This document shows positions 1 to 64,000 of a stretch of DNA of 64,000 bases, piece by piece. Under the pieces are notes generated by a model. It saw nothing but the letters and a program-made list of their open reading frames with translations. It searched no databases and was not told the DNA's origin. Positions within the stretch are counted from its first letter, which is position 1, and the number at the start of each line of letters is the position of its first letter. The translations under genes were made by a program, and so were the position numbers. The DNA is taken from NCBI GenBank assembly GCA_951406725.2, contig OX597817.1, positions 63,116,001-63,180,000 of the forward strand, written 5' to 3'. This stretch comes from Octopus vulgaris. Taxonomy: Eukaryota.

Positions 1-349
1 AGCATGAAATTGAAAATTTAATTTCCTCATGCAGTCGAAGATGTCAGAATGTGATTGAAGCTAAAGGGTTTCACACTAAATATTAAATAATTCCAGTATT
101 CTCTGTCATTTTTGATTATTTTTTTATTTTTTCAACCGTTCTGATCATTTTGGCCGCCATGGGTTTTGCAGTAAATCACTAAATCATCCATAACTTTTTG
201 TATTATCCTCTCAAATTACACCAAAATCTCAGACAATAACAATTAATATTGTATTTATTGTCTGTAAAAATATAAAACTACTTTGATAAAAACTTATACT
301 TACTTTTCTGACGAAAACAATGCCATTCTGAACATTTTGGCCGCAACTG
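1..349 (+). mobile_element. 3' end of a Tc1-family DNA transposon with IR/DR-type terminal repeat
   Basis: Bases 3-86 translate as HEIENLISSCSRRCQNVIEAKGFHTKY*, a typical Tc1 transposase C-terminus. The element ends ...ttttggccgcaactg followed by TA (350-351). An inner direct repeat ttctgatcattttggccgc (139-157) matches the outer ttctgaacattttggccgc (326-344). Confidence 0.85.
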
Positions 350-662
350 TATATGATATAATTACATTGCGTACGGCATACAGCAAAAAATATTTTCTAA
401 TTACGAAAATATTTAATTTGATTTGAATGAATGATACACCAATTTCTATATTTAAAAATGATAATAATCTCTACTTTTTATGACACCGATATACTAATAT
501 ATATAGGAATAGGGGGATATAGTAACACACATTGTTGACAACAACCGTCTGAATTACCAGATACCAACCTCTTGCCCCAGAGGCGGTCTCATCTCTCGTG
601 GATAAAAATGTTTGTCGTCTTACTGGCGACATAAATTGTTGCTAGTGGTTTCAAAATGATAA

Positions 663-1060
663 CTTTTTCTACTCTAGGCACAAGGCCCGAAATTTTGGAG
701 AAGTGGGCCAGTCGATTAGATCGACTTCAGTACGCAACTGGTACTTAATTTATCGACCCTGAAAAGATGAAAGACAAAGTCGACTTCGGCGGAATTTGAA
801 ATCAGAACGTAAAGACAGAAGAAATACCTATTTCTTTACTATCCACAAGGGGCTAAACACAGAGAGGACAAACAAGGACAGACAAATAGATTAAGTCGAT
901 TATATCGACTCCAGTGCGTAACTGGTACTTAGTTTATCGACCCCGAAAGGATGAAAGGCAAAGTCGACCTCGGCGGAATTTGAACTCAGATGGTAACAGC
1001 AGACGAAATATGGCTACGCATTTCGCCCGGCGTGCTAACGTTTCTGCCAGCTCACCGCCT
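663..1060 (-). mobile_element. Dimeric tRNA-derived SINE (family S2) with 17-bp target-site duplication
   Basis: Two tandem units share tcgaccccgaaaggatgaaaggcaaagtcgacctcggcggaatttgaactcag. tRNA-like A/B boxes lie on the minus strand. Flanked by tggtttcaaaatgataa at 646-662 and 1061-1077. Confidence 0.85.
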
Positions 1061-1662
1061 TGGTTTCAAAATGATAATAAAATGTTTCGATAATTTATAC
1101 TGTCATATTACAAATACCTAAACTCTGCCAAGCACAGAGATACAAACTCACATACATTCACATATACAACAGGTTGTTTATTTCTGTTTCCGTCGGTCAA
1201 ATCTAGCCACAAGACTTTGGTCGGCATGTGGCTATTGAAGGCATTCGCTCGACGTGTCACGCAATGGGACTGAACCTGGAACGATGTGGTTAGAACTTCT
1301 TACCACCAAGCAATATAGAAAAAATACCAGGTTGACTCTGTTCTGCATTATCTAATGTTTCGTGGCCACTGAATGCGACCACATCCTGAGCTGTGTGCTC
1401 TATGCCTACAGTATTTTAAGTAATGTGCTGTATAGCCTTCCAACTTCAGTTAAAAGAGATGAGTGCTACTTACTTTCATTGTTCACCTACTCGTGTGTAC
1501 AAACACAGGCACATTTATATTAGCAGGATACTCTGCGTTGTTTGGGAGCATATAATGCAGTTAGTGATCTATTTCTTGGTCTCAAGCCCAATACACCTAC
1601 CTCTTACGTTATTATGGCTGCCCCCTCGTTATCAAGTATGGCCATTGAACGAAGCTTAACTG

Positions 1663-1960
1663 TTACTGGTGCTGTGATCGAATGTGACTTTTTAGCCCAG
1701 CTAAAGATCTACTATGTCTTGTACAGAATTGGCAACTAAAACCTTTACCGGTAATAGCCGGCTGTAGTTGTAACTGGGCTTCATGTACCTTTGCATGTCG
1801 TTTAAGTCCTCCTGCCGAATTACACTCTCTTCCACATGCCCGACAGATATGATTAGTATGGTGTGTTACACCACCACCAGTGGCCAGGTTGTCACTCATC
1901 TGTCTCGCTTTATGACTACAAAGATGACTCTTGAGTCCAGCTTTACTGAGGCAGGGTCTT
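1663..1960 (-). pseudogene. C2H2-like zinc-finger fragment, probably the C-terminus of an RTE-type LINE ORF
   Basis: Motifs CLSKAGLKSHLCSH, CRACGRECNSAGGLKRHAKVH and CQFCTRHSRSLAGLKSHIRSQH. The linkers are long rather than TGEKP. The 5' side is cut off by a (TACA)n microsatellite. Confidence 0.55.
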
Positions 1961-1975
1961 ATGTACATACATACA

Positions 1976-2008
<33 letters not shown>

Positions 2009-2081
2009 TCACACACACATACATATATGTATATGTATATGTATATTTATTTGTTTATACATACATACATACATACATTAT

Positions 2082-2273
2082 TCTTTTATTTGTTTCAATC
2101 ATTTGACTACAGCCATGCTGTAGCACTGCCTTTTAGTCAAAGAAATCGATCCTACGATTTATTCTTTGTAAGCCTGGTACTTATTCTATCGGCACTCTTT
2201 TGCCAAACCGCTAAGTTACGGGGACGTAAACACACCAACATCGGTTGTGAAGCGACGAGGGGAGGACAAGCAC

Positions 2274-2304
<31 letters not shown>

Positions 2305-2465
2305 TACATATATACGACGGGCTTCTCTCAGTTTCTGCCAACTACTCACAAGGCTTTGGTCGGGCCAAGGCTATAGTGAGGACACTTGACCAAGGTGCTA
2401 CACAGTAGGACTAAACCTGGAACCATGTGGTTGGGAAGCAATCTTCTTACCACACAGTCACGCCT
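2082..2465 (-). mobile_element. tRNA-derived SINE (family S1)
   Basis: Matches the other S1 copies at 16027, 22026, 43181 and 54811: tRNA-like head, caccttgggcaagtgtc core, internal (CA)n, and tail related to ggcggtgctccagcatggccgcagtcaaatgactgaaac. Confidence 0.85.
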
Positions 2466-3246
2466 GTTTCCTTTATACAATTTCTGTGCGTATGCCAAAA
2501 ACTCGACACGACTGTACAGGTCAGCAGCGGGCCTTTGAAATCCTCAAATAACAATTTACGCATGCGCCGGCAATTCCTTTATATTGTTACGAAACCTGCC
2601 GTCGCTCAAACTTCGAACTCGGGACCCTACTAAGTCGAGCGACGACGATTGACCGGCCCAGTCGAACGGGATTTTAAAGGGTGGTTTCTTAAACTTTCCC
2701 TGACCGGAAAAGGGTCAAAGGTCTCTTCCAAACACATCAATTTCTCCAGAAACCGAGAGGACAAAAGGCTTTAGCCGTCTGCTTTGCGCCAACTGCCAAA
2801 ACCAAGCCACAAGCACTCTTTCTCCGAATGACCTCGTATCAATATTTAAGATTGGAGTAGGGTAGAAAATAATGGGTAGTTTCTCTGCGAAGCAAAGAGC
2901 ACATGCAAGACTCAATCCCTTATAAGGAAGATATAGTTGCTCACAAAGACTAGTCTTTTCAATGCAGCTTTGGGCTATTTCACTTGTGAAATTGTAATAC
3001 TAATCGAAACATGGTATCGTTTCTATGTACACTGTTATATATCTTGATATTGATGTTTGTATATCCTTGAATATTTTTTATGTATATACTTGCACGTATA
3101 TTACATAACATTCTCTCACTTTCTCTCTCACTCTTCCTCACACATACACTTTCTCTTTCCCCCCTCTCTCTCTCTCTCTCTCTCTCTATCTCTATCTATC
3201 TATCTTCCTCTGTATGTCTTCTCTTAGCCTCTATAATACACGTACA

Positions 3247-3286
<40 letters not shown>

Positions 3287-3330
3287 ATATATCTTCCTCT
3301 GTATGTCTTCTCTTAGCCTCTATAATACAC

Positions 3331-3385
<55 letters not shown>

Positions 3386-3839
3386 TACATTCATCCATCT
3401 ATTGATCCATCTATCTGTCCATTCATCCATCGTACATACATGTACACATATGTACAAACGTATATATATAGGTATATACACACATAAATACAAACATAAT
3501 ACACATAAACACACACACACATACACACACATACAGCTAACCATCAACGGAGCCTCTACACAACTTGACTGTTTCCGTAAGGAAGGAATTTCCGTGAAGT
3601 TTTGTTCTGGCTCCTTCTCTCACATTTGAACTACTCCATCTGTAAATCGATCTCATGAGTGCTGATATCTCGAAAAAAAAGCACCCAGTACATACTGTAA
3701 ACGTGGTTGGTATCAAGAATGGTTATCTAGTTCTAGAAACCACGCCAATGTAGATACTGTAGTTCGATACAGTTTTCAGGCCTGTCTCGTTGGATCCTTT
3801 CAACTCGTCCAATCTATCGCAGCGTGGAATATTGACGTT

Positions 3840-3902
<63 letters not shown>

Positions 3903-3903
<1 letters not shown>

Positions 3904-4031
3904 GTGAAATAGAAAGATGAATAATCTTGTAGTAGATTAATCAAAAGTTTAACCGATACCTTAGTAGCAAAAATCACAGCAACGATCTGTTCAATCTGGG
4001 TTCAGCTCCATTTCTTCAATTCACCAATAAT
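3903..4031. mobile_element. Internally deleted miniature derivative of the Penelope-like element at 46968-48980
   Basis: The first ~76 bp match 46970-47048 and the last ~46 bp match 48935-48980. It is embedded in (TA)n on both sides. Confidence 0.8.
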
Positions 4032-4032
4032 G

Positions 4033-4099
<67 letters not shown>

Positions 4100-4101
<2 letters not shown>

Positions 4102-4790
4102 AGGAAAATAAGACAAGGTAGAAAATGCTAAAATGATTTTATCATGGAATACATTTTGCGACGGTTAGTACCGGTTTCAGTCTTTTTGACTTTTTCAACT
4201 AAGAGTAAAACAAAGGCGGATATTAATTAAGAAGAAAAACAATTAAATTGAAGAAAAAATTAAATGAAATGTTTTGTAAATATTTCCATAGTCTTCGAAT
4301 AAGTAGGACATTTCCCTTTTATCTGTCTCTCTCTCTCTTTTTCTTTGTGGAGGCTCAGTGGGTAGTAGCAGATCTGAAAAAATAGTGTTTATGGGTGCAG
4401 AGAAATATTTGGTTCTGACGTTTCATAGTTTAAGCAGCAGCAGCCGAGGAAGGAGAGGGCGAAGAAGAAGAAGGAAGTGATATGACCCGGTAGTAGATGC
4501 TGTCTGTGGAATCTACTTTAATGGTCAATTGACCTAAGAGTGACCTGTTATGGTTGTAGCAGTAGTGGTAAGAACTGTTCTAAATACATTCATGGGTATG
4601 TAATAATGGCATCTGTGGTGGAATCATTCAAAAGGGGTTTAATTTTGTGATAAAATATGATTCTTTGCTAATGCGCTGATTATAGGTAGCATTGTCCCTA
4701 AATTTATAGAGTGGAACAATTCTAATTTTGGGTTGTTCCTAAGTGGCACAAACGTCGATGTGGTCACTTAATGCTATCTATAACAGTAAT
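4100..4790 (-). mobile_element. Penelope-like element 3' remnant (GIY-YIG C-terminus plus pLTR)
   Basis: Minus strand ~4780-4628 reads IALSDHIDVCAT*EQPKIRIVPLYKFRDNATYNQRISKESYFITKLNP, a PLE endonuclease C-terminal pattern. A hammerhead-like motif sits at 4165-4202, and the element abuts (TA)n. Confidence 0.7.
4165..4202 (-). ncRNA. Minimal type I hammerhead-like motif with variant core
   Basis: Minus strand reads uuag-UUGAAAA-aguc-aaaaa-gacu-GAAAC-CG-GUA-cuaa. Stems I and II pair and stem III is palindromic (accggu). The CUGANGA box is non-canonical. Confidence 0.5.
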
Positions 4791-4835
4791 CAACAACCAT
4801 ACTTTCTCACTCATATCTAAATATATATATATATA

Positions 4836-4956
4836 AATAAAAACTTGGAGAAGAGAAATAACGCGTGCGTTCGGTTATAAAATAATATAAATAAAATATA
4901 TGCATATATACATACATATATGTACATACTTACATCTACATGTATATATACATGCA

Positions 4957-5022
<66 letters not shown>

Positions 5023-5918
5023 TACAGGACACCACAAATAAACGGAGAACACAACGAGAGACGAAAACATAAAATCAAACAAGGAAACGGACATTTTTTT
5101 AACAACGAAAAAACAGGGAAACGGACGTTTTTTAAACAACGAAAAAACAGAGTACAGGACAAACAATACAAGGAAAATTCCCCTTCATCAGCTGCCTCTG
5201 GTTCGACTCAATGTGTGTTTCGAAGGTAAGGGCAGAACACGGCCAGTTCGAAGGAGTCATTCCTGCAAAAGGAATTAAATGAAATTCTTTTGCAGAGGGG
5301 TAAAACAAGTGACAAAAACAGGACGTAAAAGCAATACAAATGAAGAAAAAACAGTAGAAAAAGCAGTACAAATAAAGAAATAGGACAGGGAACCAACAAT
5401 AAGGGCTTTTTTTGCCTAGACGGTGGAAAAATTAGTTAGAACGCATGTGAAAAATCGGCTTACGAAGGACAGAAGTCGATCTATACTTGTTGAAGCACGA
5501 AGCTGAAAGAAAGTTTTAGCAGCCCTCTGGTCAGGAGGAGGATAGAGAGGGAGAGGGGGGAGAGAAACCAGGGTGAAAAATAAGGAGAGAGACAAGTAGA
5601 GAGGAAGACAGGCAGGCAGAGAGGAAAGGTCAAAGAGTGCGCGTCATGATTATTCAAATAAAAACTTGGAAAAGAGAAATAACGCGTGCATTCGGTCATA
5701 TAATAATATAAATAAATAAAATATATGCATATATACATACATATATGTACATACTTACATCTACATGTGTATATACATGCATATATATATATATATATGA
5801 GTACAGGACACCACAAATAAACGTAGAACACAACGAGAGACGAAAACATAAAATCAAACAAGGAAACGGACTTTTTTTTAACAACGAAAAAATAGGGAAA
5901 CGGACTTTTTTTAAACAA
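4836..5918 (-). mobile_element. Non-coding PLE/retrozyme-like family P1, about 1.3 units
   Basis: Unit of ~820 bp, with 4836-5100 repeated at 5657-5918. Homologous to the copies at 14719, 17560, 25630, 27338 and 38735. Both ends lie in (TA)n, and hammerhead boxes are at 5180-5262. Confidence 0.8.
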
Positions 5919-5959
5919 CATATATATATATTGAGAGAGAAAGAGAGAGTTCAACTTTA

Positions 5960-6110
5960 TAGAAAAACAAAAACGAAGAAGGGTGTTGGGACAACAAGCA
6001 AGTGTATTAGCTTGCCGCTCGGAAAAAACGGAAAAGTCTTTTACGTTTCGAGCCTACGCTCTTCGATAGAAACGAATAAGAGAAAAAAAATAGAGTGAGA
6101 ATGAAAAAAA
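5960..6110 (-). mobile_element. Short PLE-like pLTR fragment (family P3) with degenerate minimal hammerhead
   Basis: Reverse complement of 14490-14650. Contains gagc-gtag-gctc-GAAACGTA-aaag. Confidence 0.55.
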
Positions 6111-6221
6111 AACGTGTTGAGTTCAGTGGCCCAAAGAGAGAGAGAGAGAGAGGGGGGGATGGAGAGGAAAATCAAAATTAAAACAAAAGCAAACAAAAAC
6201 CACACATATCCATACATATAT

Positions 6222-6510
6222 GGCACTGTCACTCCATTGGTTACAACAATGAGAATACCTTGCTCATGACATTAACGTGCACGTGGCTGAGCACTCCACA
6301 GACACGTGAAACCTTAATGTAGTTCTCAGGAAAATTCAACGTGATACAGAATGTGAAAAGGTTGGTCCTTTCAAATACAGGTAATACTTATTTTTACCAG
6401 CTGAGTGGACTCGAACAACGTTAAATAAAGTGTCTTGCTCAGGCGCACAACGCGCCGCCGGAATTGAACTCACAACCCTTACGACTGTGAACCGAATACC
6501 CTAATCACTA
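6222..6510 (-). mobile_element. tRNA-derived SINE (family S3)
   Basis: Shares ctgagtggactggagcaacgtgaaataaagtgtcttgctca and a tRNA-like head with the copies at 34977, 36938 and 54329. Confidence 0.75.
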
Positions 6511-6544
6511 ACACATAAACACACATATGTATGTATGTGTGTGT

Positions 6545-6810
<266 letters not shown>

Positions 6811-7406
6811 TCCTATACTGGTCCAAACAAAAGTCCCCTAGGACAAAACCCCTCTAGGACAAAAGCCTCATGGTTATATTTTTCAGTTATTTTTTCGTTC
6901 TGAGAATTTTTAGTTGAATGTATCGATCCCTAGCCATGTCGGGATACCACCTTGAAGAATTTTTAGTTGGCTGTATGGAACCCAAAATTTTTTTATCAAA
7001 ACCACTTCTGTGATATAATTCATTTTTGTTTTTCTTTTTTACTTGTTGCAGTCATTAGACTAAGGCCAGGCTGGGGCACCACCTTGAGGAAATTTTAGTC
7101 GATTGTATCGACCCCAGAATTCGTTTTAGATGATTTTCAACCAGCGCATGAAGTTAAGCGCAGAAGGTCTCTCGACATGCTAGAAATAACAGCCAAATAT
7201 CTTGAAATTTGTTTATAACCCCTCGGTTAAATTTTTGGATTATTCTTCGTTTATTTTTTTATTTTTTCTAAAATTCTTTTTACTTGTTTCAGTCACTGGA
7301 CTGCGGCCATGCTGGGGTACTGCCTTGAAGGATTTCTAGTCGAATGTATCGACCCCAGAATCATTTTTAGGTGATTTTCAGGCAGCACATAAAGTTAAGC
7401 CTAAAG

Positions 7407-10401
7407 CAGGATTGCCAATTTAGCATATTTTATGCTAGATCTAGCATTTTTTTTTTCAGCATTTAGCAGAAAATTTTTGAACCTAGCGTTTAGCAGGGAA
7501 AATAGGTTTAAAATTTTATTTAGCAATTTTTTTAGTATTTTTCTCTGATCATGACATTTCCACAATAGTTACCCTTGTTTCTTCTTTTTCCTCCTTTTCT
7601 ACTTTCGTTAAAGTATCTTAGCCAAATTTTCGTACTATAGGCTATTGTTGAATTTTTCTTTCACTTTCATGAAACTTCAAATGAAAATTATCCAAAGGAA
7701 ATTTATCAAGTTATGAACTTTTCCAGCCCCCACCTCACCCCGCTTGGGTACAGAGTGGTGCTTGGGGTGGGGGGAAGATAACTCATGTCAGCACCTGAAG
7801 TAACTACACAATAATGTAAATATACTGCAAAGAAAGAAAGCATGGTGACATTTTATCATGACAGGTTGACTGATTTACTTTCAGTTTGACTTTTAAAATA
7901 GGTCTGTGTTTTTTCATGCTTGTTTTGGATTATATAGCTTGTGTAGAAGTATGGGGTTGACAGGGTCTCCCCCTTTATATTTCTATTTACTCCCCCCCCC
8001 CCCCCCGTATTGTAGTTATATTTGTGGTTTTACCAATAGATATTAAATATAAGATTGGAAGTGAAATATGATGTTCCCAGGTTTATATCAGAACATAGTT
8101 TTAGGATTTCTGCAGATTTGGCTACCCAGTATCCTGAATCAGTATTCTTCACCTCAAGAATTTGTAAGCAACAAACATAAGAATTGTTAATGGCGAATGA
8201 AAGAATTCTTAGCAGCAAACTTGTTGTATTTTCAATTTTATATTTTTATTAATCATTCAATTTATTTTCTTGCTTCCCACTACATTATAATGAGCAAAGA
8301 AAAAAACAAAGATGTACCAGCAAAAAATCTGAAAGGAATGGCTTAAGATGCCAAGTGGTTGTGTGAAGTACCTAGTGACCAATCTAAAGCACATTGCAGA
8401 TATTGTAGATGTAATATGTTGGCAAAATATTCTCTTTTAGTAAGCCACTGTGAAGCAAAGAAACATAAGACATCAACTAAACAACAGCAAATGATTCCCC
8501 TTACCAATTTTATTAAATCAAAAAGGATAAGACATCTATGCTCGAAGCAAATTTAGCAATGTTTATTTGTTGCTACTCATGATTTAATAACTGTGATCAC
8601 TTAACAGAGTTATGGAAGATAGTGATATTATGTCCAAAGTGAAGTTGCATCATACAAAATGAGCAAATATTGTGAGAAATGTTCTAGCACCATATATATA
8701 TATCGATGGAGATTTGATTTCTGATATAGGAAATAGAAAATTTAGCCTGTTATTAGATGAACCCAATGATATATCGATAAACAAGTTGTTAGGAATTATC
8801 ATATATTACAGTGACACTCACAAAAAAGTGGTACATACATATCCCAGTATGGTATCTTCAGAAACATGTGATGCAGATGGCATTGTAGATGCCTTAAAAA
8901 TTGAATTAGCGAAAAGGAAGTTAAATATTTAAAAAATCACTGGGTATAGGAACTGACAATGCTAGAGTAATGACAGGAGTCAACAATGGTGTTTTGCAGA
9001 AATTAAAAGAAGTTCCATCATTAATTCTATTTAAATGTGTATGCAATTCTTTACAGTTGGCAGTATCCCACACTTGTGCTGAATGCCTGTACATAAATAT
9101 ATGTTTTAGTATCCGAAACCTATAAATGGTTCTCTCATTTTTCAACAAGACAAAGTACCTACAAACAACTTTACCTTGCTATCAATGATAAAGAGATTTT
9201 GAAGATTGTGAATTCTTGTACATCTAGGTGGTTGTCAAGAGAACCAGCTGTAAATAAAATTTTAAGCCAATGGTTTGAATTGCAAACTCACTTCCAAACT
9301 ATAACTACAAAAGAAAAATGCTTTACAGCACAAACATTACATGAAAGGTTTTGTGATTCTAGGAATGAACTTTACCTTTTATTTTTGCATCCTATTTTAA
9401 AACATGTTCAAGAAGTGAATAACCTGTTTTGAATCAAACACTGTCAACAAAACAAAATTACTTCAAGATCTTTCAAATTTAATCAAATCTGTTGCTAATA
9501 TGATAGTGCTGCCAACATGTTGAATTGATCCTCTTGATCCATGCTTCTTTTGAAAATTTTTGGGATCCTAAACCAAATTTAGGCTACAGGTTCGAGAGAA
9601 AGATAGCAGAAATGATTATCAAGAAGACTGTAACAGCCATCGAAGAAAACAATATTAACAAAAGAGCACAACAATTTTTACTCTGCATTTATAAAGAGCT
9701 CAAGCACCGTTTGCCAAAAAATATTTATATACTGAGCAATATTATGTTTTTCAGTAGAGAATATTTTGCAGCATTTCAAAGAGCCAATTTGATCTGTCTT
9801 AGAAGCAATGCATTTAAATGAAGAAAAAACTGCTTCAGTTGAAATTCAGATTAATAGCATTTATATTGTTAAATGGACAAATACATCTAATACTGAGGCA
9901 TTGTGGCTGGAAGTCTTGGAATATAAAGATGGTAGTGGGGGAAATCCTTTTAGAGATGTTGCAAATTTTGCCATTAATCTATTGACATTGCCAAACTCAA
10001 TTGCAGAAGTTGAACGGTTGTTCAGTAGTATGGGTGTAATCAAATCAAAATTGAAAAACAAAATGCATCTTCCTATGCTTAGATCAATTTTGTCTATAAA
10101 ATATGGCCTAAAAAGATATGGCAAATGTTGCAAAAACTTCGATGTTCCAAAACACATAATTAACAAGACTGGGACCTTGAATGTATACAGGAGTCAAGAC
10201 CTAGGCACTGCAGCTGAAAGTGACCAAATCAGTAAAATTCAAGAAATCACTTCTCAATGCTGAATATAATTAAAGAAAGTAAATAAAAATGTAAATAAAA
10301 ATTAAGCTTTTTGATATAATTACTCTTTAGCATTTCTTTTTTCTTTTTTAGCATTTTTCTAAAATTTAGCATAGATTTCTGATTTTAAGTTAGCTACACT
10401 G
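7407..10401 (+). mobile_element. hAT DNA transposon, full length and decayed
   Basis: Termini caggattgccaat... and ...gttagctacactg. tagcattt subterminal repeats at both ends. Degenerate TSD (cctaaag / ccaagaag) where the uninterrupted family-A site reads cctagaag. Confidence 0.8.
8290..10263 (+). pseudogene. hAT transposase pseudogene with frameshifts and stops
   Basis: BED-like finger AHCRYC...SHCEAKKH, FSLLLDE first catalytic Asp, GIGTDNA, SRWLS, and the C-terminal dimerisation motif LLTLPNSIAEVERLFSSMGVIKSKLKNKM, spread over five ORF pieces. Confidence 0.9.
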
Positions 10402-10782
10402 CCAAGAAGGTCTCTCCACATGTTAGAAATAACAGCCAAATTTTACAATTTTTTTTTTATATATATATACATAATTTCACCAAAAAAATATCATTTTCCA
10501 AAATTCCAATTTTTACATTAACAAAATATAGCCAATCGAAAAACGGTGTCAAAACATCTGTGTCCCTCACAATGGTATGTTCCGTGTGTTTCAATTATTT
10601 TCTTATTTTTTTAGAATAATTTTAAAGTTTGAAAATAAAAATAAATCAACCTTAACATCAATAATAGAATAACAGAAAGCAAGGTTCTTTACTACCCAAA
10701 GAATATTTTGTCTGAATTCTAACAAAAGGGAAAGCATTTACTTCAAGAAATGTGTAGAAACATAAAAATGATAAGAAGTATG

Positions 10783-12109
10783 GGATCTTTTCTTTTTGAA
10801 AGCCAGATTTTTCAGATTTTTCTAGTTAACTAAATAATTTGAAACTTCGTATACTGGTAGAATGTGTCAAAAGAAAACAATAATTTCAACTAGTTTTTTT
10901 GACAAAAATGTATTTTATAAGTTTAAACGTAGTTTAAATCTGCGAATTTTAACCAATCGTATTCTCTGTATTGAGTTGAAATTATTTGCTCCGTCTAAAC
11001 ATATTGTTACTGTGACGTAAACAGCACACACGTACTGTTTACTTTGGATGAATAATAAACACATATTCAATGATTTTGTATAGGCTTCGGGTGTTTTCTC
11101 TATACAATGTATATATTTACTATAAACTTGATCGATGTATTTTCTCGACCGTGGAAGAACAGACGGCTTGTTTTGAATTCCGGTGAGGGTTGAAACCCGA
11201 ACGTATAGGACCGTATTCCTAAACATTCTAACAGTCCTTTACCAAGCCCTTGTCAGCATGTAATATCATCTGATCCACATTATCTCTCTATTATTTGTCC
11301 ACGCGTAAAAATATATCATCAAGGTGACATAGTTAAACTTCGACGAAAAATATAATGTAAAGCTGGCAGAATCGGTAGTGCATCGGATAAAATGCCTAGC
11401 GTCATTTCTTACGAATCTTTACGTTCCGTGTTCGAATATTGCTGAGCTTTCCTTCTTTCGGGCGGCGCTTATAGAATAAGTACCAATTGAATACAATCGA
11501 CTAGTTCTTCCCATCAGCTTCAGGCCTTGTACTTACTGGGGAACGAAATATTATTAAGGAAGGGGGTGGGGCAAGCTGGCAGAATCGTTCGTGCGTCGGA
11601 CAAAATACCTTGTGACATTTCTTCCGACTCCTCACGTTACCGTCGTCGTCGACTTTACCTTTCATGATCAATTAAGTACCAGTCAATGTAATCGATTAAC
11701 CCCTCCTCCCAAATTGTTGGTCTTGTGCCAAAATTTTGTGCAATTTTATTTTTTATATCGAAACTAAATATATTTCGAAAGCCCGCCGTATTTTTATTAT
11801 TATTCTGTCTGTTTAGGACTTTGTTATATGGGACGGTGATGTTTACATTTTAGCTATGTTAACTACGTCACAAAATAGCTGTTTACGTCACAGTAACAAT
11901 ATTTTGAGAAGCAGTAAATAATATGAGGCCGAAAGAAAGAATATCATTAGTTAAAATTAAAATTTTTAAACAACGTTAAACTTTGAAATTACAATTCCGT
12001 TTTCATTTTGGTTTACAATAATGTTTTCTTTTGACACATTCTACCAGTATACGAAGTTTCAAATTGTTTAGCTAACTAGGAAAATCTGGCTTTCAAAAGG
12101 AAAAGATCC
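10783..12109. mobile_element. GGATC-ended long-TIR MITE (family M, MULE-like) with 8-bp TSD
   Basis: Ends ggatcttttc... and ...gaaaagatcc. Inverted arms of about 250 bp. TSD gaagtatg at 10775-10782 and 12110-12117. Confidence 0.85.
11361..11735 (+). mobile_element. Two degenerate S2 SINE copies inside the MITE
   Basis: agctggcagaatcg heads at ~11361 and ~11574, each followed by an aagtacca core. Confidence 0.65.
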
Positions 12110-12802
12110 GAAGTATGTTTGAATGACTATATATACACATTTGTCTCTGACATTTTTTCTCCACAAAAACCAGAATTTGTAATTTTTATGGAGAAACAGT
12201 CATCTCTCTATTTAGGCAAACGATAAGAAACACGTCAAAGACCGGAGAAAGTTCAAAATGTCAGCTCATTCTCATTAATCTATAAGTGCTGAGAGGAGAA
12301 AACAAAAGCCTTTAAATATATTTTATTAAATACTGACTTTTTTCTGCGACCAAAAATTCTTCAATGACTGAAACAAGTAAAAAAGATTTTTAGAAAATAA
12401 AGGAAACCGAGCGTGTTATTAAAAAATTTCAAGAGATTTGGCTGTTATTTCTAGCACGTGGAGATACCTTCTAGGCTTAACTTCATGTGCTGCTTGAAAA
12501 TCATTTAAAAACATTGTGGGGTCGTTACATTTGACTAAAAATTCCTAGAGGTGGTACCCCAGCATGATCGCAGTGGAATAACCGTAAAAAGTAAAAAGGA
12601 AAAAAATGCTGGGGTCAATACCCTCAAGGCAGTGCCCCAGCATGGCCGCAGTCTAATAACTGAAAGAAGTAAAAATTGAATAAAAAAAAAAGAAAAGAAT
12701 AATCGAAAAATATGACAGTGGGGCTGTTTGTTCACTTTCAGACTTTAACTATGGTGCTTTTATTCGAGGGGCTTTTGTCCTATTCTGATATATATATATA
12801 TA

Positions 12803-13163
12803 CTAGCAGTATCGCCCAGCATTGCTCGGGTTAGTTTCGATCCATCAGAATTGGAATTTTTGAAAAGTAAAAATTTGGCATTATGTAGCTTGTTATTCTC
12901 TTTAAGTGAACATTTTTCTGGTTGAAATACACCGAAAAATGGCGACACAGCAGTCAAAAAGTCGTAAAATATAGGGATTTTCATAGAAAAAAAGCACTTT
13001 TTTTATGTAAATAATTTGTGGTGTTAACATGGTCCCATTTGAATTTTTCTTCTACGGAAGGAAGAGCAAGCCTTCTTTTACCATACTCTCAATTTTGGTC
13101 AACATGCGCCGCAGGGTCTCGGAGGAGATAGTGTTAGTTGAAGGCTACCAAACCTGCCATCAG

Positions 13164-13172
<9 letters not shown>
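12803..13172 (-). mobile_element. Non-autonomous Helitron
   Basis: Minus-strand 3' end cccgagcaatgctgggcgatactgCTAG-t (hairpin plus CTAG). Near-identical reverse complement of 36116-36503. Confidence 0.85.
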
Positions 13173-13215
<43 letters not shown>

Positions 13216-13599
13216 GTACTGTGTGTATAGGTGTGCGTTTATATACGTTTGAGTAAAGGAGATTAATGTTTGCTCAAAGATATTTCATGCCATGACAATC
13301 GCTGCAAGTTAAAAGAATCGATTTGTTTCGATAGAAAGATTCTAACTTTCTATCGTTCAATTTTCATAGTTATATTGATCAACGTTTGCAGCGAAATGAT
13401 CAAGAGTAGAGCACGAGTAAATTTTTAAAAATCAAAAAAAGGAAACAAACTTATATTAGTTTCTGAAATTTTTTTGTTTGTGTTTGAAAAAGAGAAAGTG
13501 AAAAAGAGATGAGTGAGAGAGAGACAGAGAGAGTAAGTGGAAGTTAATGAGAGAGAGAATGAGTGAGAGTGAGTGAGAGACTGAAAGAGGTCTAGTTTT

Positions 13600-13719
13600 A
13601 GCTATGTGTGTATATATATATATGTATATGTGTGTGTGTATATATATATATGTATATATGTATATATATATATATATATAATATATATATATATGTGTGT
13701 GTGTGTGTATATATACAAA

Positions 13720-13783
<64 letters not shown>

Positions 13784-13801
13784 CATATATGTATATATAT
13801 G

Positions 13802-13842
<41 letters not shown>

Positions 13843-14120
13843 GTATGTGTATATATATATATATATATATACATACACACATAAATATATGTATATATGT
13901 ATATCTATATATATACACACACATATATATATGTATGTATATGTATATAAATATATATACGCACACGTACATATACATATATTTGTGTTTGTATGTATAT
14001 TTATATATATACATATATATATCTATATATATGTATACACACACACACAAATGTATATATACATACATACATACATACATATCTGAATACATACACACAC
14101 TGTCACACAATCACACACAC
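13600..14120. repeat. Long imperfect (TA)/(TG)/(CA) microsatellite tract
   Basis: Directly visible. It is the source of many spurious YIYI ORFs. Confidence 0.95.
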
Positions 14121-14489
14121 TTTATACGTATGCTGGTACTTTTAGTTTCGGCTAGAAACCATAACATAACTGTAAACATCTCAATATCGATTTTTTCTCA
14201 AACTTTTTGTCAACTGAAAATTTACGATCTTATTTCATAACCGCTTTATTAATGTCATTTTTATTTTTAAATTTAAAAAAAAATCTATATATATTCTTTT
14301 CTTTTTGACCGTCTGAAGGCAGATATTGCCACAATTTATACAGAAATTCGTTTGATTCGCCTGTTTCATTTGTGCTCACAAATACGGATCAAACTTTCAG
14401 ACAGAGTTTTTCAACTTTATTTTATTTACATTTTATGGTTTTAAATATATATATTCGCCATGACAGATCGTTTGCCACTAAACCTTTTT

Positions 14490-14647
14490 TTTTTTCTCTC
14501 CCAGTTTATTTCTGTGTTCCTTTCTGTCGAAAAGCGTAGGCTCGAAACGTAAAAGACTTTCTCACATCCCGAGCGTTAAACTAATACATCTGTTTGTTGT
14601 TTACACACCCGTGTTCGTCTTTTTTCTTTCTTTTTTTTTGTAAATTC

Positions 14648-14650
<3 letters not shown>
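14490..14650 (+). mobile_element. Short PLE-like pLTR fragment (family P3) with minimal hammerhead-like motif
   Basis: cttt-CTGTCGA-a-aagc-gtag-gctc-GAAACGTA-aaag at 14520-14554. Ends in (TA)n. Confidence 0.55.
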
Positions 14651-14718
<68 letters not shown>

Positions 14719-14720
<2 letters not shown>

Positions 14721-15066
14721 AAGGATTGTTTCATTAAAATCATGTATCGCCTTGACCTTCGAAACGTGGAGTAGATGAAACAAAGGCGACTGAAGAAGGG
14801 GAATTTTCCTTGATTTGTATGCCCTGTACTCTATCTTTTCGTTGTTTAAGAAAAATGTCCATTTCCTTGGTTTTGTGTTTATGTTTTCGTTTCTCATTGT
14901 GTTCGACGTTTTTTTGGCGCCCTGTACCCATATATGCATGTATATATACATGTAGAGGTATATATACATGACTGTATATATGCATATGTATATATGCATA
15001 TGTATATATGCATATGTATATATACATGTATGTATATATGCATATGTTTTATTTATTTATTAATTT
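14719..15066 (+). mobile_element. Family P1 partial copy
   Basis: Homologous to 28012-28360 and lies between (TA)n tracts. Confidence 0.8.
14726..14801 (+). ncRNA. Candidate non-circularly permuted hammerhead ribozyme (best-preserved P1 copy)
   Basis: ucauGUA (14740-46), stem I ucgccuu (14747-53), ccuuc-GAAA-cgugg (14756-69), aaggcga (14783-89), CUGAAGA (14790-96), agggg. Stems I and III covary across copies. Confidence 0.6.
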
Positions 15067-15090
15067 ATATATATATATATATATATATAC

Positions 15091-15290
15091 TTTCTTCTGA
15101 ACGCACAAGCCCTGAAATTTTGGAGGAGATGGCTAATCGATCACAGTTCCCAACTGTTACGTAATTTATTGACTCCGAAAGGATGAGAGGTAAACTCGAC
15201 CTCAGCGGGTCTTTGACTCAACGTAAAGCCGGAAGATATGCCGCTAAGCATCTTGTCAGGCGTACTAACGATGATGTCAGCTTGCTGCCT
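15091..15290 (-). mobile_element. S2 SINE, degenerate
   Basis: Similar to 663-1060 (cacaagccctgaaatttt ... ccgaaaggatgagaggtaaactcgacctc). Confidence 0.7.
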
Positions 15291-15471
15291 TTTTTGCAGA
15301 GCTAATAATGAAATCAACATAAACCGGGGTAAATACAAAAGTAGATTTGGGCTTCCCGAGTAAGCGGAATGAATATGTTAATACTTGAAATCATTAAATA
15401 ATATGTTTAATAACCAGGTAACTTGTATATTTATTCTTAATACGTTCCAGCAGGTTCGAACGTCAATAAGC

Positions 15472-16520
15472 GAATCGCTGTTGTTTCGTCACATAATGTA
15501 AAGACTTCCGCCCGTCCCCCTCCCCATTTTCTCCTCAATTTTTTTTTGCCAAAAACCCCCGTTTTCGGATACGGAGGTTCCGGAAAATTGCCAAAAATCG
15601 GCATTGCTAAATTTCCTCCCTTTTCCTCCAAATTCTTCAATTTTGACTTTTTTCCCCAACACGAACCGTAACCCTACCCTAACCCTAAAACGCTAACCCT
15701 AACCCTAAAACCCTAACCCTAACCCTAACCCTAACCGTAAGTACAGAAATATTTTGACATTTTTGTCCGAATCATAATGTCAGTATTTTTCCGCACATTT
15801 AGAAAAAATAAATTCTTAAAAAGAATTTTATAAAAATTTTTGGAAAATTTTTTCAGAATCATAATCTCCGTATTTTTCCGCATATTTTGAAAAAAATTTT
15901 TTTGAAAATAGTAAAAAATGATGGAAATGCGGGTAGAATTTGGTAATTTAAAAATGCCGGTTTTTGCTTTCTTTTCTTTTTTTTTTTTTTGCAGATTCGT
16001 ATTCCCCGTAGCCGAAAAGGGAGGGTTACTCTTACTCTTTTACTCTTTTACTTGTTTCAGTCATTTGACTGCGGCCATGATGGAGCACCGCCTTTGGTTG
16101 AGCAACTCAACCCCGGGACTTATTCTTTTGTAAGCCCAGTACTTATTCTATCGGTCTCTTTTGCCGAACCGCTAAGTGACGGGGACGTAAACACACCAGC
16201 ATCGGTTGTCAAGCAATGCTAGGGGGACAAACTCAGACACACAAACATATACACACACATACATATATATATATATACATATATACGACAGGCTTCTTTC
16301 AGTTTCCGTCTACCAAATCCACTCACAAGGCATTGGTCGGCCAGGGGCTATAGTAGATGACACTTGCCCAAGATGCCACGCAGTGGGATTGAACCCGGAA
16401 CCATATGGTTGTAAGCAAGCTACTTACCACACAGCCACTCCTGCGCCTGTCGAAAAAAAATTTTTTTTAAGGGTGGCTTTGGGGGTGGGGGCGGAAGTGT
16501 TTCCATAACACACTCGATTC
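15472..16520. mobile_element. TIR element carrying internal telomeric (CCCTAA)n and a nested SINE
   Basis: Left end gaatcg...acttccgccc and right end gggcggaagt...cgattc. (CCCTAA)/(CCCTAAAA) repeats at 15665-15737. No clean TSD seen. Confidence 0.55.
16027..16448 (-). mobile_element. S1 SINE, full length
   Basis: High similarity to the other S1 copies, with a (tactctt)n tail. Confidence 0.9.
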
Positions 16521-17365
16521 ATTAGCGTAATAGACTCCAGCATCGTTGTGTCTCGTCAGCCGGCTGCTATGAACTATAAACACGTTACCCTTCTATAAAC
16601 GTTACAAATTCGTTGTGTCGTAAACAATCTTAATAGGAAAATATAAACCAACCCATAAATAATAATTCTTTCTAAGGTTGCAAGCTGGCAGAATCGTTAG
16701 CATGCCGGGCAAAAGGCTTAGCGGCATTTCGTTCTGAGTTCAAATTCGGTATCTTTTGTCAAACCGACAAGAAACTGAAAAATAAATTCAAAATAAAATT
16801 TAAAAGCTGAATATTTTGTTGGTACTTCTAGGAAGTCGAGCCTACCACCTTGTGGATAGTCCGTAAATTCGAAAAGTTAATTAGCCCTATCAAATCGCTA
16901 CTTTCACAGATTTATGACCTAAGCTAGATCTAAGCCGTCTCCTCCGTGACCATCCCGTCTTTGGAGCTATATTCTCTACTGAATCTTTTATTTTTAAGCT
17001 CTAGACTGATTCGAGTGATCTGAGGCTGCTGTTCCTAATATGTCGTGTGCGTTGGAGCTCCTCAGCTTAATTTTGTTTGGGCAGACTCGTGATAATAAAA
17101 CAACGATTCCTGCTCTGACCATCAGGAGCCACAATATCCAATACGTACAATTGTCGAGAAGTTAGTGCGCGAGATTTTTGAAGGAAATGTCACTGTTGTT
17201 TCTAGCAGTTAGAACAGGCATGTGAAGAAAGCTTTACATGTTGTTTGCCATAGGTCGGTCCAGATAGAGCAGTCATACATACATACATATGAATATATGC
17301 AAATGAACTCGCACACAGACATTTCATCTCGCTCTCTCTCTCTTACAGATAGATAGTTAGATAGT

Positions 17366-17448
<83 letters not shown>

Positions 17449-17524
17449 GATATTACTAAAGAGAAAGAACAAGAAGAGATAGAGAAGTATCGAGGAACCA
17501 CCTCAGATACACATGCATCTAGCG

Positions 17525-17559
<35 letters not shown>

Positions 17560-17565
<6 letters not shown>

Positions 17566-18030
17566 ACATATGCATATATACATACATATATGTACGTACC
17601 TACCTCTACATGTATATATACATGCATATATGGGTACAGGACACCAAAAAAACGCCGAACACAATGAGTAACGAAAACATAAACACAAAACCAAGGAACT
17701 AGACATTTTTCTTAAACAACGAAAAAATAGAGTACAGGACAAATAACACAAGGAAAATTCCCCTTCTTCCGCCGTTCTCAAAAATAGCGTTCATAACACT
17801 TTATCTCATCGGCTTAACAGCCCTTCTTGTCTTGTTATTCTCCTTGTCCTGTCTTTTACTGTTTATATTTTGTACTGTCGTTACTGTCCTGTTTTTGTTA
17901 CCATTTTTACCCCTCCGCAAAAAGATCTCAAATTTTATTTAATTTGCTTTTCGCGGGAAGGAAAGTTTCTATTGGAGAGGCGTATCGCCTTCACCTTCGA
18001 AACGCCATGTTATGGCGCGGTCACTGATGA
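17560..18030. mobile_element. Family P1 copy with internal inversion
   Basis: 17560-17780 matches P1 on the minus strand and 17810-18010 matches P1 on the plus strand. Confidence 0.75.
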
Positions 18031-18725
18031 AAAATTTCGCTTAACAAATTATCTTATTTGCTAAAAAAATTTAGAAACCTAAGTCCGACCGGAATAAAAT
18101 AAGGTAAAAGTTTTTATTTTTAGTTTCTTTTAAAGATTGCTCTTAAAATGTGGTTTTGGTCGTTTTAACTACTTCTTCTAGCGTGTAAAAACTACCTGTT
18201 GAAGGCAGTTTTCTCTTGTGTTTAAATGTACACTATTTTATATTGAATATATATATATATAATGTGTGTGTGAGTGTGTGTGTGTGTGTGTGTGTCCCGC
18301 TGTATGTGTATGTGTACAAGTGTGTGTGTGTGTGTTAATCATCCGCTACTGAAACAGAAACCGAAAGACAGAGACAGAGAAATGCTGTTAGTGAAAATAG
18401 ACAAGCAGTTGGAGATAAAATACAATAACAAAATAAAAGAGGCCGTTCGTGTAGCGAACATTTGTACGCAACTATAATTTAGCGTCGATAACGTCGCTTC
18501 ATAATGTTTTGTATCAGGATGTCAAAACCTCTATAAAAAGCAGCGAAAGTGTACAAAAAATACTAACCAATAAAATTAAAACAGTTGAGGAATAAAAATA
18601 ACAGCATAAAAATTAAATACATAAATAATTAAATGGCAGTGGAAAAGAAGCGCGCGAAGTAAAAGGAAAATATAAATGAACGGTAAACAAATGTCAAAAG
18701 TGATTCGTGTGTGTTTCCGTGTGTG

Positions 18726-18767
<42 letters not shown>

Positions 18768-18873
18768 CGTGCATCTGAGAGACAGAGATAGAGAGATGTG
18801 AGGTGTGTGCGTGTAAGTTTGTGAGTGTATGGCCGTATAAGTGCTATTGTCTTAAATCTTCCTCTCCCCCCTC

Positions 18874-18912
<39 letters not shown>

Positions 18913-18914
<2 letters not shown>

Positions 18915-19126
18915 CTAGTTTCAGCTCAGAGCTGCGGCCATGCTGATGCACCGCCGTCTTGTGCTACACTGTTATTACGACGAACCTCGTCTAATATGTG
19001 GCACTTGGTGAAGAATGGAGTTTGATATAGCTACTCTCATTTGCATCTCCTGCCGTGAGGTAGGTTCATCTGGGACTCTTGACAGGAAGATGTCCAGCTT
19101 TGATTTAAAAACCGCTACATCCACTT
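18913..19126 (-). mobile_element. 3' end of a CR1-group LINE, the probable partner of S1 SINEs
   Basis: 19125-18975 reads VDVAVFKSKLDIFLSRVPDEPTSRQEMQMRVAISNSILHQVPHIRRGSS*. The 3' UTR ggcggtgcatcagcatggccgcagctctgagctgaaac resembles the S1 tail. Confidence 0.75.
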
Positions 19127-19141
19127 TGTGCATATATATAT

Positions 19142-19667
19142 AATCAACTAATAAGGGTGAGAATATTGGATACTAATTTAATAGTACATCCATTTAACAC
19201 CAAGTGGCTTAGTTGGTGTTAAATGGATGTACTATTAAATTAGTATCCAATTTTCTCACCCTTATTAGTTGATTGTAATTATACTACATTTAATTTTTGA
19301 TGTAGTATGTTTCCGTGAATTTTGGCGGGCTGAGGCGGGGGCACTTGAATTATAACAGCGAATGCAACAGACTGAACCGCACGTGTGTTTATCGTTATGG
19401 TAAAATCTGGCGTGCGGTTGAGTAAATTGTATTCTGGACGGGTTCGGCTGAGGAGCTACAGATATGTTATGTGAGTAAAATTACATAATTTATTAATAGC
19501 GAAACAATTGTCCTGAACTAATCTGCATTTTTGTTATTTTTATTTGCCCTGTTCGTTTACGCTAGTAGTCGTGCTAACTTTCATCGGAAACAATTCTTCG
19601 TGGCTAAAACCTAGCGGATCTATTTTTAGTGCTAGAGTCGACCACATAGTGGTTACTCTCTTATATT

Positions 19668-19671
<4 letters not shown>
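19142..19671 (+). mobile_element. Non-autonomous Penelope-like element (family P2) with terminal foldback and an intact hammerhead
   Basis: Palindrome with 62-bp arms at 19142-19274 and a hammerhead at 19442-19518. The 3' end matches 46895-46950. Inserted in (TA)n. Confidence 0.75.
19442..19518 (+). ncRNA. Type I hammerhead ribozyme with canonical core
   Basis: guucgg-CUGAGGA-gcua...uagc-GAAAC-AAUU-GUC-cugaac. It has a 6-bp stem I, a 4-bp stem II with an inner hairpin, and the palindromic loop 3 typical of PLE hammerheads. Confidence 0.85.
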
Positions 19672-19726
<55 letters not shown>

Positions 19727-20068
19727 CGGAGATGTACTTGCATAGCAAGTGACTTAATCTGAGATCGTGTGCTGAAACATAAACTATTGCAGCGTGGAAG
19801 GTGTTTATAAGTCATTTAAAAACACTTTCCACGCTGCAATAGTTCTATATATGTATATTCCACAATATTTTTTTAATTTGTTCTGTCTCCTATTGCAATA
19901 TCATGCACACGTGCAAACATTAACACACAGATTTACACACATACACGCACGCGCACACACACACACATGCATACAATTTCCGTTTAGGTTCCACTTTCCT
20001 ATAAACTTTGCATCAGCATTATCCTTATACGAACTCAACTATTTGTCTGCCTTCTGTCTGTCTGTCTG

Positions 20069-20107
<39 letters not shown>

Positions 20108-20270
20108 ATTTCCCTCTCTCACACACCGTATTTACCGGTGTGTAAGTCTCACCGTATTTTACAAGGTTATTTTGAGGTCAAAATGTTTCATCATACACTC
20201 ATTGAAAGATATTTTTTTATGATTTTGTTGGAGAAATTTATAATTCTTTGCATGTAATACAATATCATGA

Positions 20271-21040
20271 TACAGATTTTTAAATAATTTTTTGTAACTA
20301 AACACTTTCAAACTTCGGACATCGGTAGAATGTGTCATATAAAACATCTTTTACTCTTAGCATTTTTGAGAAAAACTTATATTTTCGAAGTAATTTCACG
20401 TTACAGTAGTCCTCTTTCGGTAATTTCAACCACTCAATGACGTGTATTCAGCTGAAAAAATACTGCTGTTGTTTGTCAACAACAACTATCGGCGGTGTAT
20501 TTTTCGTTTCTCACTGTTAATTATGACATCGTTCGTGCGTTTGTACTAGTTTTCGGGTTAGGGTTTTAGGGTTAGGGTTAGGGTTAGGATTTTAGGGTTA
20601 GGGTTAGGGTTAGGGTTTTAGGGTTAGTTAGGGTTAGGGTTTTAGGGTTAGGGTTAGGGTTAGGGTTTTAGAGTTAGGGTTAGGGTTTCAGGGTTAGGGC
20701 TAGGGTTTTAGGGTTAGGGTTTTAGGGTTAGGGCTAGGGCTTTAGGGTTAGGGTTAGGGTTGTCATAAATAACAGTGGCAAACGAAATATACACCACCGG
20801 AAGTTCTTGTTGACACACAACAGCAGTAATTTTATTCAGCTAAATACACGTCATTGAGTTGTTGAAATTACTGAAATACGACAACTTTAACGTGAAATAA
20901 CTTCGTAAATATAAGTTTTTCTCAAAAATGCTAAGAGTAAAAGAAGTTTTATATGACACATTCTACCAGTGTCCGAAGTTTGAAAGTGTTTAATTTACAA
21001 AAAATTATTTTTTAAATCTGTTGGTCAAGAGGTAAAGATC
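20271..21040. mobile_element. Family M foldback MITE enclosing a telomeric array, left terminus lost
   Basis: Arms 20271-20528 and 20761-21021 are reverse complements. The right end is ...aaagatcc. It shares the ggtagaatgtgt motif with the copies at 10783 and 31414. Confidence 0.8.
20555..20760 (+). repeat. Interstitial telomeric repeat (TTAGGG)n with TTTTAGGG variants
   Basis: Directly visible, about 200 bp. Confidence 0.95.
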
Positions 21041-21302
21041 CATGCTGACAATTCATCAACTGATCGCTGTTTATTAACGCAATCTTTACATTGTATTATC
21101 GTAATTATTTCAGCAATTCTGGGTGCACATTTGTTCCTCTGTACGCTATACAGTCTAACGTGTTTTAATAGTGGACTATTTGAATTTGTAATTCACTGAG
21201 TTCCACTTTATATCATGGATTAGCCTAGACAAAGACATGCTATTAGCCCTAGCCTCCGACCGGAAGCTACAGTAGGAGTTATGCAATCTCTTCTAAAATT
21301 AT

Positions 21303-21447
21303 GTTCTGAGTTCAAATTCAGCTAAGGTCGACTTTGCCTTTCATTCTTTCGGCTCGATAAAATAAGTACCAGTTGAGTATTGCAGTCGACGTAATTGACT
21401 TATCCCCTCTCCAGTAATTGTTGGCCTTGTGTCAAAATTTGAAACCA
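21303..21447 (+). mobile_element. S2 SINE fragment
   Basis: ttctgagttcaaattc...ggtcgactttgcctttcattctttcgg...aagtaccag. Confidence 0.7.
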
Positions 21448-21699
21448 AAATTAATGTTCAAAATGTCGTTTGACAGTCTATATATTGATGAAATTACTAT
21501 TTTCAAGTTGCATTTTAATGGCACTGGGTATAAAACAACCTTTGTCAATAGGTGAGGATAGGTGATAGATGTAGCTTTTAATTGCTCTAGTTTTCGAAAA
21601 ATATTTTCACTTCTGTGCGATAACCATCAAATAACAAATATTTAGATTTCGTGATGGAAATGTTATTTTGATAGTCCCTATTATATTGAGGATGCTTAT

Positions 21700-21980
21700 T
21701 GTGGAGAATCATGTTCACAAAGTTATCATTAGTTTAGACATACAACATGCCACGAGTCATTACCGAAGACCACACTGACAAGAATTGAGAAAGGGAAGAG
21801 AGCAAGAGGCCGTCAAAAACGTTTGTGTGCAGATGACATCAAAGAATATACCGGGAACTAGAGCATGTTTGATTGTACGTATGTAACACAACATAGAGGT
21901 AATTGGAGAGTCTTAGCAAGCCGATCCTTGGACACGGGGTAGGGGACGTTTGCATCTGGTTGACGGCTGCTGATGATTAC
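21700..21980 (+). mobile_element. RTE LINE 3' remnant
   Basis: Reads GKRARGRQKRLCADDIKEYT...QHRGNWRVL, similar to the RTE C-terminal G.R.RGR...W.D.I motif. Short tgatgat tail. Confidence 0.6.
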
Positions 21981-22025
21981 TTTGAAAAAAATTACTTACG
22001 TGTAAGTTTTTATTTTATTTTATTT

Positions 22026-22440
22026 TAGGCGTAGGAGTGGCAGCTTGCTTACCAACCACATGGTTTCGGGTTCAGTCCCACTGTGTGGCACCTTGGGCAA
22101 GTGTCTTCTACTATGGCCTCGGGCCGACCAAAGCCTTGTGAGTGGATTTGGTAGACGGAAACTGAAAGAAGCCCGTCGTATATATGTATATATGTGTGTG
22201 TGTGTGTGTCTGTGTCTGTGTGTGTGTTTGTGTGTCTGTGTTTGTCCCCGCCCAACATCGCTTGACAACCGATGCTGGTGTGTTTACGTCCCCGTAACCT
22301 AGCGGTTCGGCAAAAGGGGCCGATAGAATAAGTACTAGGCTTACAAAGAGTAAGTCCTGGGGTCGATTTGCTCGATTAAAGGCGGTGCTCCAGCATGGCC
22401 ACAATCAAATGACTGACATATGTAAAAGAGTAAAAGAGTA
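22026..22440 (+). mobile_element. S1 SINE, near full length
   Basis: tRNA-like head, core, (TG)n and (aaaagagt)n tail. Confidence 0.9.
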
Positions 22441-24377
22441 ACCTGTCAGCAACACTATGTGATGCATTTAATGTTGTTAAATGGTAGGTAACAAGGAGAA
22501 GCATTAGTTCGTTTTTTGTTTAATGGCAATAACTAATAGTCTGAGAAGCACAGGCTTACAGAGAAATCTGAAAAAGGAACTATGACGCAATGACAGTTGC
22601 ATAGGTAAAGAGTATGTCGCCCGAAGCAGACCACGAGTTTGCTACCCCTTGACCCTGTTTCCCTTTGCTCCCCGCCTCCTGTACAACAGACCCAAAAGTG
22701 CGGCTCGCTTAAATTGATCCACTGGATCTAATTGTCTCTACCCCAAAGCTACGTTATTACGCAATATGTTACAACGGAATTATTTTTGTTCAACGTTAAT
22801 TATTCAGAAAATATTTATCTCAAGATGTTGACACTGAAGTGATGCTGTTTCTAATATATAACAATTTCTATAATTTAGTGCTTTCTCTCCTTGATAACTG
22901 ATATCGGTAAATAGAAAATAATTAAGTTTATTAACTGAAGGACCTATTGACATTTCTATAACTAAACTACTTAATCATCGATATTCACTATTTTTCTAAG
23001 AGAAATAAGCAGGTTATTTGTTATTAATTCATCCTTGCCTTTATTTTAGAGACGTTACTGCTATAGTTTATGATTATTTTCAAACTGTTAATCGACTAGA
23101 AATCTCATATCTTCGATTACGATTACTTATTTAGAATTAGTTGAACTGCATGTCTTCGGTATTGACATGATATATAACAATACTTTCAGAGAACATTTGA
23201 AAAATAATAGATAGACGTGTACTACACTTGTTGATAATGCATTTATGCTGTTACGGCAGGTTTAAATAATGGAGTATATATGTGCATGCGTGAGTGTTCG
23301 TGTGTGAGAGAGAAAGAGCGAGCTTGTATGCGCTTATGTATATATTTACGTACGTACGTATGTACGGTAAGTTTATGTATGTATGTGGGAACAAAAAAGA
23401 TACGCTTTGTCTTGCTGTGTCACAAGCTGCAGCGGATATGTCAGCCGAAGATCTTGGGCTTTTTAATGACCAGAGAAACATACAATAAAAACTGGTCCTA
23501 TCACTTGTAGGTTAGTCAAGACAACAACAGTAACAACAATAACAACAGATAATTGAACTTCTTTGATGCTTGTGCAACTAAGGTAGCCACGGTGGATGTC
23601 TATTGACAATGTCATTAACGGACTATTGTACCAACGTGTCAGGCTGGAAGTAATTTTGGTTTAACCTGTCTAGAGAACATGAATACGTTTATTCAGCTGA
23701 TCTATTGTCAATATGTTTAGGACAAAACAACAACAACAACACTAACTGTTTCTATTATTCGTCATGGTATATTATTGGAGAAGATTAAAGTGTGAATAAA
23801 AAAATAACAATTCAAATCAATACAGAATTATATAAGGTCACCGAATAACATTGTGAATATTATTGATTTTTGCCAGTTCAAAGATTGTTAAACATGGGGG
23901 GAAAACCGTTAAAGGATAAAAAAGAAAATGGTTCACTTTCTGACTATTTCGAATCCCAATCCATACTTTGGTTATGAATTAAGAACAGGAGAGAGAAGGG
24001 GAGAAGGAGGGAGAGAGAGAGAGAAAGAAAGAAAGAAAGAGAGACAGAGAGAGAGAGAGAGAGAACAGAATGCAAATTTCCTGGCGAGAAAAATATCCGT
24101 GAAATAAGTGTATATGGCTAATTGTACATCTGGGAACACAAACTTCGTTTAAGCTTACTAGATAAAGTTGGTGTATTTACAGTCAAATTGAGTATCTAAA
24201 TGGAGTTGAATGTCTGTCTTAAGTGATAAATCTTTGCAAATTGGATCGTGCTAAAATGTTTATTGAAAATGTTGGAACCAGCCATTCGTCTCGTAAAATA
24301 TTTTTGCGTCAGTAAAGATAAATAAAGTTAAAATAGCCATCATTGGTTTCTCTAAACGCAGGATCACACACACACAC

Positions 24378-24409
<32 letters not shown>

Positions 24410-24422
<13 letters not shown>

Positions 24423-25327
24423 TGAGAATGTGTGTCTGTCTGTCTGTGTGTTTCCCTAAAACTTGAGAACTACACCGATTTCATTCAAATTTTACACATG
24501 CCTTACTTAAGGTCCGTGTAGTTTCATGGGCAAAAAATGTTCAACTTCTTGCCTAGAGCGAGCCCATAGCAATATCATATCTCCTCCACTATTTCAGTAT
24601 TACGTGTTAAAAGTGAAACAAAAACATTTCTCTATTTTGTATCAGATACTTTCACTTTAACAATAAAAATAATAATAGCAATTGAATTATATGTAGTAAG
24701 TAATAATTAAAATCAAACTAAAGTATAATATAATCGAAACAAAACAAAAGTAAAAATAGCAATTGGTATAAAATTGCATCAATGACTTGAACTTGAATAA
24801 GTGGTTTCACATGAATGGGAATAAATTAAAAATAAAATTAGCGTGCAGAAATGGAATAGTCCATCTGGACTATTATACATAAAGGACTATATCTAACCAG
24901 AGGCGATAAATTCGCCACAATAGAAGCAAGGTTCGAGTCAACGGAGCGTGCAAGGGAGTACTTGACTCGAACCTTGCAAAGTGGAAATATTTTATTTTCA
25001 CCTTTATATCTGGGGCGTAGGACATCCTGGATAAAAATTATAAATGTCCCCCCAGAAGTAGAGGTAGACTGGATTGTAGCCACAATTCTATACAAGAGGG
25101 AGGACAAGATACAATTGATCGAAATTGCAAGAGACGGGCCTACAATTCCAGTCTGTTATATATTTTGAGTATTGTTATCACTAGCGATATCAATATATAA
25201 CTTTGTATTTTGTATTTTATGTGTAGGTGTATATATATAGAAGTACATGTAATATGTACATATATATATATACACATATATACATGCACTAGCACTATAA
25301 ACCGGCAACGACGGGTCATAATGCTAG
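24410..25327 (+). mobile_element. Non-autonomous Helitron carrying a captured coding fragment
   Basis: 5' tatataaaactgagaatgtgtgtctgtctgtc...ccgatttcattcaaatttt. 3' hairpin accggcaacgacgggt followed by CTAG-t at 25324-25327. Confidence 0.7.
24847..25135 (+). pseudogene. Fragment resembling an L1/Tx1-type LINE ORF1 (RRM-like)
   Basis: Reads ...LTRGDKFATIEARFESTERAREYLTRTLQSGNILFSPLYLGRRTSWIKIINVPPEVEVDWIVATIL, open for about 95 codons after one stop. Confidence 0.45.
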
Positions 25328-25629
25328 TATATATATATATATATATTGGATCACTTTCTGACTATTTTGAATCCCAATCCATACTTTGGTTATGAATTAA
25401 GAACAGGAGAGAGAGAGAGTGCTGGTGTAGCTATGTGGTTGAGAAGCTTGCTTCCTAATCATATGGTCTTGGGTTCCGTTCCAATGTGCGGCACTGTGTA
25501 TATCTCCTATAGCCGACAAAAGCCTTGTGAGTGGATTTGGTAGACAGAATCTGAAAGGAACCCGTTGTACATACATACATACATTACATTAATTGGTCGG
25601 TCATTTAAGGAAGGGCATCTCCCATTTTT

Positions 25630-26541
25630 TTGCTTCGTTTCTCTGTATTTTTTTTTCGTTGTTCGAAAAAAGTTCGTTTCTATGTTTTTGTTTTTATGTC
25701 CTCGTTTCTCATTGTGTTCAACGTTTTTTCTTATGTCCTGTACTCATATATGCATGTATATATACATATAGATGTAGGTGTGTACATATATGTATGTACG
25801 TATGCATATATCTATATATTATTTATATTATTATATGATCGAACGCCACGCATCCTTTTCCAAGTAAGTTTTATCTTAATAATTACGATGAGCACTCTTC
25901 TACCTCTACTATCTCTTCTCTGTCTATCTCTCTCCCTCTCTTGTTCTTCATCTTTTCTGGTTTTCTCTCTCACCCTTCCCTATTCTTCTCTCCTCTTCGC
26001 CGTTCCCTCTCTCTCACTCCTCCTCCTCGACTCTCTCGTTGCTGACACGTGACGAAAGATAATCTGTCTTTCTGCCCATAACCTTCGGAAAGAAAATACG
26101 TGCTTATACTGTCTCCTTCATAAGCTCGTCTTCCTCGCGTTCATAATAATTTTTCTATTGTCTTGGCTTAACAACCCTCACCGTTTGTTTTTACTGTCTT
26201 GTTCTCACTGTCCTGTTCTTGTTACCACTTTCACCCTCCGCAAAAAATTCCAAATTTTATTTAATTTGCTTTGCAGGAAGGATTGTTTCAACGAAGTCGC
26301 GTCTTGTCCTTGCCTTCGTACGTGGAGTAGATGAAACAGGGACAACTGAAGAAGGGGAATATTCTTTATGTTGTATGTCTCGTTTCTGTTTGTTTGTTTT
26401 TGTTTGTTCGAAAAAAAGTTCGTTTCTATGTTTTTGTTTTTATGTTTTTTGTTTCTCATTGTGTTCAACATTTTTTTATGTCCTATTCCCATATATGCAT
26501 GTATATATACATATATGTAGGTATGTACATATATGTATATA

Positions 26542-26546
<5 letters not shown>
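25630..26546 (+). mobile_element. Family P1, about 1.2 units
   Basis: 25633-25810 is repeated at 26378-26546. Hammerhead boxes at 26283-26357, with the GAAA box damaged. Confidence 0.8.
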
Positions 26547-26604
<58 letters not shown>

Positions 26605-27188
26605 AAATCCATTGTCTGTCTCTCTGTGTGTCTTCTAGGATCTCGGGCATCCTCCATCCGATATGCGCTCAAATTTCATATGTGGATACCGACGGTATCA
26701 GGGCATGTATAAGTCTTGAAGGAATTACAAAAATCGATTCCAGGTGAGAATGCGATCGATAAAGCCGTGGGAACGTGCATTTGAACGCGCAAGTATATCA
26801 GCTATTGCGATCGATACTACGCGTACGCGAGAAAAATGCACGTGCAGTTTGCGCAAAATAAAAGCCGGCTGGCTTGAAATAATGCCACAAAATGCAGTAT
26901 ATTTAAGAGACCAAAAAAGTAAGATGTAAAAGAGATATTTTCTTCAAACTTGGCATGAAAAAAGGAAAGACTATTTGGTTTCTCAAGAAGTTTTTTTTTC
27001 CCTTAACTTCGTTTAACAAAACCAAAAATTTTATTGAAATAAAGGCATGCTTAATTATTTTTCTAATGAAAAGAAAACGCTGATTGCTTTTTATACAGCA
27101 GATATGATTCAGCACCGTCCGTTGGACGCGGAGCGTTTTACTCGTGTATATATATATATATACATATATACACACACACGAGCAAAAC

Positions 27189-27240
<52 letters not shown>

Positions 27241-27337
27241 GGGGTCGATTTTCTCGACTAAAGGCAGTGCTCCAGCATGGCCGCAGTCAAATGTCTGAAA
27301 CAAGTAAAAGAGTAAAAGAGTATATATATGTGTGTGT

Positions 27338-27381
27338 TTTCGTTTCTCGTTGTGTTTTACGTTTATTTGTGGTGTCCTGTA

Positions 27382-27439
<58 letters not shown>

Positions 27440-27687
27440 TGTATATATACATATGGATGTAGGTATGTACATATATGTATGTATGCATATGTTTTATTTG
27501 TTAAATTGTTATTATATGACTGAGCGCATGGCGTCGTTTCTTATCCTCCAAGTAAGTTTTTAATAATTATGACGCGCACTCTTTAAACCTTTACTTGACC
27601 TTTCCTTCCTGCCTGTCTGTCTTCCTCTCTACCTGTCTCTCTCCTTCTTATTTTTCACCCTTTCTGGTTTCTTTTCCACTGTCTCTG

Positions 27688-27719
<32 letters not shown>

Positions 27720-28217
27720 ACACACTCCTCCTCTCTCTGGCTGCTGACCGGACTACTAAAAACTTTCTTTCGCTCGCAGATTTCAACAAGTCAACACCGA
27801 CTGTCTCTAGCAAGTCGATTTTCTGAATTGCGGTCCAACGAATTTTTGCACCGTCGAGGCTTAAAAAAGCCCTCAATGTTGGTTTCCTTGTCCTGTTTTT
27901 ATTCTTTATGTGTACTGTATTTTTATTTGTATTGTTTTTACGTCCTGTTCTTGTCACCTTTTTTCTTTTTTTACCCCTCTGCAAAAAGAATTTTATTTAA
28001 TTCATTTTGCAGGAAGGATTGCTTCGGACGGATCGTGTTCTGCCCTTACCTTCGAAACACGCATTGAGTCGAACCAGGGTCAGCTGATGAAGGGGAATAT
28101 TCCTTGTATTGTTTGTCTTGTACTCTGTTTTTTCGTTGTTATAAAAAGTCCGTTTCCTTGTTTGTTTTTATGTTTTCGTTTCTCGTTGTGTTCTACGTTT
28201 ATTTGTGGTGTACTGTA

Positions 28218-28280
<63 letters not shown>

Positions 28281-28360
28281 GCATGTATATATACATATAG
28301 ATGTAGGTATGTGCATATATGTATGTATGCATATGTTTTATTTGTTAAATTGTTATTATA
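27338..28360 (+). mobile_element. Family P1, about 1.2 units
   Basis: 27338-27517 is repeated at 28174-28360. Hammerhead boxes at 28023-28095. Confidence 0.8.
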
Positions 28361-28702
28361 TATATATATATATACTGAATTCAGCTGGCGTGTTGAGAAT
28401 TAAGCCTTGCGGCAGAGGAAAATAACGATGTGACCGTGATCGTGGTCCAACACAAAAGGACTAGTAGTCGGCCAGCGGTCACGTGAGAAGAGAAGAGAGA
28501 GAAAAGGAGGAGCAAAGGAGGAGCAAAGGAATTAAGGCGGGGGAGAAGAGAGAGAAAAAGAGGAACAAAGGAATTAAGGAGGGGAGAAGAAAGAGAGAGA
28601 GCGTGTAGATCGAAGAATCAAGGATTGGCGAGAAAAAAAAGAGAAAGACAGGGACATAGTGAAGTGCAAAGTAAGAAAGGCAAAGGTATATATACACATA
28701 TA

Positions 28703-28905
28703 CAGTAATCTTTCGCCATATTTATTATTGAAGCTTACGTTGATTTCTCTGTGGTGTTGTTTTGCATTTATAATAAAATAAATATATACAAATTATGAAA
28801 ATAATAATAATAAATATACATCACACTACTGTTTCTACTTCGCGGATTTTCGTCTATCGCGGGAGGTTTTGGAACGTAACAACCGCGATAGTCGAGGGAT
28901 TACTG
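28703..28905. mobile_element. Tigger/pogo-like MITE
   Basis: TA-cagtaatctttcgcc...gtcgagggattactg-TA, giving TIRs with a TA TSD. Confidence 0.7.
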
Positions 28906-28917
28906 TATACAAATATT

Positions 28918-28987
<70 letters not shown>

Positions 28988-29065
28988 AATCCAAACGGGA
29001 AACAAAAAAACAACAACAATGGAACAATTACAGTATTATTATTAATAGGCGCTCAGGAAATGGAA

Positions 29066-29100
<35 letters not shown>

Positions 29101-30311
29101 ATCATCGTTTTAATCATTGATTTAATATTCCCTTTCATGCTTAGAAGTGTCGGCGGAATTTCTTGAGGCAAATTTTGTACGACCGGCTACACTTCCTGTC
29201 GCTAACACTGAGCCGCTCCGAGTAAGGTAGTACTTCCCCATAACCAAGGCAAAGAGATACACTACTTTGTAACACTGTCGCAATACATTCTTCTCCAATT
29301 GGACACTATAATAAATTTCCAATAATTTTATATGTGAAGCAATGCTGGCGAAACTGCTTCCATTGTCGCAAATATTCTCACTCGGCTAAAACTTGTACGT
29401 GTGTATAATTTTTCTTGATACTGTTGTATCGTTGTTGCTACGAAAGATCTCTCCATTGTTGCTCCAAACAAAAATGTCATTCCCTCCTTTAAAAATGTGT
29501 GCTCATTGTAATAAAATATTTTATGGTTATTTTCAATTTTTCTGTTTAACGCCTGTGAAATCGTGTTCGTTCTGGTTTGAAATCTTGGACACATTCGTGC
29601 ATGAAAAAGCCATTATATTTCTTTATAAATGAAAACCAACATATTTTCTTTACAAATTCAGCATTATTTTTTCCAAAATGGGAGAAATAACATAAACAGC
29701 TAATTAGTTTTCCATGTAGAAATTCTGCTTTTCATAAAACACATTCCACCTTAATTTTATTCGCTAAATACGCAAATCTAGAGAGCACGTAAGGTCGCCC
29801 GTCTGACTAGGGCAATAAATAATCACTACGTAATAATAACAAATATAAATGTTTGGTTGGTTGCTTGCTTTACATCGTATAGAAATAAGGTAAGAGAGAG
29901 TAAAACGGAGATACAAAGGGAGTAAACATAAAAGGTGCAGGATGAGTTCACATATTAGGTTTGGTGGCAGGCAAGGCATAAACAAAAACTATATGCACAC
30001 ATACACGCACGCACGCGCACACACACACACACACATACACACACACACACACGCAATAACAAAGTATCAAACATACAGAGTTGGAGAGTGTATGACCGTA
30101 TAGTTTTGGGATGAGTTATACAAATGAGAAACATATTTTAATATTTTTTGAAAATTAGTATTGATTTCACCATTTTGTATGAGCACCAAGAAATTTGAAA
30201 TAAGTTACATTATGATTATTGTATGCCATATTCACTGACGTTACCCATGGTGGCAAAAGTCTACTTCCAAAGATGGTCGTTATATGATGGGAAACCGTGG
30301 AAGTTACTCTC

Positions 30312-30372
<61 letters not shown>

Positions 30373-30385
30373 CAACAACAACAAC

Positions 30386-30419
<34 letters not shown>

Positions 30420-30568
30420 AACTATTATTATTATTATTATCATTATTATTATTATTGAGTTAGAGAGCAGCGCATGCCATCAAAATGACACTGGGGTGCA
30501 AATATACGAAGCCCAGTATACCCACCATGACTAATATCCATCATAACCATATGTGCGCGACGAGTGTA

Positions 30569-31080
30569 AGACAAAAACCCCACGGACAAAAGATCCTCGG
30601 ACAAAAGCCCCATGGACAAAAGACCCTCGGACAAAAGGCCCACGGACAAAAGACCCTCGGACAAAAGCCTCACAGACAAAAGACCCTCAGACAAAATCCC
30701 CACGGATAAAAGACCCACGGACAAAAGACCCACGGACAAAAGACCCACGGACAAAAGACCCACGGACAAAAGATCCTCGGACAAAAGCCCCATGGACAAA
30801 AGACCCTCGGACAAAAGGCCCACGGACAAAAGGCCCACAGACAAAAGACCTTCGGACAAAAGACACTCGGACAAAAGACCCTCCGACAAAAGCCTCACGG
30901 ACAAAAGACCCTCAGACAAAAGCCCCACGGATAAAAGACCCTCAGACAAAAGCCCCACGGATAAAAGACCCACGGACAAAAGACCCTCGGACAAAAGACC
31001 CTCGGACAAAAGACCCACGGACAAAAGACCCACGGACAAAAGCCCCTCGGACAAAAGCCCCACGGACAAAAGCCCCAAGG
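30569..31080 (+). repeat. 15-bp minisatellite (ggacaaaagaccc[a/t]c), about 34 units, the expanded terminal repeat of family A
   Basis: Directly visible. The same unit occurs at the family-A termini (6825-6870, 12768-12780), and the array continues into family-A arm sequence. Confidence 0.9.
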
Positions 31081-31413
31081 TTATATTTTTCGATTATTTT
31101 TTTCACCTTGTTTCAGTGATTAGACTGCGGCCATGCTGAGGCACCACCTTGAAGGATTTTTTGTTGAACGTATCGATCCTAGAAAATTTTTTTTACCCTT
31201 TTACTTGTTGCAGATATTAGACTGTGGCCATGCAGGGGCATTATCTTGAAGACTTTTTAGTCAAATTTAACAATTCCAGAATTTTTTTTACATGATTTTC
31301 AACCAGCGCATGAAGTTAAGCCTAGAAGATATTTCCACGTGCTAGAAATAACAGCCAAATCTCTGGAAATTTTTTAATAACCCGCTCGGTTTCTTTTATT
31401 TTCTAAAAATCTT

Positions 31414-32249
31414 GGATCTTTTCGGTTTGAACGGCAGTTTTTAACATAATTTCTAGGTAACTAAAAAATTTTAAACTTCGTATACTGGTAGAATGTGTTT
31501 ATAAAACATAATTTTCTCTTGGCTTTCTTGAGAAAATTCTGTAGTTTGTAACATATTTCGTCTTTAATTTCTTGCATTTCGGCAATTTTAACCAATCACT
31601 GGCGTCCATTGAGGTAAACAACATTCTGTGCCGTATGAATATGTCCTTCGTTGAAGAAACAGATTGGGTTTATTTATATTTGTGAAGAAAAAAATATACC
31701 CTTCCCCCACCCCTAACCCTAACCATAACCCTAACCCCAACTAACCCTAACTAACCCTAAATCTAAAACTAATTGAAATGCAATAGATCGATACTAGGGT
31801 CATAATTATGGGTGACAATTTCATATGGCACCGCTAGAAAAAACTGCCATTTTCCCTAGCGGTGTCATATGAAATTGTCACCCATAATTATGACCCTAGA
31901 ATCGATCTTTTGCATTTCAATCTATTTTACATTTAGGGTTAGTTAGAGTTAGGGTTATGGTTAGGGTATCTTTTTTTCTTCACAAATGTAAATAAACCCA
32001 ATCTGTTTCTTAAACGAGGGACATATTCATACGGCACAGAATATTGTTTACCTCAATGGACGCCAGTGATTGGTTAAAATTGCCGAAATGCAAGAAATTA
32101 AAGACGAAATATGTTACAAACTACAGAATTTTCTCAAGAAAGCCAAGAGAAAATGATGTTTTATAAACACATTCTACCGGTATACTAAGTTTAAAATTTT
32201 TGTTACCTAGAAATTATGTTAAAAACTGTCGTTCAAACCGAAAAGATCC
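31414..32249. mobile_element. Family M MITE, a near-perfect 836-bp palindrome with telomere-like repeats in both arms
   Basis: ggatcttttc...gaaaagatcc with TSD aaaatctt (31406-13 and 32250-57). Arms are about 400 bp with a ~20-bp spacer near 31838-31855. CCCTAA repeats at 31711-31765 and TTAGGG-like repeats at 31933-31966. Confidence 0.9.
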
Positions 32250-32507
32250 AAAATCTTTTTACTTGTTTCAGTCATTTGACTGCAGACATGCTGGAGCACC
32301 AGCTTGAAGAATTTTTAGTCGCAGAAAAATCAATATTTTAAAATATATATTTAAAGTCATTTGTTATCTTCTCTCGGCACTTACAGATTAATGAGAATAA
32401 GTTGACCTTTTGAACTTTCTCTGGCTGTTGAAGGTCTAACAGAAGGATAGTCATTCAAACGTATTTCTTATCGTTTGCCTAAATAGCGAGATTTTTTTTT
32501 CTTCTTA

Positions 32508-32750
32508 AGCCTAGTACTTATTCTTTCTGTTTATTTTGCCGAACCACTAAGTTGTCAAGTAATTGTGGAGTCACAGAACATAAACACACACACATGTATA
32601 CAACGGGACTCTTTCAGTTTCCATCCACCAAATCCACTCACATGGCCTTGATCGGCTCGAGGCTATAGTAGACACTTTGCCCTAGGTCCTACGCGACTGA
32701 AGCTGAACCATGTAGTTACGCAGCAAACATTACCACACAGTCGCTCCTGT
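32508..32750 (-). mobile_element. Degenerate S1 SINE
   Basis: aagcctagtacttattct...ctttcagtttcc...aaatccactcaca. Confidence 0.7.
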
Positions 32751-32936
32751 ATCTAAGATCACAATTACAGATGATTGTATGAGATAAATAGATAGACAGA
32801 CAGACAGACAGATAGATAGATATTTAGTCTACATACATCGCTTATACAGAGAATAATTTTGTTTTCTAAAATTGCTGGATAGAGTAAACATCTTAGCTAT
32901 ACTTGCATCTGTTTGTATGTGTGCACGGATGTGTAT

Positions 32937-32976
<40 letters not shown>

Positions 32977-34008
32977 ATTTATATGTTTATATATGCATAT
33001 ACTTTTTCATGCATACACACGCGTACATATATGTACATACATACAGATATATACACATGCACTTACATAGATACATACACACACACGCATATACTCACTT
33101 CCAAACTAAATATTAAAATTGATTTTTATTTACGAAAATAAAATAAAACCAAAAGCTTCGTTGTTGTCTTAATATTTTAATCTCTAATGAAAGCAAGCAT
33201 TGAATAACAGATCAAAAATATATATTTATGTTCTTTACGAAAAAAAAAAATCATGGCTTAAATACTTTATATTTGAACTTGGGGAAACGTGTTCTTTTCG
33301 TTTGATTTAAAGTTACTGTGTTAAAGGTTTTATAGCGAACAAAGAAAACATAACGTTACATGATTTACAAATGAGTTCTTTCTTTGGCTCAATTTTTTTC
33401 TTCTTTCTTCATTTTAGTAGATAACAGAAACTGGGTTTCGTTAATAGGATTAAATATAACATGTGAGGAATAACAGAATTTATCAGAAGCTCACCGGAAA
33501 CTTAAATGTTTGCATAAGAAGAAAAACGTTTTAAGTCATATAAATATGTAATCTGCTAAACCAAAAGCATATTGGTTTGAAAATAAACGTTGTTTGTGTG
33601 TGTATCTATACTTTCTGTAATACGTGACTTATATATTTTTTTTCTCTTTGAATGTTGTTTGAAGTATATTATGTAATTAATGTTTCAAACGTGGTAATCA
33701 CATCACTAGGTTTGGTGGGGACTCCTAGTTTGTTTTCTTCTGCTCTTTGTGTATAGGAATCTTCTTCATCAAATAAGTCTTCAAATAAACCTGAAGCGCG
33801 AACCGATGAGGGAAGTTTCTTAATGTGGTCATTCAACCTGCTAGAAATAACAACCTAATTCTCATCCAATCCACACATTGTGTTGTCTTACAAAGAAAAG
33901 AAAGTAATATTACATAATATTGAAATAATATAATTCTAGATAGAATGTCAGTGTTGGAGCGCCACTGATCAGAGATCTGGTCGATTAAAGATCACTTGGA
34001 TCCCAGTA

Positions 34009-34048
<40 letters not shown>

Positions 34049-34120
34049 AAGCCTCCAGTTTGTGATTTGCCCTATAGATTCCAAGCCGGTGCAAAATATG
34101 TATTTTTTTCTTTCCATTTT

Positions 34121-34180
<60 letters not shown>

Positions 34181-34253
34181 CCAATCAATCAATCTATCTA
34201 TCTGGCTATCTATCTATCTTTCTAGCTACCAATCAATTAATCTATCTATCTGG

Positions 34254-34305
<52 letters not shown>

Positions 34306-34976
34306 ATTTATATCTATGGAAATGCAACATAGGCAAACATACATACATCAAATACTGTACAACATAAATTCGTGATTTGGATTTATTAAAAGTGTTTCCG
34401 TCTTGATGCATCATAATTACCAAGTGGCAATTAAGACTAGCTCCTTACGAGAAGGGGAAATATCTCAATAATCAAGAAGTCTCCCAAGTCGACATGCCAT
34501 TATGGAAATGAGTAGTGTTATTGCCCGGGGATAAGGGGACAATTGTGATCACATATTTCTGCTACAAAAGGCGTCATCAGCACTATAATCGTACTAACTT
34601 CCAGGAGCTAAGAGACTTAGACGTATACAAAAAGAGTTGAACACATTTATGACCTAGATAATTTATATTTCAAACAAAAATGAGCAAAGAAAAACAATCC
34701 AGAATGGCCAGTAAGATGTATTTGAACAACACCGACAAACACAGGTATATAGACAAAGTCTAAGAAAGTCGAAATACATCTGGTGTTCACGCTAGATACT
34801 GCCAAGATGATTTTCCCTCTTCCTCTGATATATATTGTATTTTTTAACACAACACATCTATGAAATTTTAATTCGGACAGAAACTGCAGTATCTTGCCTG
34901 TCAGTAGTATATATACGTCAACTATGACGCATAGAAGGCTATTATAATTTAATGCTGCTTCAATTGTGTATATATA

Positions 34977-35284
34977 GGAGCACTCCGTCGGTTACGACGA
35001 CGAGGGTCCTAGCTGATACGATCAACGGAACAGCTTGCTGGTGAAATTAGCGTTCCACAGACACATTTTCCCTTAACGTAGTTCTCGGGGAGGTTCAGCG
35101 TGACACAGAGTGTTACAAGGCTGGCCCTTTGAAATACAGGTACTACTCATTTTTGCCACCTGAGTGGACTGGAGAAACGTGAAATAAAGTGTCTTGCTCA
35201 AGGATACAACGCGTCGCCAGGAATTGAACTCACTATCTTACGATCGTGAGCCGAATGCCCTAAAGACTAAGCCACGCGCCTTCA
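34977..35284 (-). mobile_element. S3 SINE
   Basis: Near full-length match to the copies at 6222 and 36938. Confidence 0.85.
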
Positions 35285-35881
35285 CTATATATCTTTTATG
35301 ATAAAAGGCAGATTTTCTTTGCCTGTTCCCATGTTCCTTTTTAATACAATTCTACAATATAGAATTTCTTCAATTAGAATTTACCTATGATTTTCGAAGT
35401 AGATTCGATTGGGTCATGGCATATAAAGTTTTTTCAATTTGACCCCCAATTAAGCAAAAATTCGAGAAAAGTAAATATTTTACGATTTGCCGCTCTAATT
35501 TCAACTGCTTCACTCCTGCTATTACCATACTTTCTCCTACTTTCTCTTTGCAAGTGTACCTTAAACCACTACTCAAAAAAAAATACAGAGCAAACAGAAA
35601 CAAATAAATACATAACGATTTACTCCTCACACAATTTCTTCAATTGGAATTTACCTATGATTTTTCGAAGTACATTCCATTCGGTCATGGCATATATATT
35701 TCTTTCAACTTGACCCCCCAATTAAGCAAAAATTTGAAAAAACTCAATATTTTACGATTTCCCTCTCTCACTTCAAAGGCTTTACTCTGCCTATTAGCAC
35801 ACTTTCTCTTTACACACATAGACACGCAAACATATACATATATGACAGTGTCAATTGTTGAAAGAAAATTGTAAGCTAAGA

Positions 35882-35962
<81 letters not shown>

Positions 35963-36063
35963 TGTGTGTGGGAGTGTGTGTGTGTGTAGGAAGTGAAGGA
36001 TAAAAATATGGCAAGAAGTGGACAGATGTACATATATACATACATACATCCATACATACATAG

Positions 36064-36097
<34 letters not shown>

Positions 36098-36115
36098 ATT
36101 AATGTGTGTGTGTTA

Positions 36116-36502
36116 TCTCTCTATATATAAAGCTGAAGTTGTCTGTGTGCGCCAGGTTTGGTAGCCTTCAACTAACACTATCTCCTCCGAGACCCTGCGG
36201 CACAAGTTGACCAAAATTGAGAGTATGATAGAAGGGTTGCTCTTCCTTCCGTAGAAGATAAAATTCAAATCGGACCATGTTAACACCAAAAATTATTTAC
36301 ATCAAAAAGGTGCTTTTTTCTATGAAAATCCCTATTTTTTACGATTTTTTCACTGCTGTGTCTTCACTTTTCGGTGTATTTCAACCAGAAAAATGTTCAC
36401 TTGAAGAGAATAACAAGCTACATAATGCAAATTTTTTACTTTTCAAAAATTCCAATTCCAGTGGGTCGAAACAAACTCGAGAAACGCCGGGCGATACTGC
36501 TA

Positions 36503-36503
<1 letters not shown>
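36116..36503 (+). mobile_element. Non-autonomous Helitron, complete
   Basis: A|TC...CTAG|T termini with subterminal hairpin ctcgagaaacgccggg. Same family as 12803-13172. Confidence 0.88.
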
Positions 36504-36540
<37 letters not shown>

Positions 36541-36548
<8 letters not shown>

Positions 36549-36930
36549 AATTAAAATGAGGGTGAAAAGTTGGATATTAATAACATCAATTTTAGCTCCA
36601 GTAGTCTAGCATATAAAAAAAACTGAGGTTCAGTAAATAGTATTACATATATAAAAAAAAAAACTGAGGTTTATATTTATATATGTAATACTATATATAT
36701 ATATATATTTGTTATGCAGGAAGAAATTCAAAATCTTACACCTGTTTCTGGGATATCCTCGGGTATGGGATATTCTGTTATCAGAGATAAATTGGTGGGG
36801 GGGATATGGAAAGTGAGAATGGTATATATCAATAAGATAACATAGAGGAAGGGAGTAAAAGAATAAGGAGATGGAAAGAGAATTATAACAACTGCTGACA
36901 CCGACATTTCATAATATTGTTTACAAATCA
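36541..36930. mobile_element. Family P2-related PLE fragment
   Basis: Starts with the agggtgaaaagttggatattaa..catcaattt motif shared with 19150 and 46520. Has a small internal inversion and lies in (TA)n. Confidence 0.55.
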
Positions 36931-36937
36931 ATTTCCC

Positions 36938-37213
36938 CCGTTACAATCGGTGACCCGAACAAGAGCATTGCAGCCATTCCAAGAACCAACTGTTACACGT
37001 GCAAGTGGCCGAGCACTCCACAAACACATAGTTCTCAGGGAGATTCGGCGTGACAGAGAATATGACAGGGCTGACCTTTCGAATTACAAGTACAAATCAT
37101 TTTGGCCTGCAGCAACGTGAAATAAAGCGTCTTGCTCACGGACATAATGCGCTACCAGGGATCGAACCCACGACTATATGATCGTGAGCAGGATATCTTA
37201 ACCAATAAGCCAC
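36938..37213 (-). mobile_element. S3 SINE, degenerate
   Basis: gcaacgtgaaataaagcgtcttgctca core and tRNA-like head. Confidence 0.7.
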
Positions 37214-38112
37214 AATACGTGAAAAAGCTGTTTGTACGTTCTATGTATCATTTTCGTGTTATATAAATATGAAGAAATTATGGGATTTCACTGTCGTCAC
37301 TTCCAGTATCCATTGCAATTAATTTTCAGTTTTTAAAATTTTTTTTATTACGACACTAAACTGTGTGTTTACTTCTTTCAACTGGACTCTGTAAGAAGTA
37401 TGTGTATGAATGTAGGAATCGATTAAGTTATATAATTTGAAATAAAGACAACTAACAAAAACGACAAACAAGCAAAAACAACAGTAAACCGAAAGATTTG
37501 ACATTGATACGATCGGTAATATATAATTATAGAATCTGTTCAGAAAAATAACTTTTATGTTTACAGTTTCGATTAAAATATCCTATGTTTGTATTAGATT
37601 TTATTTCATGTTTCATCGTAAATATAAATGAAAGAATTTCGATAATTTATATAATTGTAAAATACGTTTCGAAAATATTTCAACGTCTGTAAGTTTTCGG
37701 ATAAATTCGTAAAGAGTTGAAATAGCTGTCATCACCATTATACGCATCATGTTCATCGTCGTTTTTGTCGAAGTTGTCATTTTTATTATCGTCGTTGCCG
37801 TCGTAAATGGCCACGTCGCCATCATTGTCATCGTCGTTGTCATCATCATCACCATCATCGTCGTTGCGGTCGTCGTCGCCCGTTCTCATCTTCATCGTTA
37901 TTACCATTTCATCAGCATTTCGTGTAAATTCATCTTACACGAAATAAAAACATCCTATTATATCAATTTCTCTCTTCTGTAATTAGATGTCAATAACGGT
38001 TTAAAAGAAAATTACATTGACGGTTTCGACGTCAGAAATTTACTGTGGACGAACATTCATATATAGATATCTCCAAAAGTCAGAGATGTTGGATCAATAT
38101 ATTCTCTCTCTC

Positions 38113-38175
<63 letters not shown>

Positions 38176-38660
38176 TTCTCTTTCTCTCTCTCATTTTGTT
38201 GCAGTTGTTGCTGTTGATAGTTTTGTTTTTGATTGTAGTTGTTGTTGTTGAGCAGCAATTTGGAATCCTGATTCAGCAGATTTATTATTGTAAATGTTCT
38301 TAGCTTGCCCATTCTGTCGCTTTCCAAAGATTCTTAAGGGCTTCAAAACAATTCTAAATCCGAATTACTACCTGTTCTACCACCCTCTCTCCCCATACCC
38401 TCCTTTTATCTTTGTTCACAGACACACACACACAAATATACGGATGTATATATGTGTATGTGTGTATATATATATAAGATATATATATATATAAGATATA
38501 TATATATATATATACTTTATTTAAAGCAGCAGAAAAATTCAACAAAACCTGTTACTCTGAGTTTCCCGTTGCCATTCATCGGACAGTTTTTGCTAGAATG
38601 GAACCGATATTTCAATTCTATATATATATATATATATATTTATAAGATATATATATATAT

Positions 38661-38730
<70 letters not shown>

Positions 38731-38734
38731 AATA

Positions 38735-39135
38735 TATGCATATATACATACATATATTTACATACCAACATATATATGTATATATACATGCATATAAAGG
38801 TACAGGACATCAAAAAAACGTTGAACACAATGAGAAACGAAAACATAAAAACAAAACAGAGAAACGAGACATACAACATAAAGAATATTCCCCTTCTTCA
38901 GTTGTCCCTGTTTCATTTACTCCACTTTTCGAAGGTAAGGACAAGACGTGATTTCGTTGAAACAGTCCTTCCTGCAAAGCAAATCAAATAAAATTTGGGA
39001 CTTTTTTGCGGAGGGTGAAAGTGGTAACAAGAACAGGACAGTAAAATCAATAAAAAAGTAAAAACAGTAAAAGACAGAACAATGAGAACAAAACAGTAAA
39101 AACAAACAGTGAGGGCTGTTAAGCCAAGACGATGG
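38735..39135 (-). mobile_element. Family P1 partial copy
   Basis: Reverse complement of 26160-26546, with hammerhead boxes at 38890-38971. Confidence 0.8.
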
Positions 39136-40260
39136 AAATACATACATACATATTTTAAGTAATAACAAACCAGGAGTTATGTAATAACATTCATTTGCTT
39201 ACAGTTTTTCCCACTATAAGGAACTATCTATGAAAACAGTTTTCAATAATGGAAACTACTGCAGCCAATGTAGGTCTTTATGTAACATCTTTTCTGAGAG
39301 CCCTTGTGCTGGTCCACATAAAAAGGTACCTGTGTTGCACGTAAAATAGCACCCAGCATACTCTGTACAGCGGTTGGCATTAGGAAGCGCATTCAGTCAT
39401 AGAAACCAAGCCAAATCAGACTGGAAAATAGATTTTAAATGATGTTCTGTCATTCATTTATTAATAAATATTTTGCCATGTACTTATCTTTTAGATAGGA
39501 ATTTAGAAGTCAGAACATCTGTGAGTTGACACAAACTCAGCATTTGGAGCTTAGAAATACCATGCATTATATTGGGGTCAGGCAACTTAACTCCAAACAA
39601 TGGAGGCAGTAAGCCTTGAAATCACCCCCAAACCGCCATATCTGTTTGTCTGCTGGCATCACTTTCAGCTTGGTTTCATGTGGTTTTCCACACAAAGTTG
39701 ATAGAGAAGAAAAAATTTTCCAGAGACAAATCTCACGCTGGAATGCCTTTCACTTTCTTGCATACAGAAGCATACTGAAAATTAATGTATGCATCCCTAT
39801 TTTGATCCTTGCTGATTTGTGTGCATATACAAAGGATCCAATCTGTTAACTATTATGTCTATCTATCTATCAAACTTCCCTTGGTTAATGGCATTAAGGT
39901 CGGACAATTGTCATGCTGATGATGATTACTGAGGTAAAAACATGTATGATGTCTGTCCTTTTACCTCCAGACAATGAGCCTATTCTTTTGCTTTATTGGT
40001 ATGTTGACTATGCAGAATTTTTGTTTATTGAAATTATCTCTCCTTGTCATATGAAGCTGGTTTTAATTGTCATTTGGTAATTATGACATGTCTTCTAGAG
40101 GCTGAGATAATTTTTAAATCAAGAATTTATGTTGTATGGTATTTGATATGCCTGTATTTGTCTATGTTGCTAAAATACATGCTATTGGCCACACTCTAGT
40201 GTTTTAGAATTATATGTATCTATGTCACCAAAAGTATGTGTGTGTGTGTTTGTGTATGTG

Positions 40261-40292
<32 letters not shown>

Positions 40293-40462
40293 AATGTGTA
40301 TGAATACACACATATATATTTATATCAATATATATATATATATAATATGCTGTTCATATTTATATGCATGCAAGGGAATGGCTATTGGAAAGGTGATAAT
40401 GCTGGCAGTGCCCCAGCATGGCCACAGTCTTTGGGCTGAAACACATAAAAGAATAAAGGAAT

Positions 40463-40493
<31 letters not shown>

Positions 40494-41115
40494 CATGTAT
40501 CATCAACATCATCATTGTTTAACATCCATCTTCCATGTGTGTATATAGGATGCTTGACAGGAGCCAGCCAGGTAGAAAAACTACCCTAGGTTATTGTGTC
40601 TGTTTTGGCAGGATTTTTACAGTTGGATGCCCTTGCTAACACCAACCACTATGCAGAGTGGACTCAGTCCTTTTTGCAGCTGGATGTCCTTCCAAATGTC
40701 AACAGTGTGGACTGGATGCTTTTTACGTAGATATGTGCATGTATGTACATGTATGTACATATGTATGTATGCATCTATGTATATGGGTGTATAAACACGC
40801 ATATATATATTAATATATATAATACACTGTGTATATTCATATACATAGATTTGTTTTATAATGCACAATCATCTCAAGCAGCTGAAGTTGTATCACTTTA
40901 TATAATTTACTTCTTAAATTATTTGGTACAAACTCTTATTACTCGTTGGAGTCACTTATTCTTTTTATATTCGAAATTCATTCTGCTTTTTAATTTGTCT
41001 CATAATGCTCAACCAAAGATTTTATATTCATAAATTCTGATGATCAAATTAATTTTCCCTTTTATCTGATTGGTAAATCTGAACAATATATTTGGTACAC
41101 TGTGTTATCAATATA

Positions 41116-42405
41116 TTGGGTTGGCAACTAAGTTCTTGCTGTTTTTTTAAATTTAAATTTCTTAAAAGGTTTAATAAAAAATAACAACTAATTAATAATG
41201 TATTCACCCTTGTTGTTTACAACTTCTTCCCAATGTTCAACAAGATTTTCAATACCTCGTTTTGGAGAAATCACCCAATTTCGACTCGAAACATTGATCC
41301 AACCAAGCTCTCAATACTGCATCAGTATTGAATGAAGCTCTCCCCATAGCATTTGAAAGAGGTTGAAAGAGGTGGGAATCCATTGGTGCCAAATCAGGAG
41401 AGTACGGCGGGTATGGCAGTGCTTTCCAGCCATGCATTTGGATGGCTTCCTTGGTCATATTGTCACTATGAGGGCAGGCGTTGTCGTGCAGCAGAAGAAC
41501 TCCATGCTGCCGATTAGGTCTTTTCTCTTGAATAGCCATGTTGAGTTGTTCCATCTGTTGAACATAAAGTTCCATGTTGACTGTTTGGTTCCGTTCAAGC
41601 AATCCGTAATGGATAATCCCTTTCCAGTCCCACCATATGCACATCGTTTTATGTGGATGAAGATCTTGTTTCACACGTGGTGTTGCTTGTTTACCGGGGC
41701 TAAGCCATTCCTTACACTGCTTCATATTGATGTACAGGCACCATTTTTTGTCACCAGTAACAATTTGGTAAAGAAATCGTTGCCTGTGTCCATGAGTTGA
41801 GCAGTGACGAGTAAGCAAACCAGCAGAGATTGTGGCTCATTGATTTTTGTTGTTGTCATTTAAAGCATTCGGAACCCAAGCTCCATACTTCTGAACCTTT
41901 CCCATTGAGTGAAGAAGCTTCTCTATAGCAGTGTGGGAGCATTCCATTTTCTCTGCCAGTTCCCTTGTCGTTTGATGAGAATTTTCGTGCAAAAGTTGGC
42001 TTAATCGCTCTTCATTGAACTCAACTGGACGGCCAGAACGAGGTGCATCTTTGAGGTCAAAATTTCCATTTTTGAACTTGGCATACCAATCACGAGCGGT
42101 TCCTTCAGTTATGGCACCCTCTCCATACACAGCACAAATGTTGCGAGCAGCTTTTGCGGCCTTAGAACCTTGATTAAAAGCAAAAAGAAGGAGGTGTCGA
42201 AAATGCACATTTTTTTTAACTTGACATTCCGTTTTAATGATTTGAAAATAAAAAAAAATTAACTAAAATTAACTAGAAAAAGAAAATAAAATAGATTTCA
42301 AAATGATTCAAAAATAGAATTCTTGAAAAAAATAGATTCCCAAATTTAAAAACACAATAAATTCCAAAATTTCAAAAAGCGGCAGGAACTTACTTGCCAA
42401 CCCAA
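41116..42405 (-). mobile_element. Full-length mariner (DD34D) transposon with decayed transposase
   Basis: TIRs ttgggttggcaactaagttcttgctg and cggcaggaacttacttgccaacccaa with TA flanks. Motifs WVP, TGDKKW, HDNACPH and YSPDLAPMD in ORFs 42208-41837 and 41818-41249. Confidence 0.95.
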
Positions 42406-43180
42406 TATATTATTAATATATTTTTGATATGCTCACTATATATTTAAATGTATGCTTATTCTATTATTAAGTGTTCAACTTCATATATTCTACAGCATTC
42501 CACTATTACCTTACTGACAGATATAATGATGCAGCATGGAATTTTGTCAATGAACAGGCCATGGTTTCAAAGCGACGAAGATATAATGAATTCAACTTTA
42601 ACCTCCTTATTTATTACATTATATGCATGTATTTCTTACTTTAAGCCGAACAAATAGCAGAAATGATTTGAAATTACAGATTGAAAGCTCAGAAAGCTCA
42701 GGTGTGTTGATACCTCCTCATATCTATACAAGAAATATTGTTCTTCAGAAACTTTTGCAGTGAATGTGAATAATAATGCTTATTATGTACATTTGTAGCT
42801 TTTGCATGGAATATGTCAAATATGTTGCAAATGTGAAGCTTTAACATAAACAAGAGCTACTGTCCCTCGTCAACCTTTTAGGAAATGAATATATGTAACC
42901 TGTTTGTAAGATCATGTGCCTATGAGTAAATATGGATATATTCTGGTAGTTTTGAATATATACACATGTACAGCATTTATGAATTTATGTAGAGCATTTA
43001 TTGGAGAAAATAGTAATGTAGAATAACATGTGACTCATTGACTGCAATATACTGTACATATTAAAAGTAATCAAGCCTGTATAATATTTGGAGAGTGATA
43101 AATATAATTTTCTTATTTTCATGTTACTTTGGCATTTCTAATTGCATCTTCATACACCCATCAGTAAATTTCATCATGCA

Positions 43181-43350
43181 TAGGAGTGGCTGTGTGGTAA
43201 GTAGCTTGCTTACGAACCATATGGTTCCGGGTTCAGTCCCACTGCATGGCACCTTAGGCAAGTGTCTCCTACTATAGCCTCAGGCCAACCAAAGCCTTGT
43301 GAGTGAATTTGGTAGACGGAAACTGAAAGAAGCCCGTCGTATATGTGTAA

Positions 43351-43382
<32 letters not shown>

Positions 43383-43607
43383 GTGTGTATATGTTTGTGT
43401 GCTTGTGTTTGTCACTCCAACATCACTTGACAACCGATGCTGGTGTGTTTATGTTCCCGTAACTCAGAGTTTGGCAAAAGAGACTGATGGAACAAGTACT
43501 AGGCTTACAAAGATTAAGTCCTGGGGTCGATTTGCTCGACTAAAAAAAGGCAGTGCTCCAGCATGGCTGCAGTCAAATGACTGAAAAAAGTAAAAGAGTA
43601 AAAGAGT
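43181..43607 (+). mobile_element. S1 SINE, full length, CpG-decayed
   Basis: Aligns with 22026-22440 with several CG>TG/CA differences. Confidence 0.9.
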
Positions 43608-44324
43608 ATGCACATTTTTCAGCAATATCTCTAATTAGAAACTCGAGTATTCATAAATATAAGCCAAAATGTAATTATCTTAAAGTTTAGTAAAACACCC
43701 ACCATCATTATTGATGGCACAGTTACTCTTATATATATGTGTTTGTGTGTGTGTGTGTGTGTACCTATACTAAACTGAGATAATTTGTGTTTATACACAC
43801 ATTCACACATATATAAAAGTATATAATATCTGTCAAACATAGATGTGGATTTTTGACTTACCCTATTTTGGAACTCTCTTACGCTCCTTGAATTCCAGGC
43901 CTACCATGGATTGCTTCATTTTTAAGAACTGACCATTTTGATGTATTTTTAATCGATGGGTAAATTTTTTAGTCTATTAATATGTTTTAGTAATTCATTT
44001 AATCACCTACTTTAATCAATTTTTATATACATTTTTCTGGATAGATCCTTATATATATTTTTGTATTTTTTATATATGCATATATTTTTTACCTTCAGTG
44101 TTTAAATATATATTTCTTTTATATGTTGATGACCATGATATTATTTGTATATGATGAAATGTATAGAAGTATGGGGTTATATAAAGCCATTGGCCCAAAT
44201 TTGATGTCTGTTTTCTAATCAATGATATATACATACATACATATATATATATTGATAGAAATGTTAAGACAACAAAAGAAAGAGAGAGACCTCAATATTA
44301 TGTAAATTGAGGAATTTATCTGTA

Positions 44325-44377
<53 letters not shown>

Positions 44378-45662
44378 CAAGGGTGGGGCAGAGAGAACAG
44401 ACGTTTTTGAAATGGCTATTACTCAGCCGCAGTGGGAGGGACATATGTCCGACAGGTACCTTTCGGTCCATAGTCTCTTAGCATTTTTTTCTTTTCAGGT
44501 GAAGCCATGGCGCTGTGGACGATAGAGCATTGCATATTTGCCTATGACAGTTACGTGAAGAATACAGAGTCTGTCACAGGAGTTCAGCGTGAATTTCAGC
44601 GCCACTTCAACATTCACCGAAATCAGGCTGTTCCCATCCATTACACAATCTTAACGCTGGGAGAATGCACTTCGTACACGCTGTACACTAATGAATAGGA
44701 GACCAGTGGGGGCACCATGAATGGTACAAACCCTGGAAAATGTGGAAACCAGATAAGCTTTGATATGGAGTTGGAATTGCTCTGCTTGGAGGCATTCCAC
44801 TGAACTTGGCTTTGGTTATCGATTGATATTTTGCATGAAGACCTGCACTTCCACCTGTACAAATTGGTCATTGGCAACAGTTGAAACCATGGGACTATGC
44901 ACAGTGGCTTAACTTTACATGTCAGAAGAAAGTAATTTTTGAGGCAAATGACAACCTCATTTTGTTAAAGATGTGATGAAGCTCATTTTCATCTCAGTGG
45001 TATGGTAAATCAACAGAACTGTCGTTATTGGGCTCTTGAATATCCAAGGAAACTGCACAGCCCAAAAGTGACAGTCTGGTGTGCTGTTGGAAAAGCTGCC
45101 ATCATTGGTCCTTACTTTTTTGAAGACAATGATGGAAATGCTGTTACTATGAACTCTGAGCATTACATCAAGGTGATAAACAACTTCTTCGTGCCTGAAT
45201 TACAACAAAAATATATGCCTATTCAATGTGTGTGGTTTCAGCAGGATGGGGCTATGGCCCGCACAGCCAGAGTGTCAATGGTGACCACCTCATTTCCAGA
45301 TTTGCTGACATTCTATGGCCCCCTCGGTCCCCTGATTTGTCCATATGTGATTATTTCTTGTGGAGAAACCTCAAGGCACATGTATATGCGCACAAGCATA
45401 TTGGGTGATTTAAAGGAAGCTATTCATGTGGAAGTCGCCCAAGTTGACAGAGCAAAGCTGGAGAGAATGGAGGCCAACTTCCAAGAACGCCTTCAGAAAT
45501 GCAATGAAAATGGACACCTCATAATGGATGTTGTCTTCTACACTTTATTTTGACAAATGCTAATTCAATACGAACACATTGATGTTAATAAAATTTATTT
45601 GCAGCTAAAATTAATGATTTTATGAATTTTTCAAAAACGTCTGTCCTCTCTGCCCCACCCTG
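44378..45662 (+). mobile_element. Tc1/mariner-superfamily transposon of DUF4817-HTH (rosa/DD41D-like) type, decayed
   Basis: TIRs caagggtggggcagagagaacagacgtttttga and tcaaaaacgtctgtcctctctgccccaccctg with TA flanks. Motifs VTGVQREFQRHF, DEAHFHL, VNQQNCRYW, WFQQDGA and WPPRSPDLSICDYFLW. Confidence 0.9.
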
Positions 45663-45666
45663 TATA

Positions 45667-46330
45667 TCATCATTATCATTATCATCATCATCGTTTAACG
45701 TCTGCTTTCCATGCTGTCATGGGTTGGACGGTTTGACTGAGGACTGGTGAGCCAGAGGCTGCACCAGGCTCAATCTGGTCTGGCAAACTTTCTACAGCTG
45801 GATTCCCTTCCTAACGCCAACCACTCCGAAAGTGTAGTGGGTGGTTTTTACATGCCACGAGCACGAGGGCCAGTCAGGCAATTCTAGCAACGACCATGCT
45901 CTCATGCTCAAAAGGTGTTTTTGTGTGCTACCTGCATGGGAGCCAGTCTGGCGGCACTGGCAACGACCATGCTCGAATGTTGTTTTTCATGTGCCGGTAA
46001 GGCGACGCTGGCAACGATCATGCTCAAATAGTGCTTTTCATGTGTCATTGGCATGGGAGCCAATCTGTGGCCTTGGCAACAATCACACTCGGATGTGCTT
46101 TTAATGTTCCACTGGCATGAGTGCCAATCAGGTAGTACTGTCATCAGCCACGTCAGCGATTTTGGTTTGTTTACACTTGCCTCAATAGGTCTTCGCAAGC
46201 AAAGTTCATTGTCCAATGAATGAGGGGTACTCATAAGTGGGCCGGTTACACCCCACGTTCAGATGTGCTTTTAATGTTCCATTGGCACGAGTGCCAATCA
46301 GGCGGTTCTGTCGTTGGCCACATCATGCAC
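45667..46330 (-). mobile_element. Retroposon with (GAT)n tail and internal ~55-60-bp tandem units (family R)
   Basis: catcatcatcgtttaacgtctgctttccatgct...gggttggacgg is the reverse complement of 49235-49783. Fragments also occur at 3680, 39300, 40500, 55312 and 56300. Confidence 0.75.
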
Positions 46331-46394
46331 ACTATGTTACCATCTTTGAAGGGCTCTCATATTTTCAAATATGCGCGCGTGTGCACACACACAC

Positions 46395-46425
<31 letters not shown>

Positions 46426-46448
46426 CATACATACATATATATATATAT

Positions 46449-46509
<61 letters not shown>

Positions 46510-46516
<7 letters not shown>

Positions 46517-46950
46517 TCACAATAAGGGTGAAAAAAATTGAATATTAATTAACATCAATTTAAAACACCAAGTTGCCTAGTGAAAAAAAACTGGGATACA
46601 GTAAAAATTATTAATACAAGTAATAAGAGTGAGACCAGATGTGGTCACTCTAACGCTAGAAATAGATCCGCTTCGTATGGATTTTGGCGTTCGGTTCAGC
46701 AAATTATATTTTTGATATACTCTACTGATGATTCAAAAATGATTGAGTAAGTAAAATTACTCAATCTATTAACGATAAAACAATTGTATAGAGTTAATCT
46801 ATTTTTTCGTTATTTTTCATTTGTCCTGCCCGCTTACATTCTTGGCGTGTTGAATTAATGCTTGAGAACAATTCTTTAGTGGTGGATTCCCTTTGCGGAT
46901 CTATTTCTAGCGTTAGAGTGACCACATGTGGTCTCCCTCTTATTACTTGT
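46510..46950 (+). mobile_element. Family P2 PLE derivative with inverted repeat and hammerhead
   Basis: Inverted repeat 46614-46670 versus 46895-46950, hammerhead at 46719-46794, and (TA)n flanks. Confidence 0.75.
46719..46794 (+). ncRNA. Type I hammerhead ribozyme, probably inactivated
   Basis: acucua-CUGAUGA...(hairpin gauugaguaa/uuacucaauc)...AAAAC-AAUU-GUA-uagagu. Stem I is a perfect 6 bp, but GAAA is mutated to AAAA and the base of stem II is disrupted. Confidence 0.7.
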
Positions 46951-47181
46951 ATATATATATATATATTTGGTGAAATAGAAAGATGAATAATCTTGTTGCA
47001 GATTAATCAAAAGTTTAACCGATACCTTGGTAGCAAAAATCACAGCAGAAGAAAGCACGGTTGGAGGTACAACCATATGGTGTTGCAACCGTGCGTTGGT
47101 GCGGATAATTGAATTTTAATATTATTAGTGAATTGAAGAAATGGAGTTGAACGAAGATTGAACAGAAATCCTTTTATTGCA

Positions 47182-47261
47182 TTCTACACGTGTTTCGAAA
47201 GCCACAATTTACCAAATTCCGATTGAATAAGGAGACCATATTGTGTCTTTCTCTTCAGGAA
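47182..47261 (-). ncRNA. Type I hammerhead ribozyme (inverted pLTR copy)
   Basis: Reverse complement of 48840-48919. Confidence 0.75.
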
Positions 47262-47784
47262 GAAATGGGAAATCCGCTGGCAGAACAAAAACAGAACAGA
47301 AGCGCAGCAAAACAAATCGAACGAGGAGGCTCCTAAGAGCCCATGGCCAAACTGTTTATCAATGTTGAAATCGGGTGGTGGGCGCGTTGAAGATATTTAC
47401 AGGTCAGGCAGCGGTCAATCCGGTGGGTGAGAGCATGGGGTGCGTAGATGTTCTTTGTGATCGAGACTAAGGTTCTGACTATTTTAAGAATATTAGGTGT
47501 ATTATGTGGGGCGAGACAAAATCTACGAGGATTCGTAAGGCCAATTTTGACGATGAGGCCCCGACATATGAGTAGACATCTGAGTCCGTGTAAACCTTGC
47601 ATTGGTAAACGGCTTTTCTGATCTTAGAGCTCCCTGACATGAACCTTATTCTATTAGGATTAGTTTCTGAAATAGCAACTCAAGCATCGTTTCCGGCAAT
47701 AGCAGGAACACGGACACTAGCAATTACAGCACTCTGAGTGATAGTGAAGAATCAGGGGTTATTCCGTTAGTTAATAGTGACTTA

Positions 47785-48273
47785 GTGGTAAATAAAGTAG
47801 TAAGCGGCTGCACTTCTCGCAATCAATATAGTAATAGTAACGCAGTTCTGATTTCAGAAACTAATCCTAATAGAATAAGGTTCATGTCAGGGAACTCTAA
47901 GATCAGAAATGCCGTTTACCAATGCAAGGTTTACACGGACTCAGATGTCTACTCATATGTCGGGGCCTCATCGTCAAAATTGGCCTTACGAATCTCCAAC
48001 CATTACGCAACTTTTCGCGACGCGAATAAACACCAGGCCACGGGACTTAGCAAGCTAATATGGCGATTGAAGAATACGAGCTCAAGCTACAGGCTGGAAT
48101 GGTCAATTTTGTCGGTGGCCCTCCCATTTGATAGGGGCAGAAGGAAGTGCAACCTTTGTGTCTCTGAGCTTTTCCATATATTGTTCGCCAGAGACCGAAT
48201 GGTAAACGGACTTTTGCAGTCGGCTTTTCGATGCCCCCATTGGCGGCGTTTTACTTATCTTGCTTATAAATGA
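47785..48273 (+). CDS. Penelope GIY-YIG endonuclease domain (truncated ORF, no RT present)
   Basis: AVYQCKV...YVGASS...RISNHYATF...LSKLIWRLK...WSIL...KCNLCVSE...CPH. This is a GIY-YIG domain with a C-terminal Cys/His motif, resembling Naiad-type PLEs (clade assignment not verified). Confidence 0.8.
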   Translation: MVNKVVSGCTSRNQYSNSNAVLISETNPNRIRFMSGNSKIRNAVYQCKVYTDSDVYSYVGASSSKLALRISNHYATFRDANKHQATGLSKLIWRLKNTSSSYRLEWSILSVALPFDRGRRKCNLCVSELFHILFARDRMVNGLLQSAFRCPHWRRFTYLAYK

Positions 48274-48839
48274 CGCTTACAAATGATACCTGCACCCGGT
48301 TACCCTACTTATATGAAAATAGCCCTTGGAAATAAGCTTTTTAAGATAGATTTGATTAACCATTGCAAGGGGAATTACTCCTATTAGGCGAATGGTGTTT
48401 TGTTTTGACGACGTGAGGTTCTTTTTGACTAAGCATGATTAGACGAACACACGAACACATAAAATTATTATTTTCTGCCGCCTGACAGATTTTTCAGCAG
48501 TGACCATTGTGCAGTGCCTTTTACCAACTTACGGCCGCATACATATAGAACAGTTCACACACACATGTTTCTAAGTAGATTTTGCCTCGCCCCACATAAT
48601 ACACCTAATATTCTTAAAATAGTCAGAACCTTAGTCTCGATCACAAAGAACATCTATGCACCCCATGCTCTCACCCACCGGATTGACCGCTGCCTGACCT
48701 GTAAATATCTTCAATGCGCCCACCACCTGATTTCAACATTGATAAACAGTTTGGCCATGGGCTCTTAGGAGCCTCCTCGTTCGATTTGTTTTGCTGCGCT
48801 TCTGTTCTGTTTTTGTTCTGCCAGCGGATTTCCTATTTC

Positions 48840-48919
48840 TTCCTGAAGAGAAAGACACAATATGGTCTCCTTATTCAATCGGAATTTGGTAAATTGTGGC
48901 TTTCGAAACACGTGTAGAA
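48840..48919 (+). ncRNA. Type I hammerhead ribozyme in the Penelope pLTR
   Basis: uuc-CUGAAGA-gaaag.cacaau...auugug.cuuuc-GAAAC-ACGU-GUA-gaa. Palindromic loop 3, short stem I, followed by aataaa. Confidence 0.78.
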
Positions 48920-48974
48920 TGCAATAAAAGGATTTCTGTTCAATCTTCGTTCAACTCCATTTCTTCAATTCACT

Positions 48975-49783
<809 letters not shown>

Positions 49784-49791
49784 ATATACAT

Positions 49792-49851
<60 letters not shown>

Positions 49852-50669
49852 ACATAGGAAAGAAATGCTGTAGTGGCAGAAATAATAGCATGCTGATTTA
49901 AATAATTCACAGTATATAAGTTTCAATCCTTGAAGTGCTACTTTCAAATCCCTCTGGTGACATCTTTATCTTTCATCATTCTAGCATTGATAAAATAATT
50001 AGCAGTCATAAAAGAAAGTCGATTCACTTTGTCATTGCTACAAAATGTGTGGCCTTGCACTACTTCACAAAATAAATCAATATTTTTTCTGTAATACAAT
50101 GTAAAGTGTTGTTCATAGCAGAATCTTTGCTTTTGAAGCCATATTTAATATAATCTAATCAGTCATATGCCAGAAATAATTTATATTTTATTTTGCAGGC
50201 CTCTTTTCATCATTTTTATGTACACTTTTCATCCATGTTTGCATGGGTTATACAGAATTTGCTTGGGAAAATTTTCTGATACCCTTCCTGTTGCCAACTC
50301 TAAATCAGTTGTTTGTGTTGTTGGTTATGTATGTATGTATGTATGTCTTGTTATTAATTAGCATTCTTTCTAGAATAAAGGAAGTGATTTCAAAGAAAGA
50401 AATAAAAACTCCATTATATTGTTAGATATTGAACTTTAAGAAAATCGCACATACTTTCACTGTTACACTTAGAGACTTTTCTCTGTAAATTCATTTAGGT
50501 ACAGTGCTAACAAAACATTATTATTATTAGTGATTATCCCCTTTATGGATCAATTATTTTGACATGGCGTTTCATTTCAGAGCATATTCTTTTATTTCCT
50601 TTTTTAATTATATGCACTGTGTTAATTACAAAAAAAAGTTTTTTTATCTTGTTTCCCTTTTTTTATTTG

Positions 50670-51345
50670 GATTTAAACGAGTTAACTCGGACATTGAAAA
50701 AATACATACAACTTAACTATCTTCGATTTTTTATAAGATGTATTGCTTTTAAATCAAAGGAAAATTTTTTAGAAAATGAGATAGACAGTTTATTTAGAAT
50801 GATAATTTTCAAAACAAGGAGTTACACACAAAGTTATCTTGCAGACATCACACATATATCTGCTTTCTCTTTGAATCTTCTTTCCTTTAGCGTCTCTCTT
50901 CTCTGCACTTTTTGCTCACTGTCTTGTAGAGTTCTTTTTCTTATCACTTGGTGGTATTTCCATGGGTAAGTGACCAGCTGGGGCAAATATTGTTGGATGT
51001 GGGATCTCTGATGGTCTTCCTGGTTTCATGGGAGGCAATAAGGGCCTATATTTTTCAATAATCTTGGTGATCATTTGCTTTCTAAACTTCAGCGATTTCA
51101 TAGCAGAAGCTGAAGTTTCCAAAGATGCTTTATACAAAACATAAGCATTCCAGATAGCCAAATCCATCAAATGAAAAAATACTTATTTTTTTTAAACAAC
51201 GCGAGTAAATTCGTGATTGCTCAAAAATGAAATGACACAAAACAAATAAACTCATTTGAGTGCTAAAATTAAAAGTTAATTTTGACCGAGTATACTAGTT
51301 TGGTTCTAAAAAGATGCATTTGCAATGCACGAGTAAACTCGGGAT
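50670..51345 (-). mobile_element. piggyBac remnant (PGBD4-like transposase C-terminus)
   Basis: FFHLMDLAIWNAYVLY...LKFRKQMI...HLP...RESRYMCDVCKITLCVTPCFENYH, a Cys-rich C-terminal domain. Repeated cgagt(a/t)aactcg subterminal motifs. Confidence 0.8.
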
Positions 51346-51389
51346 AATGATTATTAGTGCAAATTAAAAATGAGAGTTGAGGAATTTCA

Positions 51390-52330
51390 GGTTTCAATGC
51401 AGTTGTTCATAGATATTCTGTTTCTTACTGATTTCGGAAGAGATGTTCACATCTGCAGGGCAAATAAACTTTATACATGACTTTGCTTTTCTGTCCCAAA
51501 TAACAATGTCAGGCCTGTTATGTTGGCACTTAGTAGAAATTTAGTTTTGAGGGAAATGTTCAATCAGTATTCCTTGTACTGATATGTAAGTATACCAAAG
51601 CAGAGGTGTTGTTTATGTTTATTTCAGGGGTGTGTTTTCTGTGGATAGTCTTGTATAATTGTTTGGCAATAACATTGTGTCACTGTGGAAGGTAGTATCT
51701 CAATGACAATTTTGAACAACTGCTGATTACATGTGTTATGTCCTCCACAGAAGAGTGACATAATGGATACTTGCATTTGTATCCTGGGATTTTAATGGCT
51801 TCACTTCTTGAGATATTTTGTAGCTATTTCCTGCTCTTGAATTGCAGAAGCATAGCTTTTAAGATGTGGCATAATGTAACAATCACAAGTCCAAAAGAGG
51901 CTACACTTCATGTTGATATTGTCAGCCTTTCCTAGTTTATGGGAAACATACCCATGCATAACTTTTATATGCATGTTCTTCTCTTTCTCTTTTTAATTTT
52001 CGAGTAAATTTTGACCAGCCACCTACTTGGCAGCAAGGTTGTAAAGGAAAGTATTTTCTTTTGACCAAGATCTTTTAAGTCTCGAGAGGGTCTTTCAGAT
52101 TTTTATAGTCCCAGATATCATGATTATTTGTAGCATATGAATTAAGGATTTGCAATCTCTCTCCAAGACCCCCAAGAGCCATCCTTTGCTCCAGATGAGT
52201 TGGTATATATCCTGTTGCTCCAATAATAATAGGCCTGAAGCTGAAAGTGTATCTTGGGTACTGAATATGATGTGATGATCACATGCTATACACCTTCCTT
52301 CCAAGCACTGCTGTAAACAGCAGAAGTGAG
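51390..52330 (-). mobile_element. RLE-bearing non-LTR retrotransposon remnant (R4/Dong-like), heavily decayed
   Basis: Minus-strand fragments HGYVSHKL, AIQEQEIATKY, HNVIAKQLYK and TKCQHNRPDIVIWDRK, the last being a PD-(D/E)xK restriction-like endonuclease motif. Confidence 0.7.
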
Positions 52331-52502
52331 CTAGAACATTAAGACTTAGTATGCATGCACAGCAGAGTACACGGTCAATTTGTGCAAGTGGCTTCACTCT
52401 TTATGCTTTAGCTTCGTTACTATGGCAACAGTCCGGATACTTATTGATCCGGCCACATGTATGTATGCATGCATGTGTGTATGCGTTTTGTGTGTGTGTG
52501 TA

Positions 52503-52552
<50 letters not shown>

Positions 52553-53025
52553 TGTGAGCAAGATGGAAGCTTTAGAGGGCTTTAAATAATTATAAATGTA
52601 ATTCAGTCTTCATAGACATAATAAAATTAAAAAGGATTCTGGGTAAAATAAACATTTCTAATATTGATTATAATCAACCATGCAGGTGTTCAATTTTCTT
52701 TCCAGTATCACATCATCATCATCAACAACAGCAATAATGACAACAACAATAATAATATGAGAGTTAAGTATTTCAGAAATGTTTTAAAAGAACAATAATT
52801 GGCCATTAATAAGCCATTAGTATTACCATTTTTTTAATTAAAAAAAAATTAATTGCAATGCTTTCTTTAAATCTATTTCATGTTTTTCCTTGCAATAAAC
52901 TTTTTCATTGTATATTTAAAAATAATAGATAATAATTATTTCAGCTTCTTCCTCTTTTAATTTTAAACAAAAACTACAAAAATAAATAGGCACAAAATAC
53001 ATATATATCTTACATACTACAACAG

Positions 53026-53079
<54 letters not shown>

Positions 53080-54328
53080 GTGTTGTGTATGCATATGTTC
53101 CTTATGGATTTGAAAACTGAGTTGCCAATTTTGATGTATGCAACATCAGAAAATTCAGTAATCTTTCAGTTACCAAATAAAGTATGTTTTTTGCCCAACA
53201 ACTCTTTTTTACAACAAAAATAATCTTGCAAACGAGGTTGGGTTGCACAATTTTGAGGTTTTTAGCTAAAGGAGGCGACTCTGCCTGAACTATCTTTGTC
53301 TTACATACAGCATAAAGAGAAAATGTTTAAAATACATAGCGTTTTACCTGAGAATGAAACTTCGAAGATATACTGTCAACTTTATTAGTATTGTTTAGTA
53401 GATAATCTTTTAATGTGAAGTATGTTTTTCTGTGTTTTGTTTAGCCCTGAGTTGCCTCTCATTTAGCAGATCCATTGCATACTTTTTTCTTTCTGAAATA
53501 CTGTAAATCTGTGTCTTTCTTTTGATGTAAAGGTGTGTTTTAAGAGATTTTGCTGCTATTTGTAATAGCTCAAGTTACCACAGAGACACCTGTGTGTGTG
53601 TGTGTGATTTGTTGTGGTGACAAAAAATATTTTTCTCAGAATATCTTGCACAATAAATTTTAAAGAAATCTGAACATCTTTGTACTGCTAACTGTTCAAC
53701 TTCAAATTACAATTCTTAATTGTTGGAAGTCAAGTAGACTGAGATGTACATATATTGTTATCGTTTAGAATGGAAGTCTAATGTGAAGTTTTGAACTCAT
53801 TATTTTGTGGTTAGTAATCCATTACCTTAAATTTAAAGCCATGAAGTCTTTAGACATTATTTTACTGGGTTTAGTCTTTCGACTGTCATCATGATGGGGT
53901 ATCACCTTTAAAAGTTTAATTGATCATACTGACCTCAATAGGTGTTTCAATTTGGTATTTATTTTATAGATCTTTGCTTGATGAACAGCTAACTTTGAGA
54001 CATAGTGGGACACAATACTTGATTTAACAACAAATGTAAACATACACACACAGGCACACATATTAGGTGCAAGAATGACTGTGTGGTTGAGAAGTTTGCT
54101 TCCTAACCATACGGTTCTACATTTAGTCCTTCTGCAGGGGACCTTGGGCAAGTATTTTTCTACTATAACCCTATGCCAACCACAAACTTGTGACTGAATT
54201 TGGTACTTGGAAACTGTAGCATTGTTCATCAGAAAATGACAGAAAAACATGTTTATAAAAGAGTGTTGTCTGTTTCATACACCTCATGTGCTGATTCTAC
54301 CCATAAGAAAGCAACAAATAATATAATA

Positions 54329-54667
54329 GGGTAAAGACCCCTTTCGGTCATGAATGACCATGGGATTGCACCTTGAAAGTTACCCTCCTAGACACAAGTC
54401 CGGGCACGGTTGTTTATGGAAGACCAGCAGTCGCCCATGCATACCAGCCTCCCTCTCCACGCCACCAGTGTTATCCAAGGGAAAGACAAAGGTCGATACA
54501 GCTTGGCACCAGTGACGTCGCAACTCATTTCTACAGCTGAGTGAACTGGAGCAACGTGAAATAAAGTGCCTTGCTCAAGAACACAACACGCAGCCCGGTC
54601 CGGGATTCGAGCTCACAACCTCACGATCGTAAGCTCGACGCTCTAACCACTGAGCCATGCGCCTTCA
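54329..54667 (-). mobile_element. tRNA SINE with S3 head/core and a different 3' tail, young copy
   Basis: Intact A/B boxes (ggcgcatggctcagtggttagagcg...tcgaatcccg) and S3 core. The tail differs from 34977. aatataata is present on both sides. Confidence 0.85.
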
Positions 54668-54810
54668 CAAAAAATATAATATAATAATAGGAATAGTACA
54701 ATATAACGATACAATGCATCCCAGGGTCCATTGCTAGTGTATGTGTATGTGTGTGTGTGTAAATATATATGTGTGTGCGTGTGTGTGTGTATGTATGTAT
54801 GTATGTATAT

Positions 54811-55219
54811 ACTCTTTTCCTCTTTTACCTGTTTCAGTCATTTGACTGTGGCCATGCTGGAACACCACCTTTAGTCGAGCAAATCGACCACAGGACATAT
54901 TCTTTGTAAGTCTAGTATTTATTCTGCCGGTATCTTTTGCCGAACCGCTAAGTTACGGTGATATAAACACACCAGCATCGGTTGTCAAGCAATGTTGGGA
55001 GGACAAATACACACACACAAACATATACGCACACACACATATATATACATATACACGACGGGCCCCCTCCAGTCCCCGTTCACCAAATCCACCCACAAGG
55101 CTTTGGTCGACCCAAGGCTATAGTAGAAGACACTTGCCCAAAGTGTCACGCAGTGGGACTGAACCCAGAACCATGTGGTTCGCAAATAAGCCACTTACAA
55201 CACAGCCACCCTTACGCCC
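54811..55219 (-). mobile_element. S1 SINE, full length
   Basis: Aligns with 16027-16448. Confidence 0.88.
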
Positions 55220-55220
55220 A

Positions 55221-55309
<89 letters not shown>

Positions 55310-57144
55310 GTATCATCATCATCATCAGCATTATCATCATCATCATTTAACATCCATGCTGGTATGGGTTGGATGGTTTAACAGGAGCTGGCCAGGAAGG
55401 AGCCTTTACCATACTTCTGTGTCTGTTTTGGCATGGGTTTTACAGCTTGATGCCCTTCCTAAAACCAACTACTCTATAGAGTGGACTGAGTGCTTTTTGC
55501 ATGGCACTTGCACAAGTGAGGTTAGTTTTGGTGAGGCTTTTACAGCTGGATGCCCTTCCAAACGACAACCACTTTACAGTGCAGACTGGGTGCTTTTTAA
55601 GTGGCACCTACACTGGCAGGATCATCGAATGACTTTCCAAGACACTTTGTCTTTAAATTTAAGGGTGAATGTTTGTTTAAGGAATGACAAAATGAACTGC
55701 ACCTTCTACGATGTATCGGGGGTTTTTTTCTCAGACTTCTCACTAAGTGATCCACTACATACTCTCCCTCTCTTTCTCTCTATCTCTCACTCTCTCTTCC
55801 TTCATCTCTCAAACTGATGAGAAAATTTGAGAGCTTGACTTTAAAACTGCTAAGATTCTAATGCTAATATTATGGATATCAACAGACCATAGATACATGA
55901 TCTGAGTCCTGGTCTCCTATTGTTGTTGATAATACCCAGTGTTACTTAGAAACATGCTACTGAAGAAATATATAATTTCTTTATTACTTTTGTGTCTTTT
56001 TTTTTTCGTTTAAAGAATCCTGTATATATATTAACTTCCAGTTTCCGAGGCATTAAATGGTAAATGGACACGGATGTAGCACATAGACACTATTTACAAC
56101 CAGGAATTGAAATCTCAGTCTGAATGTGTCTCTATTATTTTCCATTGTTCTCTGAATTTGCACTCAGAATTTATGAGTATTATCTATTAAATTTACCATC
56201 AATGTAGATGAAACTGTTTTCAGTTAAGATAAACCCATTCATTTCCATTGTTATATTGGACTAGTGTGAACTTCATCACCGCCGCCGCCGTCGTCGTTGT
56301 CGTCGTCATCGTCATCATCATCATCATCATCATCATTTAATGCCTATTTTCGATGCTGGTATGTACTGGACTGTTTGACAGGTGCTGGCAAAGCTAGGGG
56401 CTGCATCAGGATCCATTGGCAACATTTTGCATGGCTTGGTTTCTACAGATGAATGTCCTTCCTAAAACCAGCTACTTTACAGAGTATACTGGGTGTTTTT
56501 TACATGAGTTTTACATGAGTTTTTTACATGGCTTGGTTTCTACAGATGGATGTCCTTCCTAATACCAGTTACTTTACAGAGTATACTGGGTGTTTTTTTT
56601 ACATGACACGAACACTGGTGCTTTTTATGTGTTACCAACATCAGTACTTTTTATGTGGGTGGACCAGTCATCTTGAGGACAATGACTTAAAACACAAAAT
56701 CCCTTCTACTCTCAACTATGTCATAGAGGTAACACCTCCCCCACCTTCCTTTTGCCATCAATGACAAACCTTGTACAAGCCTTAATTCACTATCATTTTC
56801 CTCACACATGATTTAGTTGTAAGCCTGCTACAGCTACAATGACAGGAGATTCTCTAATAAACTAACCAGTAATCTATTTCCAATGCTTAGAAGTTCTGAT
56901 AAACTTTGTATTGGTTACATAAAGTCTATGATAATTATGAAGTATTTCTTCTGTCAATTTATTTCAAGAATCCTGAAATTACCAACTATGCAGTTTGTAG
57001 TTCTACTTGAAATGCAGCTGCAACCAAACTTAAAACCAATTACCAACTACAACTCACATACAACTATTACAATTAGTGATGCCAACAAACCACTTGCTTT
57101 ATAATCATTGCTTATATTTCTCCAACAGGACAGAAGCCAGTCTA

Positions 57145-58434
57145 CGAGGGTGTACTGAAAAGTTCATTGGTTAACTATGAAGGAGTGTTGTTAGAGCTGT
57201 AAAATCTTGCATGCATTAATTTCAACTCTTCTTCTTGATAACTGCATTGATTCTTTCCAGTTAAACTGACGTCTCACCATTCAAAAATCATTTCAAAAGT
57301 AACTAGTAGTGACTTTTCTTAAAAATTGACAAAATTTGACCTCGTGATATGATCAAGTACTTGCGGAAAAAGTTTTAGTTTCCAAGGACATTCATGCTGA
57401 CATGGTTGCTACATTAGGGGATGATGCTCCAGGTTTATGAACAGTGTAAAAGTGGGCAGCTGAATTTAGGAGGAGAAGGGAGGGTCTTGAAGATGACCCA
57501 AGCTCTGAATGTCCTTCAACTGCCACCACCTAGGAAAACATTGATCATGTTCACCACATGCTTATGGATGACAGGCAGTTAACTATAAATCAAATATCCA
57601 ATGCTATTAGTATATTTCATGTGAGAGTTGAGAATATTCTGCACAATAATCTTCGTATGATGAAGGTTTATGTTTGGTGGGTGCCATGTCTTCTGACACC
57701 TGATCAAAAGTGCACCAGGCTGATCACATCATGGGAAAATTTGTCATGGTTTGTTTGAGGTAGATCCAACTGGTGTCCTTGAATGGTTCCTAAGCCAGGA
57801 TGAGTGTTGGGTTCATCACTTTGAGTCAGAGACAAAGAGACAATCCATGCAGTGGAAACACTTCTCCTCACCTGCTCCAAAGAAGGCCAAGGTTGTCTCA
57901 TATGAAGGGAAGGTGATGGCCTCAGTTTTTTTGGAATGCTAAGGGCATTGTGCTTATTGATTCTTTTCAAAATAGCCCCACCATCAGTGGAGAGTACTAT
58001 GCCAACTAGTGGAGGAAGTCATGAAGGGCTATCAAGACCAAACAACCAGGAAATCTGATAAATGGGGTCTTGTTCTTCAGGACAATGCTCTAGCACCCAA
58101 ATCCTTGTTTTCTATGACTGCTGTGTGTGATTGTGACTTAGAACTGGCTGATCACCATTATTCTGATTTGGCTCCATCTAATTATCAACTGTTAGCCAAC
58201 ATGAAAATACTCTTGGCTGGGAACCAGAATGGCAGTGATGATGATGTCATATCTGCTGTAGATGAGTTTGTTGACCAATAGGAGGAAAGCCTCTTCACCA
58301 ATTGGATCCAAGCACTGCAACACCAATGAAAGAAGTATGGAGCGCAAGAGGGACTATGTTGAAAAATAAACCTCATTTGGTCATATTCCATGAGAGTAAC
58401 TTGGTCAGCCTATGAACTTTTCAGCCAACCTTCG
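57145..58434 (+). mobile_element. Full-length mariner (irritans-like), heavily decayed
   Basis: TA-cgagggtgtactgaaaagttc ... gaacttttcagccaaccttcg-TA. Motifs WVPCLLT, QDECWVHHF, KVMASVF, QDNA and YSDLAPSNY. Confidence 0.9.
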
Positions 58435-59079
58435 TATTGCATATATCTTTTTGAAACCTTTTATTTATTACTGAGTGAATATATAAACTATATAAATAAT
58501 GAAGTTTCCTTGTGAGGAAATTACAAGGATAGGCTTTCTTTTAACTGATGAATTCATTGTGTAGTTATATAAAACTTTATCCATTCAGCCTTTTCATCAC
58601 TTTTGCACTGTTTTATATAAATGCTAAATAACAACAGCTGTCATTCTGTTCATGTTTGCTAATATAAAAACTATAGATTGAGATTTAGCACCTTTGGCAG
58701 GGAAAATTGATTGAAGTTTTATTAGTTTAAAGTGAAACCTTAAAAAATATTTGTGTGTGCTTGTGTGTGTGGTCTGTTGTTGATTAAATGAAATTGGAAA
58801 TCTTATATAGACACAAATACACATACACATACAAAAACAGATAAGCACACACACTCTCTCTCTCACACACACACACATACAAACACACACTCAAACGTGT
58901 GCATGAAAGTACATGTACACTTAAAATACATTTATTTTGACCATTCACCAACATCCGTAAAAGAAATTTATGACACATACACATGCATACATATATTGAT
59001 ACAAACACACACACATATATAGCATATATGCATACATACATACACACACCTACATACACACACACACAAAATTCTTTGT

Positions 59080-60210
59080 CTATCTGTCTGTCTGTCTGCT
59101 TCCTATGCATTCTCAAACAACTCCACCAAATCAAATCAGATTTTACAAGGTAGTAGTATTAGGCCCCACAAGTGTCAACATGTAATTTTTATTTTCATTT
59201 GGATTAAAACAATATAACATTTTATCTAAAATAATCTTTCCATAGTTGACTATAGTAAAGGACATTTTATACCACAACAATGATGACGACGACACATTTT
59301 GCATATGAGTGAGTATATGTCTGTGAGTGTGTGCATGTGTTTGCACATTCATTGCATAAATGTATGTCTGTGTGTGTTTGTCTTAGTATATGAGAGTGTA
59401 TGTGAGAATGTATGTGTGTGTGAGAGTGTATGTGTGATTGTCAATTACACTGATGTAAACTGGCCATGTGAAAGAGCTATACTGGCTCCAACTAATGAAA
59501 TGGTTGATAAACTCAATCATAAACTTCTTCAAAAGTTAACAGATACATTAGAAATGACTTTTCCATCAATTCACACAACAGTCGATCAAGATCAGGCTGT
59601 TCAATACTCTGTTGAATTTCTGAACACACTTAAACCCACTGGGATACCACCACATAACTTGACACTAAAGCTGGATGCTTCCATTATATTGTTTAGGAAT
59701 CTTGACCCACCTCGCCTGTGTAATGGAACTGCAGACAACAATCATAATGGATAGTCACAAAGGAGAAAGTGTCTTTATTCTAAAATTTCCTCTCATACAT
59801 ACAGATGCTCCATTTGAATTTAAGAGACTACAGTTTCCAGTCAAACTAAGTTTTGGTATTTCAATTGACAGATCTCAGGGTCAGTCCCTCAATGCAGTTG
59901 GACATCATCTCTCTACTACATGCTCCTCCCATGGCCAACTCTATTCTGGTTGCTCATAAGTTGGAAGCAGAAACAATTTATTCATTTGGACACCAACAAA
60001 AAATTACACAATGAATATTGTTTACCCTGAGGTGCTTCAAGATTGACAGATTTTCAGTTCTAAATTCTATTATCATTACAATTTGGATATTTTTTAATAA
60101 AATATAGATATTTTAAAATAATTATGAGAGAAAAAATATATCTTCATATTTATTGTTTACTAATCTGAGTAAGAACAGCAGTAACCTGGGCAGTGCCAGG
60201 TAATTCAGCT
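59080..60210 (+). mobile_element. Deleted Helitron with Pif1-like helicase C-terminal remnant
   Basis: 59440-60047 reads ERAILAPTN...EFLNTLKPTGIPPHNLTLK...RNLDPPRLCNGT, FKRLQFPVKLSFGISIDRSQGQS...HGQLY and NIVYPEVL. 3' hairpin acctgggcagtgccaggt followed by ctaa-t. Confidence 0.88.
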
Positions 60211-60226
60211 AATATATATATATATG

Positions 60227-60274
<48 letters not shown>

Positions 60275-61527
60275 ATTATAACAAGAGCTTGGCTTGCCTC
60301 ACCATGCACTGAAAAATAGACGTCAAAAGACACTATTGCCAATTTAAAATATTTATATTAATTTACCTACAAGGTTTTATTTCTGCGCTGACCACTTGGT
60401 AAAAGTCATTTATGATTTTACCATTTATTATTATTATTATATATATATGCACACACAAACATATGTAATATGTGTATATATACATACACATGTATAGATA
60501 TATAGCATTTGTACATGTATGCATGAATAAGTCAAAACATATAAACTAACATATGCAATAGTATGGATGCATGCATGCATACATATGCATATACATACAT
60601 ACATATGCATATACATACATACATAGAAATAACTAACTACACTTCTCACCAACAAATAGTAAAAAGTATAACAGAAAAAAATGTTTGAACATTGCAAACA
60701 AAGAATATTTAAGTCTAAATTTATCAAATTAAAGTAGAAGTTAAAAGCTGCCAGTGAGAAACTCTGTCAGAAAAGAGATGATAAAAGAAAGATAATTAAC
60801 AAGAAATTCAGTTGAAACCAATCAGTAGTTAACAGAAGATGTGAGAAGACAATTAATAAATTACTTCTCAGGAAGATTATGGATTGATTCTGGAAAAAAA
60901 TATTGTGCGAGGGAAAAGGAGTTTTAACTAGAACGCAGTGAGAAAGGATAAGAAATACTGTCCTTGTGTTTTACTAAACGTATGTTGTATTAATGGTGAT
61001 ATCTTTGAAGCTGTGATAGAATTATTCAGGACTAGCAGGACCCATGAATATTTCACAGAATTAATAGTAAACCTATTTATGGGGTTATTCCTGAAAACTT
61101 TATCCAAAAAACCTGAAAGCGTAGCCTGTGTTGTATCTATATCAAAAGATAAGTCGCTCATCTGCTATTTATTGGAAAGTGAAAGAAATTGGAATACGAT
61201 GATTACTTAATGCACTCTATATATATATTATATACTTTATATACTTTATGCATAATTTTATAGACAGTACACAGCACTCCTATTTTTCCATTTCCCCCAT
61301 AAACAGGAAAAATGACATTTTAAAATTTACATGGTCACAATTTCATATCTAGAAAACAAAAGTTTTATAGTAAAAAAAATTTATTTCATATGTAAAATAT
61401 AGGGGTCACAGTTTCACAGGGTAAAAAATTAATGCAACATGGCTTACTCTGGAAACCATATCGTTGGTAACTTATAAGCCAAGGCAATGGGTCAGAGCCA
61501 ATACACATTTTAATTTGCGTACACCTT

Positions 61528-61800
61528 TCAATCCAATACTTCTTTGCAGACTATGTTCTTTGTGTAAGTTCTCCCTCTTCTTTTCCCTTGTTTGTCAGTG
61601 TTGGTAGCTTTAACTCTCACAGCAGATAATTTCTGAGCCCTTGAGAATGCAAAATATAGCTGACCATGGCTGAATACAGGTTCAGGTAAGAACAGCCCCA
61701 CTTTATCAAATGTCTGCTCTTGTGATTTATTGATAGTCATTGTATATGACAGGCAAACAGGAAACTGGTTTCTATCTAAAGTGAATGGCAAGTTTGGGAT
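61528..61800 (-). pseudogene. Second Helitron Pif1-like helicase C-terminal fragment
   Basis: LPFTLDRNQFPVCLSYTMTINKSQEQTFDKVGLFLPEPVFSHGQLYFAFSR...TKNIVCKEVL. Confidence 0.88.
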
Positions 61801-61899
61801 GCACATGTGTTAAGTGATAAGTGATATAAAAATCTTAATTCAACAAAAAAAAATTACTTTTCACTATGCACTCACTATCACCATCTCCACAGTACTTTT

Positions 61900-63320
61900 G
61901 AGTTGGCTGGTTATGCAACACTGGTGTAGGTTACAGCTGTGAACTCACTTTATTTGTCGGGTCTTCTTAGTCACAGCATATCTCCAAAGGTCTCGATCAT
62001 TTGTCATTGCCTCTGTGAGGTCCAACGTTTGAAGGTTATGCTTCACCATTTCATCCCATGTCTTCCTGGGTCTCTTCTACACTGGATTCTTTCCACTGAT
62101 TGGGAGTGGCACTTCTTCACACTGCTCTCCACATGCATCTGTAGTACATGGCCATACCAATGCAAACGTCTCTCTTGCACTCCACATCTGAGGCTTCTTA
62201 TGTCCAACATTTCTCTCAGGGCACTTACGCTCTATAGTGTGTGCACACTGACATTACACATCCAGCGGATCATGCTTGCTACGCATGTCATCTGCAGTCA
62301 TGGCCCATGTTTCACTGCCGTGAAGCATGGCAGTTCACACACATACATTGTACAATCTACCTTTCCCTCTGAGCAAGAGGCCCTTTGTCACCAGTAGGAG
62401 TAGAAGCTTTCTGAGCTTTGTCCAAGCTATTTTTATTCTAGTGGTAACACTCTCTGAGCATCCACCCCAACTACAGACTTGGTCACCTAGGTAGCAGAAA
62501 CTATTAACTACTTCCAGTTTCTCCTCGTGACATGTGATGGAATCTGTTTTCTGAGCATCTGTGATGTTTATTGCCCCTGTGCATATGCCGCACACAAAAG
62601 CTATCTTCTCGGTTAATCATCCTTTGATGTTGTTGCACCTCTTATGTGTCCATAGCTTACACTGGGTACATCTTATGGAGTTTCTACCTACACCTTTTCT
62701 ACAGATCGAGCAGGGCCACCTACCTGAAGGGGTGTGTGATGTGTTCACCTTCCTACTTACTAGAACTTTGGTCTTTGCAACATTGATTCTAAGGCCCTTC
62801 AAATCTAAACCTTGCTTCCACAACTGAAATTTCTTCTCTAGTTCTGGTAGTGATTCTGCTATGAGGGCCAGGTCATCAGCGTAGAGGAGCTCCCATGGGC
62901 AACCTGTCTTGAATTCCTCGTTATTGCCTGGAGGACTATGATGAATAAGAGGGGGATGAGGGCTGATCCTTGGTGGACCCCTACTTTTACCCGGAATTCT
63001 TCACTATACTCATTGCCAACCCTAACCTTACTAACAGCATCTCTGTATAGGGCCTGTACAGCCCTTATTAACCATTTGTCAACCCCCAGTTTTCGCATCA
63101 CCCACCAGATAAGGGATCAAGGGACCCTGTCAAAGGCTTTCTCCAAGTCCACAAAAGCTAAGTATAGGGTTTTATTTTTGGCTAAGTATTTCTCCTGCAG
63201 TTGTTGTACCAGGAATATAGCGAACTGCATCTCATCTAAGCAGACTCTCTCCCTAATTAGTTGGGCTATGACCCTCTCCATGACCTTCATCACCTGATCC
63301 AACAGTTTGATACCCCTGTT
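61900..63320 (-). mobile_element. RTE-clade LINE, 5'-truncated reverse-transcriptase pseudogene
   Basis: RGIKLL, AFVDLEKAFDRVP, GVHQGSALIPLLF, LLYADD, GLRINVAKTK, the CSIC...CTQC...HKRC insert, and FCYLG. Confidence 0.92.
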
Positions 63321-63848
63321 TTTGAAAATTACTAAACTCAATAATGAACTATGCCAATGGATCTAGTATGCATATATGAAGTAAATAAAATCATGAGAGC
63401 TGGAAAGGAGCACCTCAAAAGATATTAACTGATTGATGGCCATTGATGCTCATCAGGAAAGGTATTCAGTTCTGCTACAAAATAATCATCTGACAAAAAC
63501 GCTTTCAGTCTATCAGTAGAAAGTTATGCATTGATGTTGTGTCAGAAAAGCTGAAAGTGACTGTAAATCAGATAATCTAAGTTGTCTATTTTGAACCAAC
63601 AAAACATTGTTTTGAAAGGTAGTCATTTGCAATCATTGAACAGGAAATAATAATGAAGTACTTGAGGAACATAAAAGGAATGGGGTGCAAATAAAACACT
63701 TTATGCAATAATCCATTCAGGTTTTATGGAACTAACACATAAGATTTCACCCACATTATAAAATGACATCATGTTCTAAGAACATGATATAGTAGCCAAA
63801 ATACTGTACAATACAATCTATAGAAAGGATACATGGAAGACAAAAATA

Positions 63849-64000
63849 TTGGGTTGTCCGGAAAGTTTGTGCCGATTTTTAAAGGAAAGAAAAAGGTCAA
63901 TAAATGCTTGCCATTACATTTTTAATCAACCAAATATTAACCATTTTGTTGCACAATACGTCTCCATCTTTCCTTTAATTTGAAAATACCCTCTACCCAG
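63849..64000 (-). mobile_element. 3' end of a third mariner, running out of the window
   Basis: TA-ttgggttgtccggaaagtt TIR. Minus strand reads WVEGIFKLKERWRRIVQQNG, a mariner C-terminus. Confidence 0.8.

What the first reader, a model, noticed from the sequence alone, without database searches (positions are those of the whole stretch)
27338..28360. P1 copies are more than one unit long with different end points, a retrozyme-like or circular-RNA signature
Seen: three copies (4836-5918 minus, 25630-26546, 27338-28360) each comprise a ~0.75-0.84-kb non-coding unit plus a 170-260-bp terminal redundancy. Start and end points differ between copies and are not at the ribozyme site, and all copies sit in or next to (TA)n. 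There is no ORF, TIR or TSD. Established knowledge: PLEs make partial tandem insertions, and retrozymes are non-autonomous hammerhead-bearing elements that move through circular RNAs. Inference: P1 is a non-autonomous element reverse-transcribed, possibly from a circle, by a TA-targeting Penelope protein.
Basis: partly seen in the sequence, partly recalled or inferred. Interest (0 to 1): 0.75.

Follow-up and report, generated by a model that had tools for sequence, protein, structure and literature searches.

The report
Scrambled ribozyme retroelement shows cutting footprint
This is one of thousands of copies of a protein-free jumping element that carries a scrambled, predicted self-cutting RNA; many copies begin just after the predicted cut site, which likely records cutting in the animal, and the proposed RNA circle is not needed to explain them.

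Summary
The three copies are real, more than one unit long and non-coding, but their ends are not a circle signature. In 83 long genomic copies the 3' ends sit at two fixed points (58 at the unit end, 17 at a ~50-nt tail). The 5' ends scatter, and 22 copies carry 5' inversions. This is the Penelope-like element (PLE) pattern. P1 holds a complete hammerhead core in non-circular (SGC) order, with the stem II partner strand upstream, so the core is open between A9 and G10.1. Three helices covary, and the same fold ends Naiad PLEs in this genome. The scan found this ribozyme before on other DNA; I reached it before looking that up. New here: in copies sampled by position, 5' ends pile up 0-25 nt after the predicted cut. 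In one sample 37 of 90 end there against 9 of 53 just upstream; in a second, 21 of 64 against 1 of 43. This likely records cleaved linear templates. Naiad copies show little pile-up (2 of 27). Cleavage, circles and the partner enzyme are untested.

The parts
27335..28361 (+).
   Evidence: (L001)
27335..27515 (+). 5' redundant segment (3' part of a previous unit, a pseudo-LTR); contains no ribozyme
   Evidence: 93.7% identical to 28171-28361
27516..27575 (+). Unit start: the ~50-nt tail that some copies add at their 3' end, with a predicted hairpin (27531-27537 with 27569-27575) around a conserved CCAAGT motif; likely second reverse-transcription start (inferred)
   Evidence: tail ends at +28..+65 in 17 of 83 copies; hairpin compensatory changes seen by eye among consensuses; positions
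28013..28090 (+). Permuted hammerhead. Stem II 5' strand 28013-28017, helix b 28019-28025, stem III strand 28034-28038, H17 = T28039, stem I strand 28040-28046, stem II 3' strand 28049-28053, GAAA 28054-28057, stem III strand 28057-28061, b' 28071-28077, stem I strand 28077-28083, CUGAUGA 28084-28090. This copy has one mismatch in stem I (C28043/T28080)
   Evidence: sequence; pair counts; descriptor and shuffles
28039..28040 (+). Predicted cleavage site (GUU^C); genomic 5' ends pile up 0-25 nt 3' of the equivalent site
28171..28361 (+). 3' redundant segment, ending at the main fixed 3' end, then (TA)n
4835..5919 (-). P1 copy 1: 1.31 units, ends at the tail site (+48); ribozyme passes the descriptor (H17 at 5236); a 34-bp duplication and a 4-nt deletion are each seen at both ends
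   Evidence: L111
25635..26600 (+). P1 copy 2: 1.25 units, older subfamily; ribozyme core broken (GAAA replaced at 26318-26320)
   Evidence: L061
14719..15091 (+). Short 5'-truncated copy of a young subfamily (genomic relatives 95-97% identical); begins at the 5' edge of the ribozyme; intact core, H17 at 14746
17509..18005 (-). Truncated copy with a 5' inversion (17509-17772 minus, 17828-18005 plus); the direct part starts inside CUGANGA
38614..39138 (-). 5'-truncated copy with a mutated core (stem III change)

Best explanation
P1 is a non-coding ~0.75-0.8-kb repeat with fixed 3' ends, variable 5' ends and a permuted hammerhead motif, likely copied into (TA)n by a Penelope-like (probably Naiad-type) RT/GIY-YIG protein from linear RNA that the ribozyme likely cuts. 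Shown: the anatomy, the two 3' end sites, the scattered and inverted 5' ends, the covarying ribozyme fold, and the pile-up of 5' ends just 3' of the predicted cut. Inferred steps: (1) the PLE protein nicks (TA)n and starts reverse transcription inside the RNA at one of two sites, 230-280 nt downstream of the ribozyme; (2) on uncut RNA it runs on and stops at random, giving sub-unit to 1.6-unit partial tandems; (3) on RNA already cut at H17 it runs off the end, giving ~0.25-0.3-kb copies that start 0-25 nt after the cut; (4) the core assembles from four strands, with stem II formed by an upstream strand, either through a sharp bend between helix b and stem III or as a dimer.
For: 3' ends: 58 of 83 at -20..+5 (SD 5 nt), 17 of 83 at the tail, 8 elsewhere; 5' ends run from -438 to +492 (SD 152); 22 of 83 carry 5' inversions. 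This matches PLE anatomy and the two-start tail in PMC8557442 and PMC11167929. Ribozyme: across 11 rows, 93.2% of cells pair and 10 of 24 pairs change on both sides (1 of 500 shuffles as high; slid controls 41-50% paired). N7 and H17, the free core positions, vary while the core is kept. The descriptor hits 2 window copies and 0 in 30 shuffled windows. The upstream stem II strand gives 5-6 Watson-Crick pairs in P1, the L102 family and Naiad, with different letters (shuffle P 0.007-0.023 each); the downstream option gives 1. The same fold lies downstream of Naiad RT in 4 of 30 RT loci. 5' ends, sample 1: 37 of 90 at risk in 0..+25 vs 9 of 53 in -26..-1 (P 0.003); with microhomology allowed, 41 of 89 vs 4 of 48. 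Sample 2, anchored 130 nt downstream: 21 of 64 vs 1 of 43 (P 6e-5), about 4.6 expected; new copies only, 13 of 44 (P 0.005).
Against: Cleavage was not measured, and a core opened between A9 and G10.1 has no tested precedent that I found. In Naiad copies only 2 of 27 5' ends fall in the same window, so the footprint is not general. The 5' ends peak at +6..+16, not at 0, so trimming must be assumed. A transcription start or an RT stop at the same place would look alike. Stem II is invariant within P1, so its support comes from three families only. Alignment rows are related and were pre-selected for an intact core. No partner was found: P1 matched PLE loci only as antisense insertions or short TA-rich 3'-end matches, the Naiad copies retrieved are broken, and the intact young PLEs are Neptune-type with type I hammerheads.
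Confidence: 0.68

Rival explanations
1. P1 moves through a circular RNA monomer made by two ribozyme cuts and ligation, and the redundancy comes from RT going more than once round the circle (first reader; retrozyme model).
For: 51 of 83 long copies exceed one unit (the set is biased to long copies). The two ends of a copy share more variants than expected (28 vs 9.6) and are closer than ends of other copies in 22 of 28. 9 of 83 span two cut sites and could release a monomer. PMC4209133 proposes this route for PLEs.
Against: 3' ends are fixed. No copy exceeds 1.61 units, though this test is weak at the measured truncation rate. 2 of 97 position-sampled copies carry a second C-block. The unit does not fold better than shuffles (z +0.63), unlike the self-paired retrozyme circles in PMC7229834. 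Cut ends appear to be copied as linear ends. One copy (L026) joins halves about 19% apart. Template jumps or tandem source loci explain the shared variants equally well.
Confidence: 0.17
2. The motif is a folded but non-cutting RNA element, and the 5' pile-up marks a transcription start or a reverse-transcription stop.
For: Naiad copies lack the pile-up (2 of 27). The peak is 6-16 nt from the site. In the anole Poseidon PLE, cleavage needed protein, was dispensable in vitro, and no RNA-seq reads ended at the site (PMC11167929).
Against: The pile-up has a sharp 5' edge at the predicted cut (1 of 43 in the next 26 nt). A structural stop should fall at the 3' edge of the fold (+26..+51), where the rate is background. 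TA/AT microhomology is not enriched in the peak window. Core nucleotides are kept while N7 and H17 vary.
Confidence: 0.12
3. P1 is only the pseudo-LTR or UTR debris of a coding PLE (or a TRIM/LTR element), not an element of its own.
For: The unit resembles a pseudo-LTR, and the partner search was not exhaustive (30 GIY-YIG loci, 11 PLE loci).
Against: The unit joins 3' end, tail and ribozyme with no coding segment, in several subfamilies of different ages. 5' ends are not fixed and no TSD is seen, which argues against LTR/TRIM.
Confidence: 0.03

Closest known systems
Type-SGC hammerhead ribozymes (HRIMA-1 and variants; Eckert et al. 2023, PMC10085705; read part 1 of 8, section 13 and passages)
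   Same: Order of cleavage site, GAAA, CUGANGA; short link from stem I to stem II; a fourth helix that uses the strand just 5' of stem I
   Different: Here the stem II 5' strand and the helix partner lie upstream, so block C, which the paper assumes cannot be interrupted, is split between A9 and G10.1. The paper found SGC only in metatranscriptomes, not in genomes of known organisms. P1 cleavage is untested.
Naiad Penelope-like elements (Craig et al. 2021, PMC8557442; read passages, section 15 and six supplement look-ups)
   Same: (TA)n target, fixed 3' end, tail, partial tandem and inverted 5' parts. The same split-SGC fold lies at the 3' end of Naiad copies in this genome and, by eye, of several published consensuses.
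   Different: P1 has no ORF and shares no sequence with the Naiad copies beyond the ribozyme design and a similar stem I. The paper reports no canonical hammerhead in Naiads. Naiad copies show little 5' pile-up at the cut.
Metazoan non-LTR retrozymes (PMC7229834, passages; bioRxiv 10.64898/2026.07.22.740005, part 1 of 5)
   Same: Non-coding, hammerhead-bearing, probably PLE-mobilised
   Different: Those have type I hammerheads in tandem repeats of 150-450 bp and abundant self-paired circles. P1 has a permuted hammerhead, a ~0.78-kb unit, mostly one ribozyme per insertion and no rod-like fold.
Non-autonomous Chlamys elements such as MRC1 (passage in PMC8557442)
   Same: Non-coding PLE derivatives with pseudo-LTRs, once mistaken for LTR elements
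   Different: Those resemble their autonomous partner at the 3' end and mostly lack hammerheads; no such partner was found for P1.

Membership tests
Non-autonomous Penelope-like element | Fixed 3' end with optional 30-50-nt tail, variable 5' truncation | tested here: met
   58 + 17 of 83 3' ends at two sites; 5' SD 152 nt
Non-autonomous Penelope-like element | Partial tandem (pseudo-LTR) and inverted 5' segments | tested here: met
   51 of 83 exceed one unit; 22 of 83 inverted
Non-autonomous Penelope-like element | No protein coding | tested here: met
   0 of 5 frames hit Pfam; longest ATG frames in consensuses 68-141 aa
Non-autonomous Penelope-like element | 3' sequence shared with an autonomous partner | tested here: inconclusive
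   no sense junction in 30 + 11 PLE loci; only the ribozyme design is shared with Naiad; search not exhaustive
Hammerhead ribozyme | Conserved core CUGANGA, GAAA, UH, G10.1-C11.1 and stems I-III | tested here: met
   Rfam gathering search of the window found nothing
Hammerhead ribozyme | Self-cleavage after H17 | not testable with these tools
   indirect only: 5'-end pile-up
Type-SGC hammerhead (Eckert 2023) | Block order S-G-C | tested here: met
Type-SGC hammerhead (Eckert 2023) | Block C intact: stem II strand directly follows CUGANGA | tested here: not met
   downstream strand gives 1 Watson-Crick pair (2-4 with G-U), upstream strand 5-6, in three families; a weak downstream alternative remains possible in P1
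Metazoan non-LTR retrozyme | Type I hammerhead | tested here: not met
   strand order is non-circular; no Rfam hit
Metazoan non-LTR retrozyme | Tandem units each with a ribozyme | tested here: not met
   2 of 97 position-sampled copies have a second C-block; 9 of 83 long copies span two cut sites
Metazoan non-LTR retrozyme | Abundant circular RNA monomer | not testable with these tools
   only contigs were available, none on record as RNA
LTR retrozyme / TRIM | Fixed LTR termini, short TSD, type III hammerhead | tested here: not met
   5' ends scatter; no TSD seen at three copies

The most novel reading that the evidence does not exclude
Animal genomes carry an active hammerhead whose catalytic core is opened between A9 and G10.1 and completed by an upstream strand, a wiring outside the six published permutations. 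It is the missing ribozyme of many Naiad elements, and the 5' ends of thousands of P1 insertions are a genomic record that PLE-type ribozymes cut the retrotransposition template in vivo.
Probability: 0.5. Interest if true: 0.88.

Novelty: new variant of a known kind. Interest (0 to 1): 0.76.

Why it matters
The role of hammerheads in Penelope-like elements is open: in the one in vitro system, cleavage was dispensable and no reads ended at the site (PMC11167929). A pile-up of insertion 5' ends at a predicted cut site gives a sequence-only readout of cleavage in the germ line that can be applied to any PLE family. The fold would extend non-circular hammerhead permutations from environmental RNA to animal genomes, break the assumption that the CUGANGA block is indivisible, and explain why standard descriptors and Rfam miss the ribozyme of many Naiads. 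The end map also warns that terminal redundancy alone does not show an RNA circle.

Tried and rejected
Type I, II and III readings of the motif were rejected. The later GTC (28068-28070) has no stem I after it, nothing reading GAAA follows CUGANGA, and the minus strand lacks CUGANGA. Intron model: a donor-like motif is present, but the acceptor AG is absent in two consensuses. No skipping joint appeared in four contig sets; contigs cannot show absence. Run search: no RNA holder listed, which is no evidence on expression. Contigs under five coded organism labels hold the sequence but cannot show ends or strand. Partner search: 30 GIY-YIG loci, 20 wider PLE loci and 20 Naiad-RT neighbourhoods gave no second Naiad family with a P1-like end. 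The first 5'-end script mis-chained some copies through TA runs and was replaced by a change-point method. That method still counts a few internal deletions or insertions as ends (L353, L381, L384, L436 in the peak; L322, L356, L385 upstream); removing L436 gives 20 of 64. The first alignment held one wrongly placed row and was redone. Dropped rows: 7 of 90 long loci lacked a central anchor (83 used); 3 of 100 listed places of sample 1 were not recovered (97 used); the last 10 of 100 places of sample 2 were not fetched (90 used). Both samples come from contig C1, and 22 copies are shared.

Full report
1. Observation. The window lies in a 2.8-Gb, octopus-like animal genome (G000). The three copies exist at about the stated places. 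They belong to subfamilies 67-75% identical to one another, with units of 750-801 nt. Three shorter copies were missed. The frames across them are low-complexity, with no Pfam match in 5 of 5. The family is large: 2,055 exact matches to the intact core, 0 for the reversed control.

2. Ends. I mapped 83 of 90 long copies, the best hits to the three window copies and so biased to long ones. 58 end within -20..+5 of one site and 17 at +28..+65 (a tail); 8 end elsewhere. 5' ends run from -438 to +492, and 22 copies have an adjacent inverted segment. A young subfamily shows the same 3' ends by eye (output partly cut). This is the anatomy drawn for PLEs in PMC8557442. The two 3' sites match the two internal RT starts shown for an anole PLE in PMC11167929. 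So the ends that differ are the 5' ends, and terminal redundancy is ordinary for PLEs.

3. Ribozyme. Rfam finds nothing, yet the hammerhead core is complete. The order is: stem II 5' strand, helix b, stem III strand, UH, stem I strand, stem II 3' strand, GAAA, stem III strand, b', stem I strand, CUGANGA. On 11 rows (one per 90% cluster with an intact core, plus the flagged copy), 93.2% of cells pair and 10 of 24 pairs change on both sides, in helix b and stems I and III; slid controls pair 41-50%. The rows are related, so these counts are not probabilities. A descriptor hits 2 window copies and none in 30 shuffled windows. The flagged copy fails it by one stem I mismatch, and copy 2 has lost GAAA. 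The block order is type SGC of Eckert et al. (PMC10085705), validated there in vitro but reported only from metatranscriptomes. The difference is stem II. In P1, in a second family (L102) and in Naiad, the upstream strand gives 5-6 Watson-Crick pairs with different letters, while the strand after CUGANGA gives 1. The core is therefore open between A9 and G10.1 (inferred).

4. Link to Naiads. A motif taken from the published octopus Naiad consensus has 316 exact matches in G000. It lies downstream of a PLE RT frame in the same orientation in 4 of 30 RT loci. A neighbouring frame matches the published Naiad protein by eye. Craig et al. found no canonical hammerhead in Naiads. Of 30 CUGAUGA places shown from their supplement (27-56 of 62), I read by eye 7 as the split-SGC fold. 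One more lacks a clear stem II, two are in the canonical order and one does not fit; the remaining places I did not read as Naiad ribozymes. So the fold is common in Naiads but not universal. Which protein moves P1 is open. The Naiad copies retrieved are broken. The intact young PLEs (781-aa frame) are Neptune-type by their domain order and linker (label) and carry type I hammerheads.

5. Footprint of cutting. I sampled copies by genome position with anchors downstream of the cut, so without regard to 5' length. Sample 1 (97 copies): 37 of 90 at risk end in 0..+25, against 7 of 97 in +26..+50 and 9 of 53 in -26..-1 (P 0.003). Allowing for chance TA matches the figures are 41 of 89 and 4 of 48. 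Sample 2 (90 copies, anchor 130 nt downstream, 22 shared with sample 1): rates per nt are 0.002-0.004 downstream, 0.0126 in 0..+25 (21 of 64) and 0.0009 just upstream (1 of 43); new copies alone give 13 of 44. A decline with length or TA microhomology does not explain a peak with a sharp 5' edge. Against generality: only 2 of 27 Naiad copies end in this window (by eye; P 0.0009). A transcription start at the same place cannot be excluded.

6. Circle. For: the redundant ends of a copy share 28 variants against 9.6 in controls, and diverge 5.6% against 6.4%; 9 of 83 long copies span two cut sites. Against: fixed 3' ends, a maximum of 1.61 units, 2 of 97 copies with two C-blocks, and no excess folding. 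I give the circle 0.17.

7. Mechanism. Likely: a TA-targeting PLE protein primes at one of two internal sites. Uncut RNA yields random-length and partial-tandem copies, and cut RNA yields short copies starting at the cut. How the four strands close is open. Helix b and stem III need a sharp bend in a monomer, or the fold is a dimer. Earlier scan notes proposed a kink-turn; by eye 7 of 11 rows have a GA on the 5' side of that loop, which is only partial support.

8. What is known. Eight library searches found no paper placing an SGC or split-core hammerhead in an animal genome or in Naiads, or reporting 5' ends piling at a PLE ribozyme site. The library lacks most subscription journals. The bioRxiv supplement was not seen and most of the Craig supplement was not read; either may bear on this. 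Also seen: PMC4209133 parts 1-2 of 4, PMC11167929 parts 1-2 of 4, PMC13282606 passages (no mention of ribozymes). The scan's earlier notes describe the same ribozyme in this and other genomes; the summaries I saw did not mention the 5'-end footprint.

9. Verdict. A real non-autonomous Penelope-like element. It works like a retrozyme in being non-coding and ribozyme-bearing, but it fails membership of the known retrozyme families. Its ribozyme is a new variant of the hammerhead. Interest 0.76.

Noticed in passing
window 47119-48982: GIY-YIG-like frame (47671-48273; no Pfam hit; resemblance to Hydra-clade PLE ends is by eye and recall) between 408-bp inverted repeats of 98.8% identity: a young inverted PLE insertion in (TA)n, unrelated to P1 in sequence
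   Followed up: partly
L102:1-900 (minus strand): A second non-coding family with the same split-SGC ribozyme, different stems and a similar tail hairpin
   Followed up: partly
L061-L090: Long copies of the copy-2 subfamily carry many different lesions at GAAA (1 of 30 pass the descriptor vs 24 of 30 in the young subfamily). Broken ribozymes may favour long copies, but age and query bias were not excluded.
   Followed up: no
L091-L095, L037, L098, L102, L103, L108: Young Neptune-type PLE with an upstream frame and an intact 781-aa RT/GIY-YIG frame in many copies. PLE 3' ends in this genome show type I hammerheads with core variants (U3-A8, A3-U8) read by eye.
   Followed up: partly
window 2078-2466, 16033-16455, 22042-22440, 43169-43615, 54810-55218, 27240-27329: A ~400-bp dispersed repeat, SINE-like (label recalled); a fragment of it forms the 5' flank of the flagged copy
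   Followed up: no
window 15664-15740, 20272-21042, 31711-31760: Telomere-like TTAGGG arrays, one in the centre of a 260-bp inverted repeat
   Followed up: no
window 30570-31077: 34 copies of a 15-bp unit with open frames on both strands, next to another dispersed repeat
   Followed up: no
window 9097-10263, 41249-42262, 44969-45553, 59287-59754, 62617-63000: Broken frames that look like DNA-transposon, helicase and LINE remnants (labels by eye and recall, no scan run)
   Followed up: no
PMC8557442 supplement, part 25: The hemichordate Naiad 3' end has a different structured motif with GAAA but no clear CUGANGA block; possibly another ribozyme variant
   Followed up: no
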